From a virus (taxonomy: Duplodnaviria > Caudoviricetes), in the IMG/VR virus record IMGVR_UViG_3300035183_000127, positions 1 through 56,479 of that record: a stretch of 56,479 nucleotides of DNA; one strand, given 5' to 3'. Both the position numbers and the translations under genes were made by a program. This document shows, in pieces, positions 1 to 56,479 of this stretch. A model generated the notes under the pieces. It searched no databases. It saw only the letters and a program-made list of their open reading frames with translations, and was not told the origin of the DNA. Numbering within the stretch: the stretch's first letter is position 1; every line of letters starts with the position of its first letter.

Positions 1-126
1 GACAGCAGTACACCAAGTGCTCCTTTTGCTACCGCTTCTGCACAGCACGCGTCCACGCCTGCAAGCTTGTTGGCATAGATTTCGTCGACGCTTCCTGCTG
101 GGAAGACGATCAGGTCGCCGCTACCG
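1..126. repeat. Terminal direct repeat copy 1 (circular assembly overlap)
   Basis: 1-126 is identical to 56354-56479, and a reading frame runs straight through the junction. Confidence 0.95.
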
Positions 127-514
127 GAGACGCGGGCGCATCTGTGGAAGTAGTCAGCCAGAGGCACTCCGGTTGGCTTCCGCTCGATCAGGAAATCGAC
201 GACCCCACGTAGCGAGGTGGTGCCGTGATGGTCAGATGACAGCAATATGCCAATGCCCGGCGAATCGAGGTCGAGATCGAGTACAACCACGCGTTCTCCG
301 GTGCGCGCCCGCTGGATCGCGAATGCCGCCAAGCATGTGCTGCACCCCAGCCCGCCCTTGAACGAGTAGAAGACTACTACAGGTGGACCATCTTCTGGAG
401 CAACCCAGATAGGCGCATCATCGTCTGTGAACCACCCGGTCCGCGTGCGATTGTGACTCAGCGTCCAATCGCAGGACATGCTCTTTATGGCATGGTAGTT
501 GATCCTGTCGATTA
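1..514 (-). pseudogene. N-terminal/central part of a degenerate ParA/MinD-family (KGGVGR-variant) ATPase spanning the origin
   Basis: Manual translation gives ...GPPVVVFYSFKGGLGCSTCLAAFAIQRARTGERVVVLDLDLDSPGIG...GVVDFL...LIVFPAG..., in frame with ORF 55840..56409; deviant Walker A at 336-359. Confidence 0.85.
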
Positions 515-717
515 TCGACGAGATGCTTCGCCTCCGCGATGGCATACTGGATCCTCCTGTGTATCGGTGCAGTCGACCTGTTGATCTCGACCGAGAGCGA
601 AACGTCCTCCAGCAGCGCCACAAGGACGCCGATCTGCCTACGAAGCTCGCTACAGGTTGGACACGTCGAGCGACCTTGCAACTTCGCCTGCCGCTGCGTA
701 CCACTCGAGTTTTTCAC
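515..717 (-). CDS. Small phage hypothetical protein (CPTC motif), 5' part; interrupted by the ATPase insert
   Basis: ORF 418..717; joining at TCGAC to 55833 restores ...KHLVEAWARWQKTTEP* with an ATGA overlap onto the next gene. Confidence 0.6.
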
Positions 718-1048
718 CGACGACCTCCATCAGCCAAGGCGGGACGTCGTCGTGCTCACCATCCTCTATTGCGAGCACGACCTTTGTTCCAACGTCGCTG
801 AACATCGCAAGTCGAGAGTTCCAGTGCGGCTTCTCTTCTCCGTATACCGACGGGAAGTAGGCTTCAAGCCGGAAGTCTCCGTCCCTCGATTCGGACAGGC
901 TGTAAACCGCGACGCCATATTTGCCGCCACTTTCGGTGGCCTCCTTGCCAGCCTCGTCGACGGCCTTCCCCTTGTTGGATGCGGCACACACGAGGTACTG
1001 GTGCCCGTTCGTCCACCCCCACCTGTAAGCAACAACCACGTAGGTCAT
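650..1048 (-). CDS. Hypothetical phage protein
   Basis: 132-aa ORF overlapping its neighbours in a tightly packed leftward operon. Confidence 0.75.
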   Translation of the reverse strand: MTYVVVAYRWGWTNGHQYLVCAASNKGKAVDEAGKEATESGGKYGVAVYSLSESRDGDFRLEAYFPSVYGEEKPHWNSRLAMFSDVGTKVVLAIEDGEHDDVPPWLMEVVGEKLEWYAAAGEVARSLDVSNL

Positions 1049-1188
1049 TTCTTCTTCTCCTTCTTGACAGCCTTCCCGAGCAGCCCGAGCTTCTGCATGG
1101 TGCCGTACACGTACGCGTTGGCCCGGTCGCCAGTGAGGCCCCTCTTCTTGGCCTCACGCTTCAGTTTCTGCTCAACCTCTTTCGGCAT
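1045..1188 (-). CDS. Small basic hypothetical protein (AYVYGTM motif)
   Basis: AAGGAGG Shine-Dalgarno before ATG at 1188; 4-bp overlap with the next gene. Confidence 0.75.
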   Translation of the reverse strand: MPKEVEQKLKREAKKRGLTGDRANAYVYGTMQKLGLLGKAVKKEKKK

Positions 1189-1232
1189 AGCTACCTCCTT
1201 CAGTTGATCATGCGTAGTTCGTGTCGGAATCA

Positions 1233-1634
1233 CTACCGCACCTCGATGTCCGGCACGATTGCCTCCGGTTTGAACACCACGCGGTATTGGTACTTGCTGG
1301 CCTTCGATCCATCGATCTGTTCCGCGAAATATGTCACGTTGTCTGACAGGCCAAGGAAGTGCTTCTTATAGTCGTTCGGGCCGGTCTTGCACGTCACAGT
1401 TACTGCCACCGTTTCATTTGCTTTCCCGAGTGAGCACAGGCCCTCGATGACAAGCATGTACTCTCCGGTTATACCGTTGTAGAACACGATGCGCCGGTTG
1501 ATCTCAAAGTTATCTGCTGCCTTTGAGAGGTTCGCAGAAACGACGTGCGCGTCGCTACAACCAGCGGATCCAACAACGGCAGCCAAGATGGACAAGCCGC
1601 ACATGAGCTTTGCTACAGCCTTCATTGGTTTCAT
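1233..1634 (-). CDS. Conserved phage lipoprotein
   Basis: Signal peptide with lipobox SAGC; ADNFEINRRIVFYNGITG motif typical of a widespread phage lipoprotein family. Confidence 0.75.
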   Translation of the reverse strand: MKPMKAVAKLMCGLSILAAVVGSAGCSDAHVVSANLSKAADNFEINRRIVFYNGITGEYMLVIEGLCSLGKANETVAVTVTCKTGPNDYKKHFLGLSDNVTYFAEQIDGSKASKYQYRVVFKPEAIVPDIEVR

Positions 1635-1706
1635 CTTCAGCTCTCCCAATAAGCGCCTTGAATAGGCGCGCCTGCTACATCAGTCAGCCTGCTGTTGTTG
1701 TTTTGC

Positions 1707-1895
1707 TCACTTGATGAGTCGTTCGCGGAACTCTCGGCGCAGAGCGTCGCGTAGAAGGAACACCATCCACTGCGCGTGCAGCCTCGAAGGGTGTCGCCTA
1801 CCGGCGCACAGAAGAACGAAGCGCCAGAACGCGATCCTAATGACCAGATAGGTTGCGTACAGTGGGTTGAACATTCGCCTCAAGATCCGATACAC
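1707..1895 (-). CDS. Hypothetical protein
   Basis: 62-aa ORF in operon direction. Confidence 0.45.
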   Translation of the reverse strand: MYRILRRMFNPLYATYLVIRIAFWRFVLLCAGRRHPSRLHAQWMVFLLRDALRREFRERLIK

Positions 1896-1981
1896 CGGTG
1901 AATGTGCCCGTCAGACATCTCCTTGTGGGTATAGAACTCGGACAGGTTCTTTGTGATGCCGCAGCTACCGCACTTCTTCAT
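1880..1981 (-). pseudogene. Truncated N-terminal Zn-finger of an HNH-type endonuclease
   Basis: GGAGG SD, then MKKCGSCGITKNLSEFYTHKEMSDGHIHRCIGS* (33 aa). Confidence 0.55.
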
Positions 1982-2024
1982 ATTCCCTCCGTTCCATGGT
2001 CGAATGTCCGATTCGACCATCATT

Positions 2025-2450
2025 TTAGAACGGAGGACAATTAAAAGGGATGTCGGAATCCATATCCGCGATTCCGCCAGACGTGTCCACCGGCGATGCA
2101 GATGTTTTCTGCTCGACTTCGTCGCGCTTCACGGTGCGCCCGATAAGCTGGATGCGCTCCGCAACGATCTCGGTGACGTCGCGCTCGTTTCCGCTCTTGT
2201 CTGTCCACTTGCGCGTACGAAGGCGACCCTCGATGTAGATGAGGTCACCCTTCTTGGCGTACTTGCCGACCACATCTGCGAGGCGGTCCCAAGCGACGAT
2301 ACGGTGCCACTCGGTATCTTCGTCCACCTTCGACTTCCTGAACGTCGTGGCCACGTTGAATGAAGCCACAGACGTCTCTGCAGAGAGGTGCTTCACCTCC
2401 GGGTCTTTACCGATTCGGCCAAGTATGATGGCCCTATTCACGCTCGACAT
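2025..2450 (-). CDS. ssb: Single-stranded DNA-binding protein
   Basis: VNRAIILGRIGKDPE, TEWHRIV, IEGRLRTRKW motifs; acidic tail DSDIPF. Confidence 0.97.
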   Translation of the reverse strand: MSSVNRAIILGRIGKDPEVKHLSAETSVASFNVATTFRKSKVDEDTEWHRIVAWDRLADVVGKYAKKGDLIYIEGRLRTRKWTDKSGNERDVTEIVAERIQLIGRTVKRDEVEQKTSASPVDTSGGIADMDSDIPFNCPPF

Positions 2451-3330
2451 TACCACTCCTTTCGATGACAACACGCTTCTCCCACCGTCCACCGGTCGAG
2501 AACCGTTTCATGAACTCTTCGAACGACTCCCACGGCGGCAAAAGCTCCTTGATCGCTGCGTCCTTATCCACCTGATTGTTCTTCCAGTAGCGCCGCACCG
2601 TGACGCCGCCACCGGTTGCGCTTGTATCCCCAGCAAGATCCTTCAGCTTCTGCTTGATGGCGTCAGCCTGAGCCGAAAACTCCGCAATCTTGGCGTTCGT
2701 CTCGATCAGCGATGACGCCAACGACAACCACAGGCTGTCGTCCCTAGTCACGCAGTCGGTCGGGCGGATGTTCTTGTTGACGTACTTCTCGAAGAAGTCG
2801 TCCCACGCGCGCCGGATGTTGTCCCACAGCTTCTGGTCGGGCTTGTACTCGATGAAAAGGCCACCGCCCGGAGTCCACACGTAGAGCCCGACACGGTCGG
2901 AGCCGAACACCCTGTATTGGTGCTCAAGTTGCTCTGCATACTGTGGCTCGATCTCGCCCTTGAGCGCCTCCTTCCACGTCGACGACGCGGTGCCGCTGTA
3001 TGGGCACTTGATGTCGACGATCCAGTTGCCGGAGTAGAAGTCGAGAGAAGCAAGGTAGTCGCCACGGTACCCTACGATTGGCTCGCCAGTCTCGCTCAGC
3101 ACAAGCTCAAGCTCGGCGCGCGCCTTCTTCTCCATCTCCTTCCCGTACCTCATCGCGGCATTCTCGCCGATCCCTTCGCCGCTGACGAAGTAGTCGTACG
3201 CATCAGTGATAGAGCCGAATCGGCTGGAGCCTGTGACCATCGGGGTCATCGAGGCTGGCCTCTTCGTCCGCCTCAGCTTGTGCCACTCTTGCGACCCCTG
3301 CTCTATGTTCACGATCACGAGGTCGCTCAC
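2434..3330 (-). CDS. YqaJ/lambda-exonuclease-family 5'-3' exonuclease
   Basis: QGSQEW...R...AS, AMRYG...E, ASLD, DIKCP, Y..Q motifs. Confidence 0.9.
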   Translation of the reverse strand: MSDLVIVNIEQGSQEWHKLRRTKRPASMTPMVTGSSRFGSITDAYDYFVSGEGIGENAAMRYGKEMEKKARAELELVLSETGEPIVGYRGDYLASLDFYSGNWIVDIKCPYSGTASSTWKEALKGEIEPQYAEQLEHQYRVFGSDRVGLYVWTPGGGLFIEYKPDQKLWDNIRRAWDDFFEKYVNKNIRPTDCVTRDDSLWLSLASSLIETNAKIAEFSAQADAIKQKLKDLAGDTSATGGGVTVRRYWKNNQVDKDAAIKELLPPWESFEEFMKRFSTGGRWEKRVVIERSGNVERE

Positions 3331-3551
3331 GCCACCCTCCACACCCTGACGATCTCGCCCATCTTGCGGATCGTTACGTCGATCCTGATGCGCTTGGCAA
3401 CGGGATAGATGCTCGACCTCATTCTCAGCGGGACGTCGATGTACGAACCGACAGTCATGTTCCGCATCGCATTGGCCAACCCCGGAACACGCGTCCGCTT
3501 CTGAGGAGGGTTCGGGTCGCGCCGGATCTCGAAGATGACCTCTTCACTCAT
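3327..3551 (-). CDS. Small putative DNA-binding protein
   Basis: Ends in VRVWRVA; 4-bp overlap with the exonuclease start. Confidence 0.7.
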   Translation of the reverse strand: MSEEVIFEIRRDPNPPQKRTRVPGLANAMRNMTVGSYIDVPLRMRSSIYPVAKRIRIDVTIRKMGEIVRVWRVA

Positions 3552-3553
3552 GG

Positions 3554-4192
3554 CTACTGCACCTTTGCCCGCGGTGTGTGCCCAATCTCCTTCGCCTTGT
3601 CGGCGAGCTTCTGCCGCATACGTGCCCACAGTTCACGGTCGCCTGCGCCCTTGCATGCGAGGAATACGTACGACTTGGCCGACTCCCACTCGTCACCAGT
3701 CGTGACCCCTTCGACAGCGTCAGACAGTGCGGACTCGTCGACATGCTTTGACGGAGACGCTACGACGGCTGGCGTGTGCGCGTCAGCGTCATTGTCGCCC
3801 TCCGTTGGGATTGCGAATGTCTGGAGGGCGAAGTACTTGTAGGCGGCCGACATGGCTTTGTTGGTGGCCTTGTCGGCGGAATCCATCGCCTCACCGATGA
3901 ACGGGCCAGCGACGATCTCGCTGCCGTCCTCGTGGATGATGCGGTACTTGCCCTCGACCACGACGGAGAAGATGATGCCGCCATTCTTGGCAGCCTTCTC
4001 CGTGATTACGCGGTTCGAGTACGACGGCACGACGACCACCTTGTACTTCGCGTACAAGGACGACAGCGCATTCAGCACGTCGTCGATGCCGCGGAACATA
4101 TACCCCTGCTGCGTGTTCTTCCTCTGCTTGGAGATACCCTCTGACGAGAGTTCACCGATGATTGCCGCTACCGCGTTGATGACACCTGACAT
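3554..4192 (-). CDS. erf: ERF-family single-strand annealing recombinase
   Basis: GYMFRGIDDV, GEAMDSADKATNKAMSAAYKY, FAIPTEGDNDAD motifs. Confidence 0.9.
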   Translation of the reverse strand: MSGVINAVAAIIGELSSEGISKQRKNTQQGYMFRGIDDVLNALSSLYAKYKVVVVPSYSNRVITEKAAKNGGIIFSVVVEGKYRIIHEDGSEIVAGPFIGEAMDSADKATNKAMSAAYKYFALQTFAIPTEGDNDADAHTPAVVASPSKHVDESALSDAVEGVTTGDEWESAKSYVFLACKGAGDRELWARMRQKLADKAKEIGHTPRAKVQ

Positions 4193-4262
4193 CTTGCCCC
4201 CTTCGGTTGAGAACCCAGCCGCCACAGAGAGGTGCGGCGCCAGAATGCTACGTGTTGGACGG

Positions 4263-4271
4263 AGAATAGCA
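4263..4271 (-). promoter_or_regulatory. Extended -10 promoter for the recombination operon
   Basis: TG-C-TATTCT on the minus strand ~70 nt upstream of erf. Confidence 0.5.
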
Positions 4272-4354
4272 CGCCCGTTGACATGTGATAATAGATTTCG
4301 TTTCTGTTGCGTAAATACAACTACCGCATTCTTGGTATTGCGCTGAGAATTTTG

Positions 4355-4363
4355 TGGTATGCT
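4355..4363 (+). promoter_or_regulatory. Extended -10 promoter preceding the structured RNA/dnaB
   Basis: TG-G-TATGCT, 8 nt before the first helix at 4372. Confidence 0.6.
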
Positions 4364-4370
4364 CCGCTCC

Positions 4371-4750
4371 ACGTGGTCGGTGGGGTTCCCCCTAGCCGCC
4401 CCAGCTACGCAACGTAGCAACCGACCACGCCTCCACACTCTGGGGAAAGTGTGAGGCGCACTCCGCGCGTCAGCAGTGGGCTTGCATGGGCCGCCCGGAG
4501 CAGAACACCGACTCGACGCTACGGTCGTTAAACAATTCGCAGCGGGGTGCAACTCCCATACGACTGCGGGCTAGGCTGTATACCGTGCTGGCCGGGGAGC
4601 GTACGAGCGTTGCGTGCGCCGATACACGGTTCTACGAATGCGATCCCCTCTCCTACTCTCAACTTTTTGTTTGGGGGGTAGGGGGGGCTGTCCTGCGATC
4701 CCCATTATGGGGACAACGTAGCCACATGGGAGGGCGCAACCGCGCCCGGT
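4371..4750 (+). ncRNA. Candidate large structured RNA / RNA-based replication origin upstream of dnaB
   Basis: At least 9 helices plus 3 long-range loop pairings, a T-loop-like GGTGCAACTCC and a G6-TA-G7 tract; no credible CDS. Confidence 0.65.
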
Positions 4751-4763
4751 TAGGGAGATTTTC

Positions 4764-6089
4764 ATGACTTCTGATGCTACAAGGTCTATTGAGGCTGAAC
4801 AGGCACTACTTGGTTCTTTAATGCTGGATGGTGAATGTATCGACAGGGTAGAAGATGTTTCTGTTGAACATTTCTCTGTTGGTATTCACCGTCAGATTTA
4901 CTCTGCCATCATCTGGCTTTACGAGAATTCCAAGCCAACAGACATCGTGTCGGTCTTCGAGAGGCTTAGGGAGACTGGTCACGATGTCGAGATGCAGTAC
5001 CTGAATGACCTCGTTTCGTCCACACCAAGTTCTGCTGGTGTTGCCCGGTATGCAGAGGTCGTCAGGTCGAAGGCTCTTGAACGTGGTCTTGTAGCAGCAG
5101 GTTCGAGGATCATCGAGGTTGCTACGTCTGCCCTACCTACCGATGAGAAGCTCGACACAGCACAGTCCGAGATCGAGTCGGTTACGAGCAGGAGGGCACG
5201 CAGGGTTGCTAGGCACATCGGCGACATCGCAACCGAGTCCGTCAAGACGGTATCCGGCAGGTCTGAAGGGCGCGAGTCAGTCATACGTACAGGGATTGCT
5301 GCAGTCGACCGTGCCCTCTGTGGTGGACTCCGCAGGGGAAACCTTGTCATCGTTGCTGCCCGACCGTCTGTCGGGAAGACCGCGTTCGCACAGACCATCG
5401 GGATGTACGCTGCACGCGAACACTCGGTCATGATGCTTTCGATGGAGATGAGTTGCCGAGAGGTTGGCGACAGGGCCCTTGCACAGATCGGCAGCATCCC
5501 GCTGGACTGGATAATGTCGCCAGACCAGAACGACGAGTACTGGTCGCGCCTTGTTGATGCATCAGCCTTCTGCGGGCAGCTGAAGTTCTACGTCGACGAC
5601 CAGAGCGGCCTCTCGATCTTCGACGTCAAGACGAAGGCGAGGGCGCACAAGAGGAAGTCAGGACTCGACCTGTTGATCGTGGACTACCTGCAACTGATGG
5701 TCGGCAACCGAGAGAACCGGAACGCCGAGATCGAGGAGATCAGCCGAGGCCTGAAGGCGATTGCGAAGGAGCTTGACGTCGCCGTCGTAGCCCTGTCGCA
5801 GCTTAGTCGCAGGTGCGAGGAGCGTAACAACAAGAGGCCAACACTCTCCGACCTCCGTGACTCCGGAGCTATCGAGCAGGATGCAGACATCGTCATGATG
5901 CTGTACGCCGAGGAGCGCTACAATGACGACCCCGAGTGGAGGGGTATCCGTGAGCTTCTCATCGAGAAGAACAGGCAAGGCGGAGTGTGCTCCATACCAC
6001 TCATGTACATCGGCAACCTGACGAAGTTCGCACAGCTTCAAGGCGAACTCCCGAAGCGTCGTGGCAGGAGGGACGATGAATACTTCTGA
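4764..6089 (+). CDS. dnaB: Replicative DNA helicase, DnaB family
   Basis: EAEQALLG N-domain; AARPSVGKT, SMEM, VDYLQL, LSQLSR, DLRDSGAIEQDAD, KNRQG motifs. Confidence 0.98.
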   Translation: MTSDATRSIEAEQALLGSLMLDGECIDRVEDVSVEHFSVGIHRQIYSAIIWLYENSKPTDIVSVFERLRETGHDVEMQYLNDLVSSTPSSAGVARYAEVVRSKALERGLVAAGSRIIEVATSALPTDEKLDTAQSEIESVTSRRARRVARHIGDIATESVKTVSGRSEGRESVIRTGIAAVDRALCGGLRRGNLVIVAARPSVGKTAFAQTIGMYAAREHSVMMLSMEMSCREVGDRALAQIGSIPLDWIMSPDQNDEYWSRLVDASAFCGQLKFYVDDQSGLSIFDVKTKARAHKRKSGLDLLIVDYLQLMVGNRENRNAEIEEISRGLKAIAKELDVAVVALSQLSRRCEERNNKRPTLSDLRDSGAIEQDADIVMMLYAEERYNDDPEWRGIRELLIEKNRQGGVCSIPLMYIGNLTKFAQLQGELPKRRGRRDDEYF

Positions 6090-6282
6090 CGAAGAGTACA
6101 GGCACCAGTGTGAGGTGCGCTCCTTTCTTAGGATGAAGGCGTCCGGCCAGATGACGAGGGCCCTCGCACTCATCGGCAGGGTGCTCGTAACACGCGGTCA
6201 GGAGGCTGCAGACAGGATCAGGAGGGACGCGAACGAGCAGTGGGAAAAAGGCAACAGGGGAGAAGATGGGTGTTGGTGTTGA
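6076..6282 (+). CDS. Conserved small phage protein (RHQCEVR...QWEKGNRG)
   Basis: SD GGAGG; overlaps the end of dnaB. Confidence 0.75.
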   Translation: MNTSDEEYRHQCEVRSFLRMKASGQMTRALALIGRVLVTRGQEAADRIRRDANEQWEKGNRGEDGCWC

Positions 6283-6526
6283 CTACGTTCTGGTATTCTT
6301 GGCCAGCTTCGTCTTCGTCATGGTGAAGGCGTTCCAGCAGCTTAACGTGCAGCACGACAAGTTCGCGTGGGTCGTCCCTACATCCGTGACGATGGCAGTG
6401 TGTGAGGTGTTCGTGGTAGCCAACATCGCACACAACGGTTGGGGGTGGATCGTTATCCCGACCGGACTTGGAAGCGGGCTCGGGTGCATCGTCGCAATGG
6501 TGATCCATAGGAGGCTTCGTGGTTAA
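6266..6526 (+). CDS. Small 3-TM membrane protein
   Basis: Three hydrophobic segments; KAFQQLNV motif. Confidence 0.75.
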   Translation: MGVGVDYVLVFLASFVFVMVKAFQQLNVQHDKFAWVVPTSVTMAVCEVFVVANIAHNGWGWIVIPTGLGSGLGCIVAMVIHRRLRG

Positions 6527-7127
6527 ACGGGCATACGTTGAGTTGCCGGTCGGGTTCTCGTTCGCAGGTGGCGCGCTTCGGAACCCTCTGGTCGTAGGCA
6601 TCACTGGAACAGCAGGTTCTGGAAAGACTACTGCGGCGCGCATCTTGTGCGACAGGTACGACTTCTCCCGCGTCAGACTTGCTGAACCCATCAAAAAGAT
6701 GGCGCGCGCTCTCGGCCTCACGCACGACCAAGTCGACGGTCCGCTGAAGGAGATTCCGCTCGACGAGTTGTGCGGAAAGACTCCACGGTACGTGATGCAG
6801 ACTCTCGGGACCGAGTGGGGCCGCCGCACCATCGGGGAGGACATCTGGGTCAGGATCGCCCAGAAGGAGATCGGGAGGCTTGTGTCGAACGGGGTCTCCG
6901 TCGTGGTCGACGACGTCAGGTTTCCGGATGAGGCCGAGATGATCAAGAGGCTCGGTGGAGCGATGGTGCGCGTCGAGAACCCGGTCATCACGCAGTCAAC
7001 CGCGCACGAGAGTGAGCGGCACATTTTCAACATCGAGGTCGACTACGTCATCGTAAACGACGGATCGATTGCCGACCTCGGCATCGGTGTCGAGGGCGTC
7101 GTGTCCTCGCTTTTCATTGGGGTGTGA
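6519..7127 (+). CDS. Deoxynucleoside monophosphate kinase
   Basis: GITGTAGSGKTT P-loop, RYVMQTLGTEWGR, DDVRFPDE, HESE. Confidence 0.95.
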   Translation: MVKRAYVELPVGFSFAGGALRNPLVVGITGTAGSGKTTAARILCDRYDFSRVRLAEPIKKMARALGLTHDQVDGPLKEIPLDELCGKTPRYVMQTLGTEWGRRTIGEDIWVRIAQKEIGRLVSNGVSVVVDDVRFPDEAEMIKRLGGAMVRVENPVITQSTAHESERHIFNIEVDYVIVNDGSIADLGIGVEGVVSSLFIGV

Positions 7128-7128
7128 C

Positions 7129-7410
7129 ATGATCTTGAAAGAGGGAGTTGCTGAGGTCGGTTCGGTCGACAACCCGAAGGAGTCGGTCCTTCGCACGCTA
7201 CGAAGCGGAACCGAGTTCGCGGAGAAGTGTGAGTCTCCAGTGGTATTCGTCGTAGTTGCAGAGTCTGCAAACAATGAGAACGCGAACCTGTCGTTCATCG
7301 GCAGCACGATGTCGCCGGAGCAGATGTACGTTGCACTACCGGGTGCTGTCCGTGTCGTCATGGATACAATCAGCGACAGCGAGGTGAAAGGTGGGGAGGC
7401 GAAGAACTGA
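7129..7410 (+). CDS. Hypothetical protein
   Basis: 93-aa ORF filling the operon gap. Confidence 0.65.
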   Translation: MILKEGVAEVGSVDNPKESVLRTLRSGTEFAEKCESPVVFVVVAESANNENANLSFIGSTMSPEQMYVALPGAVRVVMDTISDSEVKGGEAKN

Positions 7411-7604
7411 GGTTGGGTTCGGCCTCTACGTACAGAAGTCTGGCCGGCCACGGTACATCATCGACATCAGGCCTCCATTCGTCCTGTACTCGAATGGGTG
7501 GCGACAGGTTGTACGCTTGCAGGCTCCAGACGTTCAAACGGTGGATGAGGGATTCGAGTTATGTCAGGCTCGACTCTGTACCGGAATTTTGTCTTGAGGG
7601 ATGA
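7391..7604 (+). pseudogene. Small hypothetical gene apparently split by a frameshift at ~7496
   Basis: Removing one G from ATGGGTGG joins ...VLYSNG to GDRLYACRLQTFKRW... Confidence 0.45.
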
Positions 7605-7962
7605 CGTTGTATGGGAAAGGGCAAAGGCGTTCATCGAAGCGAACAGGAAATCCGTCCTGCTTTCTGTTTCGGTATCGGAGGCATCTAAGCCGAGGACGCG
7701 CGACCAGAACGACTACGCTCGAGCACTCGTACGCGAGGTGGCCTCGAACGCGTGGGTGAATGGGAGACAGTTTTCTGCTGACGCTTGGTGGGAGTTCTTC
7801 GCTCGAGAGTTTGGGCCGTGCGACGAGGTAGAGCTTCCGAATGGGGAAGTCGTGAAGCGTAGGCGTTCGACGACGGAGATGTCGGCGAAAGCGTTCTCTG
7901 AGTTCATCGAGTCGATCCGCGAGTACGCTGCAAACACACTTGGTCTGGAGCTTACGCTATGA
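7561..7962 (+). CDS. ninB: NinB-family recombination protein
   Basis: RTRDQN...W..F...RSTTEMSAKAFSEFIE pattern. Confidence 0.85.
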   Translation: MSGSTLYRNFVLRDDVVWERAKAFIEANRKSVLLSVSVSEASKPRTRDQNDYARALVREVASNAWVNGRQFSADAWWEFFAREFGPCDEVELPNGEVVKRRRSTTEMSAKAFSEFIESIREYAANTLGLELTL

Positions 7963-8234
7963 GGTACCCGTCACTGAAGTTTGCGGCTGATGACGAAAGC
8001 TGCATCTCGTGCGGAGCGCGCGATGGAACTGTCGTACTAGCACACAGGAACGAAGGAAAGGGAATGGGGATCAAGGCCCCAGACTACTGGGCCCTAGACC
8101 TGTGTGCAGCGTGCCACCGGGAGTACGATCAAGGGTCGAAGATGTCGCGCGATGAGAAGAGGGCTTGGTTCAATGCACTCTACCCGAAGCAGGTTGAGCG
8201 TTGGGTCAAGAAGGGTCTGATGGTGATCGCGTAG
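7959..8234 (+). CDS. YbcO/DUF1364-like HNH-fold nuclease
   Basis: CISCG...VVLAHRN.GKGMGIKAPD...LCAACH..YD. Confidence 0.85.
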   Translation: MRYPSLKFAADDESCISCGARDGTVVLAHRNEGKGMGIKAPDYWALDLCAACHREYDQGSKMSRDEKRAWFNALYPKQVERWVKKGLMVIA

Positions 8235-8242
8235 GGGGCACG

Positions 8243-8467
8243 ATGCTTTGCACGAAGTGCGGCAGCAAAACAATTACAGTCAATTCCCGTTACATCATTG
8301 GGGGCCGCAGGCGCAGGAGGGAGTGCAGAGGTTGCGGGTACAGGTTCACGACAGTCGAGTTTGCGGCTGTGTCGACTGCGTCGTCGGTCGTCAGCCGGGT
8401 CAAGCGTTGGAGAGAAAAGCCGAACGCTACTCTCGAAGAGCTTGATGCTATCCTCGAGGATGAGTAA
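8243..8467 (+). CDS. NrdR-like N-terminal zinc-ribbon protein
   Basis: CTKCG...SR...RRRRECRGCGYRFTTVE; no ATP-cone. Confidence 0.85.
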   Translation: MLCTKCGSKTITVNSRYIIGGRRRRRECRGCGYRFTTVEFAAVSTASSVVSRVKRWREKPNATLEELDAILEDE

Positions 8468-8490
8468 GAACGGAGTGGTGGTTGGAGGCG

Positions 8491-8925
8491 ATGGACAAGA
8501 TAAAGGACGCCGACGACGCGCAAATGTACCTCGCCATCGCCTACGACGACCCGCTGGCGCAGGTCGACTCGGTGGCGAGGGTGTGGGGCGCACACCAGAT
8601 CGTGTACCGAGGAGTCAAGTGGTACCCTAGCACAGACTCTACATGCAGGGACGCGTCGTCCAGCATCCAGTGGGAGACGCCGGATGAGATCCACGACCGC
8701 CGGGAGCGGGAGCACTGGGTCGACGCGTTCGACGGAGCAATAGAAGACCTGCGTGACGACCTCGAGAGGGCGATCCTGTGGGCCGTGTACGCGAACGAGG
8801 TCGGGTCACAGGTATGGAGGCGCGGCCCATTCAGCGAGATGGCGCGCGAAAAAGTGAAGGCGCTCTTAAGGAGCGCCCTCCGAAACATCTCGCCGCCACT
8901 CAGGAGGCGAGGTGTCGACGTCTAG
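8491..8925 (+). CDS. Putative late-gene regulator (Q-like antiterminator)
   Basis: Last gene of the nin-like operon; W...YP...DGAIEDL...RAIL...Y pattern; function inferred from position. Confidence 0.55.
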   Translation: MDKIKDADDAQMYLAIAYDDPLAQVDSVARVWGAHQIVYRGVKWYPSTDSTCRDASSSIQWETPDEIHDRREREHWVDAFDGAIEDLRDDLERAILWAVYANEVGSQVWRRGPFSEMAREKVKALLRSALRNISPPLRRRGVDV

Positions 8926-9236
8926 AGGCGGGTCGGGAACACCGGGACGGCCCCCTCCTTGACGAAGACGCCGATTGCATCCGGCGCGATGCGTCCGTAG
9001 TAGCGGCCCCCACCATTCGAGACGAGGGCACCCTCGACGTCGTCGTTCGTCGAGATCACGCCGACAAGCTGGAACCCTTCAGGCTTATCGACGTACGGGA
9101 TGGCCTTGACGAGTGACTTCACGACCCGTTGGCTCGACAGGTCGTCCTTCCAGACTGGCATCGGCGTCCTGCTCTTGGCGGCATAGATCGCGGAAGCCTG
9201 CCGGTTGCTTTCGGTGATGGTCTCGATGTCACGCAT
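8922..9236 (-). CDS. Hypothetical protein
   Basis: AAAGGAG SD; last gene of the leftward accessory operon. Confidence 0.7.
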   Translation of the reverse strand: MRDIETITESNRQASAIYAAKSRTPMPVWKDDLSSQRVVKSLVKAIPYVDKPEGFQLVGVISTNDDVEGALVSNGGGRYYGRIAPDAIGVFVKEGAVPVFPTRL

Positions 9237-9270
9237 TGCTTCTCCTTTCATTCAGCCGGTTGGTTGGGTT

Positions 9271-9453
9271 TCATGCTGCCGACGCGATACGATACTGTAT
9301 GGACCGCACCTCGCGCGACTCGGCAGCGTACACCTCCTCGAGGATCTCGCGCTGGTACTCTATCCACTCGTCATCCTCGGTCCGCATCTCGCACGCGCCA
9401 CCGAGAGGTCTGTGCGGGAACCTGTAAGCATTGCACCTGCAGACGCGTTTCAT
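9271..9453 (-). CDS. Small Cys/His protein (CRCNAYRFPHR..GGAC)
   Basis: AGGAGG SD; metal-binding-like motif. Confidence 0.7.
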   Translation of the reverse strand: MKRVCRCNAYRFPHRPLGGACEMRTEDDEWIEYQREILEEVYAAESREVRSIQYRIASAA

Positions 9454-9462
9454 GTCAACCTC

Positions 9463-9672
9463 CTAGTGGATGGAGTACACGGTCTTAACCTTCTTGGCGT
9501 ATCCGCCGACGTCACCGAGGATTCGTCTGATCGATTCTGCGTTAACCTGGATGTCCATCTCGTATACATGGACGCCGATCCGGTTAAGGTTCTTGGCAGC
9601 GTTGATCGCGTCGGCCTTACTCATGCAGCAGTCGACGTCCTTTCCAAGGTGACTGACCAAGTAGAACTTCAT
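9463..9672 (-). CDS. Hypothetical protein
   Basis: SD plus 69-aa ORF. Confidence 0.7.
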   Translation of the reverse strand: MKFYLVSHLGKDVDCCMSKADAINAAKNLNRIGVHVYEMDIQVNAESIRRILGDVGGYAKKVKTVYSIH

Positions 9673-9688
9673 TCCCTAGCCTCCTTTG

Positions 9689-10027
9689 CTAGTCGTGGTA
9701 GTTACCAATTGCACAGTGCAGAAGCTCGTGCCCAAGCACCTCGAACCGGATCAGGTCGCCCATGTTACGCGGCATCGCGGCGTAGATCACGCAGTGTTTC
9801 CTGTCCAAGTAGTAGACGTTGCAGCCCACGTTGTCTGACCGCCGGACCTGTTCGACGGTAAGGTTGGGCCACATCCCGAACGAGCGGCACGTCTCGACGA
9901 CTTCGTCCTTCGGAAGGATGCGAAGCTCGACAGAGAACTTGTCGTCCATCCGCTGCTGCCTGATCGGTTGCGCGTCAGCGCAGCTTGCGACGGCTGCCAG
10001 CATTGCGACGAAGGTTGCGGTTTTCAT
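9689..10027 (-). CDS. Exported small protein with HExxH (zincin-like)
   Basis: Signal peptide; EVLGHELLHC. Confidence 0.7.
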   Translation of the reverse strand: MKTATFVAMLAAVASCADAQPIRQQRMDDKFSVELRILPKDEVVETCRSFGMWPNLTVEQVRRSDNVGCNVYYLDRKHCVIYAAMPRNMGDLIRFEVLGHELLHCAIGNYHD

Positions 10028-10040
10028 TGTCGCCTCCGTT

Positions 10041-10062
10041 GGGGCCGGGTTCCCCCGGCCCC
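10041..10062. terminator. GC-rich intergenic hairpin (terminator or processing/stability element)
   Basis: GGGGCCGGG-TTCC-CCCGGCCCC. Confidence 0.5.
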
Positions 10063-10069
10063 CGTTACT

Positions 10070-11047
10070 TCAGGAAACTGCCTCGACGAGGGCGTCGGCG
10101 GCGCGCGACTTGATCTCGTCACCCCTGCCGAACCACGCGGAGTCGAGGCGCGTGTCATTCCGCCCCATGACGTGGTCGACGTACCACGTAACGGAGTTAA
10201 GCAGACCCCACGCGGTGCCCTTCGCCTCAGGCGTCGTGGCCATCGGCTCATCACCGTCGAATAGCGCGAGGATCTTCTTGAACGACCGCGTCTCCTCGAT
10301 GGGCTTGTTGTTCGGGTGCGGCAAGACCTTGGCGAGGAAGTCCTTGGCGAAGGACCGGTCGACCTTGGACTCGGCAAGCAGGCGCGCGTTGATGAGAAAA
10401 CGATCCCACGCGTCATGCACGATGCCGAGCTTGCGGCGCACCTCGTCGATGTCGAGGTGCTCGTAGTGGTTGACCTTGACGCAGTCGACGACTGCGCCAT
10501 CCTTCTTCGACGCCTCCGCCACCGCCATGCGGAGCGTGTTGTTGCACACGACGCGGATCGAGGTGAACCGGAACGTCGACGCCATCGTGCCGTCGTACGA
10601 CGTGGCGGCGAGGATATACGGGCGGACAACGTCATGCCCGATCACTGGTGCCCCGTCGTTCACCCGGGCGAGGGCCCAGATTTTGCGGCCACCGAGCAGG
10701 GCCCCAGCGACCTCCATGCGGAACCCGGCGCGGTGGACCATGTCCCGCATGAACTGCAGGATCTGCCACGGTTGGACGACCTTGTAGTCGTCCGAGACGA
10801 TGGAGAGGAAGCCGCCCGTGTCGCTCCTGTAGAGCGCCACCCGGTTCGGTACGACCCTCATGTTGCCGCCGCTTACCGGCCCGTAGAAAACCTCGGAACT
10901 GAGGGCCGACCACGCGAGCCCAGCCTTGTGCCGCCAGACCTCGATTGGTGCGTCCGAGTCAATCTGAGCCCCGAACCGGTGCCACGGTTCGGCACCGGCG
11001 AATGCGATGGCGGGGCGGCTAGTCGTGAAATCCAGATCGTGTGCCAT
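10070..11047 (-). CDS. DUF932/DUF945 (LGT_TIGR03299-like) protein
   Basis: MAH...PWH..G, YKVVQP, GAL.GGRKIWALA, SYDGT...IRVVCNNTL, GTAWGLLN.VT.YVDH. Confidence 0.92.
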   Translation of the reverse strand: MAHDLDFTTSRPAIAFAGAEPWHRFGAQIDSDAPIEVWRHKAGLAWSALSSEVFYGPVSGGNMRVVPNRVALYRSDTGGFLSIVSDDYKVVQPWQILQFMRDMVHRAGFRMEVAGALLGGRKIWALARVNDGAPVIGHDVVRPYILAATSYDGTMASTFRFTSIRVVCNNTLRMAVAEASKKDGAVVDCVKVNHYEHLDIDEVRRKLGIVHDAWDRFLINARLLAESKVDRSFAKDFLAKVLPHPNNKPIEETRSFKKILALFDGDEPMATTPEAKGTAWGLLNSVTWYVDHVMGRNDTRLDSAWFGRGDEIKSRAADALVEAVS

Positions 11048-11059
11048 TCCATTCTCCTT

Positions 11060-11398
11060 TCAGGCGGCCTGCGACAGCCGCGTGCCCATGCAGTTAATCA
11101 GGAAGTACTGCGGGTTAAAGTCGCCCCACTCGGCAGCCTTCGGCCCGAGCAGGGACCCCTTCTTCGCGACGTTGTCGTACACCGCGAAGCAGTCTTGAGA
11201 AAACCTCTCGCACAACGCAGCCGCCTCATCGGGCGACGGTTCGCGGCTGATCTCGCAAATGAGAGTCGGTTCGGTGTCCGACTCAGCGAAGCATACCCCC
11301 ATTGGGTGGAGACCCATGTCGGTCATTGCGGAGAGTACCTCGTGCGGGTACACGTCCCCGCCCTTGTTGGTCGTCAGACCGAAGTTGATCATGATCAT
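11060..11398 (-). CDS. Putative SAM lyase (T3 SAMase-like) protein
   Basis: INFGL...EPTL...LCERFSQDCFAVY resembles the phage SAM-lyase motif arrangement. Confidence 0.5.
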   Translation of the reverse strand: MIMINFGLTTNKGGDVYPHEVLSAMTDMGLHPMGVCFAESDTEPTLICEISREPSPDEAAALCERFSQDCFAVYDNVAKKGSLLGPKAAEWGDFNPQYFLINCMGTRLSQAA

Positions 11399-11400
11399 CC

Positions 11401-11610
11401 CTAGCCCTCCATCTTAACGGTAACGTACAGCGGCTCAAACACGAACTCTCCTTCTGCGGCGAGAGCCGCCGACGCTGCAGAATGAGACAGCTTGACCGTC
11501 TCATACTCGGTCACGCCGTCCGAGATGGTGACGCGGAACTTCTTCTTAGGCTTGGGGGCCGCGACCCAAGCCCTAAGAATCTCGTCGAAGATGTATTCAC
11601 ACTGTTTCAT
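11401..11610 (-). CDS. Hypothetical protein
   Basis: GGAGG SD plus 69-aa ORF. Confidence 0.7.
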   Translation of the reverse strand: MKQCEYIFDEILRAWVAAPKPKKKFRVTISDGVTEYETVKLSHSAASAALAAEGEFVFEPLYVTVKMEG

Positions 11611-11687
11611 TCAGCCTCCGTTGTTTGTGCCAATCATGGTAGGACGCGCGACTTGTGCATATCCCGCGTTCACGCGATGTCACTCCA

Positions 11688-11954
11688 CTACTCGAATTTG
11701 TGTCCGCGACGGATGACCCGCCCGGGCCCGAGGTGCGCGTACAGCACCTCTGAGATCGTGGCGCACGTGTACCCCGGCGCGCGGTCGTACCAATGCGCCT
11801 TCTTGATCTGTGCGGTTGTCATGCAGAGGATGCGCTTAGCATCCTCGACCGGGTACGCCACGACGCGGTCGTGTGGCGACCCTTGCTCGTAGGCGCCCCA
11901 GAATTGGCGCCACGCCGAGTATTCAAGAAGGACGCTCTTCTTTGTTACCCTCAT
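11688..11954 (-). CDS. Hypothetical protein
   Basis: 4-bp overlap with the NUDIX stop. Confidence 0.7.
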   Translation of the reverse strand: MRVTKKSVLLEYSAWRQFWGAYEQGSPHDRVVAYPVEDAKRILCMTTAQIKKAHWYDRAPGYTCATISEVLYAHLGPGRVIRRGHKFE

Positions 11955-12568
11955 GCTGCCTCCTTACGGGCCATCTCGGCCCACTCGACGAACGCCTCTG
12001 GCTTCGTGTGCGCGTGCGGGATGCCCCCGTACACGATGACGCCGATACGGTGCATCGCGTCAGCGATGTACCTGTACATCTCGCGCGGGTCGTCGTCTGC
12101 CAAGTCGACGTTTGGCCACGCGCCAGCCGCCCCAGCGGCGACTAGCTTCGCGTCGGTTGCCTTCGTGTTCGTAGCGCGGGCGGCAGCGCGCAGCAAGGGA
12201 AGCATCTCGGTCGCCCGCTTGATCTTGAGGGCGACCTTGTCGTTCCCCATGCCGCTGTTGGCAAGCTCGTCGAGGGTCAACTCGACGGGCTCCACACGGC
12301 CCCTCTCCTTCCACTCGGCGCGCCGCTCGGCGCGCTCGAACGAGAACCACATAACAAGCTTGCCGTCGACAAGCTTGTCGTTGACGGCGTGTACGAAGCC
12401 GCCCACGTTCCACCCCTCTTCTGCCGCCTCACGGACGGCAGCCTGAACCGGGTTTTCACCCGGCTCGACCTTACCTCCGGGCAGGCCGACTCCGCCGCCC
12501 GGGCGGGTCGTGCCCGCGATCCTGCCGTTCGGCAGGATTGCGACCGCGAATGCTGCGAAGACTTCCAT
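11951..12568 (-). CDS. NUDIX hydrolase with C-terminal extension
   Basis: Nudix box GGKVEPGENPVQAAVREAAEEG. Confidence 0.9.
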   Translation of the reverse strand: MEVFAAFAVAILPNGRIAGTTRPGGGVGLPGGKVEPGENPVQAAVREAAEEGWNVGGFVHAVNDKLVDGKLVMWFSFERAERRAEWKERGRVEPVELTLDELANSGMGNDKVALKIKRATEMLPLLRAAARATNTKATDAKLVAAGAAGAWPNVDLADDDPREMYRYIADAMHRIGVIVYGGIPHAHTKPEAFVEWAEMARKEAA

Positions 12569-12631
12569 GCTTTTATCCTCGCCCCCGACTCCCCGAGGCG
12601 CGGGTGGCAGCACCGTGCTGCAGATGTGCGA

Positions 12632-12661
12632 ACTATGAGCTTGTCAGATGTCAGTTGTCAA
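12632..12661 (-). promoter_or_regulatory. Sigma70-type promoter of the leftward early operon
   Basis: TTGACA-N18-CATAGT with three TGACA at a 7-bp period. Confidence 0.7.
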
Positions 12662-12719
12662 CCACTCACATTCGCTTGTTGCGTAAAAGAGACACCAAAA
12701 CGCGAACTTTCCCGATCTG

Positions 12720-12728
12720 TGGTAGTCT
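12720..12728 (+). promoter_or_regulatory. Extended -10 late promoter (pR'-like)
   Basis: TG-G-TAGTCT followed ~35 nt later by a terminator. Confidence 0.5.
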
Positions 12729-12762
12729 GAATCCGGGGGCGAAGTGCGCCCTCACGATTCGT

Positions 12763-12792
12763 AGCGGCCCGGTGCTCGGGCCGTTTGTTTTT
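12763..12792 (+). terminator. Intrinsic terminator (tR'-like)
   Basis: AGCGGCCCG-GTGCT-CGGGCCGTT then TGTTTTT. Confidence 0.7.
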
Positions 12793-12872
12793 CTGGGCGG
12801 TTGCCCGACAGAACCGTCGAACCCGTTCGCCAGACTGCAGACGGTCGGATGCCCCACGTCACGGGGCCCTAT

Positions 12873-12947
12873 AGCGGGGTAGCTCAGGGGCAGAGCAGAC
12901 GGCTCATAACCGTCAGGTCGCGGGTTCGATTCCCGCCCCCGCAACCA
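12873..12947 (+). tRNA. tRNA-Met (CAT anticodon), initiator-like acceptor stem
   Basis: Full cloverleaf: GCGGGG/CCCCGC, GCTC/GAGC, GACGG-CTCATAA-CCGTC, GCGGG-TTCGATT-CCCGC, encoded CCA. Confidence 0.95.
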
Positions 12948-12964
12948 CTCGATAGGTGGAATCT

Positions 12965-13060
12965 ATGGAGATCGATACTCTGATCGACATCCTGCTGGTC
13001 GCCGTTTTTGTGGGCGTTTTCCTGTGGGCGTTCGTGTCGTGCACTCCGTGGCGCAGGTAG
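12965..13060 (+). CDS. Single-TM micro-protein (31 aa)
   Basis: MEIDTLIDILLVAVFVGVFLWAFVSCTPWRR; not in the ORF track. Confidence 0.6.
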   Translation: MEIDTLIDILLVAVFVGVFLWAFVSCTPWRR

Positions 13061-13069
13061 GCGGAAACT

Positions 13070-13168
13070 ATGGCAAATGAAACTCTGATTGCAATCCTGC
13101 TGGTTGCTGTCGTCGCGGCGATGATGGTCTGGTCGTTCTTGTCTGACGGGGACGACGATGAGCAGTAG
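13070..13168 (+). CDS. Single-TM micro-protein (32 aa), paralog of the previous gene
   Basis: MANETLIAILLVAVVAAMMVWSFLSDGDDDEQ; overlaps the endolysin start. Confidence 0.6.
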   Translation: MANETLIAILLVAVVAAMMVWSFLSDGDDDEQ

Positions 13169-13589
13169 GAGTATCGAGGAGTTGCTTCCGGAAGTCGCGG
13201 AGGCGGCGTGGCGGTGGCTTGACGACTGTGCAGCGAACAAGCTCGACTTGATCATCACCTGCACTTACAGGTCGCCAGAGGAGCAGGACGAACTGTTCGC
13301 AATCGGCAGAACGAAACCGGGTCGGATCGTCACGAACGCGCGCGCGTGGGAGAGTTGGCACCAATACCGCCGCGCGATTGACTTCGTGCCGGTTCGCGCA
13401 GGGAAGCCGGTATGGGGCACGCTGGGTGACGATTGGGCGCTGTGGGAAGCAATCGGTCAGCTTGCGGAGGCGAGAGGATTCGAGTGGGCCGCTAGGTGGC
13501 GCACGATGAGGGAGTACGCCCACATCCAGATCACTGGCGGGCTCACTGTTGCTGAGGCGCGAGATCAGGTTTTCGGGAAGTGCGGATAG
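13158..13589 (+). CDS. Endolysin, peptidase M15 family (L-Ala-D-Glu peptidase-like)
   Basis: YRS.EEQ..L.A.GRT.PG.IVTNA...SWHQY..AID, EYAHIQ. Confidence 0.92.
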   Translation: MSSRSIEELLPEVAEAAWRWLDDCAANKLDLIITCTYRSPEEQDELFAIGRTKPGRIVTNARAWESWHQYRRAIDFVPVRAGKPVWGTLGDDWALWEAIGQLAEARGFEWAARWRTMREYAHIQITGGLTVAEARDQVFGKCG

Positions 13590-13594
13590 AGGAG

Positions 13595-13957
13595 ATGGGT
13601 CAAATGGCAGAACCGAGCGGCGGCATCGACCCCGGTCTGACGGCGAAGGGGGTCGCAATCGCCTCCTCGGCGGTCGGCGCAGCGGTGATGGCGGCGACGA
13701 AGCCGCCTGAGAGTCGGATGCAACTCCTTCGGTACGGGATCGTATCAATCGGTTCCGGGTTTCTATTCGCGGAACTCGCGGCTGAAGTTGCTTCGCGCTA
13801 CCTCGGTATTCCTGCGACGAAGCTTGTGCTGCCAGCAGGCGGACTCGTCGGCGCAGTAGCGTGGGGCGTGTGGGGCTACGCTCGCCACATTCTTGATCAA
13901 GTCTCGTCGTCGGATGATGGTCTGATTCCGGCGATCAAGAAAGCAATCTTCGGATGA
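13595..13957 (+). CDS. Putative holin
   Basis: About 3 TM segments, between endolysin and spanin; possible dual start M-G-Q-M. Confidence 0.7.
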   Translation: MGQMAEPSGGIDPGLTAKGVAIASSAVGAAVMAATKPPESRMQLLRYGIVSIGSGFLFAELAAEVASRYLGIPATKLVLPAGGLVGAVAWGVWGYARHILDQVSSSDDGLIPAIKKAIFG

Positions 13958-14505
13958 TTCCGTTCATGCCGACGTTGGGCGTCACGGTCTGGATGAGAAT
14001 CTTGACTTACGCGGCGGTTGCTCTTTCGGTGTTTATCGCTGGCCGAGCGTTCGGCATCTGGCAAGAGCGGAACGCGTGGCTCGCGCGCGAGAAGGTCCGC
14101 CTAGAGGCTGAGGCTGAGGCGAAGAGGGTCGAGGCGATCCTGTACGCGAGGAACTCTGAAGCCGTTGCAGAGCTAGCGAAGGCGGCGGTTGTCGAGGTCG
14201 AGAAGATCAGGACCGTTACGTCAGTGATCAGGGAAAGGGTCGAAGTCTATGTGCCGAGCGATACTCCTGACTTGCCTGCTGGTTGGCGCGTGCTCCACGA
14301 CGCCGCCGCCACTGGTCGTGAACCCGATCCCTCCGCCTCCGTCGGAACTGATGCGGCCCCCGTCTCCGCTAAAGACGCTGCCGAAACAGTCGCCGAAAAC
14401 TACGGAGCCTGCCGCGAAGACCAAGAGCGGCTGAGGCTGCTGCAGCAGTACGTGAAGGACGTAGTACTAGGCGATAAGAATGTGGGTCAATCCCGAGACG
14501 ACTAG
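13954..14505 (+). CDS. Rz: Inner-membrane spanin
   Basis: N-terminal TM, coiled coil, GWRVLHDAAA...VAENY..C..D..RL..LQ. Confidence 0.88.
   Translation: MIPFMPTLGVTVWMRILTYAAVALSVFIAGRAFGIWQERNAWLAREKVRLEAEAEAKRVEAILYARNSEAVAELAKAAVVEVEKIRTVTSVIRERVEVYVPSDTPDLPAGWRVLHDAAATGREPDPSASVGTDAAPVSAKDAAETVAENYGACREDQERLRLLQQYVKDVVLGDKNVGQSRDD
14249..14434 (+). CDS. Rz1: Outer-membrane spanin lipoprotein embedded in Rz
   Basis: Lipobox VGAC, Pro-rich PIPPPPSELMRPP, +1 frame within Rz. Confidence 0.88.
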   Translation: MCRAILLTCLLVGACSTTPPPLVVNPIPPPPSELMRPPSPLKTLPKQSPKTTEPAAKTKSG

Positions 14506-14776
14506 GTACTATGCGGAGGCGATCAAGAGCGCAGCCACAAAAAATGGATCGCCAGTCTATGTTTACTCTTGCGGCGGGGCAAAGTTCCACTGCTCGCCGA
14601 AGGAAGTTGTTTCGCTGACGCCGTTTCTGGTCGGGGTATACGACGCAGATGTTCCAATCAGTTGGATTGAGGTTGATCTCCATGACTACGTCTCCGGAAG
14701 CTACTACCGGCGTGATGACCGCAGATCAGGTGGAGGCGGTGGTTGGGCTCGCATTGCGGAACTGTTGCAAGTGTGA
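14480..14776 (+). CDS. Hypothetical protein
   Basis: 98-aa ORF overlapping the Rz end. Confidence 0.6.
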   Translation: MWVNPETTRYYAEAIKSAATKNGSPVYVYSCGGAKFHCSPKEVVSLTPFLVGVYDADVPISWIEVDLHDYVSGSYYRRDDRRSGGGGGWARIAELLQV

Positions 14777-14885
14777 GGAGTGCATGGACAACCTGATCGA
14801 CGACCTGAACGAAACTATCGAGGGGTGGCGGTTCGAGATCTCGTATCTCGACCGTTCGATCAGGTACGCGAGCGCCACGCAATGA
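14715..14885 (+). CDS. Small Cys-rich hypothetical protein
   Basis: CCKCEEC; ATGA overlap with the next ORF. Confidence 0.5.
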   Translation: MTADQVEAVVGLALRNCCKCEECMDNLIDDLNETIEGWRFEISYLDRSIRYASATQ

Positions 14886-14965
14886 GCTACGACGAGCACC
14901 TTGAGGCAATCGGTTGCCTCTGGCTCGCGGTCGTGTTCGTTTCTCTGCTGCTGGTGCTCTCATGA
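14882..14965 (+). CDS. Single-TM micro-protein
   Basis: ATGA overlaps on both sides; hydrophobic C-terminus. Confidence 0.5.
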   Translation: MSYDEHLEAIGCLWLAVVFVSLLLVLS

Positions 14966-15387
14966 TCCGGCTGATACTCGCTGCCGCTGCCGCCGTGTTG
15001 CCGATGTGTGCTGCAGCGTCCGAGGTGGTGCTCCACCTTGGGAGCAGGCATGGCGACCGGATCAGGGGCGACGGTGAGCCGTACGTCGAGAGGAATCCGG
15101 GCGTAGGCGTCAGGTTTGGCAACGTGCAATTTGGCGCATACCGTAACTCGTGGGGAAAAGGAAGCGCGTACGCGCTAGCGGACTTTGAGCCGGTAAAGGT
15201 CGGGCCGGTGAGCGCGGGCGTGTTCGTCGGGGCCGCGACCGGGTATCCGGGTAAGGCGGTTCTACCAGCTGCCGGGGCCCTATGCCGCATCAGGTTCGGT
15301 GACGCGTCCGTGACGTTGAGGGTCGTGCCGCCGTTAGGTGGATCGTCAGGAGTCGCTGCGGTAGAGGTCGGATGGAGGCTCATATGA
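14962..15387 (+). CDS. Putative small outer-membrane beta-barrel protein (PagP/PagL-like)
   Basis: Signal peptide; ERNPGVG...GAYRNS...GVFVGAATGY; amphipathic beta strands; C-terminal GWRLI. Confidence 0.6.
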   Translation: MIRLILAAAAAVLPMCAAASEVVLHLGSRHGDRIRGDGEPYVERNPGVGVRFGNVQFGAYRNSWGKGSAYALADFEPVKVGPVSAGVFVGAATGYPGKAVLPAAGALCRIRFGDASVTLRVVPPLGGSSGVAAVEVGWRLI

Positions 15388-15788
15388 GATGGATCCAGCA
15401 GGTCGGCGCGCTCGTGGTGTTTCTGGTCTCGGCGTTCGCGGTTCTTGCGTACTCTGACGAAGTGACGGTTGAGTTCGACAAAGGAACCGCCGTCGTAAAC
15501 CTGCGGACACTACGTGTTGTGCCTCTCCCGGACGGGGATACAGCATATGGAGCTAATGCCGCGCTGTTGTGGAAGGATGGAAGGAAGCTCGCCGTCACCG
15601 TCTACATCACCGGGCGCGCAGGTTGCGGCCAGAAGCCGCATGTGATGTACCTGACTGAGGCTGGGAAGGATGAGGTGGCGGCGGTCATCGTCGCGCAGCC
15701 CGGTAGCCCCGACGAGCAGGTGGCCGAAGCGATCTGCGGGGCGATTGGAAAGGCGAAGGAGAAGGCGGATCAGAACAGGGCCGTCTAG
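15384..15788 (+). CDS. Exported hypothetical protein
   Basis: Signal peptide; two Cys. Confidence 0.7.
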   Translation: MRWIQQVGALVVFLVSAFAVLAYSDEVTVEFDKGTAVVNLRTLRVVPLPDGDTAYGANAALLWKDGRKLAVTVYITGRAGCGQKPHVMYLTEAGKDEVAAVIVAQPGSPDEQVAEAICGAIGKAKEKADQNRAV

Positions 15789-15791
15789 GCG

Positions 15792-15816
15792 AAAAAAAGC
15801 CCGCCGGGTGGCGGGC
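15792..15816 (-). terminator. Intrinsic terminator for the antisense moron gene
   Basis: Minus strand GCCCGCC-ACCC-GGCGGGC-TTTTTTT. Confidence 0.8.
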
Positions 15817-15833
15817 GTGTAGTGCGTAGCGCG

Positions 15834-16055
15834 TCAGGGCTCGAACTGCTCTAGGTCGTCGTACGACCCAAACAGCTTGAATATTTCGTCGTCCGAGATG
15901 TTACCAAGCGCCGCGAGGGCGGCGTCGGCGAAAGCTCGCGCAAGGACTCGCCTGTGGGTGATGACGCTCGACTTCTTGACCGATGCGGCGGCCAGCCGGA
16001 GTTCGTTCAGTGCCTGAGCTATTGCATCACGTTGCGCTCGAAGTGCTTCGGTCAT
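15834..16055 (-). CDS. Moron-like small protein with its own promoter and terminator
   Basis: GGAGG SD before ATG 16055; flanked by a promoter and a terminator. Confidence 0.75.
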   Translation of the reverse strand: MTEALRAQRDAIAQALNELRLAAASVKKSSVITHRRVLARAFADAALAALGNISDDEIFKLFGSYDDLEQFEP

Positions 16056-16115
16056 CCTAGCCTCCAGCCCCTGATCCCCGAGGCGCGGTTGGCAGAACAT
16101 CTGCCGGTGGCCGGG

Positions 16116-16144
16116 AATCTAATGCGGCGAGGCAGAAAAGTCAA
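16116..16144 (-). promoter_or_regulatory. Sigma70 promoter
   Basis: TTGACT-N17-TAGATT. Confidence 0.75.
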
Positions 16145-16180
16145 TACATGTGACAGTGTGACATGTAACAGGAGGGTGGC

Positions 16181-16384
16181 GTGATCGAGATCATCATCGC
16201 AGCGGCAGTCACAACGTCGGTTCCTGAGCGGTGGCCACTGTGGCCCCAGTTCTGGTCACGATATGAGGCGCACGCTGCGGCGTATCAGGCGGAGAGGAGA
16301 AGGGATGCTGCCAAGCGGCTGGAGAGTGAGCGTCGAGGAGACGGTAGCCGGAGAAATCAGGCTCCTGATCGAGTCACCAAGTAG
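16181..16384 (+). CDS. Hypothetical protein
   Basis: AGGAGG SD before GTG. Confidence 0.55.
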   Translation: MIEIIIAAAVTTSVPERWPLWPQFWSRYEAHAAAYQAERRRDAAKRLESERRGDGSRRNQAPDRVTK

Positions 16385-16467
16385 CGGCGGAGCCGTATTC
16401 ACCGTCCACGTCGGCTCCGCGAGGGGTGAAATTCTCCGCAAGTTGGCGGCTGAACTCGGGAAAGAGG

Positions 16468-17133
16468 ATGGCGCAACAGAAACCGAAACACCGGCCCGGT
16501 CGTAGGCCAATCGACTGGGATCCCATCGAAGTCGAGTACAGGATGGGGCGGCTGACGCTGGCCGCTCTGGAGGCGAAGTACGGCGTATCGGCGACCAATA
16601 TCTCGCGCCATATGCGGAAGCTCGGGATCACGCGCGACCTGACGGACTCCGTGCGACTCGCCACGCGGGCGAAGGTGATCGAGCGCGAGTACACGAAGAA
16701 GCTGGAAAGCGCCACTGGGTTTGCGAAGAGCGCAGTCGAGGCGGCGGCGGAAGTCGGGGCAGACGTAGTCGAACGACACAAGTCGTCGATGCTGCAGCTA
16801 CGGGAAATCTGGACGACGCTCGTCAATGAACTGATGAGCCTGTCGGTCGCGCAGAGGAAGGGCCTAACGCGGGAGCGGCTGATCCAGATCGGGGCAGAAG
16901 CGGGGCTGGACCAAGACGAAGTAAGGGCGGCCATCGAGGCGGCAACCATGCAGGTGCGAATTGGTGCGGTGGACAAACTGGCAAATGTACTTGCGAAGCT
17001 TGTTCCGCTCGAAAGAAAGACGTACGGGCTGGACGAAGAGGGCTCAGAGAACGAGTGGGAGTCCAAATGGCGGTTGCTCGCAGAGCAGTACGACGCGGAG
17101 TTAGTGCAATCCACGCAGGGATCGCAAGAGTGA
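16468..17133 (+). CDS. terS: Terminase small subunit
   Basis: DW..IE..YR.G...L..L...YGVS HTH; LER..YGLD C-terminus; position upstream of the large subunit. Confidence 0.8.
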   Translation: MAQQKPKHRPGRRPIDWDPIEVEYRMGRLTLAALEAKYGVSATNISRHMRKLGITRDLTDSVRLATRAKVIEREYTKKLESATGFAKSAVEAAAEVGADVVERHKSSMLQLREIWTTLVNELMSLSVAQRKGLTRERLIQIGAEAGLDQDEVRAAIEAATMQVRIGAVDKLANVLAKLVPLERKTYGLDEEGSENEWESKWRLLAEQYDAELVQSTQGSQE

Positions 17134-17252
17134 ATCTGGCGAACGACCTGCTCGATGCTCCGCTGAGGCGTCGCAGCCATCTGCCGGATGCTGTTGCAGT
17201 CGCGGTCGCAGCGTTCGTGATCGTGATGCTGTGGTGGGCGTTGTGCGTTTAA
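17130..17252 (+). CDS. Single-TM micro-protein
   Basis: GTGA overlap with the terS stop; hydrophobic C-terminus. Confidence 0.5.
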   Translation: MNLANDLLDAPLRRRSHLPDAVAVAVAAFVIVMLWWALCV

Positions 17253-17650
17253 CGTGGCTCACTCTGTCGGTTGTGCTACACGGAGCGTTGATCGTGGCGC
17301 TACTGTGGCAGCCGAGTGAGACGGAGAAGAAGCAGCATCCGCAGCAGGTTGTGATCCTCGAAGGAACGAGCCTGAGCTTCGCTGCAGCAGACGGCGGCGG
17401 CCTCGCGTGCGATGAGAGTTACCTCGGGGTCGGAGTCAAGGTCTCGTGGAGCGGACGAGTGATCGAGGTGTCGCCCGGCGGACCTGCACAGAGGGCAGGA
17501 ATCGTGGTGGGCGACGTGATACACAACCCGTGGTATGACGAGTACGAAGACGGGCTATATGTTGTACGTGTAGTCCGTGGCGACGTGACGGTGCGCTACA
17601 AGATGAAGCGCGAGCGAATCTGCTTGGTGGCCGATGGACGGGCCGACTGA
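17243..17650 (+). CDS. Membrane-anchored PDZ-domain protein
   Basis: TM with SVVLH; YLGVGV...VIEVSPGGPAQRAGIVVGDVI. Confidence 0.8.
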   Translation: MRLTWLTLSVVLHGALIVALLWQPSETEKKQHPQQVVILEGTSLSFAAADGGGLACDESYLGVGVKVSWSGRVIEVSPGGPAQRAGIVVGDVIHNPWYDEYEDGLYVVRVVRGDVTVRYKMKRERICLVADGRAD

Positions 17651-19205
17651 ACGTGTGACATTGGACACTGCCGACGTCGTAGGACGCGGTGCGAAGGACT
17701 ACCGGTTCTACGCGTACGTGTTCCAGCGCGTCCTGTCCAAGAGCGGCGAGCTTGTGCCGTTCAAGCTCAACCGGGCGCAGCTTCATGTCCACGAGTTGAT
17801 CGAGCGTCAACTGAAGGAAAAGGGGTGGGTCCGCGCGATCATCCTCAAAGGTCGGCAGCAGGGCATCTCGACCTACATTCAAGGGCGACTCAACTGGCGG
17901 TTGAAACACCGTGCTGGAGCGAAAGCGTACGTCGTGGCGCACGAGCAGCGGGCGAGCGACAACCTGTACGCGATGGCGATCAGGTTCCACGAGAACACGC
18001 CGCCAGAGTTCAGACCGTCGACTGGTGCTGCGAACGCGAAGGAACTCTGGTTCGACCTGCTCGATAGTCGATACGAAGTTGCGACGGCCGGGACGCGCGA
18101 GACGGGCCGGTCTGGGACGGCGCAGTATCTGCACGCGTCAGAGTACGCATACTGGCCGACGCCGGAGGCGCATTGGGCGGGGCTCGGTCAGACGGTGCCG
18201 CTGCTGCCGAACACGGAGGTTATCGTCGAGTCGACCGCGAACGGAGTCAACAACGATTTCTATCGGCGGTGGAAGGCAGCGATCAACGGGTCGAGCGACT
18301 ATCTGCCGATCTTTATCCCGTGGTTCTGGCAGACGGAGTACACGCTCCCTGTGCCTGACGGGTGGGTGCGTTCGCCAGAGGAGGACCAGCTTGTCGAGGT
18401 CTACGGCGACAAGGGCCTCACCGACGAGCACCTCGTGTGGCGCAGATGGAAAATCGCCAACGACTTCGACGGCGACGTCAACCGGTTTCATGCGGAGTAT
18501 CCGTGCAACTGGCAGGAAGCGTTCGTATCGGACGCTCGAGACTCGTTCATTCCGGGCAGTCTGGTCGTGCGGGCGCAGGCGATGCAATCCGTTGTGCCGT
18601 CGGGCCCGATGGTCGTGGGCGTAGACCCAGCGAGGTACGGTGACGACCGGACGGCTATCGTGGTCCGTCAGGGCCGCAAGGTCAGGGCAGTCAAGACGTA
18701 CGCGAAGCGGGGGACGATGGAGGTTGCTGGCATCGTGGCCCGATTCATTGAGGCGCACAATCCAGATGCTGTATTCGTCGACGTGATCGGCATCGGCGCA
18801 GGCGTCTACGACCGGTTGTGTGAGCTTGGGTACGGGGCGCAGGATGACGAGTCCAAGAACGTCATCTTCGCGGTGAACGCTGCGGAGAGTGCCATCGAGA
18901 ACGACAAGTATGTCAACAGGCGCGCCGAGATGTGGGGGAACATGAAGCGGTGGCTCGAAGAGTTCCCGTGCTCGCTGCCGCAGTCGGACGAGATCCTCGC
19001 CGACCTGACTGCGCCCGGATACACGTACGACAGTTCGGGGCGACTCCGCATCGAGTCGAAGGAGAACATGCGGAAGCGGGAAGAGAAATCTCCCGACATC
19101 GCAGACGCGCTTGCGCTGACGTTCGCTGAGCCGGTGCGGAGGAAAGAGAAGGGCGGCCCCGTCGTCGCCGCATTCAGACCATTCGATGAGGTTGTGGGCT
19201 ACTGA
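17634..19205 (+). CDS. terL: Terminase large subunit
   Basis: ILKGRQQGIST Walker A, LHASE, ESTANG, nuclease GVDPAR.GDD, SPD.ADALALTF. Confidence 0.97.
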   Translation: MDGPTERVTLDTADVVGRGAKDYRFYAYVFQRVLSKSGELVPFKLNRAQLHVHELIERQLKEKGWVRAIILKGRQQGISTYIQGRLNWRLKHRAGAKAYVVAHEQRASDNLYAMAIRFHENTPPEFRPSTGAANAKELWFDLLDSRYEVATAGTRETGRSGTAQYLHASEYAYWPTPEAHWAGLGQTVPLLPNTEVIVESTANGVNNDFYRRWKAAINGSSDYLPIFIPWFWQTEYTLPVPDGWVRSPEEDQLVEVYGDKGLTDEHLVWRRWKIANDFDGDVNRFHAEYPCNWQEAFVSDARDSFIPGSLVVRAQAMQSVVPSGPMVVGVDPARYGDDRTAIVVRQGRKVRAVKTYAKRGTMEVAGIVARFIEAHNPDAVFVDVIGIGAGVYDRLCELGYGAQDDESKNVIFAVNAAESAIENDKYVNRRAEMWGNMKRWLEEFPCSLPQSDEILADLTAPGYTYDSSGRLRIESKENMRKREEKSPDIADALALTFAEPVRRKEKGGPVVAAFRPFDEVVGY

Positions 19206-21388
19206 TGCAAACGGAAAACTATCCGCCGAGTGAAGATGAGGTGCTTGGCCGGCTCGAGGCGTTCGGTGTCGCGGTACAGAAGCTGATCGACGAAGCGATC
19301 AGTGCGCGCGACGCGAGCGGAATCGAGTCGCGGTGGATCGAGGATCTGCGTCAGTACTACGGGTCCGAGATCACGCAGCAGTCGTACAGGTCGATGACGC
19401 AGATGGCGCAGGAGGGTGCGACCGATGCGGTCGTATCTGGCGACCGGCAGACGCGCAGCCGAATCTCGGTCAACATCACTCGCCCGAAGACGAATGCGGC
19501 GATCTCGCGCATCTCGGAGATGATGCTGCCGACGGACGACAAGAACTTCGCGATCAGGCCGACGCCGAACCCGGACCTTTCGTCCGACCTGCTCAAGGGT
19601 CGCGACACGGTGCTGACGGTTGGTGGGCAGCCGATCATGAAGCCGGACGGCACAGAGTTGACTGCCGCTGACGCTGCGAAGCAGGCCATCGAGGAGGCGG
19701 CTGAGCGTGCGAAGCGGATGGAGCGGGAGATCGAGGACCAACTCGTCGAGTGCAACTACAACGCCGAATTCCGCAAGGGCATCTGGGACTTCTGCGTCCT
19801 CGGGACGATGATCCTGCGTGGTCCGTTCGTGAAGCGGTACGTCAGCAAAAGTTGGATGAAGCTGCAGGGTGGGTGGGCGCTACAGATCGAGGAGAAGTAT
19901 GCGCCAGCGGTCACGAGGGTTAGCCCGTGGAACTTCTACCCAGACCCGGCTGCAGGCGGTGAGATCGAGCGGGCACGCTACGTCGTCGAGGTCGAGGAGT
20001 TCAACGCGAAGACTCTCCGCGAGTTGCGGGGGCAGAACGGGTACATCGCAAGCCAGATCAACGAGTGCCTGAACGAGGGGCCGAAGGCGTCCAAGGCTGC
20101 CAAGGGCCGCAGGGCTGGCGTCGACCGTATCGTGCCGGGCGAGTATGTGACGCCAGATGACGCGGTCTTCGACGTGTACATCGTGCACGGTGAATTTACC
20201 AAGGGCGACCTTGAGGCTGCCGGTGTCGACGGGTGCGAGTGCCAGAACGATGATGAGCGTCAGGATGCCGTCAGTGGGTGCGTGTTTATCTGCAACGGGC
20301 GACCGATCAAGGCGTACCTGAATCCGCTCGACTCCGGTGAGCTTCCGTACTCGGTGGCGCAGTACGAACGGATCGAGGGGCAGATGTTCGGTGTCGGCAT
20401 CCCGTACATCCTTCGGAATCCGTCGAAGGTCGTGACTGCCGGGTGGAGGATGATGATGGACAACGCGGCACTGTCATCCGGCGGACAGATCGTCATCAAC
20501 CGCAAGTTGATCGAACCTGCTGACAAGTCTTGGGCGCTCACTGGTTCGAAGATCTGGTTCTCGAAGGATGGAGCAGTCGACGTCGGGCACGCGTTCAAGA
20601 CTTACCAATTCGATACTCGGCAGAACGAGATTCAGGCGATCATCGAGCGGGCGCTGCAGTTCGCGGAGGATGAGTCGAGTCTGCCCTCCCTTCTGGAGGG
20701 GAATCAGGGGCGCGCGCCAGATCAGGTCGGGTCGCTGACTCTGCTTCACAACAACGCCAACACGGTGCTCCGCAGGGTCGTGAAGACAATCGACGACTCC
20801 ATCACGGACACGATGATCTCGCGCTTCTACGACTGGAACATGCAGTACAACGAGGACGACTCGATCAAGGGCGACTTCCAGATCGACGCGCGCGGCTCGT
20901 CGGCACTCATCCAGCGTGACATGCAGAAGCAGATGCTGCTGCAGATCGCAACCTACGTACTACACCCTGTCCTTGCGAAGTTCCACAAGAACGAGGGTTA
21001 CGACTGGCTCAAGTCTGTCTACGAGATGAACCAGATCGACTCCAAGAGCATCCTCGTCGGCGAAGATGAGGCGACACGCATCATCCAGCAGATGCAGCAG
21101 CAGCCGCAGCCGCAGGATCCGAAGGTTGCGGTCGCGCAGATCAAGGCGCAGCTTGATAGCGCCAAGCTGCAGGCGTCGGTGCAGGATGCGGAGCGTGAGC
21201 GTCAGGCCGACATGCAGAAGATGAACCTGCAGTACGAGCTTGAGGTGATCAAGTATGCGAACGAGAACAAGATGAAGCTCGAGGATGTGAAGGCGAGGAT
21301 GACGGAACTTCTTCTGCAGCAGCGGCACGAAGAGCGTATGCAGCAGAGGGAGCTTGATATCAAGGCCCGACTTGGGTCAGGCATCTGA
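19205..21388 (+). CDS. Portal protein
   Basis: Follows terL; VNITRPK, VSPWNFYPDP, FGVGIP..LR; Q-rich coiled-coil C-terminal barrel. Confidence 0.92.
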   Translation: MQTENYPPSEDEVLGRLEAFGVAVQKLIDEAISARDASGIESRWIEDLRQYYGSEITQQSYRSMTQMAQEGATDAVVSGDRQTRSRISVNITRPKTNAAISRISEMMLPTDDKNFAIRPTPNPDLSSDLLKGRDTVLTVGGQPIMKPDGTELTAADAAKQAIEEAAERAKRMEREIEDQLVECNYNAEFRKGIWDFCVLGTMILRGPFVKRYVSKSWMKLQGGWALQIEEKYAPAVTRVSPWNFYPDPAAGGEIERARYVVEVEEFNAKTLRELRGQNGYIASQINECLNEGPKASKAAKGRRAGVDRIVPGEYVTPDDAVFDVYIVHGEFTKGDLEAAGVDGCECQNDDERQDAVSGCVFICNGRPIKAYLNPLDSGELPYSVAQYERIEGQMFGVGIPYILRNPSKVVTAGWRMMMDNAALSSGGQIVINRKLIEPADKSWALTGSKIWFSKDGAVDVGHAFKTYQFDTRQNEIQAIIERALQFAEDESSLPSLLEGNQGRAPDQVGSLTLLHNNANTVLRRVVKTIDDSITDTMISRFYDWNMQYNEDDSIKGDFQIDARGSSALIQRDMQKQMLLQIATYVLHPVLAKFHKNEGYDWLKSVYEMNQIDSKSILVGEDEATRIIQQMQQQPQPQDPKVAVAQIKAQLDSAKLQASVQDAERERQADMQKMNLQYELEVIKYANENKMKLEDVKARMTELLLQQRHEERMQQRELDIKARLGSGI

Positions 21389-21399
21389 GGGAGAAGTAG

Positions 21400-21765
21400 A
21401 TGGCAGTCATTTCTGCGGCGGTGAGTCGCATCAGCAACAACTCCGTCGTCATTACGTGGACGGGTGCCACGAATGGCGACACGTTCGAACAGGTTCCTAC
21501 CGAGTTTGCGGACTACTCTGACCGCAGCATCCAAGTCTCCGGGACGCTCGGTGGGGCGACGGTGAACCTGCAGGGGAGTAACGATGGGACGAACTTTGCG
21601 AACCTGAGTGACCCGCAGGGGGTGGTGATTGGTCTCACAGCCGCCGGGATCAAGCAGGTGCTCGAGGCTGTCCGGTACCAGCGGCCATCGATTTCTGGCG
21701 GCACAGGTTCGTCGATCAACGTGACCATGTTCCTGCGTCGTGGACGCGGCGGCAAGGAGGTCTGA
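21400..21765 (+). CDS. Beta-rich putative virion protein
   Basis: QVSGTLGGATVNLQGSNDG pattern. Confidence 0.65.
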   Translation: MAVISAAVSRISNNSVVITWTGATNGDTFEQVPTEFADYSDRSIQVSGTLGGATVNLQGSNDGTNFANLSDPQGVVIGLTAAGIKQVLEAVRYQRPSISGGTGSSINVTMFLRRGRGGKEV

Positions 21766-22308
21766 ATGGCAACTGAAAACTATCACCGTGCGCTTGTGAG
21801 CCTCGATCAGCTTGCGCGCATCCTACGCGACGTCAACGAGGCGGCGGATGTCATCCGCACGATTGGTGCCCACGAGGACCACGTCAACGAACTGAAGGCC
21901 GCAATCGCGGAGCTTGGTCAGCAGAAGGAGGTTGCGTTGGCCGAGTTCCAGAACATCAAGCGTCGGGTCGCGGAGGAGACGGCGAAGGCCGAGAGTGCGC
22001 TCCGTGACGCGCAGCGTGAGTCGACAGAACTCCTTGAGTCGACGAAGGCTGCGTGTGAGGCGAAGGTCGCGGAGTCTAACCGTAGGGCCGACGAGATCAT
22101 CTCGAACGCGAACGCGAGGGCCGAGTCGATTGCGAAGGCGTCCCGCGAGACGGTGGAGGCTACGAGGGGCGAGATCGCGCAGATGAAGGCAGAGCTCGGT
22201 GACCTTGAGAAGAAGGTCGAGGAGAAGAAGGTGGAACTTGCCGACATCCAGTCGAAGATCGCCAAGGCTCGCGAGACGGTGTCGAAACTGTTCGGAGACG
22301 AGGAATGA
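21766..22308 (+). CDS. Coiled-coil protein
   Basis: Heptad-rich E/K/A composition. Confidence 0.75.
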   Translation: MATENYHRALVSLDQLARILRDVNEAADVIRTIGAHEDHVNELKAAIAELGQQKEVALAEFQNIKRRVAEETAKAESALRDAQRESTELLESTKAACEAKVAESNRRADEIISNANARAESIAKASRETVEATRGEIAQMKAELGDLEKKVEEKKVELADIQSKIAKARETVSKLFGDEE

Positions 22309-22883
22309 AGCGACCGAAGAAAGTCAGCCTGATCAAGGTGTGGGACTACCCCAAGAACGACTACTCCGCCTACTGGGAGATCGTCGTCACAGAAGGTGAT
22401 GCCTACAAGTGGTCGGCCAAGATCCTATCGTACGACCCCGTTGCTTGGAGGCACGGCGGAGTCGTATCGAGTGAGCGTCCGGATGTCCCGTGGCCTACGT
22501 ATCCGCCCGACCTGCCCGCTGGCGCGACTGAGGAGCAGCGTGAGGCTCGCCTGAAGCTGATCCAAAAGCTGTGGGAGGAGTCGCCACAACCGATCCACCT
22601 TCTGGAGGAGGGTTCTGGTTCTGCTGAGTCTCGAGATGAGGCTGACGAGGGTGCACAGAAGTGGGTGCTGTCGCGGATGGAGACGTACCGGCGCTCCGAG
22701 CCGCTGCACCGGTACACGGATGACGAGGTCGAAAATCTGGTCGCCACCTTCGACCTCGCGCGCAAGTCGCTCGACTTCGCCCGCGTCGACGAAATCCGTG
22801 GGCTCCTGAAGGCTCAGGGGATCGTTCTGGATGAGGGCGAAAGCATCGGGTACGGCGGCCACACGACTTGGAAGAGGGTGTAG
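22305..22883 (+). CDS. Hypothetical protein with CysRS-like C-terminal (anticodon-binding) domain
   Basis: ARKSLDFARVDEIRGLLKAQGIVLDE...TTWKR. Confidence 0.6.
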   Translation: MKRPKKVSLIKVWDYPKNDYSAYWEIVVTEGDAYKWSAKILSYDPVAWRHGGVVSSERPDVPWPTYPPDLPAGATEEQREARLKLIQKLWEESPQPIHLLEEGSGSAESRDEADEGAQKWVLSRMETYRRSEPLHRYTDDEVENLVATFDLARKSLDFARVDEIRGLLKAQGIVLDEGESIGYGGHTTWKRV

Positions 22884-23306
22884 ATGGCACAGCAACTTTC
22901 TCTCGCGGGCTCCATCCGCGCAAACATGCTCAACCAGATCCGCGACGCAATCGACGCAGGAGCCGGCGCGGGCCTCTTCCGCGTCTACAGCGGGACGCGT
23001 CCGTCTACCGGCGGCACGGTGACGACGCTCCTCGCGGAGCTTACGTTCTCCGACCCGTGCGCGCCGAACGCGTCCGGCACCACCGGTGGCTCATCGACGC
23101 TGACGTTCAACTCGATCACTGCGGACTCGAGCGCAGACAACACCGGCACCGCCACTTGGGGCCGCATGGTCGACTCGTCGGGGACGTTCGTAGCAGACTT
23201 CAACGTCGGCACATCGGGCTCCGACTTCAACCTGAACACGACTTCGATCAACGCTGGCGTGCAGGTCAGTTGCACGTCTGCAACCATCTCGGCGGGGAAC
23301 CAGTGA
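22884..23306 (+). CDS. Putative virion structural protein
   Basis: VYSGTRP...LLAELT...GTATWGR...DFNVG..G.D..L pattern of phage structural proteins. Confidence 0.7.
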   Translation: MAQQLSLAGSIRANMLNQIRDAIDAGAGAGLFRVYSGTRPSTGGTVTTLLAELTFSDPCAPNASGTTGGSSTLTFNSITADSSADNTGTATWGRMVDSSGTFVADFNVGTSGSDFNLNTTSINAGVQVSCTSATISAGNQ

Positions 23307-23533
23307 GAGTAACCGTAATCGAGGTTGTCGAGGCGCTCAACCGTGGCGGCCAGATGACGGTGGCGGAGATCGTCGAAGCAACGAAGATGAACGTCGACAC
23401 CGTGAGGGACACGTTGGCGACGCTACTGAAGGCTGGCTGGGTCTACCCGTGCGGATTCAGGAGCAGAGTCCCGGGGAAGATGAAAGCCGTAGTTTGGGAG
23501 TCTGCTGTACACAGATCGGGGAGGAGAGAATGA
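23303..23533 (+). CDS. Winged HTH DNA-binding protein
   Basis: MTVAEIVEATKMNVDTVRDTLATLLKAGWV. Confidence 0.75.
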   Translation: MRVTVIEVVEALNRGGQMTVAEIVEATKMNVDTVRDTLATLLKAGWVYPCGFRSRVPGKMKAVVWESAVHRSGRRE

Positions 23534-23859
23534 GGGCGACAGTTTTTGCAATCCTGATGGCGGCAGCATCTGTTGCTTTTGCCGGTGACGCGCGCGTGTG
23601 CCACACGAACCCTGACGACGTCGTTAGGAACGCTGACGGCAAGATCAAACGGAGTCAGACGGCGAAGCACAAGTTCGCGATGGAGCACCCGTGCCCATCT
23701 ACAGGCCTCACAACTGGAGCATGTGCAGGGTGGTACATCGACCACGTCATCCCGCTGGCTTGCGGCGGCTGCGACGACATGATCAACATGCAGTGGCTCC
23801 CCGAAGCCCAGTGGAAGGACAAGAGCAAGTGGGAGCGCAAGGTCTACTGTGGACGGTGA
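23530..23859 (+). CDS. HNH-family nuclease with N-terminal signal peptide
   Basis: HPCPSTG...GAC.GW.IDHVIPLACGG.D...NMQW; AxA cleavage-like leader. Confidence 0.8.
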   Translation: MRATVFAILMAAASVAFAGDARVCHTNPDDVVRNADGKIKRSQTAKHKFAMEHPCPSTGLTTGACAGWYIDHVIPLACGGCDDMINMQWLPEAQWKDKSKWERKVYCGR

Positions 23860-23865
23860 GGAACC

Positions 23866-24435
23866 ATGAAGAAGGCTCTACTGATTCTGTATGACGTGGT
23901 GGTCGCAGTCGCCGTCGAGATCATCTCGTGGCCTCTGGCGCTCCTCGTCCCCATCGTGGCGCTCTTCGCCAAGTGGGACGATGAGCCGACGAATTGGACC
24001 GGCGGAGAGTACGACCACGATCACCCCGCCGTCCGTGGCGACCTTCCTCGGTGGGCATATATTTGGAGCACTCCAGACGAGCGGCTGCCGGGTGACGTGC
24101 GGATGTACCAGACGCGCATGGTGCTCGACTGGGCGACGAAGAAGTTCGGCGACAAGATCGGGCGCTACCTGACGAGCGTCTGGTGGCTGTGGAGAAACCG
24201 CATGTACGGCCTCGCGTGGGTTGTGAACTCTCAGCCTAGTGACGGCTACTTCGACAAGACCCCGATCCCCGGAATCATCTGGCGCGAGAGTGAAGGCATC
24301 TGGCGGTGGTGGAACAGGTTCGGTCCAGTCGAGCTTCAGGCTGGCTGGAAGCCGCACAGGGCAGATGAGAAGGCGCACTGGCAGCGTGGACCTTTTGTGG
24401 TGATCCGATACGTCTCAGTCAGGAAAGCCAAGTAG
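23866..24435 (+). CDS. Trp-rich phage membrane protein
   Basis: N-terminal TM; LPRW....STPD..LPGD, WLWRN..YG, GWK. Confidence 0.75.
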   Translation: MKKALLILYDVVVAVAVEIISWPLALLVPIVALFAKWDDEPTNWTGGEYDHDHPAVRGDLPRWAYIWSTPDERLPGDVRMYQTRMVLDWATKKFGDKIGRYLTSVWWLWRNRMYGLAWVVNSQPSDGYFDKTPIPGIIWRESEGIWRWWNRFGPVELQAGWKPHRADEKAHWQRGPFVVIRYVSVRKAK

Positions 24436-24438
24436 GGT

Positions 24439-24834
24439 ATGGCCCGCAACGCAAGCATCCCGTTTGCCACTTACCCTGCTGGCACATACGGGCCCAACGT
24501 CATTGACGGCGGCCAGCTTGGCGACGCCGGAGCGCGCATCCATATTCAGCGTGGGACCGACGGAACGTGGCCTCTGACACCATCTGACACGGTGTGCAGC
24601 GTGCTGATCGAGTTCCTGTATGGCTCATCGTGGTCACCCGGCGCTGCGGCGACGTTTACGGGTGGTCAGCAGCAGGACAAGTTCGGCGCGACGAAGACGA
24701 GCGACTACCTGTCCGTCTATTGGCAGAAGGAGCTTGTTAACGGCGTGATGACTCCGGTGCGTCCTGACTCCGTGCGGGCGACCGTTACGTTGACAGTCAA
24801 TACGCCTTTGGCTGCGAGTGTGACATGGCTGTAA
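24439..24834 (+). CDS. Putative virion accessory protein
   Basis: Beta-rich G/T/S composition. Confidence 0.65.
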   Translation: MARNASIPFATYPAGTYGPNVIDGGQLGDAGARIHIQRGTDGTWPLTPSDTVCSVLIEFLYGSSWSPGAAATFTGGQQQDKFGATKTSDYLSVYWQKELVNGVMTPVRPDSVRATVTLTVNTPLAASVTWL

Positions 24835-25697
24835 GCGTAGTTCGTACATCGACGTACGTCGACTCATCTACATCGAGCGCCACGACATTCTTCAGCGGCA
24901 CTCCGACGGTTGGCAACTACGTCGCTGTGACAACGACCGAGTTCAATTCGACACAGTGCGTCTGCACAGACGACGCAACAGGTGGGAGCAACACATACAC
25001 TACGCACAGGGCGGCTACTACAGGCTCAAATAGAGCCTCAGTAGCGCGCGCGAAGCTTGACAGGACGAAGGCGAATCTTGGGGTAACGGTCAATTGCGGA
25101 GCCGGAAATTTTGCAGCCGGAGCAATCGAGATTTCCGGTGTTGCTGATACGAACCCTGTTGACCTGAATGCGTCCCAGACGACGGACACGACCAGCCCGT
25201 GGACGCTGTCGCTGTCTGCGCCTGCTCAGACTGACGAGATTCTGATCGCGGCATTCAGCTTTGCTGCTTCATCGGCATCAACGTTCAACATCACAGCAGA
25301 CCAGTGGTCTGGCGCAACACCGACAGCGATTTTCATCAATGATGGGCCTTCAATCGCTGGTGAATATGGTGCAGGCGCATACCTCATTACGAATGACCTG
25401 ACTGCTCGGACAGTCAGCTTTTCAGCGAATAATAATGGTGGCTCAGCGTCACCTATTCAGGTAATTTCGTTGAAGGGCGCTGCAACGCTTGACCAGAAAG
25501 CCTACCGATACTTCAACGACGACGGGAGTGAGAGTGCGAGCACACCGATGGCGGCGCAGAATACGGATGTGACGGTAGCGCCCGGCGGAGTTTTTCGAAT
25601 CCGCTTCGGCATTCAGGCGGTTCACGATCCGGCAGGAAAACAATTCCGCCTCGAATACGACAACGTGGGCGGATCGAACTGGAGACAGGTGCCCTGA
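24825..25697 (+). CDS. Putative virion fibre/decoration protein
   Basis: S/T/A-rich beta domain plus C-terminal YRYFNDDGSE...FRIRF module. Confidence 0.7.
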   Translation: MAVSVVRTSTYVDSSTSSATTFFSGTPTVGNYVAVTTTEFNSTQCVCTDDATGGSNTYTTHRAATTGSNRASVARAKLDRTKANLGVTVNCGAGNFAAGAIEISGVADTNPVDLNASQTTDTTSPWTLSLSAPAQTDEILIAAFSFAASSASTFNITADQWSGATPTAIFINDGPSIAGEYGAGAYLITNDLTARTVSFSANNNGGSASPIQVISLKGAATLDQKAYRYFNDDGSESASTPMAAQNTDVTVAPGGVFRIRFGIQAVHDPAGKQFRLEYDNVGGSNWRQVP

Positions 25698-26680
25698 TGT
25701 TCCACACCGTTTCGCGGGTAGCAGAAAGCTCTACCAGCACCGGCACCGGCGACTTCTCTCTCGCTGGAGCGCTTGCCGGACACATCCGGGCGAACGCGAT
25801 TCCGAACATCGCGGTCAACGACTTCTTCGATTACGTGATCGAGGCGGTCGATGCGAACGGTGTGCCGAATGGCGACTGGGAAGCAGGCATCGGTACCTAC
25901 AGCGCGGCGAATACACTCTCCCGCACCATCGTCACCGAGTCGAGTAACTCTGGCTCGGCTGTCAACTTCGGCTCCGGCACGAAGTACGTTTACCTGAGCC
26001 CAATTGCGCTGCGGTTCGGTCTGAACCGGAGCCGGTGGGCGTTCTACGAGACGGATTTTTTGGGGCCTGCTGGCGCTGCGACGCTCGAAGCGGCGTCGAT
26101 GATTTGGGACGTTTCGCTCATCGGCGCAGGCACTCAGGTCAAGGTTGCTGGCACTGCTGGGCACCCCGGACAGTGGCGGTGTTCGTCCTCCACGACCGCG
26201 AACAGCGGCGCATACGTGATGAGCGATACGACCGCCTTCTCCATCGAGGGCGGCGAAGTTTCTGAGTTCATCATCAACCCGCAGACTAACACCAACACGA
26301 CGATTAGGGCTGGGCACCACAACGCGACAACCTCGACTGCCCCAACCAACGGTGTGTTCTTTGAGATCGTCGCAGGTGCAGTAGTAGGAGTTTGCCGCAA
26401 CGCCAGCACACAGACAGCTACCGCGACGCTCGCAACGCTATCAACCGCGACGTGGTACCGGCTGCGGTACCGCGTCAACCTTGCCAAGACCGAGGTGTTG
26501 TTCCAAGTCTTTAGTGAGTCTGGAACGCTGCTCGGCTCCGGCACAGTGACGACGAACATACCTACGGCTGCCAACACGATGGGTCACGGGTTGATCGCCA
26601 CGAACAGCGGTACCACCGCCGTGGCGCTCGTGATCGTGGACTACATGTCCCTCGCGTCACTACGTCGCTTGACGAGGTAA
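25697..26680 (+). CDS. Putative tail spike/fibre protein with lectin-like C-domain
   Basis: RVAESSTSTGTG...WE.G.GTY...TLSR...SSN.G..VNF..GTK.V anchor domain; TWYRLR C-domain. Confidence 0.75.
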   Translation: MFHTVSRVAESSTSTGTGDFSLAGALAGHIRANAIPNIAVNDFFDYVIEAVDANGVPNGDWEAGIGTYSAANTLSRTIVTESSNSGSAVNFGSGTKYVYLSPIALRFGLNRSRWAFYETDFLGPAGAATLEAASMIWDVSLIGAGTQVKVAGTAGHPGQWRCSSSTTANSGAYVMSDTTAFSIEGGEVSEFIINPQTNTNTTIRAGHHNATTSTAPTNGVFFEIVAGAVVGVCRNASTQTATATLATLSTATWYRLRYRVNLAKTEVLFQVFSESGTLLGSGTVTTNIPTAANTMGHGLIATNSGTTAVALVIVDYMSLASLRRLTR

Positions 26681-26684
26681 CAGG

Positions 26685-27869
26685 ATGCAGTGGCGCGTAT
26701 ACGGGCGGCTTCCGTATGCGCCCGGCCTGAAACGCCCGGCTCCAGTCGAGCCTGAGGTCCACCTCGTCGACTCGACGTTCATCGCCTCCGGTGCTGCGAC
26801 GAGCACGACGCAGCGGCTGACTGGACTCACCGGCACATTCACCGCTGGCCGGATCAGCGACGACACGAACCCGCTGCCGAGCATCGACATCGGTGCGGAT
26901 GGCAACACTGAGGTCGAGTTCTGCGTCAAGATCGCGGCCTCCGTAACCAACGGGACACAGTTCAAGTTCCGCGTCACGGTCAACGGGACGCCGCTCGATA
27001 CATACACGGTAACGCCAATCGTTACTGCGGGGACGCAGTCTGGCGTCACAGGCACGTTCTCGTCGTCCGTTGCCAGCGCCACACTGTCTGCTACCGGCGT
27101 GGTGAACGACCGAGGTTCGCTATCCTCGACCCTTGGTGCCGCGACCATGTCATCCTCCGGTGTAGTAAACAACCGCGGGACGCTGTCTTCGGTTGTGGAT
27201 AGCGCTGTTCTGACTTCGTCTGGCACCGTTAGCGTCGTGGGGCAACTGTCTGCGGCGCTCGCTGCCACCACGCTAAGTGCTGCCGGGACGGTTAACAACA
27301 GGGGGTCGTTCGCATCTCTGTTGTCGGACGCCACCCTCTCTGCGCCCGGCGTGGTCAACAACAGGGGGACGTTCTCCGGCCTGCTCGATGGAGCAACGAT
27401 GTCGGCATCAGGCTCGGTTGGCAACAACGACGTCTTTGGGTCGCTATCGTCGTCACTGCAGGACTTGGGGGCGTCCTTCTCTGGTGCGGTAACGAACCGT
27501 GGGGTGCTGTCTGGAGCGACCTCTGATGCGGCCCTGTCTGCATCCGGCTTGGTTGACAACAGGGGCTCACTCTCTGTACAGGTTGTGTCTGTCTCACTGT
27601 CAGCCACCGGGGTGGTGGATAACCGTGGGACTCTGTCGTCACAGGTGTCCTCGACGATGTCCTCCTCCGGGCTGGTCACGGTGATTGGCAACCTGTCGAT
27701 GCAGCTTGGTGACGCCACGATGTCCGCTTCAGGCACCGTCAGCCAGAACGCGAGCGGAACATTTTCCGCGCAAGTTCAGGATGCGGTCATGTCGGCGTCA
27801 GGCACATCGGGGGGAGCGGCAACTCAATCTTCCGATTGGATGATTCAATGGAGACGCCGCAGGTATTAG
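26685..27869 (+). CDS. Repeat-containing virion fibre protein
   Basis: About 11 tandem ~22-aa repeats (NNRGTLSS...ATLSASG.V). Confidence 0.8.
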   Translation: MQWRVYGRLPYAPGLKRPAPVEPEVHLVDSTFIASGAATSTTQRLTGLTGTFTAGRISDDTNPLPSIDIGADGNTEVEFCVKIAASVTNGTQFKFRVTVNGTPLDTYTVTPIVTAGTQSGVTGTFSSSVASATLSATGVVNDRGSLSSTLGAATMSSSGVVNNRGTLSSVVDSAVLTSSGTVSVVGQLSAALAATTLSAAGTVNNRGSFASLLSDATLSAPGVVNNRGTFSGLLDGATMSASGSVGNNDVFGSLSSSLQDLGASFSGAVTNRGVLSGATSDAALSASGLVDNRGSLSVQVVSVSLSATGVVDNRGTLSSQVSSTMSSSGLVTVIGNLSMQLGDATMSASGTVSQNASGTFSAQVQDAVMSASGTSGGAATQSSDWMIQWRRRRY

Positions 27870-27872
27870 GCG

Positions 27873-27881
27873 TGCTATAGT
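27873..27881 (+). promoter_or_regulatory. Extended -10 promoter for head genes
   Basis: TG-C-TATAGT; context GGCGTGCTAT shared with the 4263 promoter. Confidence 0.45.
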
Positions 27882-27956
27882 CTCCGGCGGAACAATTTGG
27901 AATTTCTATGGTCAGAGGCGCAGGGGTTAGTGCGCCCACACATTTTGGGGTACCGT

Positions 27957-28205
27957 TTGTCCATCGAATCGTTCACGGCGACCGACTTCCAGTCGTCCAC
28001 TTGGTTGAAGCTCCGGAGGCTCATGGAGGAGCGGCTGCAGCTTCACCGCGAAATGAACGACGAACCAATCCCCGAGAGCGATACGTCCATCCTGCGTGGG
28101 CGTATCGCAGAGTTGAGGTTTCTGCTTGCGCTTCCCGAGTACGTTCTGCGTGCTAGGGAGGCCCAAGTAACAATCGAACCGGGTGACATCTCGTCGATGT
28201 ATTGA
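27957..28205 (+). CDS. Small head-assembly protein preceding the scaffold
   Basis: S.TW.KL...E.RL...R..ND......T..LRGRIAEL..LL.L; start uncertain. Confidence 0.7.
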   Translation: MSIESFTATDFQSSTWLKLRRLMEERLQLHREMNDEPIPESDTSILRGRIAELRFLLALPEYVLRAREAQVTIEPGDISSMY

Positions 28206-28233
28206 CCCCGTTCGGTAACCACACGGAGCACGT

Positions 28234-29079
28234 ATGGCCGTTGAGCCGGACAAGCAAGAGGAACTGACACCGGAGCAAATCTGGAGTGAGCTTGATGCAG
28301 CGGAATCCGCCGGGGAGAACCCGCCGGAGGAGCAGCAGGCGCACACTGAATCTGCTCAGAAGCAGGAGGAGAAGGCTGAGGAGAAGGCGGCCCCAGCTCA
28401 AGCGCTCTCTGACGAAGAGAGGGCGATGCTGCGGCAGCTACCTGAGCTGGTACACCTCGTCAAGACGACCGTAGGGAGGGTCGGATCTCTCCAGTCTGAG
28501 CTTCAGAAGATCGGGAAGGCTGCCGCCACACAGGCCGCAGACTCTCCGACCGAGAAGCAGATTGAGAGGGCGTCCGAGAGTCCCGAGGCGTGGAAGAAGC
28601 TGAAGGAAGACTTCCCCGACTGGGCGGAAGGTGTCGAGGCGTACGTCTCGTCACGAATTCCCAGTAGCGCTGCACCCGACACCCAAAAGATCGTGTCGGA
28701 GGCGGTCGCAAGAGCGAGGGCAGAGGTTGTGGCCCTGCGCGAGAAGGAAGCCGAGGAGGAGTTGGACGACACTAGGCCAGATTGGCGAAACGTCGTCAAG
28801 GGGGAGGACTTCGCGAAGTGGCTCTCGTCGCAGCCCGCTGAATATCAGCAGCGCGCCATGTCGACGTGGAGACCTTCAGCGGTTCTCCGAATCATCTCCG
28901 ACTTTGAGAAGGCTTCAAAACCGAAGCCGCAGGAGGGTGCGCCGCAGAAGCGTCTTGCTTCCGCAGCAATCCCGAGCGGAACGTCCAACAAAGTCAACCT
29001 GACGAAGTCCGTCGATGAAATGTCGCCACAGGAACTGTGGGCCTACTTCGACGAGATGGATCGTCGTGGCAAGAGATAA
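28234..29079 (+). CDS. Capsid scaffolding protein
   Basis: Acidic N-terminus, LKEDFPDWAE, PDW..VV....F..WL..QP; immediately upstream of MCP. Confidence 0.85.
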   Translation: MAVEPDKQEELTPEQIWSELDAAESAGENPPEEQQAHTESAQKQEEKAEEKAAPAQALSDEERAMLRQLPELVHLVKTTVGRVGSLQSELQKIGKAAATQAADSPTEKQIERASESPEAWKKLKEDFPDWAEGVEAYVSSRIPSSAAPDTQKIVSEAVARARAEVVALREKEAEEELDDTRPDWRNVVKGEDFAKWLSSQPAEYQQRAMSTWRPSAVLRIISDFEKASKPKPQEGAPQKRLASAAIPSGTSNKVNLTKSVDEMSPQELWAYFDEMDRRGKR

Positions 29080-29093
29080 CGGAGTAACCTGAA

Positions 29094-30116
29094 ATGACCA
29101 TGCAAGCCTACCTCAGTCCCGCGCCGCCGCGAGTTCTTGTCCGTGCGGAGCGCGAACTTCTGAAGTCTGCGGAACCGATCATGGTGCTGTCGTCCTTCGG
29201 CGTCCAGAAGCAGCAGCCGAAGAACAAGACGGACACGATTGTGTTCCGCCGGTACCTGCCGCTCGATGCGGCCTCCAACGGCGCACCTGTCGTCGACGCG
29301 TCGAACTACGTGCTCGCCGAGGGTATGACGCCGAATGCACGGACCCTGACGCCGCAGGACGTCCAAGTGACGCTGCAGCAGTATGGCGTCCTCATGAAGC
29401 TCACGAACAAGACCGAAGACATGCACGAAGATGACATCCCGGCCGAGATGATCAAGAAGGTTGGCGAGCACATGGGCTCGCTGGCTGAGGTCATCAACTA
29501 CGGGGTCGTCCGCTCCGGCACCAACGTGATCACGGCAAGTGGCGGCGCACGCAACACCATCAACAGCCCGATCACTCTGAACCTGCTGCGGAAGGCTGAC
29601 CGGCAGCTTCAGGCTGCCCACGCGCGCGAGGTTACGCAGCGGATCGCCTCCGGGGTCAACTTCGGTACGGAGCCGGTTGCGCCGTCGTATCTGGTGTTCG
29701 CCCACACGGACGTCATCGCCGACATCCGCAACATCGCGGGCTTCACTCCCATCGAGGAGTACGGCTCCTTCAAGCCGGTGCATGACCGCGAAGTCGGAAA
29801 GATCGAGTGCTTCCGCGTCATCTCGTCGCCCTACTTCCGTCCGTTCGCCAACGCTGGCTCGGCAACGCTGAACGGCATGATCGGCGGTACCGCCGTCGAC
29901 GTCTACCCGGTCATCGTGGTCGGTGAGGATGCGTGGGGTCAGGTTGCCCTGAAGGGTCAGGGTGCCGTCAGCCCGACGTACCTGCCTGCGAAGGTCAAGA
30001 ACCACGCGAACCCGATGGGCATGTTCGGCTACGTCGGTGCCGACTTCTGGAAGGCGGCCGTCCGGCTCAACGAGTTCTGGATGGTCCGCATCGAAGTTGG
30101 TGCGACCAACCTGTAA
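29094..30116 (+). CDS. Major capsid protein, N4-gp56 family
   Basis: FRRY.PL...LAEG.TP...LQQYG, F.P.E.YG....EVG, DVYP..V.G.DA.G.V.LKG, PMG..GYVG. Confidence 0.93.
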   Translation: MTMQAYLSPAPPRVLVRAERELLKSAEPIMVLSSFGVQKQQPKNKTDTIVFRRYLPLDAASNGAPVVDASNYVLAEGMTPNARTLTPQDVQVTLQQYGVLMKLTNKTEDMHEDDIPAEMIKKVGEHMGSLAEVINYGVVRSGTNVITASGGARNTINSPITLNLLRKADRQLQAAHAREVTQRIASGVNFGTEPVAPSYLVFAHTDVIADIRNIAGFTPIEEYGSFKPVHDREVGKIECFRVISSPYFRPFANAGSATLNGMIGGTAVDVYPVIVVGEDAWGQVALKGQGAVSPTYLPAKVKNHANPMGMFGYVGADFWKAAVRLNEFWMVRIEVGATNL

Positions 30117-30122
30117 CCTGAG

Positions 30123-30143
30123 TGTGGGGGCCTAGCCCCCACA
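30123..30143 (+). terminator. Hairpin after MCP
   Basis: TGTGGGGGC-CTA-GCCCCCACA, no long U tract. Confidence 0.5.
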
Positions 30144-30158
30144 TAACCGGAGGACCAC

Positions 30159-30374
30159 ATGCCGTACAAGCAAGTACTCAACAGCACCCGGGCCTTCACG
30201 GCGTCCGAGGTCCACCTCCTGATTCAGGAGAATGACCTGCTGCGCGCCGAGTTGGACGACATCCGCACCAAGTTTGGCCAACTTCTGGCGAAGCTCGATG
30301 CGGACGCCGGGGTCACTGACACCAACTACGCGTCGCTCCTCGCGCTTGCTGCTGCGAAATTCACCGCGACCTGA
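30159..30374 (+). CDS. Small virion protein
   Basis: GGAGG SD; AKLDADAGVTDTNY motif. Confidence 0.75.
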   Translation: MPYKQVLNSTRAFTASEVHLLIQENDLLRAELDDIRTKFGQLLAKLDADAGVTDTNYASLLALAAAKFTAT

Positions 30375-30388
30375 TCGGAGACACTGAA

Positions 30389-30832
30389 ATGAGCTACAAC
30401 CTGCAAGACAACTCTGGCCTCAGCGGCTGCTTCTCGAAGGCGGGCCTGACCATCGCCACCACGACGTCGGCGTACCGCATCGTCAACGCGACGCCGTACG
30501 CGATCAACGGGAAGCTGTACTCGAAGGCGGCGACGGACAACATCGCCTTCTCGGCGTGGAGCGGATCCCTGACGAACCTCTCTGCCGGTCAAGCGTGCGC
30601 GCTACTCGTGCTCCTTGACTCGGCTGGCACCGCCAAGGTTGCTCAGGGCCCAGTCGTCGAAGCCGGGTCGGCGTGCCCGCTGCCTCCGGTCCCTAACGGG
30701 TACGCCACCGTTGGCGCGATCAAGATCGTTGCCAGCACGGTCGCCTTCACGTTCGGGACGACTGCACTGAACGCCTCCGGCACCACCGTCACCTACACCG
30801 ACCTCGCCAGCCACCCGGGCGAGGCGCTCTAA
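30389..30832 (+). CDS. Putative capsid decoration protein
   Basis: Follows MCP; beta-rich, FTFGTTALNA. Confidence 0.7.
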   Translation: MSYNLQDNSGLSGCFSKAGLTIATTTSAYRIVNATPYAINGKLYSKAATDNIAFSAWSGSLTNLSAGQACALLVLLDSAGTAKVAQGPVVEAGSACPLPPVPNGYATVGAIKIVASTVAFTFGTTALNASGTTVTYTDLASHPGEAL

Positions 30833-30847
30833 CCGGTGTAGTCCCGA

Positions 30848-30878
30848 AGGGGGGCACGAGTGTGTCCCCCTCTTTTTT
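30848..30878 (+). terminator. Intrinsic terminator after the head genes
   Basis: GGGGGCAC-GAGT-GTGTCCCC followed by a T run. Confidence 0.75.
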
Positions 30879-30909
30879 CATGTGGCGGACTTCAACAGCA
30901 TGGTGAGCA

Positions 30910-32499
30910 ATGCCACGTAACTCATCTGGCACATATACGCTGCCGACCGGCAACCCGATCACGACGAGGACTCTGATCGAATCCTCGTGGGCCAACAGCA
31001 CGTTGGGCGACATCGCCAACGAGATCACAGGGTCGCTGGCCAGAAATGGTGCTGGCGGGATGACTGGCCCGCTGAAGGCAACCGACGGCGGCGTCACGGC
31101 CCCATCAATCACGTTCGGCTTGGAGACGTCGACTGGTCTGTACCGCGTATCTGCAGGCCAGATAGGAATGACTACGCTCGGTGTGCAGCGCTTCACCATC
31201 AGCGGCTCTGGTGCGACGTTCTCGGTGCCGGTCACGGTTAGCAGCAACATGACTGTGAGCGGCGTCATCTCCGGCAACGGGTCCGGCCTAACCAGCCTGA
31301 ACGCAAGCAACATCTCAGGCACCATTGCGGATGCACAACTGAGCAGCAACGTCGCGCTCAAGAACGCTGCGAACACGTTCACGGCAAATCAGCTGATCAG
31401 CGCGAGCGGCGGCATCGGGCTGACAGTCAATGGCGTGGCTGGAATCTATGCGGCCGACATGACAAGCCCCGCTGATGGAAGCAATAACGCCTACCCACTC
31501 CGCGCTCGCGGCAGCTCAATCGGCGCGGTCTACGCGACCATAGAGAACACCAGCGCGACTGGCACGGCGAACCTGTGGGTCGCGGCTAACAACTTCGCCG
31601 CGCGCATTAAATTGACGTGCTCGCCGACCTTTGGGGCGATTGGCACGGAAACCAACCACCAGCTGTCTTTGAGAACTAACGACACCGACAGGCTCACGAT
31701 CTCAACTGGCGGAAACATCACCATCAACGCCCCGACGAGCGGCTCACATACCGTTAACGGTAATGTGATATTGAGCGCCGGTGCTTCGTCTATTTTCACG
31801 ATCAACTCGTCCGGCTCGACGCAGCTTCGTCTTGAAAATACTGCAGCATCCGCGAACAACAAGAACTGGATCGTATACGCAGATACGGCCTCATTGCAAA
31901 TCCGGCCGTATACCGATGACTACGTATCCAGCACGGCCGCGTTGTCCATCTCTCGAAGTGGAGTTACAGCAGGTTCAGTCCAAACCTACGGCAACGTGAA
32001 CGTTGGTGCCAATCAGAGCGGCATTGGACAACTCGGAGTAGTAACCGGTACAAACGGCCGATCTGGTTTTGTTGCATTCTTCAATCCAAGTGGCGGACGA
32101 GAAGGGTACATTGGCTTTTCACCGACCACAGGTGGAGGCGACGCTGGAACCATTGAGTACATCGCCGGTCGGCATGACTTCGCAGGGCGCGCCAACACGC
32201 GCCCAATCAGTGTCTCGTTCGGTGCTACGCCGACGTTCGATAGTAGCCTGTCGAACACGATCCTCTTCGGCACGATGACTGCCAACGTCACATCGATGAC
32301 GATCAGCAACCCTGTGGATGGTGCCCAGCTGCAAATCAGGTTCGTGCAGGATGCTACAGGTGGGCGTACCGTGACGCTGCCAAGTAACGTGCAAGTAAGC
32401 GGTGCGCTCAATACCGCTGCGAACGCGGTGACGTGGCTCGTGCTTACATATGTGTCATCCGCGTCGCGCTGGGAAGGCACATGGACGCGTGTAAACTAA
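30910..32499 (+). CDS. Tail fibre protein
   Basis: MPRNSSGTYTLP.GNP...I.S.WAN.T..DIA...T.SL.R.G...MTGPL head-binding N-terminus; QDATGGRTVT C-domain. Confidence 0.85.
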   Translation: MPRNSSGTYTLPTGNPITTRTLIESSWANSTLGDIANEITGSLARNGAGGMTGPLKATDGGVTAPSITFGLETSTGLYRVSAGQIGMTTLGVQRFTISGSGATFSVPVTVSSNMTVSGVISGNGSGLTSLNASNISGTIADAQLSSNVALKNAANTFTANQLISASGGIGLTVNGVAGIYAADMTSPADGSNNAYPLRARGSSIGAVYATIENTSATGTANLWVAANNFAARIKLTCSPTFGAIGTETNHQLSLRTNDTDRLTISTGGNITINAPTSGSHTVNGNVILSAGASSIFTINSSGSTQLRLENTAASANNKNWIVYADTASLQIRPYTDDYVSSTAALSISRSGVTAGSVQTYGNVNVGANQSGIGQLGVVTGTNGRSGFVAFFNPSGGREGYIGFSPTTGGGDAGTIEYIAGRHDFAGRANTRPISVSFGATPTFDSSLSNTILFGTMTANVTSMTISNPVDGAQLQIRFVQDATGGRTVTLPSNVQVSGALNTAANAVTWLVLTYVSSASRWEGTWTRVN

Positions 32500-32500
32500 G

Positions 32501-32917
32501 ATGTTCGGCAGGATGATGTTCTTCAGCAGTAGCGGCGTCGTGAATCCGCTGCCGGGGCAAAATCTTTATTCTGCAGGAGTCCCAACTGCATCCTCTCGCC
32601 TAAGAGTTAGTGCGGATGGCTGGATTAGGCATGTTTCTAACGGAACTCCATTCCTAGTGCATCAATGGCACACTGGCGGCGGAGATACGTCACTCTATGT
32701 CCGCTTCACTCTCATCAGCGGAGATGCTCCGAACATTGGGACTCTGAATACGTGGCAACAACTAAATGCAGACCGAGATATTGGAAACTCGGTCTCAACT
32801 CTAGGAGCTTTTAAAAGTAGCGTCATCAAAGTAGAAATAGCTACTGACTCCGGAGGAACTAATATCATCTCGACAAGTTCGCCGAATTACACTGTCGAGG
32901 CCGAGGTGCCCAACTAA
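32501..32917 (+). CDS. Tail-fibre-associated (distal adhesin-like) protein
   Basis: Directly after the tail fibre; lower GC. Confidence 0.6.
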   Translation: MFGRMMFFSSSGVVNPLPGQNLYSAGVPTASSRLRVSADGWIRHVSNGTPFLVHQWHTGGGDTSLYVRFTLISGDAPNIGTLNTWQQLNADRDIGNSVSTLGAFKSSVIKVEIATDSGGTNIISTSSPNYTVEAEVPN

Positions 32918-33008
32918 TAGATCAGTCTGACGGACGCGTTATCGGGTCCGCCGTGCCGCGCCAGAACATTGGAAGCTTCAGCCAACCAACCAACAGGAGA
33001 CGTACGCC

Positions 33009-33197
33009 GTGCAAGACCAGATCAAACTCACGCCAGAGTCAGTGATCGAAGCGCAAAACGCGGTCATAAGCGAACTTCATGGGAAAGTTATCGCGCTGAG
33101 TGCTGCTGTCAATCTGCTGAGCGCAGAAAATCGCTCACTCAAGGAGCAGGTCGCAAGCCTGCGTGGTGAGGGCGAAAAGAGCACCGACCAAGAGTAG
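33009..33197 (+). CDS. Small coiled-coil protein (possible fibre chaperone)
   Basis: AGGAG SD before GTG. Confidence 0.6.
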   Translation: MQDQIKLTPESVIEAQNAVISELHGKVIALSAAVNLLSAENRSLKEQVASLRGEGEKSTDQE

Positions 33198-33237
33198 ACG
33201 GTTCAGGTGTGTCCAACCCTTTTTTCATGGAGCATAT

Positions 33238-33726
33238 ATGGCACGTACACAGCCGACCACTTTCACGAAAGACGTGGCATCCACTGATGACATCAAGCTG
33301 GATGACGTTCAGGTAGACCTCGACAAGGCGAAGTCATCCGGCGTCGACGAAGTTGTCGTTCCAGTCGAGGCCGACATCAGCAAGCTGATGAAGGTCGACG
33401 CATTCTACGCAGAGAAGGTGCTCGTCGCCTTCGCCGAGCCTGCCACAGAGAACGAGACGCCATTCGTGGAGGCGAATGTCAACGGCCACGTCTTCGTCCA
33501 CCGGCGAGACATGCAGCCGGTCGAGGTTCCTCGGATCATCCTCGAATACATCGCCCGCGCCAAGACGATGCGTGTGCGGACTGAGCGGAAGGTTCTGGAG
33601 GACGGCTCAGAGACGATGGTCCCGAAGGTGACCTACTCGCCCGACTACCCCTTCACTGTTCTGCATGACCCGAGCGGCGCAAAGGGCGTCGCTTGGCTGA
33701 AGAGCGTCCTTTCGCAGCCCGGTTGA
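33238..33726 (+). CDS. Conserved virion-morphogenesis protein
   Basis: VNG...R.....VPR...E..ARAK, YPF.V.HDP...G.AWL. Confidence 0.75.
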   Translation: MARTQPTTFTKDVASTDDIKLDDVQVDLDKAKSSGVDEVVVPVEADISKLMKVDAFYAEKVLVAFAEPATENETPFVEANVNGHVFVHRRDMQPVEVPRIILEYIARAKTMRVRTERKVLEDGSETMVPKVTYSPDYPFTVLHDPSGAKGVAWLKSVLSQPG

Positions 33727-33729
33727 TGA

Positions 33730-34410
33730 ATGAACTTCCTTCAGCTTGCACAGAGGGTCAGGCAGGAGGCAGGAATCTCCGGCGACGGCCCAGTATCAGT
33801 CGCCAACCAGACTGGCGAGATGAAGCGGGTCGTCGACTGGACGGCTGAGGCGTGGAGGAAGATTCAGGAGTACAGGACAGACTGGCGCTGGATGCGGGAC
33901 ACGGCAACGACAACGACCGTCTCTGGAACCAACAGGTACTCCCCAACCGGAGCCTCCCCTAACTTCGGACTGACGCGGTGGGGCAGATGGATAGTCACGA
34001 GCTTCTACATCACTGACCCCTCTGGTCAGAACAGGGAGCTTGTGTACATGCCGTACGCCGACTTTCGGAGGAGATTCCTCGTTCTGGCTCCATCTACGGC
34101 GATGCCGACGCACGTCACGGAGGCTCCGAATGGTGACATCATCCTTGGGCCGACTCCAGATGCCGTGTACCCGCTCGTTGGTGACTACTACAAAAGCATT
34201 CAGGAGCTGACTCAGGACAGCGACACTCCGGAGATGCCTGCTGCGCACCACGCAGCCATCATCTACAGGGCCCTGATGATGTACGCACGCTACGAGGCTG
34301 CTGCTGAGATTTATCAGGACGCCTCGAACAACTTCGAGGAGGAGATGTCGCGCCTTGAGCGTGACCAGCTTGAGCAGCCGCAGATATACACACAGACTCT
34401 GGTTGAGTAG
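33730..34410 (+). CDS. Head-tail adaptor (tail tubular protein A-like)
   Basis: MNFLQLAQRVRQE.G, DWRWMR, LGPTPD..Y...DYY, P.MP...H.AI.Y.A. Confidence 0.8.
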   Translation: MNFLQLAQRVRQEAGISGDGPVSVANQTGEMKRVVDWTAEAWRKIQEYRTDWRWMRDTATTTTVSGTNRYSPTGASPNFGLTRWGRWIVTSFYITDPSGQNRELVYMPYADFRRRFLVLAPSTAMPTHVTEAPNGDIILGPTPDAVYPLVGDYYKSIQELTQDSDTPEMPAAHHAAIIYRALMMYARYEAAAEIYQDASNNFEEEMSRLERDQLEQPQIYTQTLVE

Positions 34411-36480
34411 ATGGCTGAAGTCAAGATGCCTCCGGTCCAGACGGAGTACTTCCCTCTGGCAGGTGGCCTGAACGTTGTCGACCCTCAGATCGCTGTCAAA
34501 CCCGGGGTTGCGATTGGTGCATCCAATTACGAGGTTGCGCCCGATGGCGGCTACTCAAGGGTCGGCGGCTACGAGAGGTTCGATGGGAGGCCGAAGCCGT
34601 CTGACGCACTCTTCTCGGTCCTCTTCGCAACCACGACATTTTCTGCAACTGTTACCGTTGGACAGACCATCACCGGTGAAACGAGTGGCGCGTCCGCCAA
34701 GATCATCATCGTTTCTCCAGACTTCAAGTACATAGTCGTCACGAGGCAGGTTGGCAACTTCCAGCTTGGCGAGAACCTTCAAGTCTCGTCCGTAACTGTT
34801 GCAGTAAATGGAATAACGAACACCGCTCTGACGCAGTTTGATGACAACGCGTTCGCTGAGGCTGCGGCGAACGACTACAGGGCAGACATTCAGGCTCCAC
34901 CCGGGTCTGGCCCTGTGCGTGGCGTCTGGTCACTGAAGAATGAGGTGTACTGCTTCAGGGACAACGCGGCCGCGACGCAGTGCATCATGTACAAGGCCAC
35001 CAGTAGTGGTTGGCAGCAGGTGAGCCTCGGGTTCGAACTGAGGTTCAACAACGGCGACACCGGGACGCCGATACTCGACGGTCAGACCGTAACCGGAGGG
35101 ACGAGTGGGGCTACAGGAGTCGTCCGCAGAGTGGTCGTCCAGTCTGGGTCGAACTGGGCAGCAGCAACGCCTTGCTCAGGCCGCCTCATCTTCTCATCCA
35201 TTACTGGGACATTCCAGAACGGGGAAGAGATCAGGGTGTCCGGCGTCAGGCGTGCAACGTGCGTAGGAACACAGAGCGCGATCACGCTGCAGCCGGGTGG
35301 AAGGTTCGAGTTCGACAACTACAACTTCACCGGGAGCGCCGACACCCTCAGGATGTACGGGTGCGACGGCGTAAACCGTGGCTTCGAGTTCGACGGAAAC
35401 ACCTTCGTTCCGATTGAAACCGGGATGACTCAGGACTCACCGAAGTTCGTCAGGTGCCACAAGGGTCACCTCTTCTTCGCGTTCAAGGGGTCGCTTCAAC
35501 ACAGTTCAATCGGTGAACCGTACAGGTGGTCCGTCATCGTCGGCGGAGCATCGGAACTTGGGCTCGGTGACGAGTGTACCGGGCTGCAGGTTGTGCCCGG
35601 CTCAGAGGGGAGCGCAGCCCTGATGGTGTTCTGCAGAAACAGGATCAGGGTGCTCTACGGGAACTCGTCGGCAGACTGGAATCTAGTTGCGCTGTCCGAC
35701 ACGACTGGGGCCCTCCCGTACACGACGCAACTCGTCGTGTCGCCAGTATTCCTTGACGACCTTGGTGTTACGACGTCCGACCAGTCTGCGAGCTTCGGCA
35801 ACTTCGAACAAGGGATCATCTCTGACAAGGTTTCCCCGATCCTGTCCGGGATCATTGCTGACGCTGTCGCATCAACAGTCGTCAGGACGAGGAACCAGTA
35901 CAAGCTCTTCTTCAAGAACGGGTACGGCATCACGGTGACGTTCATGGGAAGACAGACGATTGGCATCATGCCGCTCAGTATGCCGGTTACTGTTAGTTGC
36001 GCATGCAACACGGAGATAAACGGCAAGGAGGCAATACTGTTCGGCGCAACAGATGGGTTCGTGTACGAACTGAACAGGGGAAGGAGCTTCGACGGCGCAG
36101 AAATTAGCGCGATTCTTAAGACGGCATTCAACCACAGCCGCAGCCCAATGACGAGGAAGCGGTACAGGAAGGCTGTCTTCGACTTGAAGCCGACTTCTGC
36201 TTGCGCGTTCTCGATACAACCAGAACTTAGTTACAGTATCGGCGACTCACAGACGCACAATACCGTTGTTCAGTCGGCATCTGGTCCGGGCGGCAGGTGG
36301 GATGCGGCGACTTGGGACTCATCCTATTGGGACAGCAACGACTTCACAAGCATATACGTAAAACTTGATGGCGTAGGGACGAACATCTCGTTCTCTATCG
36401 TCAGCAAGGCGTCGAACGAGTTGCCCCACACCATTCAGGGTGTAACTATCCATTACACCCAAAGACGTTTGGAGAGGTAG
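34411..36480 (+). CDS. Tail nozzle / DNA stabilisation protein (tubular B-like)
   Basis: GGLN...NYE....GY.R..GYERFDG; beta-propeller-like; WD...WD...WD. Confidence 0.8.
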   Translation: MAEVKMPPVQTEYFPLAGGLNVVDPQIAVKPGVAIGASNYEVAPDGGYSRVGGYERFDGRPKPSDALFSVLFATTTFSATVTVGQTITGETSGASAKIIIVSPDFKYIVVTRQVGNFQLGENLQVSSVTVAVNGITNTALTQFDDNAFAEAAANDYRADIQAPPGSGPVRGVWSLKNEVYCFRDNAAATQCIMYKATSSGWQQVSLGFELRFNNGDTGTPILDGQTVTGGTSGATGVVRRVVVQSGSNWAAATPCSGRLIFSSITGTFQNGEEIRVSGVRRATCVGTQSAITLQPGGRFEFDNYNFTGSADTLRMYGCDGVNRGFEFDGNTFVPIETGMTQDSPKFVRCHKGHLFFAFKGSLQHSSIGEPYRWSVIVGGASELGLGDECTGLQVVPGSEGSAALMVFCRNRIRVLYGNSSADWNLVALSDTTGALPYTTQLVVSPVFLDDLGVTTSDQSASFGNFEQGIISDKVSPILSGIIADAVASTVVRTRNQYKLFFKNGYGITVTFMGRQTIGIMPLSMPVTVSCACNTEINGKEAILFGATDGFVYELNRGRSFDGAEISAILKTAFNHSRSPMTRKRYRKAVFDLKPTSACAFSIQPELSYSIGDSQTHNTVVQSASGPGGRWDAATWDSSYWDSNDFTSIYVKLDGVGTNISFSIVSKASNELPHTIQGVTIHYTQRRLER

Positions 36481-36509
36481 GCAGAATCACACAGGCCAAA
36501 GGAAATGAG

Positions 36510-37712
36510 ATGGCTGTACTGAGCAGATACTTGACGCAGGCGGAGGATGGATTCTTTCCGCGCACGATTTACAGGACGGCAAACAAAGCACTCCAGAGTG
36601 GTCAACTTCCGCAGGAAACTAGCACCCAGTCTGGTGGGACGCAAACGAACGACAACCAACTTGCGAAGCCAGCCATTGGGCTGCCAACTTCGCCCGGCAA
36701 CAAGCTTCCGCCAACGACCACTGGCGACCCGAACAAGGTCACGACCGGGCCAGTCCAGAGCACCGGGCCGGTTCCTGATGTTCCAGATTCTGGCGTTGTT
36801 CGACTTCCGGCCAACGAGACGCTACCCCCTCCGCCCGGTCTCACGCTGCCGGACACAACTCCGGCTCCTACTACAACTCAGGGGCAGCCGCCAAATCAGC
36901 TTCCAGCACCGCCGACGATCACTGCGCCACAGGTTACTCCTGCTCCACCTGCGGCGACGGTCAACCCTGTCACAAGGGGCGTCTCGCAGGACGAGACTGT
37001 GGAGAGTCGCCTCGGAGGGCTACTCACTCGCGGGAATCCGCTCCTTGAGCTTGCGGCGACTCGTGCCCAGCAGCAGGCTGCCGCACGTGGACTCTTGAAT
37101 AGCTCAATCGCCGCCGAGGCTGGTCAGGCAGCCGTCATCCAGAATGCTCTCCCGATTGCCGCCCAAGACGCATCCACATACAACAAGGTTCTGTCGGAGA
37201 ACCTGAACTACCTGAATCAGGCTGCACAACTGAATGCGACGGAGCAGAACAAGTTCGGGCTCCAGTCTCAGCAGCTTGCGTCCGACCTTCAGAAGCTCGC
37301 CATGAGCGGCAACATCGAGCTTCAGAAGCAGTACCTGCAGAGCACGTACAACCTCGAAGAGAAGCGCGTCGAGGCTCAGTATCAGCAGCTACTTAGGGCG
37401 TCCGCATCCGCGACTCAGGTCTACCAGCAGATGCAGCAGAACGTCGCCAGCATCATGATGAACAAGGACTTGGATGCTGCCTCGAAGACGCGCCTTGTTG
37501 CGGAGCAGGTTGAGCTTACTCGTGGAGCCCTGCGAGTCATCGGGTCGATGGCTGGAGACATCAACCTCGTCAGCCAGCTTGATGAGATTCTGAAGCCGGG
37601 GACGAATGTTGCGGCTCCGTCTCCGAACGCACCTCCGCCTCCGAATATCCCGCCGCCTCGGCCGTTCTACCCTAACCCGAACGACACCGGAACTGTTGGC
37701 GGCGGCAACTGA
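36510..37712 (+). CDS. Internal virion/ejection protein
   Basis: Pro-rich N-terminus; RGLLNSSIA..A...A....ALPIA.QDA motif. Confidence 0.75.
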   Translation: MAVLSRYLTQAEDGFFPRTIYRTANKALQSGQLPQETSTQSGGTQTNDNQLAKPAIGLPTSPGNKLPPTTTGDPNKVTTGPVQSTGPVPDVPDSGVVRLPANETLPPPPGLTLPDTTPAPTTTQGQPPNQLPAPPTITAPQVTPAPPAATVNPVTRGVSQDETVESRLGGLLTRGNPLLELAATRAQQQAAARGLLNSSIAAEAGQAAVIQNALPIAAQDASTYNKVLSENLNYLNQAAQLNATEQNKFGLQSQQLASDLQKLAMSGNIELQKQYLQSTYNLEEKRVEAQYQQLLRASASATQVYQQMQQNVASIMMNKDLDAASKTRLVAEQVELTRGALRVIGSMAGDINLVSQLDEILKPGTNVAAPSPNAPPPPNIPPPRPFYPNPNDTGTVGGGN

Positions 37713-37729
37713 TCGAATGGAGTTGACCA

Positions 37730-38647
37730 ATGGGACTCGGTAAGTTTCTGAAGAACGTCGTCAAGGTGGTCGCAATCGTTGCGGCCGTCGTTTCTGTCGT
37801 GTCTTTCGTTGCCCCCGTATTTGGGCAGATGGTGACGAGTGCTCTGTCCAGCATCGGGAGCGCGGCCGCGGAGACCGCTTCGCAGTTATTCGCTGGCGGA
37901 GAGGCTGCGGCATCCGCCGCAACGGAGGCAGCAACTGAGGCAGCAGCATCAAATGTAGCGACTACTGCTGCAGGAACTACTGCAGCCACAGGCACGGAGG
38001 CGGCAGCGGCAGACATTGCCGCAATGGCCGACGTTGGCACGAATGCTGCCACGACGCAGGGGCTCACTCAGGCGGCGTCCCAGTCTGTCGTCCCAGCGGT
38101 AGAGTCGTCCGCACAGGCTGCCGCGAACGCGGCGGCGCAGTCCGGCTTTCCGGGGCCGGACGCCTTCGGCGAGGGCCTCGTCTCCCCGTCGACGCAACTC
38201 GTTGCGCCACAGACCCCGATGGTTGCGCCGGAGACGCAACTCGTCAGTAACCCGGGGACTCTGGTCGAAGGGCCCGCCGGTGGGCTGATGCCGGATTCGC
38301 CATCGATGTACGGCAAGTTCGTCTCGGACACGCAGAACGGCGGCCTACTCTCGAAGGCTTGGGAGGGAGCGAAGGCGGTTGGCGACTGGGCTCAAAAGAA
38401 CCAGCTACTGGCGTCCGCCGGGCTCAAGACGGTCGCAGGGATGCTTCAGGAGGATCCGCACAGGGCCCAAGTTAGGGCTCAGATGGAGTACGACGAGTGG
38501 GCCCGTAGGCGACTGAACGACTCCATCAACGGAACGCAGTCGCCGTTCAACGCTTCTGGTCCGCAGCAGCGGCTTCAGTATGTTGGCGGAGCATACGTCT
38601 TCCCGAACACGCCCCAAGGAATCATCAGCCGAAACTTGGCGAGGTAA
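37730..38647 (+). CDS. Internal virion/ejection protein with N-terminal hydrophobic helix
   Basis: A/G-rich, position among ejection genes. Confidence 0.7.
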   Translation: MGLGKFLKNVVKVVAIVAAVVSVVSFVAPVFGQMVTSALSSIGSAAAETASQLFAGGEAAASAATEAATEAAASNVATTAAGTTAATGTEAAAADIAAMADVGTNAATTQGLTQAASQSVVPAVESSAQAAANAAAQSGFPGPDAFGEGLVSPSTQLVAPQTPMVAPETQLVSNPGTLVEGPAGGLMPDSPSMYGKFVSDTQNGGLLSKAWEGAKAVGDWAQKNQLLASAGLKTVAGMLQEDPHRAQVRAQMEYDEWARRRLNDSINGTQSPFNASGPQQRLQYVGGAYVFPNTPQGIISRNLAR

Positions 38648-38650
38648 CCA

Positions 38651-39295
38651 ATGGCAAGGAAACGAAACGTAAGGCAAGACGACGAGGCTGCAGAGGGCGA
38701 ACGTCCCGGCCAGCCGCCGGTGGACGACGAGGCTGCAGAGGGTGAGGAGCCGAGTCAGTATTCGTCCGCCGAAGAGTCAGCGGAGGGCGAGCAACCCGGC
38801 CAGCCTACTGTAGACAACGAGTCTGCCGAGGGTGAGATGAATATCCCGGGTGCTGAGAACTTTTCTCCTGAGCAGCTTGACCAGATCAAGCGCTTCGGCC
38901 TAGCGACGCAGGCCATCCTGTCTACGCCGCCGCACAACGCCGAGATCGTCCAGATGGCGTCATCTGGTGACAAGGGAATCGTCTCCGCAGCGGTTGCGAT
39001 CCTGTCGCTCATCAACGACCGCACCAAGCTGACGAGGGAGACAGTTCCTCTTGCTGCCGTCACGGTCCTGATGGTGCTTGCGGACTTCTTGGTTGCCACC
39101 AAGAGGATGGAGCCCGACCCAAACATCGTCGGAAGACTCATCGGGCAACTGCTTGTGCGCGTAGCAAGCCAATACGGCATCTCTCAGAAGGAGGTGTCGC
39201 AGATGGTCGGCCAAGCTCCAAGCGGCCAGAGGAAGGCCATGAACGCTCAGGCTGCTCAGGGCGGACTCGTTGGGAAGCTTATGGGGAGGTTGTAA
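38651..39295 (+). CDS. Hypothetical protein with acidic repeats
   Basis: Repeated DDEAAEGE/ESAEGE N-terminus. Confidence 0.7.
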   Translation: MARKRNVRQDDEAAEGERPGQPPVDDEAAEGEEPSQYSSAEESAEGEQPGQPTVDNESAEGEMNIPGAENFSPEQLDQIKRFGLATQAILSTPPHNAEIVQMASSGDKGIVSAAVAILSLINDRTKLTRETVPLAAVTVLMVLADFLVATKRMEPDPNIVGRLIGQLLVRVASQYGISQKEVSQMVGQAPSGQRKAMNAQAAQGGLVGKLMGRL

Positions 39296-40044
39296 TGGGC
39301 ATCATCAGTAGGGGGCTCGCTGCTGGCGCATCTACCGCCGCAGACCTGCTTGCGAAGGACTACGAGCGCGGCCAAGATGTTGAAGCCAAGAAGGATCTGG
39401 CTAACTACGAAGGCAACATCAGGCAGAGGCTTCAGGACGCCGTCAACCAGTTCACTCTGGATCTTGAGAATGTGAAGAAGCAGCACCAGTCTGAACTCCT
39501 TCAGCAGAGGAACCAGTTCGAGAAGGATCTTTTGGAAAGGAAGCTGGAACAAGAGGGGCAGTTCCACCAAGATACTGTTGAACTGAAGAGTCAGGAGCTT
39601 CAGCTTCTTGCGGATAGGTTGGCAGCGGAGAGGGCGCATTACGACGCACTCTTCAAACACTACGCGAGCCTTGCCAACGCCCGTATCGTTCAAGGCGACG
39701 ACGGCTTCTCTTACTACATGAATCATGAAGGTAAGATGGTGCCTGTCACAGACGCCAGCGGCAAACCAATCAAGGTTAGTGGGCCGAAAGACTTCCAGAG
39801 TTACGCCGCCCTGATCAAGTCTCTCGTTGATTCCCAAGTCATTACTCCTCAGCAGGCGAAAGATATGATGTCGAGGTTCCTGACTGGTGGCGACCCCGGC
39901 AATGTGCGTACACCTGACGAAATTAATGTAAGTTGGGGCGTGAGTGTTGGCAACGGGAATGGTGGACTACTAGATGCCGTGCGGCGCAAGACCACCAAGG
40001 ACAAACAGACCCCTCCAGAGATTTCTCCGTACATTGCTCCGTAA
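39295..40044 (+). CDS. Internal virion/ejection protein
   Basis: G-rich N-terminus plus Q/E coiled coil. Confidence 0.7.
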   Translation: MGIISRGLAAGASTAADLLAKDYERGQDVEAKKDLANYEGNIRQRLQDAVNQFTLDLENVKKQHQSELLQQRNQFEKDLLERKLEQEGQFHQDTVELKSQELQLLADRLAAERAHYDALFKHYASLANARIVQGDDGFSYYMNHEGKMVPVTDASGKPIKVSGPKDFQSYAALIKSLVDSQVITPQQAKDMMSRFLTGGDPGNVRTPDEINVSWGVSVGNGNGGLLDAVRRKTTKDKQTPPEISPYIAP

Positions 40045-40047
40045 CAG

Positions 40048-43000
40048 ATGGCAAAAACATTCTCCTCGTACGAAGAGTTCAGGGACGCCGTAAGGTCTGT
40101 TCCGGGCCAAGAGAACCTCCCTGAGAGGGACATCGCTGCCCGATGGATGCGCGACTACGACACGCTCACCGGCGCGCAGAACAAGGACGACGAGCCGGGA
40201 GCGTTCTCAAGGGGTTTCCAGCAGACCGTCGTTCAGCTTCCGATGCTGATCGGCGGAACGATCTTCGCAATCGGCGACAAGTATGACCTTGACTCGTGGA
40301 GGGAGTACGGGGCTGACCTGTACCAGCGGAAGTCCGACGAACTCGAGAAGCTGTCCAAAGAGACGGACTCGTTCACAAGGAACTGGGAGCAGGGTAACGC
40401 GCAAGATTGGCTTGAGTTCGCCAAGTATGGGCTCGGGTATACGGCTGGCCAAGCACTCCAATCAGTTGCTACCGGCGGCGTAGGCTCCATAATCGGAAAG
40501 ACTATCGCCAAGAAGGCCATCGAAGGCTTCATCGAGCGCAAGATCGCCGAGAAGGTTGCCTCCGGTATGGCACTCAAGGAGGCCGAGAAGTCGGTAGCGA
40601 GGGAGGCTGCGGCGGCAATGGCCGCCGGAAGGAACATCGGCGCAGCAACGGCCCTGCAGGGGTACAACTTCACTCAGGAACTGGGTGAAATCTACCCAGA
40701 GATGGTTCTCGAAGCCCAAAAGAATGGGCAAGAGATAACAGATGAAGACAGGAACAGGGCGTTCCTGTCTGCCGGTGCCGCAGCGGGCACTGAGACGCTA
40801 GCCGACATAGTCGGCCTAGGTCGGCTCATAAAGGGCGGGAGGGGTGGCTCTTTCCTAGGGAGGGTTGCGAGGGAAGTTCCTGCTGGTATGGCCCGCGAGG
40901 GGGCGCAAGAGTTCGTCCAGACCGGCATCGAGCGGTACGGCAAGGGGCAAGAGGTGTTCTCTCCAGAGGGGTGGAGGGAGATGATAGATGCCGCCGCCCT
41001 CGGAGCGGTCGGCGGTGCAGGCGGCGGCGCTATTGCATCTCTACGCAGTTCCAGCGAAATCTCCACGAAGGCGAGCGACTACGCGAAAGACTCCGTCCTG
41101 AAGGCTGCCATCGAGAAGATTCAGGACGCGCAGTCGACAGATGAGGTTCTGCAGGCAGCCGCTGCTGCGTCTTCGCTTAAAAGCGAAGCTGAGGCGCTTG
41201 ACAGTCAGCAGGCACCCGCCGTTCAGACTCAGCAGCCTCAGTTGGGTACTCAGTCTGAGCAGACTCTCGCTGCGCCTACGACCGACACGACTGAGGCCGC
41301 TCCGGGGCAACCTCTTGGTGCTCCTCCGACAGTCATGACGGAGGTCGCTCCGGGGCAACTTCAGCCTGAGATGTTGGCATCCAGAGAAGGAGTCCGCCCG
41401 CTCTTAACGACCGACATTGCAGGAACCCCAGCCGAACGCATCGAGGGCGCAAGGTTCGAGTCTCCGGAGGCTGCAGAGTCGGCAGCGAGGACGCTCGGCA
41501 CCAGTGAACAGAGGTTCGAGCCGTTCATGACGAAGACCGGTACGTTCGCAATCGAGCGTACCGACATGAAGGATGCAGCCGATCGTGTTTCCCGGTTCGT
41601 CTCCGAGGTGAACGCACAGATCGAGGATCTCAAGGCGAAAGGGAAGTATGCTGGAGAGTTGCAGTCCTTCGACGCCGTCCCTGTGCCTCACGAGATGGTT
41701 CCCGGCGGGTCAATCATCAGCGGCATCGGCAGGATCCTGAGGCGTAAGGTTCAGTTCTTCAGGCAGACCAAGGGTGACAAGACTGTCAACGGTGCCCTCG
41801 GCACAGACGGGACGATATTCGTCAACGTCAAGTCGAAGCACCCTCTGATGCAGGTGTTCTTCCACGAAGCTACACATGCGATGGAGAAGGACACACCGGA
41901 ACTGTACAAGGAGTTCCTGAAGGCGGTTGAACCGTTCATCCCGAAGGCGGAGCTTGATCGCACCAAGAGTACCTATGGCAACCTTGGTGACGCAGTCAAG
42001 GAGGCTGCCGCAAACGTTGCTGGCTCCGTAACCACGAACGAAGGCTTCTGGAAACACCTCGCCCAAAAGAGCCCAAACGGCTTCCGCGCATTCTCGCAGA
42101 AGCTGATGTCAATCCTGAACAGGGTACTTCAGGTTCTTCGCGGCCAAGGTACGCCTATGGCTCGCGTCGCCGAGAAGAAGGTGGCGGAGCTTGAGAAGAC
42201 TGTCGCCGAATACATCTCGCGCTACGAGTCTGTGTTGCGTGGGCGCGAGAAGTTGGCTGAGTACCAGAAGCAGGTCGCCGCGAAGAAGCAGGCGGCAGCC
42301 CAGACCCAGACTCCTGTTCAGAATCAGGAGGCAGTACAGAACCAGCAGTCTGAGCAGGCCAAAGAGCAGCAGAGCAAGTCTACTCAGGAAACTGAGCAAA
42401 CAACCGAAGCAACGAAGTCAACAGAGGAGACTGGCCAGCAAAAGGTTGAGCCGAAGAAGAAGCGGAAGGCCACCAACGTCGTCAGGAAAGCCGTCCCAAA
42501 ACTCTCCGTCGCAAGCGACGAGGAGGCAGAGAATACTCTTGACGAAATCCTCTCAGACCCCAAGAAGCTCGTTGAGGCGTCAGCCCGCGCATTTGGCGAC
42601 AGGCCGACGGAGCAGGATGTCATCTCGACCTTCAACCAGCTTAAGGATTACCGCAGGATCGTCACCGACGGCAGGAAGAGTGACGCCGATATGTCCGTCC
42701 TTGCGGACGCGATCAAGGCAGCATCCAAGGGAGAGAAGGTCAACGTCGAGCCTGCTCAGGAGTCTCCGTCATACAGCCTCGCCACGAAGGAGTCCTTCAC
42801 GAAGGACGGCATCAAGGAGTTGCCGAAGCTTCGTGGGTGGGCCGTCCTGACCGCCGAAGACCCGAACAACCAGAAGGCGTCCGACGAGTACAACAAGGCG
42901 GCGATGGAGTCTCTCAGGGCTTGGCTCAAGGCCGAGGGTGTCGACTACGTGGACGTCGTCGGAAAGTACGACACGATCCAGAACTCCGTCGCAGTCTTCG

Positions 43001-46000
43001 GCGACAAGGTGGACAACAAGTTCGCAGAGCGCGCCCGCAAGAAGTTCGAGCAGCAGAGCGTCCTCATCCCCGAGGGGCTACTGTACGAGAACGGAGTCCT
43101 CGACCCAGCTACCGGCGAGTCGTCCGCAGCGCCGGATGCAGACAACTACTACACGATCCTGCCGGACGGGACGAAGTGGCAGTACGGCATCGACTTCGAG
43201 AACAGGACTACACTCGACGAGTTCAGGAGCAACCCAAGGTTCTCGCTCTCTGAGGACGAGGAGGACGACGGCGTAGAGACGAAGGAGGAGAAGAAGCGCA
43301 TCTTCCGTGCCGCGCTGACCATCTCGTCCAAGCTCAAGTACAAGCCAATCGAGGAGTACTCTCCGGCTGCTGCGAGGCAGCTTGTCAAGCGCATCAGGAA
43401 GATCGTCGACGCAGAGTTGGCCACCGGGAAAGGTGCGGAGCATTGGTACCGTGACGACCTAGCTAGGGCGCTGTGGGCAGCGGCTGCAGCGTACCCTGAG
43501 ATCAAGACGAACCCTGAAGCTAGGGGCGCGTTCATTGCGGCTCTGGCGATCACAAGCAACGGCCTCTCAATCGACAAGAACGTAGCCGCAGCGATCAAGG
43601 TGTACGAAGGTTGGAAGGAGACCGGCGAGCTGCCACAGCTTGAGTTCGGCGTCAGGGGCAAGGTAATTGCCAGCAACCTCGGGATATACAACGCCATTGT
43701 CGGCGACCTTGGGTTCGAAGGCGCTCAAGAGTTCCTGTCGTCCAAGATGACGGTGAAGGAGGTGCTGATTTACGCCACAGGCGTCAAAGGCAGCATCCAG
43801 ATGCCGATGGGGATGGAGGTGTACGGCAGCGCAATCTTTGGACCCAAGATCGGCCACGGGTTCTATTCCAACCTGTCTGGCAGGCTGGATGCGCTGACTG
43901 GAGACAGGTGGTTCTGGAGGACGTGGGGGAGGATCACGAACACGCTCATCAGGAAGAAGGGGTCCGGCGAACAGGTGCTCGCCGAGAATAAGCTGAGGGC
44001 GTCTGAGCGAGAGTTTGCTCAGTACGTGATGGAGAAGGTAGTCGAAGAGTACCGCGCCGAAGGGAAAGACCTGACCGTTGCGGACGCTCAGGCTATCCTG
44101 TGGTATGCTGAGAAGAGGTTATACGACAGCTTAGGGGCCGCATATGAAAACGCCAAACCAACAAGCTACTCAATCGAAGTCGAACGTTGGCTCGACGCCA
44201 ATAAACCCGGTTGGAGAGCTAATGCAGGCCCGGAACCTAGAGGGGGACGAGCCCTTGGTGACCGGGTTCAAACCCGGGGGGCTCAAGAAGCTACTCGAAC
44301 TGATCAGGGCCCGGAAGAAGGAATCCCCTTCTCCCTCTCTGCCGGACCTTCAGAGCCTGCCGTTCGATCCGGCAGAGGGGGCCGACCGGACTCCGTAGAG
44401 GTCACCGGGATCCACTACGGCAGGGCCAAGGTTCCGGCCCTATCTGGTTCGTTCTTCGGGCGCGGCATCAAGGGTGAGGAGCAACGGAGGGTTGCTGCCT
44501 CTACCGACCCACGTATCAAGCGCCGCATCTACTTCTACATCGCCGAAGGGTCCGGCAGACCTCCAGTCCCGGAGGAGGGGCTCGGGCCGTGGGTCTACAG
44601 GACCAAGCTCGGCAACCTGTGGGAAGCTGGCGTCAGCCAGCCGCTGACGTACGACACCAAGTCGCGCGACGGGTGGCCTGTCAGCCAAGGCGAACTGCTG
44701 AACCGGTTCGAGTCTGCAGTCCTTGACGCAGGGTACGACGGCTACGTGAACCGCGAACGCGGCGTCGCCGTCGTCATGAACAAGGACGTCCCCGTAGAAC
44801 TCATCGGCAACCGCGCCGAGGGGCCTGTGAAGTTTTCCCTCTCCGGCGACACCATCGAGGTCGACGGGAAAGTCCGCCAGAGGCGCAACAGCGAAGGAAT
44901 GCTTATCCACCCGACGGAGGAAGGCATCAGGAACTTCTGGAAATGGTTCGGAGACAGCGTAGTCGTTGACGACGAGGGTCGCCCCATCGTCCTGTACCAC
45001 GGGACTACGTACGACTTCTACGAGTTCAAGTCTTCGAAGCTGAGCCCGTCGTCCAACATGGGCAAGGGGTTCTACCTATCGAACAACGTGGAGGACGTAA
45101 ACGAAAACTACGCCTCAGAGGAGGGTCCAGACCTCCGGATGAAGATTGACATCGCCCTCGACGATGAGGCGTACAAGAGGGGCGTCAACGTAGAAGACCT
45201 TCCGAAGAGCGTAGTCAGGAGGATAGAGAGCAGGTTTATCAAGCACGGCGGCGTAATCATGCCTGCGTACGTCAGGATGGTGAACCCTGCTGTCATTGGT
45301 GGGCCAGAAGAGACCGTCTTCTCGTCCGACCCGAACAGCAAGCTCAGTGTCAAGAGGCTTGTCCACAACATCATTGAAGCCTCCGGAAGATTCAGAACCA
45401 GCCCAAACCTGTACGGTGCCTTGACCTACCTCCTCCCGGTAGACAGGGACATCACTCTGTCTGAGGTGACGAGGACTCTGTTCAACAGCGGCGACTACAG
45501 GTACGTGTTCGACAGGAACGGCAGCCCGGTACCCGGGGAGGTTCTGAGGCTTGCACTCCAGAAGATGGGGTTCGACGGCGTCGTCGACCACACCGTCTCT
45601 GAAAAATTCCTTGCTATGGCTGGCGTCAGCGGAGGCACGACGCACTACATCGCCTTCAAGCCTGAGCAGATCAAGTCGGCCACAGGTAACGTCGGCACGT
45701 TCAATCCTGCTGACCGCCGGATCGTGTTCTCGCTCGATGGCGCAGACGAGGAGATCGAGGCCGCGCCAGCACCAGAAGACACCTCGATAACCGTCTCCGA
45801 GAATCAGTCACAGAAGATCGGGGAAGACGTCGAGGGATACAGGAAGGCTGCCAACCTCGACAGGGGTAAGGCTGTGCTTCAGGCCGCTGGCCGCAGGTGG
45901 CTCGAAATAGCTGGCAACCGGGCCATATTTTCGTATGGCGACTCCTTCGAGACGACGCTCGACGGCGTCCTGAAGGACATGGGTGGAGACAAGGTCAAGT

Positions 46001-49000
46001 TCGTGTCCGAGCGCGACCCAGACGAGAAGGAGAAGTCCATCTACAGGGCGTACGACCTCCCTGTGCAGAAGGTATACGTTCTGGACGCTGGCGGCAAGAG
46101 GGTCCACGTCTACGAGACCTCCGACAACAAAGTCATCGCAAACCTGTCGCTCGTCGACAGGAACAAAGGTGTCGGCTCAGTCGTCTACCAAGCCGTCGGG
46201 ACGTGGGCGTACAACAGCGGCAAGAAGTTCCTCGGCGACCCGGTAGCCCTCTCCACGAGGGCCCTGTTCCGCCGCACCATCGCCATGCTCTCCAACGCCC
46301 TCCGAGTCGGGTCGACGTCACACCTTATCCCGCACCGCGACCAGTTGGCTGCCGGGCTAACGTGGGAGAAGGGTGACGACGAGTACAACATCGGGTCGAT
46401 GGCGGCGTGGGTTCGTGACACGCTCGCCATGTATGCGCCGCAGACGTACGACCCTGAGTTCGACCCGAAGAACCCGTACAGGCACCTTGGCGCATTCCGT
46501 CCGTCTGCTGGCGTCGACCAAGCCACGGCGGCTGGCGGAGAGAAAACTAGGGCACAGACGTCGATCACAGACACGATTCTGAAGGACGCCGAGGTTTCTG
46601 CGGCAGACACTCCAGCCGTTCTGTACTCGCTCGACGATTCTCCCTTCTACTCTGAGCTTCTGAAGAGGGTTCAGGAGACGCCGACGAAGGTTGCCCCTCC
46701 GTCTGGGTGGAAGTCGTTCCTCAACAGCCTCGTCAACAAGGGGCTGGCGAAGAAGGACGAGATCGAGTGGAGCGGCATCAACGAGTGGCTCGACATGCAG
46801 GGGACAAAGATCACGAAGGACGAAGTCATCGGCTACCTTGCAAACAACGGCGTCAATGTCGGCGAGGTCATCAAGACAGACGAAGACGAAACTGCCTACC
46901 GCGAATACAGGGTTGGTCCGTTCAAGCGCTCCGGGAAGAACTACACCGAGCTTGTGCTTAAGCTGCATTCACGGCCATCGAAATACGCAGAAGAAGAGTT
47001 CTTCTACGGAAACCAGAAACATAGCCCCGAAGAGAAAGTAAAGCATGCCATCGCCAACATTGGTGGCGAACACAGGTACCTGAACTACTTTATCAACAAT
47101 CCGCACTGGGGATACAGGAACGTTCTGGCGCACGTCAGGTTCGACTCATTGTACGGCGGTGGACCGTATGGCCTTAAACGGATACTGCACGTGTTCGAGG
47201 TCCAGTCAGACTGGGCGCAGCTTGGCCGCAAGCGTGGGATGTCTGACGTCGACAAGATGGACCTCAGCTTCGTCGACGAGGATTTCAGGAAGGCAAGAGA
47301 AAGGTACGAGGTCACCAAAGACTACCACAAGGACGACTTCGGCGACTGGGCCAATATGGCCACAAAGTGGCATACATTCCATGAATCGATTGCCAGCAAG
47401 ATTTCGAAAGAAGATTTCGATCTGCTGGAGCGCTTCTTCTCTGATGAAGGCGAAAGAGTCGTCAAGGCTGAAGAGAAGGACAGGGTAATCAAGGCGCTCA
47501 TGGATGCATCGCACGCACAATACAGGGCAAACCTCTCGTTGGTGCCGACGTCGATATTGTCGACTTACTACCTCCGCGACAAGGAGGCAGATAGAACAGT
47601 AGTTCGTGGAAACGACATAAAAGACATTGAGAACGAGGTTGAAGATATCGCCAAAGAAGCAGCCATCAGGCGCGCGCGCGAAAATGGGTTCTTAAGTGAA
47701 CTGCCTGCAGCCCCATTCGTCTCGCGCAAGTTTGGCGACAAATTCACGTCTGATACCGAGTCGTGGGTTTCTCTTGCTCTAAAGAGGATCCTTGTCTACG
47801 CCGCAAGAAACGGGTACGACATCGTTGGCATCTCGAACGGCAAGAGGGTGGCCAACATCTACAACTTTGACCGCCGCGTCAAATCAATAACCGTAGACAG
47901 GTTGTCAGGGGATAACGAACACACTATTTGGTACGAGACAAAGAAAGGAGAGAGGAACAGGGTTCATGGGTTCATTTCGCGCGACGAGCTTGAGAACTAC
48001 ATCGGCAAGGAGCTTGCCGAAAGGGCGCTCGCAAGACTGGACTCCGGCGAAAAGTCTGTGGAGTTCAAGGGTGACGACCTGAAGATAGAGAACAATGGTC
48101 TGGTCAGGTTCTACGACGAAGTCGTCCCGAACATCCTCCGCAGGGTGGTGAAGAAGTTCGGTGCTGGTGAGGTGAAGACCGGGAAGGTCGACCTCAACGT
48201 GAACTTCCACGGAGACACACGGTTCTCCGGTACGTACGTCGAGATCACGCCAGAGCTTAAGCAGAAGCTGTCCGGCGGAGCGCCACTCTTCTCGATCTCC
48301 GAAGGAAAGATAGACATCGACCTCAACGGCCTCCGCGCCGCGATCAACGACCGCCTCCGTGACGGCAAGAAGTTCGGGTGGTGGGACCGCACCGTCGGGA
48401 CCGACTACCACAAGGCATCGAAGGATGCCGACTTCAAGCGCACGTTCGACCTGACGCAGAAGTTCCTAAACGACGTCAGCGGAATCGCGTCACGCGTTGC
48501 TGACCAAGCTCCACTCATCCTCCCCAAGATGAAGCACTGGACCGACGCGTTCCGTGGCGCGAAGGACGACTTCACCGGGAAGAAGAAGAGCGACCTAGTC
48601 GCCGTCTCCCACGCTATCTTCGCTGGGACTCTCGCTGGCGAGACGCCGATGGACGGGAAGGTCTGGACGGACAAAGAGTTGCGTGAGATGGGCCTGAACG
48701 ACAGGCAGATCGAAATGTACCGCCAGACGCGCAGGGCCATCGACGCCTCCCTAGACCAGCTTGCGACGAGCGAGATGGTGCGTATCACGTCCAACATGGG
48801 GATCGACGACGCCCGCGAGGCCGTCAGGGAGCTTCCTCCGCAGGCTGCCGCCGAGTGGCTGATCGGGGCTCTTGATTCGTCGGACGCCGTCTCTGACGAC
48901 ATCAAGGAGCAGGTCGCCAAGATTCTGCGAGAGAAGGCCTCCCGCGTCGAGATGATGAAGGCGAAGGGGTACGCGCCTCTGATGCGGTTCGGCGAGTATG

Positions 49001-50952
49001 CGCTCGAATTCGAAGTCGACGGCGAGTACAACTTCATGCTCTTCGAGAGCAACGCGGAGCGCATGCGCGTTGCGCGCGAGATGGCTGCGGCTGGCGCTAC
49101 GAACATCCGCACCAGCATCATGTCGCGCCGTGGGTACGAACTGTTCCGTGGCCTCGACATGAACTCCCTCGAAGTCTTCGGAGACATCGCCGACCTCGAC
49201 TACGTCGACGAGAAGGGTAACGTCGTCACTATGAGGCTTGGGGACGACGAACTGTTCCAAGCGTTCGTCAAGGCTGCGACATCCAACCGGTCGACCCTCC
49301 GCAGACTCATCAAGCGGAAAGGTATCCCCGGGTACGACACTGATATCCAGCGCGTTCTGGCGAGCTTCATCACCAGCAACGCGCGGATGTCGTCCGCAAA
49401 CTACAACATGAAGGACATGGTCGAGTCTGCGGCGTCCATCGACAAGATGAAGGGGGACGTCCGCGACGAGGCGATCAAGCTCGTGAACTACGTCAGGGAT
49501 CCGAAGGAGGAGTCGTCGAAGATCAGGGGCCTCCTGTTTGCCGACTACCTCGGCGGCTCCGTTGCTTCGGCGGCGGTGAACCTGACGCAGGTTCCGATGA
49601 TGTCGTACATCTACCTGTCGCAGTGGGGCTTCTCTAGGGCGGCCTCGGAACTGAAGGGCGCTATGAAGGTTGCCCTGTCGAAGAGGGAGCCGAGCGGAGA
49701 ACTCGGCGCTGCTCTGAAGCAGGCGTCAGAAGAAGGCATCGTCGAGCCGCACGAGATCCACATGCTGTATGCGGAGGCGTCGAGAAACTTCGGATCTGAC
49801 ATGAGGGTCCGCAGGTTCATGACGGTGTGGGGGTCGATGTTCTCGGCGGCTGAGGCGTTCAACAGGCGCACGACGTTCGTGGCTGCATACAACATCGGGT
49901 CACAACTTACGGATGACCAGCTTCGTGAAGCTGGAGTCGAGTCGGCGTACGACTTCGCTGTCAAGGCCGTACACGAGACGCAGGGCATCTACAACAAGGG
50001 CAACAGGCCAAACTGGGCGCGCGGCCCGATTGGTGCTCCGCTGTTTACGTTCAAGCAGTACTCGATCATGTACCTTGAGCTGCTGAGGAGGCTTCCGAGG
50101 CCGCAGCAGCTTGCGATGCTCGGGATGCTCGTCCTGATGTCTGGCCTCAGCGGCCTACCGTTCGCCGACGACATTGACGACCTGATCGACACGATTGGCC
50201 AGTGGCTCGGGCACAACACCCACATGAAGCTGTGGAAGCAGAAGGTTCTGACTGACATGCTCGGGAAGGATGTTGCTAGGTTCGTCCTATTCGGCGCATC
50301 CGCCATCCCCGGCGTGCCTCTCGACGTTCAGGGTAGGCTGTCGATGGGGAACCTGATCCCGGCGTCAGACATCCTGAAACTCAGCAACACGGACCGGCTG
50401 AAGTCTGCGGTCGAGGTCGCTGGCGCCCCCGGAGGGTTCGTGCAACAGGTTCTCAGGGGAGTCAGCGCTGTTGGGTCAGGCGGGATTTCGGAGGGTGTTA
50501 AGGAGTTCGCTCCTGTTGCCGTCAAGAACTTCCTGCAGGGCGTCGACATGCTCCAGACCGGCATGTACCGCGACTACCTTGGGAGGCAGGTCGTCAAGAC
50601 TGACACTTACAACGCCATCGCAAAAATCATCGGGTTCCAGCCGTCGGTGGTTGCTGAGGAGTCAAGAAGGAGCCGCGCAGTTCAGGAGATGGTCACCCTC
50701 GTACGGGAACGCGAAAGCGAGATCGCGCACAAGTGGGCCGAGGGAATGTTCATGCATGACAACGGCATGGTCCGGGAGGCGATGGACGAGCTTAGGTCGT
50801 GGAACGAAAGGAACCCGGACTTGAGGATCAGGATAACGCCGGAGCAGATCAGGAGGCGTGTCAAGGAGATGTCGCTCACGCGCGAACAACGTGTCGCCAA
50901 GTCTGCGCCGAAAGAGATCAGGTCAACCGTCCGTCGGGAGCTTGGGCTGTGA
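40048..50952 (+). CDS. Giant polyvalent ejected protein (HExxH peptidase, two ART-like domains, GNAT-like domain, PLxRFG domain)
   Basis: HEATH at 41863; FWKWFGDS.VVD..G.P.VLYHGT...GFYLS; EVQSDW; GYAPLMRFG at ~48967. Confidence 0.88.
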   Translation: MAKTFSSYEEFRDAVRSVPGQENLPERDIAARWMRDYDTLTGAQNKDDEPGAFSRGFQQTVVQLPMLIGGTIFAIGDKYDLDSWREYGADLYQRKSDELEKLSKETDSFTRNWEQGNAQDWLEFAKYGLGYTAGQALQSVATGGVGSIIGKTIAKKAIEGFIERKIAEKVASGMALKEAEKSVAREAAAAMAAGRNIGAATALQGYNFTQELGEIYPEMVLEAQKNGQEITDEDRNRAFLSAGAAAGTETLADIVGLGRLIKGGRGGSFLGRVAREVPAGMAREGAQEFVQTGIERYGKGQEVFSPEGWREMIDAAALGAVGGAGGGAIASLRSSSEISTKASDYAKDSVLKAAIEKIQDAQSTDEVLQAAAAASSLKSEAEALDSQQAPAVQTQQPQLGTQSEQTLAAPTTDTTEAAPGQPLGAPPTVMTEVAPGQLQPEMLASREGVRPLLTTDIAGTPAERIEGARFESPEAAESAARTLGTSEQRFEPFMTKTGTFAIERTDMKDAADRVSRFVSEVNAQIEDLKAKGKYAGELQSFDAVPVPHEMVPGGSIISGIGRILRRKVQFFRQTKGDKTVNGALGTDGTIFVNVKSKHPLMQVFFHEATHAMEKDTPELYKEFLKAVEPFIPKAELDRTKSTYGNLGDAVKEAAANVAGSVTTNEGFWKHLAQKSPNGFRAFSQKLMSILNRVLQVLRGQGTPMARVAEKKVAELEKTVAEYISRYESVLRGREKLAEYQKQVAAKKQAAAQTQTPVQNQEAVQNQQSEQAKEQQSKSTQETEQTTEATKSTEETGQQKVEPKKKRKATNVVRKAVPKLSVASDEEAENTLDEILSDPKKLVEASARAFGDRPTEQDVISTFNQLKDYRRIVTDGRKSDADMSVLADAIKAASKGEKVNVEPAQESPSYSLATKESFTKDGIKELPKLRGWAVLTAEDPNNQKASDEYNKAAMESLRAWLKAEGVDYVDVVGKYDTIQNSVAVFGDKVDNKFAERARKKFEQQSVLIPEGLLYENGVLDPATGESSAAPDADNYYTILPDGTKWQYGIDFENRTTLDEFRSNPRFSLSEDEEDDGVETKEEKKRIFRAALTISSKLKYKPIEEYSPAAARQLVKRIRKIVDAELATGKGAEHWYRDDLARALWAAAAAYPEIKTNPEARGAFIAALAITSNGLSIDKNVAAAIKVYEGWKETGELPQLEFGVRGKVIASNLGIYNAIVGDLGFEGAQEFLSSKMTVKEVLIYATGVKGSIQMPMGMEVYGSAIFGPKIGHGFYSNLSGRLDALTGDRWFWRTWGRITNTLIRKKGSGEQVLAENKLRASEREFAQYVMEKVVEEYRAEGKDLTVADAQAILWYAEKRLYDSLGAAYENAKPTSYSIEVERWLDANKPGWRANAGPEPRGGRALGDRVQTRGAQEATRTDQGPEEGIPFSLSAGPSEPAVRSGRGGRPDSVEVTGIHYGRAKVPALSGSFFGRGIKGEEQRRVAASTDPRIKRRIYFYIAEGSGRPPVPEEGLGPWVYRTKLGNLWEAGVSQPLTYDTKSRDGWPVSQGELLNRFESAVLDAGYDGYVNRERGVAVVMNKDVPVELIGNRAEGPVKFSLSGDTIEVDGKVRQRRNSEGMLIHPTEEGIRNFWKWFGDSVVVDDEGRPIVLYHGTTYDFYEFKSSKLSPSSNMGKGFYLSNNVEDVNENYASEEGPDLRMKIDIALDDEAYKRGVNVEDLPKSVVRRIESRFIKHGGVIMPAYVRMVNPAVIGGPEETVFSSDPNSKLSVKRLVHNIIEASGRFRTSPNLYGALTYLLPVDRDITLSEVTRTLFNSGDYRYVFDRNGSPVPGEVLRLALQKMGFDGVVDHTVSEKFLAMAGVSGGTTHYIAFKPEQIKSATGNVGTFNPADRRIVFSLDGADEEIEAAPAPEDTSITVSENQSQKIGEDVEGYRKAANLDRGKAVLQAAGRRWLEIAGNRAIFSYGDSFETTLDGVLKDMGGDKVKFVSERDPDEKEKSIYRAYDLPVQKVYVLDAGGKRVHVYETSDNKVIANLSLVDRNKGVGSVVYQAVGTWAYNSGKKFLGDPVALSTRALFRRTIAMLSNALRVGSTSHLIPHRDQLAAGLTWEKGDDEYNIGSMAAWVRDTLAMYAPQTYDPEFDPKNPYRHLGAFRPSAGVDQATAAGGEKTRAQTSITDTILKDAEVSAADTPAVLYSLDDSPFYSELLKRVQETPTKVAPPSGWKSFLNSLVNKGLAKKDEIEWSGINEWLDMQGTKITKDEVIGYLANNGVNVGEVIKTDEDETAYREYRVGPFKRSGKNYTELVLKLHSRPSKYAEEEFFYGNQKHSPEEKVKHAIANIGGEHRYLNYFINNPHWGYRNVLAHVRFDSLYGGGPYGLKRILHVFEVQSDWAQLGRKRGMSDVDKMDLSFVDEDFRKARERYEVTKDYHKDDFGDWANMATKWHTFHESIASKISKEDFDLLERFFSDEGERVVKAEEKDRVIKALMDASHAQYRANLSLVPTSILSTYYLRDKEADRTVVRGNDIKDIENEVEDIAKEAAIRRARENGFLSELPAAPFVSRKFGDKFTSDTESWVSLALKRILVYAARNGYDIVGISNGKRVANIYNFDRRVKSITVDRLSGDNEHTIWYETKKGERNRVHGFISRDELENYIGKELAERALARLDSGEKSVEFKGDDLKIENNGLVRFYDEVVPNILRRVVKKFGAGEVKTGKVDLNVNFHGDTRFSGTYVEITPELKQKLSGGAPLFSISEGKIDIDLNGLRAAINDRLRDGKKFGWWDRTVGTDYHKASKDADFKRTFDLTQKFLNDVSGIASRVADQAPLILPKMKHWTDAFRGAKDDFTGKKKSDLVAVSHAIFAGTLAGETPMDGKVWTDKELREMGLNDRQIEMYRQTRRAIDASLDQLATSEMVRITSNMGIDDAREAVRELPPQAAAEWLIGALDSSDAVSDDIKEQVAKILREKASRVEMMKAKGYAPLMRFGEYALEFEVDGEYNFMLFESNAERMRVAREMAAAGATNIRTSIMSRRGYELFRGLDMNSLEVFGDIADLDYVDEKGNVVTMRLGDDELFQAFVKAATSNRSTLRRLIKRKGIPGYDTDIQRVLASFITSNARMSSANYNMKDMVESAASIDKMKGDVRDEAIKLVNYVRDPKEESSKIRGLLFADYLGGSVASAAVNLTQVPMMSYIYLSQWGFSRAASELKGAMKVALSKREPSGELGAALKQASEEGIVEPHEIHMLYAEASRNFGSDMRVRRFMTVWGSMFSAAEAFNRRTTFVAAYNIGSQLTDDQLREAGVESAYDFAVKAVHETQGIYNKGNRPNWARGPIGAPLFTFKQYSIMYLELLRRLPRPQQLAMLGMLVLMSGLSGLPFADDIDDLIDTIGQWLGHNTHMKLWKQKVLTDMLGKDVARFVLFGASAIPGVPLDVQGRLSMGNLIPASDILKLSNTDRLKSAVEVAGAPGGFVQQVLRGVSAVGSGGISEGVKEFAPVAVKNFLQGVDMLQTGMYRDYLGRQVVKTDTYNAIAKIIGFQPSVVAEESRRSRAVQEMVTLVRERESEIAHKWAEGMFMHDNGMVREAMDELRSWNERNPDLRIRITPEQIRRRVKEMSLTREQRVAKSAPKEIRSTVRRELGL

Positions 50953-51026
50953 CGTGGTACCTCGTTGGGCTTGCGGTATACTTGGTGGCCGCGTTGGCAA
51001 TCCTTGCCATCTCCCCGAGGCGGTAG
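50949..51026 (+). CDS. Single-TM micro-protein (25 aa)
   Basis: GTGA overlap; MTWYLVGLAVYLVAALAILAISPRR. Confidence 0.5.
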   Translation: MTWYLVGLAVYLVAALAILAISPRR

Positions 51027-51042
51027 ATCAAACGGGGGTAGC

Positions 51043-51471
51043 ATGACGACAGTAGTCGCCGACTTCACCGCTGGAATCATGGTGTCCGACTCTCAGGTCA
51101 GCGACGGCGACCAGAAGTGGTCGGCGCAGAAGATCGAGAGGGTCGGGAAGGCGATAGTCGGGTGCGCCGGAGACTGCGCCTCGATAGAGCGGTTCATGCG
51201 GTGGAGGCGCGCCGGGATGCGCGGCGGAAAACCGAAGCTGGGTGACGACTTCTGCGCCCTAGAGATCAACGAAGACGGCCTGTGGCTATGGGACAGGAAG
51301 CTTGAGCGGTTCCCTCCCGGCAGGTCGTTCCACGCCATAGGGTCCGGGGCCAAGGCCGCAACCGTGGCTATCATGCTCGGGTGCGACGCCAAGAAGGCCG
51401 TCGAGCTTGCGTGCGAGGTGGACGACGGGTCCAGCCTGCCGCTTCAGGTGCTGACCATATCGGGGAGTTGA
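51043..51471 (+). CDS. HslV/proteasome-beta-like Ntn peptidase
   Basis: Mature N-terminal Thr (M-TTVVAD), DSQ, K, GCAGD, AIGSGA. Confidence 0.85.
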   Translation: MTTVVADFTAGIMVSDSQVSDGDQKWSAQKIERVGKAIVGCAGDCASIERFMRWRRAGMRGGKPKLGDDFCALEINEDGLWLWDRKLERFPPGRSFHAIGSGAKAATVAIMLGCDAKKAVELACEVDDGSSLPLQVLTISGS

Positions 51472-52712
51472 TGGCCAACCGACCCATGTCAGAGCAGGAG
51501 ATGAGGGAGACCATCTCCCTCGTCGAAAGGTTCGGCGGGAACCTGACTGAAGCTTCCAACGCCACAGGGATACCACGAACGACTCTCGCGTCTAGGTACC
51601 AGAGGGCAACGTCGGTCCTAGGCGTAACCGCAACGAAGAGCGCCCAAGAGGGAACGAACGAGGCGGCGGCACTTCTGGACCAGATCTCGGAACTGAAGGC
51701 CGCCCTGAAGGTTGCGCGTGGAGCGTCCCTCGACGACGAGTACGTCAAGAGGAAAATCGTCGGCCTAGCCGAGAGTATGGCGAACGTGGAGCCGCCGTCT
51801 TGGGCGCTCAGGACGCCGAATAAGGGTGCGGGGTTGCCGGGTGTGCCGTGCTCGATCTGGTCGGACTGGCACTGGGGCGAAGTTGTCGACCCCGGCCAGA
51901 TCGGCGGAGTCAACGCGTTCGACCTGACAATTGCTCACGCGCGCGCCCGCAAGCTTGTGGAGCACACGATCTACCTCCTCCGTCAGCACGTCGTCCACCC
52001 AGAGTTCCCGGGCGTCGTCATTAACCTCGGTGGCGACATGCTCTCCGGGGACATCCACGAGGAGCTTTCGGAGACGAATCAGGTGCCGATGATGCCTGCG
52101 GTCATCGACCTGTACGGGGTTCTGATCTGGTGCATCAGGACGATGGCGGACGAGTTTGGGGCCGTCTTCCTCCCGTGCGTGACCGGGAACCACGGGAGGA
52201 CGACGAAGAAGCCGAGGGCCAAGAACAGGAACTTCACCAACTTCGACTGGCTACTGTACCAATTTCTGGCGAAGGCGTTCGAGAGCGACCGCCGCGTCAG
52301 GTTCCTGATCCCAGATGGTCCAGATGCGTTCTACAGGGTCTACGGCCACAGGTACCTTCTTACCCACGGTGACGAGTTCAGGGGCGGCGACGGACAGATC
52401 GGAGCCATCGGCCCGATCACCCGCGGGAACAAGCAGAAGCTCGCCAGAAACAGCGCCATCGACATGGACTACGACACCATGCTGCTGGGCCACTGGCACC
52501 AGTACATGCCGCTGCACCGGCAGATCACGAACGGCACCCTCAAGGGGTACGACGAGTGGGCGAACCGGAACAACTTCGGTTACGAGCCGCCGACTCAGGC
52601 GTTGTGGCTTACGCACCCGGAGCACGGCATCACGATCCAGATGCCGGTGTACCTCGACCAGCACGCGAAGCTCACGCAGTCTGTAGACTGGGTAAGCTGG
52701 AAGACTCCGTAA
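51471..52712 (+). CDS. Calcineurin-like metallophosphoesterase with N-terminal HTH
   Basis: SDWHWGE, GDMLSG, GNHGR, HGD, GHWH; GGNLTEASNATGIPRTTL HTH. Confidence 0.88.
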   Translation: MANRPMSEQEMRETISLVERFGGNLTEASNATGIPRTTLASRYQRATSVLGVTATKSAQEGTNEAAALLDQISELKAALKVARGASLDDEYVKRKIVGLAESMANVEPPSWALRTPNKGAGLPGVPCSIWSDWHWGEVVDPGQIGGVNAFDLTIAHARARKLVEHTIYLLRQHVVHPEFPGVVINLGGDMLSGDIHEELSETNQVPMMPAVIDLYGVLIWCIRTMADEFGAVFLPCVTGNHGRTTKKPRAKNRNFTNFDWLLYQFLAKAFESDRRVRFLIPDGPDAFYRVYGHRYLLTHGDEFRGGDGQIGAIGPITRGNKQKLARNSAIDMDYDTMLLGHWHQYMPLHRQITNGTLKGYDEWANRNNFGYEPPTQALWLTHPEHGITIQMPVYLDQHAKLTQSVDWVSWKTP

Positions 52713-52758
52713 CACCAGCTTTGCACGGTAACGCTGCCAATGTTACCGTGCTGTGGTG
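52713..52758. terminator. Long hairpin at the convergence of late and leftward operons
   Basis: GCACGGTAAC(52723-32)/GTTACCGTGC(52742-51) plus CACCA/TGGTG. Confidence 0.5.
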
Positions 52759-52803
52759 ACGTTATACTAGAACCACGCTGCATCTGGTATAACTCTGCCG
52801 CCG

Positions 52804-53109
52804 TCAGGCGGCGCCGTCTTCGTCCATGTCGACGCAGAACGTGGCGAACCCATAGCAAACATCTGTCGGGTCGCATCGCCTGATAGAATCCCTCAATGCG
52901 GAGAGGGCTTCCCTCAGCATGGACGCCACGTACTTTCTGCCGCGCGCCCTGATGATGGCGTTCGGGATGGAAACCTTCGCCACAACCTCGCCCTCCCCAA
53001 GTGGGCGCCCGATTGTCCAGAGCGTCTGGGTAAACACCTGCCTCCGGCTCCACCGGCCCCCGGGGCCGCTGTGCGAGAAATCTTTCAGGTGCGATTCCTT
53101 CTCCATCAC
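52804..53109 (-). CDS. Hypothetical protein
   Basis: 4-bp overlap with the upstream gene. Confidence 0.65.
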   Translation of the reverse strand: MMEKESHLKDFSHSGPGGRWSRRQVFTQTLWTIGRPLGEGEVVAKVSIPNAIIRARGRKYVASMLREALSALRDSIRRCDPTDVCYGFATFCVDMDEDGAA

Positions 53110-53375
53110 AGTTTCTCTTGGATCCGTCTGGCGACCTCGAACATCGCCTCGTCGGCGGCATCCGCCGCAAAACTTACCGCCTCGCTGATCGTCTTGCCGC
53201 TGAAGAGCGCATGGTTGAACGCTGCTGAATACAGCATCTTGTACATCTGCTCATCCAGCACGTTCGCGCCTGACAGGGCCGCAGCAGCCTCACTGAACTC
53301 CGGGATGTCTGGCATCGACAGCGCCCTGAGCTTCAGCCTCTCGATTAACTCTCTGTGCATGTTCTCCTCAGTCAC
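53106..53375 (-). CDS. Hypothetical protein
   Basis: 4-bp overlaps on both sides. Confidence 0.7.
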   Translation of the reverse strand: MTEENMHRELIERLKLRALSMPDIPEFSEAAAALSGANVLDEQMYKMLYSAAFNHALFSGKTISEAVSFAADAADEAMFEVARRIQEKL

Positions 53376-53737
53376 AGGCTTTGCCTCAACGCGCCGCAGG
53401 TATTAGCCCACCACGCCTCCGGCGTACCTTCAAGCCAGTATCCCACAGAACTCATCCACCTGCAGCGCCACGGTTGCCTGTCCTGCTTGTACATCAGCAT
53501 AGGCTCGTGACCTTCGTCGGCCTGCTTCTTCGCCTGCTCCCACCATTCGTCGACGATTGCTGCGGTGACTCGGCTGGCGACCTTCACCTCGATGGAGAAT
53601 CCAACAAGCCCTACGAGGTCGCTGTCTCCGTCGTGCTGACGGACACGGCGGGTCACCTTGCACCCCGTGACTTCGCTGAGAATAGCGGCAGCCTCACGCT
53701 CGCCACGCTTTCCCTTGTTCCTCTGCATCAGGCCCAT
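53372..53737 (-). CDS. PD-(D/E)xK Holliday junction resolvase-like nuclease
   Basis: RNKGKRGERE...SDL...IEVK...WWEQA..QA....P.L.Y..DR..W. Confidence 0.85.
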   Translation of the reverse strand: MGLMQRNKGKRGEREAAAILSEVTGCKVTRRVRQHDGDSDLVGLVGFSIEVKVASRVTAAIVDEWWEQAKKQADEGHEPMLMYKQDRQPWRCRWMSSVGYWLEGTPEAWWANTCGALRQSL

Positions 53738-53739
53738 AT

Positions 53740-54093
53740 TCAAGAAGTCCAGTAAAGGAGGTGCCGGCGCATGTCGTTCTCCCACCACGCGCCCGGAGTC
53801 CCCTCTATCCAGTTGCCGTAGAGTCCACGCCAACGGCAACGCCACTGCCCCCTGTGTTGGCGGTACATCAACACCGGCGAGAAGTACGCATCTGCATTGC
53901 ATAACGTCTCATCCCACCACTGGTCAACAAGCTCCTGCGTTACACGCCTTGCGACCCTGACAAATATGTGAAACCCATACGGTCCAATGAGGGTGCCATT
54001 CCTTTTGTCGCGCTTCACGAACCTCCCGGTAACGCTACCCATGACCTTCGCTGCCTCAAGCTCGAAGCGCTTACGTCTGTTCCGTTTCACCAT
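53740..54093 (-). CDS. Paralog of the resolvase lacking catalytic residues
   Basis: Aligns along its length with 53372..53737, but D and ExK are replaced. Confidence 0.75.
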   Translation of the reverse strand: MVKRNRRKRFELEAAKVMGSVTGRFVKRDKRNGTLIGPYGFHIFVRVARRVTQELVDQWWDETLCNADAYFSPVLMYRQHRGQWRCRWRGLYGNWIEGTPGAWWENDMRRHLLYWTS

Positions 54094-54154
54094 ATCTACT
54101 GTCAGCCACCAATGTCAGTACGTTTACACCACCACCTACGCATGGCGAACACAG

Positions 54155-54406
54155 TCACGGACGCTTCCGGGACGCGCCAGCGCGTTCCAGAGCGTCGCGC
54201 GCGTAGTCCGAAACCTTCTTGGCGTACTCCTCGCCGATCTGCGCCGCGATCACCCGCAGGGTCGAATACCGACCGGTCTCGTCCTGCCTCATCAGCAGCG
54301 CGACCGCGCAGCACAGGCGCTCCAGCGGATAGCGGCGCGTTCCTGTCGGCACCTTTCGCCCGCGCTTGTCCGTAGTCACGTCGATACACGATTTGTCGCA
54401 CTCCAT
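54155..54406 (-). CDS. Hypothetical protein
   Basis: Part of ORF 54155..54499; start uncertain. Confidence 0.55.
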   Translation of the reverse strand: MECDKSCIDVTTDKRGRKVPTGTRRYPLERLCCAVALLMRQDETGRYSTLRVIAAQIGEEYAKKVSDYARDALERAGASRKRP

Positions 54407-54416
54407 GGCAATCAAC

Positions 54417-54465
54417 CAACTCAAAATGTCGGCACAGAACGCATACATGCCGACAGTTTGAGTTG
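54417..54465. repeat. Long imperfect inverted repeat
   Basis: CAACTCAAA-A-TGTCGGCA / TGCCGACA-G-TTTGAGTTG, 13-nt loop. Confidence 0.75.
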
Positions 54466-54644
54466 CCTCAGTTTTGGTGCGGCGGGCAGGACTCGACACC
54501 TGCTCCCACGTCTGGCCAGTCGAGGTCCAGTGTTGGCGACCCGATAATTCGGGCCATACCTCATGGTCGTGGCGTTCCCTCCACTACCCCCTCCGGGCGT
54601 GTCCATCCGCGCTGCCGCCGCGTGTTCAGTTCACAATGTAGCTC

Positions 54645-55157
54645 TCACCGTCCATCCGCGATGGCTCGATCAACTACCGCAGAGATTGTGCTGTCGGCGA
54701 TGCTGAACACCTTCAGCCTGACCACGGCGTCATAAGACGGAGGGCCAGTAAAGCCAACGCTGGAGTTAAGCTCCAGATAGCGCCACCGTTGCGCGTCCTT
54801 GTGCAGCGCGCTAACCTCTTCGCGTAGGCGCTCGATCTCGTCGCGCGCGATATTGAGTTCGTCCTTCATCTTCTTCAGCTCCTCCTTCATCATCTCACCG
54901 CACCAGATTGCGACCCGACGCGCTTCCCTCCAGTGCGCCACGTCTGACCTCAAGCGCCTGATCTCACTCGCCGCCTCAGCGCATAGCTCGCCTGCCCCAC
55001 GCCTCATTTTCGGGAGGGCTCCAGACTTGTACATGAACACGGCCCTTTCCGGGACAGCATCAAGCCTCTCAAGAACCGTCATTTGTGAGTCTCCAGACTT
55101 GTACATTGACCCATCTGACTCGTCATCAAGCTTCTTAATCAACTCCGACAGCTTCAT
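54645..55157 (-). CDS. Hypothetical protein with duplicated YKS module and coiled coil (DAQRWRYL)
   Basis: Internal repeat shared with the neighbouring gene. Confidence 0.75.
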   Translation of the reverse strand: MKLSELIKKLDDESDGSMYKSGDSQMTVLERLDAVPERAVFMYKSGALPKMRRGAGELCAEAASEIRRLRSDVAHWREARRVAIWCGEMMKEELKKMKDELNIARDEIERLREEVSALHKDAQRWRYLELNSSVGFTGPPSYDAVVRLKVFSIADSTISAVVDRAIADGR

Positions 55158-55384
55158 ATCTGCCCATTCAGTTCGTCATGAACGATCTTGCCGACAGCAA
55201 CGGCAGAGAGGCGTGAAGCCTTCAGTTCGTCCAGTTCGTTCTGCAGACGACGTATCTCGACGGCTGCACGAGCGCACAGGTCAGCAGCACCGCGCCTGAT
55301 TCTCAGTGAGTCTTCAGACTTGTACACGAACACTGATCCTTTCGGGACAGCATCAAGCCTATCTAGCAACTCAGACTGGTTCAT
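55154..55384 (-). CDS. Paralog of the 54645..55157 N-module
   Basis: LDAVP...VF.YKS...RRGA..LCA.AA.EIRRL. Confidence 0.75.
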   Translation of the reverse strand: MNQSELLDRLDAVPKGSVFVYKSEDSLRIRRGAADLCARAAVEIRRLQNELDELKASRLSAVAVGKIVHDELNGQI

Positions 55385-55392
55385 GCTCCACC

Positions 55393-55515
55393 TCACAGCA
55401 ACCACACCACGAAGAAGAACGCTGCCACCAGCGCGACCACGACGATGCTGTCGGCAACGTCTGGCGGCGGCAGATGCCGCGCAGCCCTTACGATCCAGCG
55501 GTTCTCGTCATCCAT
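55393..55515 (-). CDS. Single-TM micro-protein (40 aa)
   Basis: MDDENRWIVRAARHLPPPDVADSIVVVALVAAFFFVVWLL. Confidence 0.55.
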   Translation of the reverse strand: MDDENRWIVRAARHLPPPDVADSIVVVALVAAFFFVVWLL

Positions 55516-55521
55516 GTGACT

Positions 55522-55800
55522 CTACTCCACGGAAATAGACCCGTCGATACGCGAAAGCACGTACAGCAGACCACCATCTGCCAGCGCACGCAACGTCTCG
55601 ACGGCTTGATTGTGTTCGTTGTACAGGCGCAGCGTTTCCTCAGACTCCACGCCAATTGTTGTCTGGAACATCAGCCTTCTGCTCTGCGAACTCAGGATTC
55701 GCTTCACCAGCTTGATGGACTCGGCCAGCGTAAACAGGTTGTTTACAGCGGCGTCGTCGAACGCCTCCGTAGCCTCCCTGAGTTCGTCGCAGCACTTCAT
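55522..55800 (-). CDS. Hypothetical protein
   Basis: MKCCDELRE...; start overlaps the stop of the reconstructed upstream gene. Confidence 0.7.
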   Translation of the reverse strand: MKCCDELREATEAFDDAAVNNLFTLAESIKLVKRILSSQSRRLMFQTTIGVESEETLRLYNEHNQAVETLRALADGGLLYVLSRIDGSISVE

Positions 55801-55838
55801 GGCTCTGTTGTCTTCTGCCACCTTGCCCACGCCTCGAC

Positions 55839-56479
55839 CTCAGTTACAAAGCGCTCGACAATTCGTACTCCAAGCTCCGCGTACTGGCCTCCACATAGAA
55901 GCTTGGCCACATCTGCATGTCGTCGAAGTCAATGAGTTTCTGCTCACAGTCAATTGGTCAGGCACGTGCGGCGCGCTGCTGCTATCCAAATCGTTGACGG
56001 TCCACAGGCCGTTGGCCCACTCTTCGCCGCCATCTTCGCTGGCATAGTAGCGGTCACAGAACTCACGTTCTGAGCGCCCTGCGAACGCCTTGCGCGCGAG
56101 CATCCCTGCAACTGCGCCGACAGGAACCATCGCCTTCACCAGCACCACCTCATGCTGCGGCAGGCCACGCTCCACACGGGCCTTGCCGAGACGATCCAGC
56201 ACACGGCTCAGGCCCTGCCAGCTTTGCTCATTCGTCGTGCCGAGCAGCACGTGCAGGTGCGCGAAGCCTGATAGCAGCCTGCCAGCCATATCCGACAGGC
56301 CATCTGGCGCGTCGATCAGGATCCACTGTGGATTGATCTCATCTCTCACTCGAGACAGCAGTACACCAAGTGCTCCTTTTGCTACCGCTTCTGCACAGCA
56401 CGCGTCCACGCCTGCAAGCTTGTTGGCATAGATTTCGTCGACGCTTCCTGCTGGGAAGACGATCAGGTCGCCGCTACCG
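55839..56479 (-). pseudogene. C-terminal part of the degenerate ParA/KGGVGR-type ATPase
   Basis: WILIDAPDGLSD..G..LSGFAHLHVLLGT..EQSWQGL..V...LG; apparent frameshifts near 55958 and 55917. Confidence 0.8.
56354..56479. repeat. Terminal direct repeat copy 2 (assembly overlap)
   Basis: Identical to 1-126. Confidence 0.95.

Follow-up and report, generated by a model that had tools for sequence, protein, structure and literature searches.

The window, that is, the whole 56,479-bp stretch of viral DNA analysed here, holds a 572-bp non-coding gap (4193-4763) between the divergent genes erf (minus strand) and dnaB (plus strand), and the part of it at 4364-4763 probably specifies a large structured RNA that would belong to a widespread phage family uncatalogued in Rfam 15. 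Judging from the conserved blocks, this family would be marked by three hairpins (GGCC, the T-loop-like GGUGCAAYUCC, and one between a pyrimidine arm and a split G tract) and by a GGGG motif. The function towards which we lean, tentatively and at somewhat less than even confidence, is that of a cis-acting leader RNA controlling the transcription of the operon; the action on transcription itself is what we infer. That is to say, the RNA would be transcribed rightward from an early promoter in the erf/dnaB gap, would run on into dnaB, and would exert its effect in cis, upon the transcript that contains it and upon the RNA polymerase making that transcript. It would be an elongation control element of the attenuator or antiterminator type, setting the entry of transcription into the operon; the G tract would be the 3' arm of the last large hairpin in a structured leader of about 300-390 nt, and the helix between the pyrimidine arm and the G arm may serve as the decision helix.

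A large and strongly conserved RNA of this kind, which heads phage replication and packaging operons and matches nothing in Rfam 15, would matter in several respects if these points hold. The module best conserved in it is a split G tract of the mitochondrial primer-making kind, abundant in viral contigs and rare in 401 bacterial genomes, and the motif is a simple handle for finding such phages. Whichever function proves true (polymerase control, primer or decoy), it would be an RNA solution where textbook phages use proteins.

The gap between erf and dnaB

The viral record carries a 126-bp terminal repeat and is 76% complete according to CheckV. A ParA/MinD-like ATPase gene spans the contig ends, and no integrase was seen in this phage. 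As the first gene of the leftward operon, erf bounds the gap with its ATG at 4192-4190 and GAAGGGGG just before it, and is followed by a RecE/YqaJ-like exonuclease, SSB and an RDF-like gene; dnaB is followed rightward by a DUF7696 protein, a dNMP kinase, NinB, an HNH protein and an NrdR-like zinc ribbon. The features of the region are as follows.

3554..4192, minus strand: erf, ssDNA-annealing protein (PHROG phrog_155, 1.3e-30; Pfam ERF, 1.3e-17)
4193..4363, no strand assigned: divergent promoter region (91.8% identity to the window in the relative L002, 87.0% in L004)
4364..4763, plus strand: putative structured non-coding leader RNA of the dnaB operon, about 390 nt (from constraint, fold and broken ORF)
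4372..4429, plus strand: 5' hairpin with perfect 10-bp arms (4372-4381 and 4420-4429)
4478..4492, plus strand: GGGCUUGCAUGGGCC hairpin, which appears in distant homologues as GGGCCUGUAUGGGCC
4544..4557, plus strand: T-loop-like hairpin GGG-GUGCAACU-CCC (GGUGCAAYUCC invariant in homologues, stem covarying)
4594..4597, plus strand: conserved GGGG motif, lying some 80 nt before the G hairpin (CCGGGGG column block, with consensus pairing to an upstream CUCC)
4638..4698, plus strand: split-G-tract hairpin (covariance model R1, 40 bits, E 2.8e-12; invariant in L002-L004)
4639..4648, plus strand: first copy of TGCGATCCCC, at the base of the pyrimidine arm
4645-4660, plus strand: pyrimidine arm of the split-G-tract hairpin
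4661-4672, plus strand: U-rich loop of the same hairpin
4673-4687, plus strand: G6-UA-G7 arm of the same hairpin
4694..4703, plus strand: second copy of TGCGATCCCC, making up the 5' half of a small hairpin that comes next (CCCC 4700-4703 with GGGG 4709-4712)
4732..4747, plus strand: hairpin GGGCGC-AACC-GCGCCC, just 5' of the ribosome-binding site (compensatory change of G-C to A-U in L004)
4753..4766, plus strand: Shine-Dalgarno GGGAGA and dnaB ATG (from the sequence)
4764..6089, plus strand: dnaB-type replicative helicase (Pfam DnaB_C, 6.7e-80, and DnaB, 1.1e-24; phrog_19, 5.8e-103)

A leftward promoter-like site lies at 4315-4288 on the minus strand according to a consensus scan, which is silent on the rightward extended -10 element TG-G-TATGCT (4355-4363) that was read by eye. 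The plus-strand form TGnTATGCT is kept in L002, L003 and L004, all of them close relatives; it is taken as the probable rightward promoter, and the transcript ends given here are likewise probable ones. The consensus scan found no terminator-like site in 3900-5000 and, between the RNA and dnaB, no further promoter-like or terminator-like site.

The close relatives are three viral contigs (L002, L003 and L004, with DnaB 98%, 98% and 94% identical), in which the whole gap is present. The identity over 4364-4763 is 96.2% in L002 and 90.5% in L004, where third codon positions in the dnaB, erf, exo and dNMP kinase genes reach 70-80% and 64-70% respectively; by this measure the gap evolves at a rate several-fold below that of third codon positions in the neighbouring genes. 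Strain variants were also found as contigs of two microbial-mat DNA metagenomes, one over 4517-4703 with 2 differences and one over 4167-4340 with 11 differences and 2 gaps. In L002/L003 a 1-nt indel interrupts the only long ORF in the gap (4486-4767, its stop overlapping the dnaB ATG); this ORF has no Pfam match, and tblastn of three proteins (KL4 O, the unnamed Raharianne ORF and the O-like protein of contig L400) against 4192-4763 gave no match at E<=10. A decayed initiator gene in the gap was ruled out by these three results, and on the same grounds 4364-4763 is neither a gene nor a gene remnant. It is non-coding and under purifying selection. Relative to shuffles, the minimum free energy of its plus strand has a z-score of -2.35, and that of its minus strand one of -1.56. 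An earlier reading of this DNA, made from its letters alone (the sequence-only reading), had taken the region for a folded plus-strand RNA element and not a gene, which is supported by the indels, the identity and the pairing statistics.

That the gap is instead the remnant of a lost initiator gene, or a site working at the DNA level (an origin bound by protein, or a place of packaging or recombination), is most improbable. Its position is indeed that of the gene slot before dnaB which in KL4 holds O and in Raharianne an unnamed ORF; against this, no protein similarity to O-like proteins was found in the gap, frame-breaking indels occur while the sequence is conserved, there are no iterons in 4100-4900, and TerS lies 12 kb away.

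Close to the dnaB start, the hairpin at 4732-4747 also occurs as the variant GAGCGC..GCGCTC in one metagenome contig, and its conservation by compensatory change just before the Shine-Dalgarno sequence would suit a translational or stability leader specific to dnaB, in which the UCUCC of the pyrimidine arm or the CUCC at the 5' end masks GGGAGA and the G tract acts as an anti-anti-Shine-Dalgarno sequence. The UCUCC in the arm does complement GGAGA, and RNAalifold, run on three close sequences, pairs CUCC 4367-4370 with GGAG 4755-4758. However, this masking helix comes from three near-identical sequences with zero covariation, and the homologues of the RNA head unrelated genes with different start regions. 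Such a leader is very doubtful.

Searches with Rfam 15 gave only two chance-level matches in 4150-4850 (E<=10), no family on 20 hairpin loci, and chance-level matches only on six full-length homologues (E<=5), including Tymo_tRNA-like at 19-21 bits on two of them. A tmRNA or tRNA-like gene was rejected, since these Tymo_tRNA-like matches are at chance level and ARAGORN finds a tRNA-Met at 12873 as the sole tRNA-type gene. The likeness of GGUGCAAYUCC to a cobalamin riboswitch was likewise rejected, with no Rfam support in the window or the six homologues, and a likeness of GUCGUUAAACAAUUC to the rrn or lambda boxA was dropped, the stretch being unconserved in L004. At the DNA level, the phage collection held no homologue of 4250-4770 (distant mode) or of 1-20000 (near mode). 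Among loci fetched through DnaB/Erf similarity, local blastn found no gap homologue beyond the three close relatives and nhmmer found none; DnaB searches of metagenome and genome collections returned only relatives of at most 46% identity, mostly cellular genes.

The split-G-tract hairpin across viruses

The sequence features on which the sequence-only reading was built are all present: the G6-TA-G7 tract GGGGGGTAGGGGGGG at 4673-4687, its pyrimidine partner CCCCTCTCCTACTCTC at 4645-4660, and the 10-bp direct repeat TGCGATCCCC at 4639-4648 and 4694-4703. The pairing that it proposed between the pyrimidine arm and the G tract is the minimum-free-energy hairpin and is kept in all relatives examined. 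The G tract is more than a chance feature: G5-NN-G5 is observed twice against 0.09 expected (none of 100 shuffles reaches 2), and the window has 6 copies of GGGGGG where shuffles have 27.5 +/- 6.7, with three of the six within the tract, so that G runs are depleted elsewhere in the genome. The 10-mer repeat is weaker evidence; with at most one mismatch it occurs 5 times genome-wide against 5.3 expected, and as a repeat flanking the hairpin its length of 10 nt is reached by 1 of 300 local shuffles. Flanking direct repeats were also tried as a feature of the family and rejected as not general, with 7 of 43 members reaching the 5% level.

The exact 15-mer G tract was found in at least 120 viral contigs. 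Among the 120 matches listed, at least 24 share one layout, as judged by eye, which consists of a pyrimidine arm with UA or UAC, an A/U upper stem, a U-rich loop, the G arm and then YUUYC. A second group among these matches is marked by a perfect C run, with TTG, G7TAG7 and short tandem repeats following in that order; some of its loci lie at contig ends or just after TerL, and the group, which presumably resembles the T7 terminal repeat, looks like a DNA-level terminal element. These contigs speak for the DNA-level site discussed above.

A further sample, family C, was drawn by scanning for a 5' motif common to several loci, with a pattern that does not include the G tract, and is defined by CGUGGGGCRGAAACYUCA lying 60-110 nt upstream of the G hairpin. 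The scan gave at least 120 further loci. Among the matches listed, the split G tract stands 60-110 nt downstream of the motif in 99 of 100 unique sequences and is absent in one, and the G runs of the 99 tracts are split by UA (81), A (9), U (8) or AA (1), the form G6AG7 making up 8 of them. The family-C hairpin is followed by U-rich CAUUUCUU and is terminator-like; the window hairpin has no U tract, its 3' tail being CUGUCCUG, so it is not itself an intrinsic terminator. The 5' motif of family C has no match in the window at up to 3 mismatches, and the window shares the hairpin module alone with this family.

Pairing was tested on 54 hairpins taken from all groups, with the window left out, and the same set gave the covariance model R1. 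In these hairpins 93.3% of the cells pair, against 85.8% in shuffled sets (0 of 500 reach the observed value) and 58-78% with slid partners. Variation in the seven lower-stem pairs consists only of C/U opposite G, and compensatory change is found in all four upper-stem pairs. Because a G-U wobble here is a C-A mismatch on the other strand, the structure is that of the G-strand RNA, and the lower stem, mostly wobble, counts against a DNA-level site. From these comparisons the hairpin is a real RNA-type structure, and the pairing between its pyrimidine arm and its G tract is maintained by selection, which favours an RNA hairpin over a free G tract.

With R1 the window gave a single match (4638-4698, 40 bits, E 2.8e-12; the next scoring 7.4 bits), a score that rests heavily on the G tract itself. 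On 100 viral loci derived through DnaB/Erf (578,892 bases) there was no match at E<=0.01; the hairpin motif is no general companion of DnaB or Erf. It is present in AT-rich and GC-rich phages alike. The tract is rare in cells: in 401 genomes of one bacterial phylum, G6TAG6 was found 6 times, spread over 5 genomes, whereas the reversed control was found 23 times (our own count), and the tract is therefore a viral feature. Among the titles listed by a full-text literature search for the tract, none concerns a phage.

Full-length homologues and genomic context

Three viral contigs share with the window the hairpin NNGG-UGCAAYU-CCNN (L323, L338 and L365), and its stem covaries, being GGGG/CCC in the window, GAGG/CCUC in L323 and CUGG/CCAG in L365. 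A search for the window-type RNA with the pattern GGTGCAAYTCC-N105-135-G6TAG6 gave 11 viral contigs, namely the three close relatives and 8 new ones. The blocks that these homologues share with window positions 4478-4700 are GGGCCUGUAUGGGCC, GGCAGGA..ACAC, GGCC..CCGGGGG and the hairpin; the RNA of about 300 nt was defined by a GGUGCAAYUCC hairpin 105-135 nt before G6UAG6-7, a GGCC hairpin and CCGGGGG, all of which the window has. Compensatory change is found in 7 of 36 consensus pairs, the alignment outside the hairpins being sequence-based.

The window-type RNA is co-directional with its downstream ORFs in the window clade and in all of the 6 further loci examined, whose gene orders are as follows.

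L527: RusA, RNA, primase/helicase
L529: divergent repressor, RNA, RNase H (the RNA follows a divergent promoter region, as in the window)
L525 and L526: RNA, two small ORFs, HNH endonuclease
L522: RNA, TerL
L531: RNA, ORFs without assigned function

In family C, the next gene on the same strand was read at 30 loci and is an exonuclease in 10, FmdB-like in 3 and phrog_12661 in 2. In L399 the element heads an exonuclease, DnaB-like helicase, RusA and primase operon. In L397 and L398 the exonuclease-DnaB-RusA-primase operon lies on the opposite strand, and the element stands alone between converging genes, facing a repressor gene. In two other phages (L384/L396 and L388/L400) the hairpin has a cro-like gene on one side and an O-like initiator gene on the other.

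It is the constant direction in the window-type family, together with the varied downstream genes and the U-rich tail of family C, that leads us to favour control of transcription in cis. The leader reading also draws on the nucleotide constraint, the absence of coding, the RNA-type hairpin, the full-length homologues, the position and direction of the RNA, the finding of no other promoter-like or terminator-like site before dnaB, and the family-C terminator-like hairpin that heads a replication operon. On the other side, the element in L397/L398 points away from the replication operon towards the repressor gene, which a strict leader would not do; a plain regulatory hairpin leaves the near-invariance of the split G (99 of 100 in family C among the matches listed) unexplained; covariation outside the hairpins is thin, as given above; and the rightward promoter is a by-eye one, while the window hairpin, having no U tract, is no terminator.

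The same contexts bear on a quite doubtful reading in which the element is a trans-acting early non-coding RNA, which as a decoy or sponge might occupy some defence protein or host factor recognising G-rich or pyrimidine-rich RNA, with dnaB merely downstream. It would explain why the element stands alone in L397/L398, and in family C promoter-like sites read by eye lie directly upstream of it (TTGACG-17-TATTGG in L401 and TAATAT in L402). Moreover, the high conservation across unrelated phages, with the split G in 99 of the 100 family-C sequences among the matches listed, and the occurrence in both AT-rich and GC-rich phages suggest a universal target. However, the window has no terminator-like site before dnaB, the window-type homologues are always co-directional with the next genes, and there is no known target.

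Known systems and the origin of replication

The put RNAs of phage HK022 are cis-acting antitermination elements that need no protein and lie downstream of an early promoter, with putR about 270 nt downstream of the PR start; a put RNA is about 70 nt long, has two stem-loops and binds the beta' zinc-binding domain (PMC9378689). The window RNA would be like them in lying about 0-390 nt from its probable start, in being co-transcribed with the operon and in being an RNA and not a protein, but differs in its length of about 300-390 nt, its six or more helices, its T-loop-like hairpin and its split G tract. HK022 has two copies, whereas the window has one hairpin match, and no sequence likeness was seen. 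The window RNA is not a put RNA, because put has about 70 nt and two stem-loops against at least 300 nt and many helices.

At the mitochondrial element CSB II, transcription is halted and the primer produced by a G-quadruplex of the nascent RNA and by a hybrid quadruplex of RNA and DNA (PMC3488243, PMC4176368). The phage tract resembles it in that two G runs, with 1-2 bases between them, stand on the non-template strand past a promoter, and in the window G6TAG7 (4673-4687) lies about 300 nt past the probable start. Unlike CSB II, whose sequence we take to have no complementary pyrimidine arm, the phage tract always comes with such an arm under selection, and no T7-like polymerase was found in this phage with PHROGs, Pfam and NCBIfam.

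ColE1 RNA II is a long folded preprimer with its promoter several hundred bases upstream and a G-rich segment near the replication site. The window RNA would also be a long folded transcript with a G-rich segment; it differs in having no minus-strand promoter-like site as an RNA I analogue in 4364-4763 (by a consensus scan, which is a weak test), no match to an Rfam plasmid RNA and no plasmid or phage DNA match, and elsewhere the phage element co-occurs with O-like initiators. A lambda-type O origin occupies the same genomic slot, with KL4 O and the unnamed Raharianne ORF abutting dnaB; unlike it, the window gap has no ORF, O-like remnant, iterons or AT-rich block, and only two-copy repeats were found in 4100-4900. 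The GGUGCNAAUCC-like hairpin of the window presumably resembles the T-loop of riboswitch leaders, for example cobalamin. Like T-loop riboswitch or attenuator leaders, the RNA is a large multi-helix leader, with a terminator-like last hairpin in family C, but it differs in matching no Rfam riboswitch, in the window at E<=10 or in six homologues at E<=5.

The sequence-only reading had proposed that the tract is a possible RNA-primed origin which replaces an initiator protein. In such an origin, built on an R-loop or a hybrid G-quadruplex at G6-UA-G7, the early transcript would stall or stay hybridised, its 3' end would prime the leading strand, and the displaced strand would load DnaB; the pyrimidine arm would be the antagonist, toggling the transcript between mRNA and primer. 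Such an origin is an unlikely candidate. The form of the tract is that of CSB II, including G6AG7 in 8 of the 99 family-C tracts among the matches listed, and the motif is found mostly in replication modules (dnaB, primase/helicase, RNase H in L529, exonuclease-DnaB-primase). Profile searches with PHROGs, Pfam and NCBIfam agree with the sequence-only reading that this phage has no recognisable initiator, loader, primase or polymerase, while KL4 O or the Raharianne ORF fills the slot in those phages. Adjacency is kept when the element flips in L397/L398, and an origin tolerates a flip better than a leader; the ParA/MinD-like gene and the lack of a visible integrase hint at plasmid-like carriage; and the tract is rare in cells.

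Against the origin stands, first of all, that in L384/L396 and L388/L400 the hairpin is directly upstream of O-like genes and is no stand-in for an initiator there. As the same hairpin lies just upstream of O-like genes in two phages, RNA and initiator are not mutually exclusive, and the idea of the sequence-only reading that the RNA replaces the initiator is weakened. In addition, full-length homologues also head HNH and terminase genes (L522, L525 and L526), the G tract is held paired to the pyrimidine arm by selection, 4100-4900 lacks both an AT-rich unwinding block and any repeat family with at least three copies, the RNA contains no antisense promoter-like site, and no T7-like single-subunit polymerase was found in the profile searches. 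Taken as a whole, the sequence-only reading is supported as regards the folded RNA, its slot, the lack of a recognisable initiator and the CSB II form, and not as regards the replacement of the initiator.

A related reading, which is quite unlikely and stems from the analogy above, would make the hairpin the phage counterpart of CSB II, a transcription-coupled switch heading replication operons. With the hairpin closed, the early transcript would continue as DnaB mRNA; with the G tract captured by template or non-template DNA, it would stop and prime, and DnaB would load. In initiator-less phages such as the present one, the switch might be the whole origin. It is kept alive mainly because the near-invariance of the G tract is explained by no ordinary reading, and if true it would link phage and mitochondrial origin logic. 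As a side observation, the cumulative GC skew has its minimum near 4000, which is uninformative on the origin because it coincides with the point where the gene direction switches.

KL4 and Raharianne carry the closest DnaB relatives, and in KL4 an annotated replication protein O abuts dnaB; the ORF in the slot of Raharianne is unnamed. The hypothetical ORFs of the present phage were searched with the profile libraries and one Atlas look-up. A 3634-aa protein, covered by the PHROGs scan alone, has a family match in its C-terminal quarter only. The ORF at 51381-52712 was considered as a hidden initiator and rejected, since it belongs to phrog_284 ('exonuclease') and has no PDB match; its Atlas neighbours, HTH proteins and calcineurin-like phosphoesterases, serve as a lead only.

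The family C element and genes beside split-G-tract RNAs

Family C, a viral element that is defined by its own 5′ motif and shares only the split-G-tract hairpin module with the structured leader RNA of the window, is about 150 nt long and is kept in at least 120 viral contigs (L401–L520), and it is absent from Rfam 15. Two examples are:

L402:387-530, family C element
L408:387-530, family C element

The element is composed of a CGGGAAACCG hairpin, UGGGGC-RGAAA-CUUCA and AUGACGG(G)UGACGGCA, together with a pyrimidine arm, the split G tract and CAUUUCUUAAAAUC.GGGUUCAGGCA. Two of its purines co-vary, namely the R in GGGGC-R-GAAAC and the R after the G arm (GGGGGGC-R-UUUC), with A accompanying A and G accompanying G in all sequences inspected. 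An exonuclease-DnaB-RusA-primase operon usually lies directly downstream. L529 is a viral contig with a full-length homologue of the window's RNA, and an RNase H gene comes directly after that homologue:

L529:1659-2270, RNase H gene (phrog_531, 4.4e-45)

The exact tract in other contexts

The exact tract also occurs in a second context, in which a C run, TTG and G7TAG7 are followed by arrays of 6–8-nt tandem repeats (L292, L304, L307, L324, L343, L350, L351, L353, L359, L369, L390 and other viral contigs). Several of these tracts are located at contig ends, and related tracts are found just 3′ of TerL in L277, L314 and L339. G7TAG7 with tandem repeats probably represents a terminal-repeat or concatemer-junction element from T7-like phages. 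Bird and fish mitochondrial control regions are reported to carry an “interrupted poly-C”, C7TAC6, which is the complement of the tract.

Genome ends and other genes of the window

A single gene spans the two contig ends:

3-704 joined with 55840-56353, minus strand, ParA/MinD-like P-loop ATPase

Its N-terminal half matches the NCBIfam KGGVGR-variant AAA ATPase at 83.8 bits, under the 90-bit cut-off, and its Walker A is FKGGLGCST. Because this one gene crosses both ends, the genome is circular or permuted and the 126-bp “terminal repeat” is its overlap. With no integrase seen in the window, plasmid-like carriage of the phage is possible.

Other genes are:

12873-12947, plus strand, tRNA-Met (anticodon CAT), flanked by the early region and the lysis genes
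14914-15387, plus strand, ORF matching phrog_3600 (PagP-like, lipid A acylation; 4.4e-13)
40048-50952, plus strand, 3634-aa protein
51381-52712, plus strand, 443-aa protein (phrog_284 “exonuclease”)

In the 3634-aa protein, PHROGs matches are confined to the C-terminal part, where residues ~2774 to 3632 match phrog_11358, phrog_21376 and the DarB-like phrog_10089, and the first 2700 residues have no PHROGs match. The 443-aa protein carries a weak HTH at its N-terminus, and its Atlas neighbours are phage proteins of the HTH plus calcineurin-like phosphoesterase type. The PagP-like ORF is possibly a moron modifying the host surface.

What the first reader, a model, noticed from the sequence alone, without database searches (positions are those of the whole stretch)
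4371..4750. Candidate novel ~380-nt multi-pseudoknot RNA directly upstream of dnaB
Seen in the sequence: an extended -10 box (4355-63), then a perfect 10-bp helix CGTGGTCGGT(4372-81)/ACCGACCACG(4420-29) enclosing two hairpins (GGGG 4382-85/CCCC 4399-4402; GCTACG-CAA-CGTAGC 4404-18). Further helices are CACACT/AGTGTG (4434-53), CTCCG/CGGAG (4461-4500), ACCG/CGGT (4507-25), CGCAG/CTGCG (4538-68, enclosing T-loop-like GGTGCAACTCC), ACCGTG/CACGGT (4582-4630) and GCGTACG/CGTGCGC (4599-4619). The loops are also mutually complementary. TTCCC(4386-90) pairs with loop GGGAA(4443-47); the adjacent CCTAGCC(4391-97) pairs with GGCTAGG(4569-75); and loop CGACGCT(4514-20) pairs with loop AGCGTTG(4606-12, one G-U). 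Three long-range loop pairings plus G-U wobbles that only work on the + strand suggest a compact folded RNA. It does not match any RNA family I recognise (not tRNA, tmRNA, RNase P, group I/II intron, hammerhead or HDV). Inference: it is a new structured RNA class linked to phage replication.
Basis: partly seen in the sequence, partly recalled or inferred. Interest (0 to 1): 0.92.

Follow-up and report, generated by a model that had tools for sequence, protein, structure and literature searches.

The report
Uncatalogued structured RNA family in phages
The spacer upstream of this phage's dnaB gene encodes a real folded RNA that is an outlying member of a large phage RNA family missing from the standard RNA catalogue, and its function is still unknown.

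Summary
The + strand folds better than shuffles (z -2.6 alone; -3.9 for the 3-sequence consensus) and the - strand does not. ORF 4486-4767 is broken by indels in relatives. No Rfam 15 family matches.

Motif scans of IMG/VR found a family of at least 102 distinct copies. They share a T-loop-like hairpin, GCCGRGG, and GGGGUAGGGGGG paired to a C/U-rich strand. Rfam matched nothing but tRNAs and weak off-element hits in 21 member loci.

A covariance model built without the window clade hits window 4536-4698 (+) at 32 bits, E 1e-6. Family covariation is strong: 95.9% paired against 83.3% shuffled, and 251 against 56 double changes.

It does not confirm the three proposed pseudoknots. A different one (4569-71 with 4591-93, crossing H8) is supported.

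Neighbouring genes vary, so the link to replication is weak.

Best guess at function: a cis-acting leader switch. Identity confidence is about 0.9; mechanism about 0.4.

The parts
4355..4363 (+). Extended -10-like box TGGTATGCT. A start near 4370 is inferred, not shown.
   Evidence: Sequence verified. L004 changes only the spacer base G4357A. One metagenome variant, C4362A, gives TATGAT. The simple promoter scan listed no + strand site.
4372..4453 (+). Clade-specific 5' domain: H1 (10 bp) enclosing H2 and H3, then hairpin H4.
   Evidence: Complementarity verified. It is in the MFE and the consensus fold. G4383A and C4401T occur at the same depth in X1 and fit one listed contig, which is compensatory in H2. 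Model R1 found no counterpart outside the clade at E below 1.
4457..4510 (+).
   Evidence: It resembles the main-type consensus CCGUACUCCgcACG...GCgcGGAAG.aAA. It is 74.5% identical over 106 nt to L201. This homology was judged by eye and by BLAST, not by a model.
4507..4525 (+). Hairpin H6 (ACCG/CGGT).
   Evidence: Complementarity verified. The GA to AG change in its loop in L002 and L003 is neutral. No family-level test was made.
4538..4568 (+).
   Evidence: The stem changes with both strands in L198, L200, L201, L202 and L203. Loop positions 1 and 5 are U..A in 29 members and G..G in 73 of 102, never mixed. The closing pair is GC 59, CG 9, GU 6, AU 2.
4569..4575 (+). Junction motif GGCUAGG (family consensus CGGCUGG). 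Bases 4569-4571 pair with 4591-4593.
   Evidence: L004 carries G4570T together with C4592A. In the family the helix is paired in 98.3% of cells. It crosses P2, which makes an H-type pseudoknot.
4582..4630 (+).
   Evidence: 89 of 101 members have a perfect 6-bp partner, against a mean of 23.5 (maximum 35) in 200 strand-swap controls, with 27 distinct 5' strands. All 6 pairs show changes on both sides.
4591..4597 (+). Conserved motif M2, GCCGGGG (family consensus GCCGRGG).
   Evidence: It recurs 29-37 nt after the T-loop-like hairpin in every member examined.
4599..4619 (+).
   Evidence: A hairpin of at least 4 bp follows M2 in 102 of 102 members, with 42 distinct stems. L004 has G4605A with C4613T. 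An alternative local pairing, 4598 with 4611, is also compensated.
4639..4648 (+). Repeat X, UGCGAUCCCC, just 5' of and overlapping the C/U strand.
   Evidence: An identical 10-mer recurs at 4694-4703. The family-wide X/X' identity averages 7.18 nt, against 5.25 when members are permuted (maximum 5.56).
4645..4687 (+). P5: C/U-rich strand (4645-4659) paired with motif M3, GGGGGGUAGGGGGGG (4673-4687), with many G-U pairs.
   Evidence: 12 or 13 of 13 positions pair in 87 of 102 members. There are 49 distinct C/U strands, and only C/U changes occur opposite fixed G. The G-U pairs exist only on the + strand.
4694..4703 (+). Repeat X', UGCGAUCCCC. It is also the 5' strand of a hairpin (4699-4713).
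   Evidence: C4703T and A4704G keep the pairing as G-U.
4693..4747 (+). Clade-specific 3' hairpins: 4693-4721 and GGGCGC-AACC-GCGCCC at 4732-4747.
   Evidence: The consensus fold. G4733A with C4746T is compensatory in L004, and C4717T gives G-U. A metagenome variant keeps the terminal stem with another loop. No terminator-like site was found.
4752..6089 (+). Shine-Dalgarno GGGAGA (4752-4757) and dnaB (4764-6089), the first gene downstream.
   Evidence: ORF list. Pfam DnaB and DnaB_C.

Best explanation
Window 4371-4750 is the structured, untranslated 5' part of the rightward early transcript that runs into dnaB.

Its core, about 4457-4705, is a divergent member of a large phage RNA family that is not in Rfam. 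The family's parts, in order, are:
- a T-loop-like hairpin closed by P1;
- an H-type pseudoknot (CGGC/GCCG crossing P2);
- hairpins P3 and P4;
- a G-U-rich helix between a C/U strand and an invariant GGGGUAGGGGGG strand;
- a co-varying direct repeat (X and X') flanking that helix.

Most likely mechanism (inferred): the folded sensor part decides which of two mutually exclusive pairings forms at the 3' end. X and X' would compete for the same partner, and the C/U strand looks like an anti-Shine-Dalgarno. This would tune translation or read-through of the downstream genes in cis.

Shown here: the fold, the family, and co-orientation with downstream genes. Inferred: the transcript start, the switch, and any ligand or factor.

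Identity as a real family member: about 0.9. The cis-switch mechanism: about 0.4.
For: Strand-specific folding signal.

The ORF is not conserved.

Compensatory or wobble-preserving changes in close relatives and metagenome variants: 4383/4401, 4570/4592, 4605/4613, 4733/4746, 4703, 4717.

The family was recovered with three independent pairs of motifs:
- 11 of 15 hits to the first two motifs also carried the third.
- 102 distinct copies in all.

A model built without the window clade gives window 4536-4698 at 32.3 bits, E 9.6e-7, the only hit in the 56 kb window. The same model gives 0 hits in 1.17 Mb of other loci.

Covariation: 95.9% paired against 83.3% shuffled, 251 against 56.5 double-change cells, and at most 63.5% paired when partners are slid. 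On an alignment not fitted to the model the result is weaker but still exceeds all shuffles.

Evidence for action in cis:
- The longest ORF in the 1.5 kb downstream is on the same strand in 29 members, opposite in 8 and unclear in 16 of 53.
- The median gap to the next ORF is 59 nt.
- A terminator-like hairpin follows in 9 of 65.
- In the window there is no terminator before dnaB.

The X/X' words are mostly Shine-Dalgarno-like: GGGTGAA 32, GGAGGAA 8, and CGAGGAA and its extended variants.

MFE folds of 7 members pair the 3' tail with the U-rich 5' leader in several, for example L242, L244, L246 and L249.
Against: No RNA data were available, so the transcript and its ends are unproven.

Downstream genes are functionally heterogeneous, which is unusual for a metabolite riboswitch.

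Leader-tail complementarity barely exceeds the permuted control: 8.1 against 7.72, maximum 8.08.

In the window X' is not Shine-Dalgarno-like, and the dnaB ribosome site lies 50 nt further on.

Eight members face an opposite-strand gene, and some are flanked by terminator-like hairpins. That fits a stand-alone RNA gene.

The window clade scores far below typical members (27-33 bits against 100-162). It lacks a clear P4, and the model mis-registers its P2.
Confidence: 0.45

Rival explanations
1. It is a stand-alone, trans-acting structured RNA. It would be a large 'ornate' phage RNA or a decoy or scaffold for a host or phage factor, made from its own unit or cut out of the early transcript.
For: The element is large and complex, and its sequence motifs are kept across phages with unrelated neighbours. 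Terminator-like hairpins precede it in 18 of 64 members and follow it in 9 of 65. The downstream gene is on the opposite strand in 8 of 53. Predicted pairing of the 5' leader with the 3' tail would close it as one compact domain.
Against: It is mostly co-oriented with the next ORF and lies close to it: 29 same strand against 8 opposite, with a median gap of 59 nt. In the window no terminator separates it from dnaB.
Confidence: 0.3
2. It is a processive antitermination RNA at the head of the early operon, working like the put RNAs of phage HK022 (recalled). The nascent fold would bind the RNA polymerase and let it read through downstream terminators.
For: In the window it begins right after a promoter-like box at the divergence of the leftward and rightward operons. 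No N-, Cro- or Q-like gene lies between the promoter and dnaB. Heterogeneous downstream genes are expected for such an element.
Against: It is three to five times larger than put RNAs (recalled size). Many members lie inside same-strand gene runs rather than next to a promoter. No downstream terminators were mapped.
Confidence: 0.1
3. It is an origin-of-replication transcript. The G-rich 3' strand would form a persistent RNA-DNA hybrid that primes DNA synthesis, as in ColE1 RNA II or the mitochondrial CSBII primer (recalled). The upstream fold would gate hybrid formation.
For: In the window it occupies the place where the relatives KL4 and Raharianne carry an O-like initiator gene directly before dnaB. 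No such gene was found in the window (none among the ORFs scanned). Some members precede gp4-like primase-helicases or other helicases. Cumulative GC skew has its minimum at this spacer. The motif GGGGGUAGGGGGG(N)UUUGGGUGGAA resembles the CSBII RNA as I recall it.
Against: Most members are not next to replication genes. The G strand is paired inside the RNA to a partner that varies only between C and U. The skew minimum coincides with the switch in gene orientation, so it says little. The CSBII likeness is from memory and was not tested.
Confidence: 0.1
4. It is not an RNA element. It would be a DNA-level feature (operators, iterons, single-strand initiation hairpins) or a chance structure in a GC-rich spacer.
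For: The X/X' direct repeats, alike within a phage and different between phages, resemble iterons. The spacer also carries divergent promoters.
Against: Pairing relies on G-U pairs that exist on one strand only. The - strand shows no folding signal. There is family-wide compensatory change in four helices.
Confidence: 0.04

Closest known systems
Riboswitch and T-box style 5' leaders with an expression platform of competing strands (recalled)
   Same: A structured sensor with a T-loop motif and a pseudoknot. It is followed by mutually exclusive pairings that involve Shine-Dalgarno-like and pyrimidine-rich strands, or in some members by a terminator-like hairpin. It is co-oriented with the downstream gene and lies close to it.
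   Different: No Rfam riboswitch or T-box model matches. Downstream genes share no pathway. No ligand is known, and the switch itself is inferred.
GOLLD and ROOL large ornate RNAs of phages and prophages (PMC12286853; only the search listing and the start of the abstract were seen)
   Same: Large, intricately folded, phage-associated RNAs of unknown function, found by comparative genomics. In at least one member locus (L236) tRNA genes lie close by.
   Different: No sequence or model match to either Rfam family. This element is smaller (about 250-400 nt). Nothing is known about whether it oligomerises.
HK022 put antiterminator RNAs (recalled)
   Same: A cis-acting structured RNA at the start of a lambdoid-type early operon, in a phage region with no protein antiterminator gene.
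   Different: This element is much larger, with different motifs. No functional data exist, and many members are not next to a promoter.
ColE1 RNA II and the mitochondrial CSBII primer transcript (recalled)
   Same: A long folded transcript with a G-rich segment, next to replication genes in the window. It sits where relatives carry an initiator gene.
   Different: The G strand is base-paired within the RNA. Most family members are not in replication modules. No antisense partner or RNase H site is known.
ssNA-helicase motif upstream of helicase genes (recalled as an Rfam family)
   Same: A conserved non-coding structure upstream of helicase genes in mobile elements.
   Different: No Rfam family other than tRNA reached threshold in the window or in 21 member loci. 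The present element is far larger.

Membership tests
Phage RNA family defined here (T-loop hairpin / GCCGRGG / GGGGUAGGGGGG) | A significant score against a covariance model built without the window clade. | tested here: met
   Model R3 was built from 52 members and excluded the window, L003 and L004. Window 4536-4698 (+) scores 32.3 bits, E 9.6e-7, and is the only hit in the window. This is weak beside typical members at 100-162 bits.
Phage RNA family defined here | A T-loop-like 7-nt loop on a G/C stem, closed by helix P1. | tested here: met
   Bases 4544-4557, GGGG-UGCAACU-CCC, inside CGCAG/CTGCG. This loop variant is shared with 15 of 102 members.
Phage RNA family defined here | Junction CGGCUGG pairing with GCCG of M2, crossing P2 (a pseudoknot). 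| tested here: met
   The window has GGCUAGG and GCCGGGG, with 3 of the 4 pairs possible. L004 carries G4570T with C4592A.
Phage RNA family defined here | P2 enclosing M2 and hairpin P3. | tested here: met
   ACCGTG/CACGGT and GCGTACG/CGTGCGC.
Phage RNA family defined here | Hairpin P4 between P2 and the C/U strand. | tested here: inconclusive
   Window 4631-4644 has no clear hairpin, and the model aligns this part with low confidence.
Phage RNA family defined here | A C/U strand paired to GGGGUAGGGGGG, flanked by the direct repeat X/X'. | tested here: met
   CCTCTCCTACTCT pairs with GGGGTAGGGGGGG. The 10-nt repeat lies at 4639-4648 and 4694-4703.
Any Rfam 15 family (including tRNA, tmRNA, RNase P, T-box, riboswitches, GOLLD, ROOL) | A score at the family's gathering threshold, or any E-value of 10 or less, in 4150-4800. 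| tested here: not met
   Only a tRNA at 12873-12944 reached a gathering threshold. In the spacer there were two chance-level hits, E 1 and 5.2. ARAGORN found no tRNA or tmRNA in 4150-4850.
Protein-coding gene (ORF 4486-4767) | Reading frame kept in relatives and a recognisable protein family. | tested here: not met
   The frame is broken in L003 and shifted in L004. There was no Pfam match for the 7 spacer ORFs scanned (6 of 31 aa or more plus the erf frame's upstream extension) at E up to 10.
ColE1 RNA II-type or CSBII-type primer transcript | A persistent RNA-DNA hybrid at the G-rich segment and an RNA-to-DNA transition. | not testable with these tools
   This needs mapping of replication intermediates.
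put-type antiterminator RNA | Terminator read-through conferred in cis. | not testable with these tools
   This needs transcription assays.

The most novel reading that the evidence does not exclude
The family is a phage pre-primer or origin transcript. A sensor fold would gate whether the invariant G-rich strand stays paired in the RNA or invades the template to start replication. In this phage it would replace the O-like initiator protein that its relatives encode before dnaB. That would be a phage counterpart of ColE1 RNA II and of the mitochondrial CSBII primer.
Probability: 0.08. Interest if true: 0.95.

Novelty: categorically new. Interest (0 to 1): 0.82.

Why it matters
At least 102 distinct copies of a 250-400 nt RNA turned up in uncultured phages from one capped scan. 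The RNA has a T-loop, a pseudoknot and an unusual G-U-rich purine/pyrimidine helix. It has no entry in Rfam 15, and I found no paper describing it.

If it is a switch, it is a new class of phage gene control with an unknown signal. If it is a stand-alone RNA, it joins the few large phage RNAs whose roles are open. In either case the family alignment now makes structure probing, cryo-EM and reporter tests possible.

The co-varying direct repeat around the helix is a feature that I cannot explain by ordinary base pairing.

Tried and rejected
Expression: no RNA holder was listed for the stretch. The only runs were two DNA microbial-mat metagenomes kept as contigs. They gave sequence variants only.

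Close relatives:
- blastn of the spacer against cultured phages found nothing.
- A typical member gave only a 54-nt partial hit.
- The DnaB scan of metagenome contigs gave nothing above 41% identity.

Homologues near related genes:
- nhmmer with the clade alignment over 195 loci (1.1 Mb) found only the clade itself.
- Models R1 (4369-4462) and R2 (4636-4752) found nothing at E below 1 in 186 other loci.

Bacterial genomes: the scan with the window-type T-loop plus M2 gave 85 stretches. None carried M3 and none matched R3, so they are chance hits. The commoner T-loop variants were not scanned there, so absence from prophages is not shown.

Decayed initiator gene: tblastn with the O-like, Cro-like and CII-like proteins of KL4 and Raharianne found nothing in the spacer.

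Virion RNA polymerase with hairpin promoters: the 3634-aa protein is a polyvalent protein (LPD37, ART-PolyVal), not an RNA polymerase.

P1 test: a 5-bp partner was found in 91 of 100 members, against a control mean of 67.9 (maximum 78). This is only weakly discriminating.

Leader-tail covariation is marginal.

Literature: three searches and passages from three papers gave no description of this motif. The supplementary tables of PMC10690425, which lists over ten thousand phage RNA candidates, could not be seen and may list it as an unnamed cluster.

Full report
**Observation.** The 380-nt + strand folds to -173.9 kcal/mol, z -2.62, with 0 of 100 dinucleotide shuffles as good. The - strand gives z -1.54, with 7 of 100 as good. 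A consensus fold of the three distinct clade sequences gives z -3.9 on + (0 of 200 column shuffles) and -1.5 on - (15 of 200).

**Setting.** The window is an IMG/VR virus record of 56,479 bp with a 126-bp terminal repeat. The 570-bp spacer 4194-4763 separates two sets of genes:
- Leftward: erf, a YqaJ-type exonuclease and SSB.
- Rightward: dnaB, a dNMP kinase, NinB, lysis and terminase genes.

The nearest cultured DnaB relatives are Burkholderia phage KL4 (45%) and Ralstonia phages (42%). They carry an O-like initiator gene directly before dnaB. No such gene was detected in the window (none among the ORFs scanned). None of the 7 spacer ORFs scanned has a Pfam match. ORF 4486-4767 is broken in L003 and frame-shifted in L004.

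**Close relatives.** Only three IMG/VR contigs are close (DnaB 94-98% identical), and two of them are identical in the spacer. Together with variants seen in two metagenome runs, they show changes that keep pairing:
- G4383A with C4401T (H2).
- G4570T with C4592A.
- G4605A with C4613T (H9).
- G4733A with C4746T (terminal hairpin).
- Wobble-preserving C4703T, A4704G and C4717T.

The wobble-preserving changes work only on the + strand.

**The family.** An 18-mer from the T-loop-like hairpin occurs exactly in five unrelated IMG/VR contigs. There the closing stem differs on both strands and two further motifs recur. Three scans, each using a different pair of motifs, recovered one another's members:
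- T-loop plus GCCGRGGG: 15 stretches, of which 11 also carry GGGGTAGGGGG.
- T-loop plus GGGGTAGGGGG: 20 stretches.

In all, 134 candidate sites reduced to 115 distinct sequences. Of these, 102 carry a T-loop-like hairpin and 13 do not. Rfam gave only tRNAs and weak hits away from the element in 21 member loci, 10 of them searched at lenient E-values.

**Architecture and covariation.**
- *T-loop-like hairpin.* Loop positions 1 and 5 are U..A in 29 members and G..G in 73 of 102, never mixed.
- *P2.* A perfect 6-bp partner is present in 89 of 101 members, against a mean of 23.5 (maximum 35) when the 5' strand is taken from another member. There are 27 distinct strands.
- *P3.* It is present in 102 of 102 members, with 42 distinct stems.
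- *P5.* 12 or 13 of 13 positions pair in 87 of 102 members. There are 49 distinct C/U strands opposite an invariant G strand.
- *MAFFT alignment of 54 members.* The named pairs are 91.8% paired against 87.9% shuffled (0 of 500 shuffles as high), and at most 67% when partners are slid.
- *Model-fitted alignment of 76 distinct rows.* This alignment leans towards the structure. The pairs are 95.9% against 83.3% paired, with 251 against 56.5 double-change cells, a covariation score of 0.408 against 0.171, and at most 63.5% paired when slid. All 6 pairs of P2 and all 3 pairs modelled for P4 show changes on both sides.

**An unexplained feature.** The word just before the C/U strand is repeated 4-5 nt after the G strand in 83 of 93 members. 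The shared word averages 7.18 nt, against 5.25 when members are permuted (maximum 5.56). In the window it is UGCGAUCCCC, at 4639-4648 and 4694-4703.

**Membership of the window.** A covariance model built from 52 members, without the window clade, hits window 4536-4698 (+) at 32.3 bits, E 9.6e-7, and nowhere else in the window. It finds nothing in 581 kb around other DnaB and Erf genes, nor in 590 kb of bacterial control loci. It matches 86 of 100 sources in a set made of the window, L004 and the loci from the motif scans. The window clade is among the weakest members: it lacks a clear P4, and the model mis-registers its P2. The segment 4457-4510 resembles the family's 5' part. H1-H4 (4372-4453) and the 3' hairpins (4693-4747) are specific to the clade.

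H7, H8 and H9 are the family helices P1, P2 and P3. PK2 is contradicted by L004, and the partner of 4570 is 4592 instead. PK3 is not conserved, and PK1 is untested. A pseudoknot does exist, but it is a different one.

**Function.** A census of 108 ORFs downstream of 66 representatives gives:

| Pfam family | ORFs |
|---|---|
| 2OG-Fe(II) oxygenase | 9 |
| DnaB_C (3 of them gp4-like primase-helicases) | 5 |
| Large terminase | 3-4 |
| Small terminase | 2 |
| RecT | 2 |
| YqaJ | 2 |
| DNA methylases | 2 |

Most of the remaining ORFs have no match. The element is co-oriented with the next ORF in 29 members, opposite in 8 and unclear in 16 of 53. The median gap is 59 nt. Terminator-like hairpins follow in 9 of 65 members and precede in 18 of 64.

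I therefore favour a cis-acting leader switch. A stand-alone RNA, an antiterminator and a primer transcript are rivals. The leader-tail helix is predicted in several members but is only marginally supported statistically.

**Novelty and limits.** There is no Rfam 15 family for this element. No paper emerged from three searches and passages of three papers. Supplements that may list it could not be read. No expression data exist. Hosts are unknown. The motif scans fix the three motifs by construction, so more divergent members are missing.

Noticed in passing
window 40048-50952 (+): A 3634-aa ORF with LPD37 and ART-PolyVal domains. It is a large 'polyvalent' protein with an ADP-ribosyltransferase module, at the end of the structural genes.
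   Followed up: partly
window 4639-4648 and 4694-4703; family-wide in L198-L340: A direct repeat flanks the C/U-G helix. It is identical within each phage and differs between phages. Ordinary base pairing does not explain it.
   Followed up: partly
e.g. L249, L291, L244, L246, L318 (about 110-230 nt upstream of the T-loop hairpin): A second conserved structured segment lies upstream: a long hairpin closed by CCGUUAG.../...CUAACGG and followed by a U-run. It is either a terminator of the preceding unit or a 5' domain of the same RNA. Rfam has no match.
   Followed up: partly
L225, L229, L235, L236, L237, L264, L267: In a subgroup the small hairpin beside the T-loop hairpin is replaced by an insertion of about 100-150 nt with a long stem (GUGAUUGAUGAUGG.../...CCAUCAUCAUCAAUCAC).
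   Followed up: no
window 12873-12944 (+); L236 8315-8466; L212: tRNA genes occur in the window and in some member loci. In L236 two tRNAs lie about 400 nt upstream of the RNA.
   Followed up: no
window 3-704 (-) and 10070-11047 (-): A weak ParA-like P-loop protein, below Pfam's cut-off, runs to the low-coordinate end of the record. There is also a DUF932 protein. The ParA-like gene could hint at a plasmid-like lifestyle.
   Followed up: no
window 4196-4290 (- strand leader of erf): The leftward leader has a hairpin (GCCGCCAC...GUGGCGGC) that is a better stem in L002 and L003 than in the window. A sigma-70-like site lies at 4315-4288 on the - strand.
   Followed up: no
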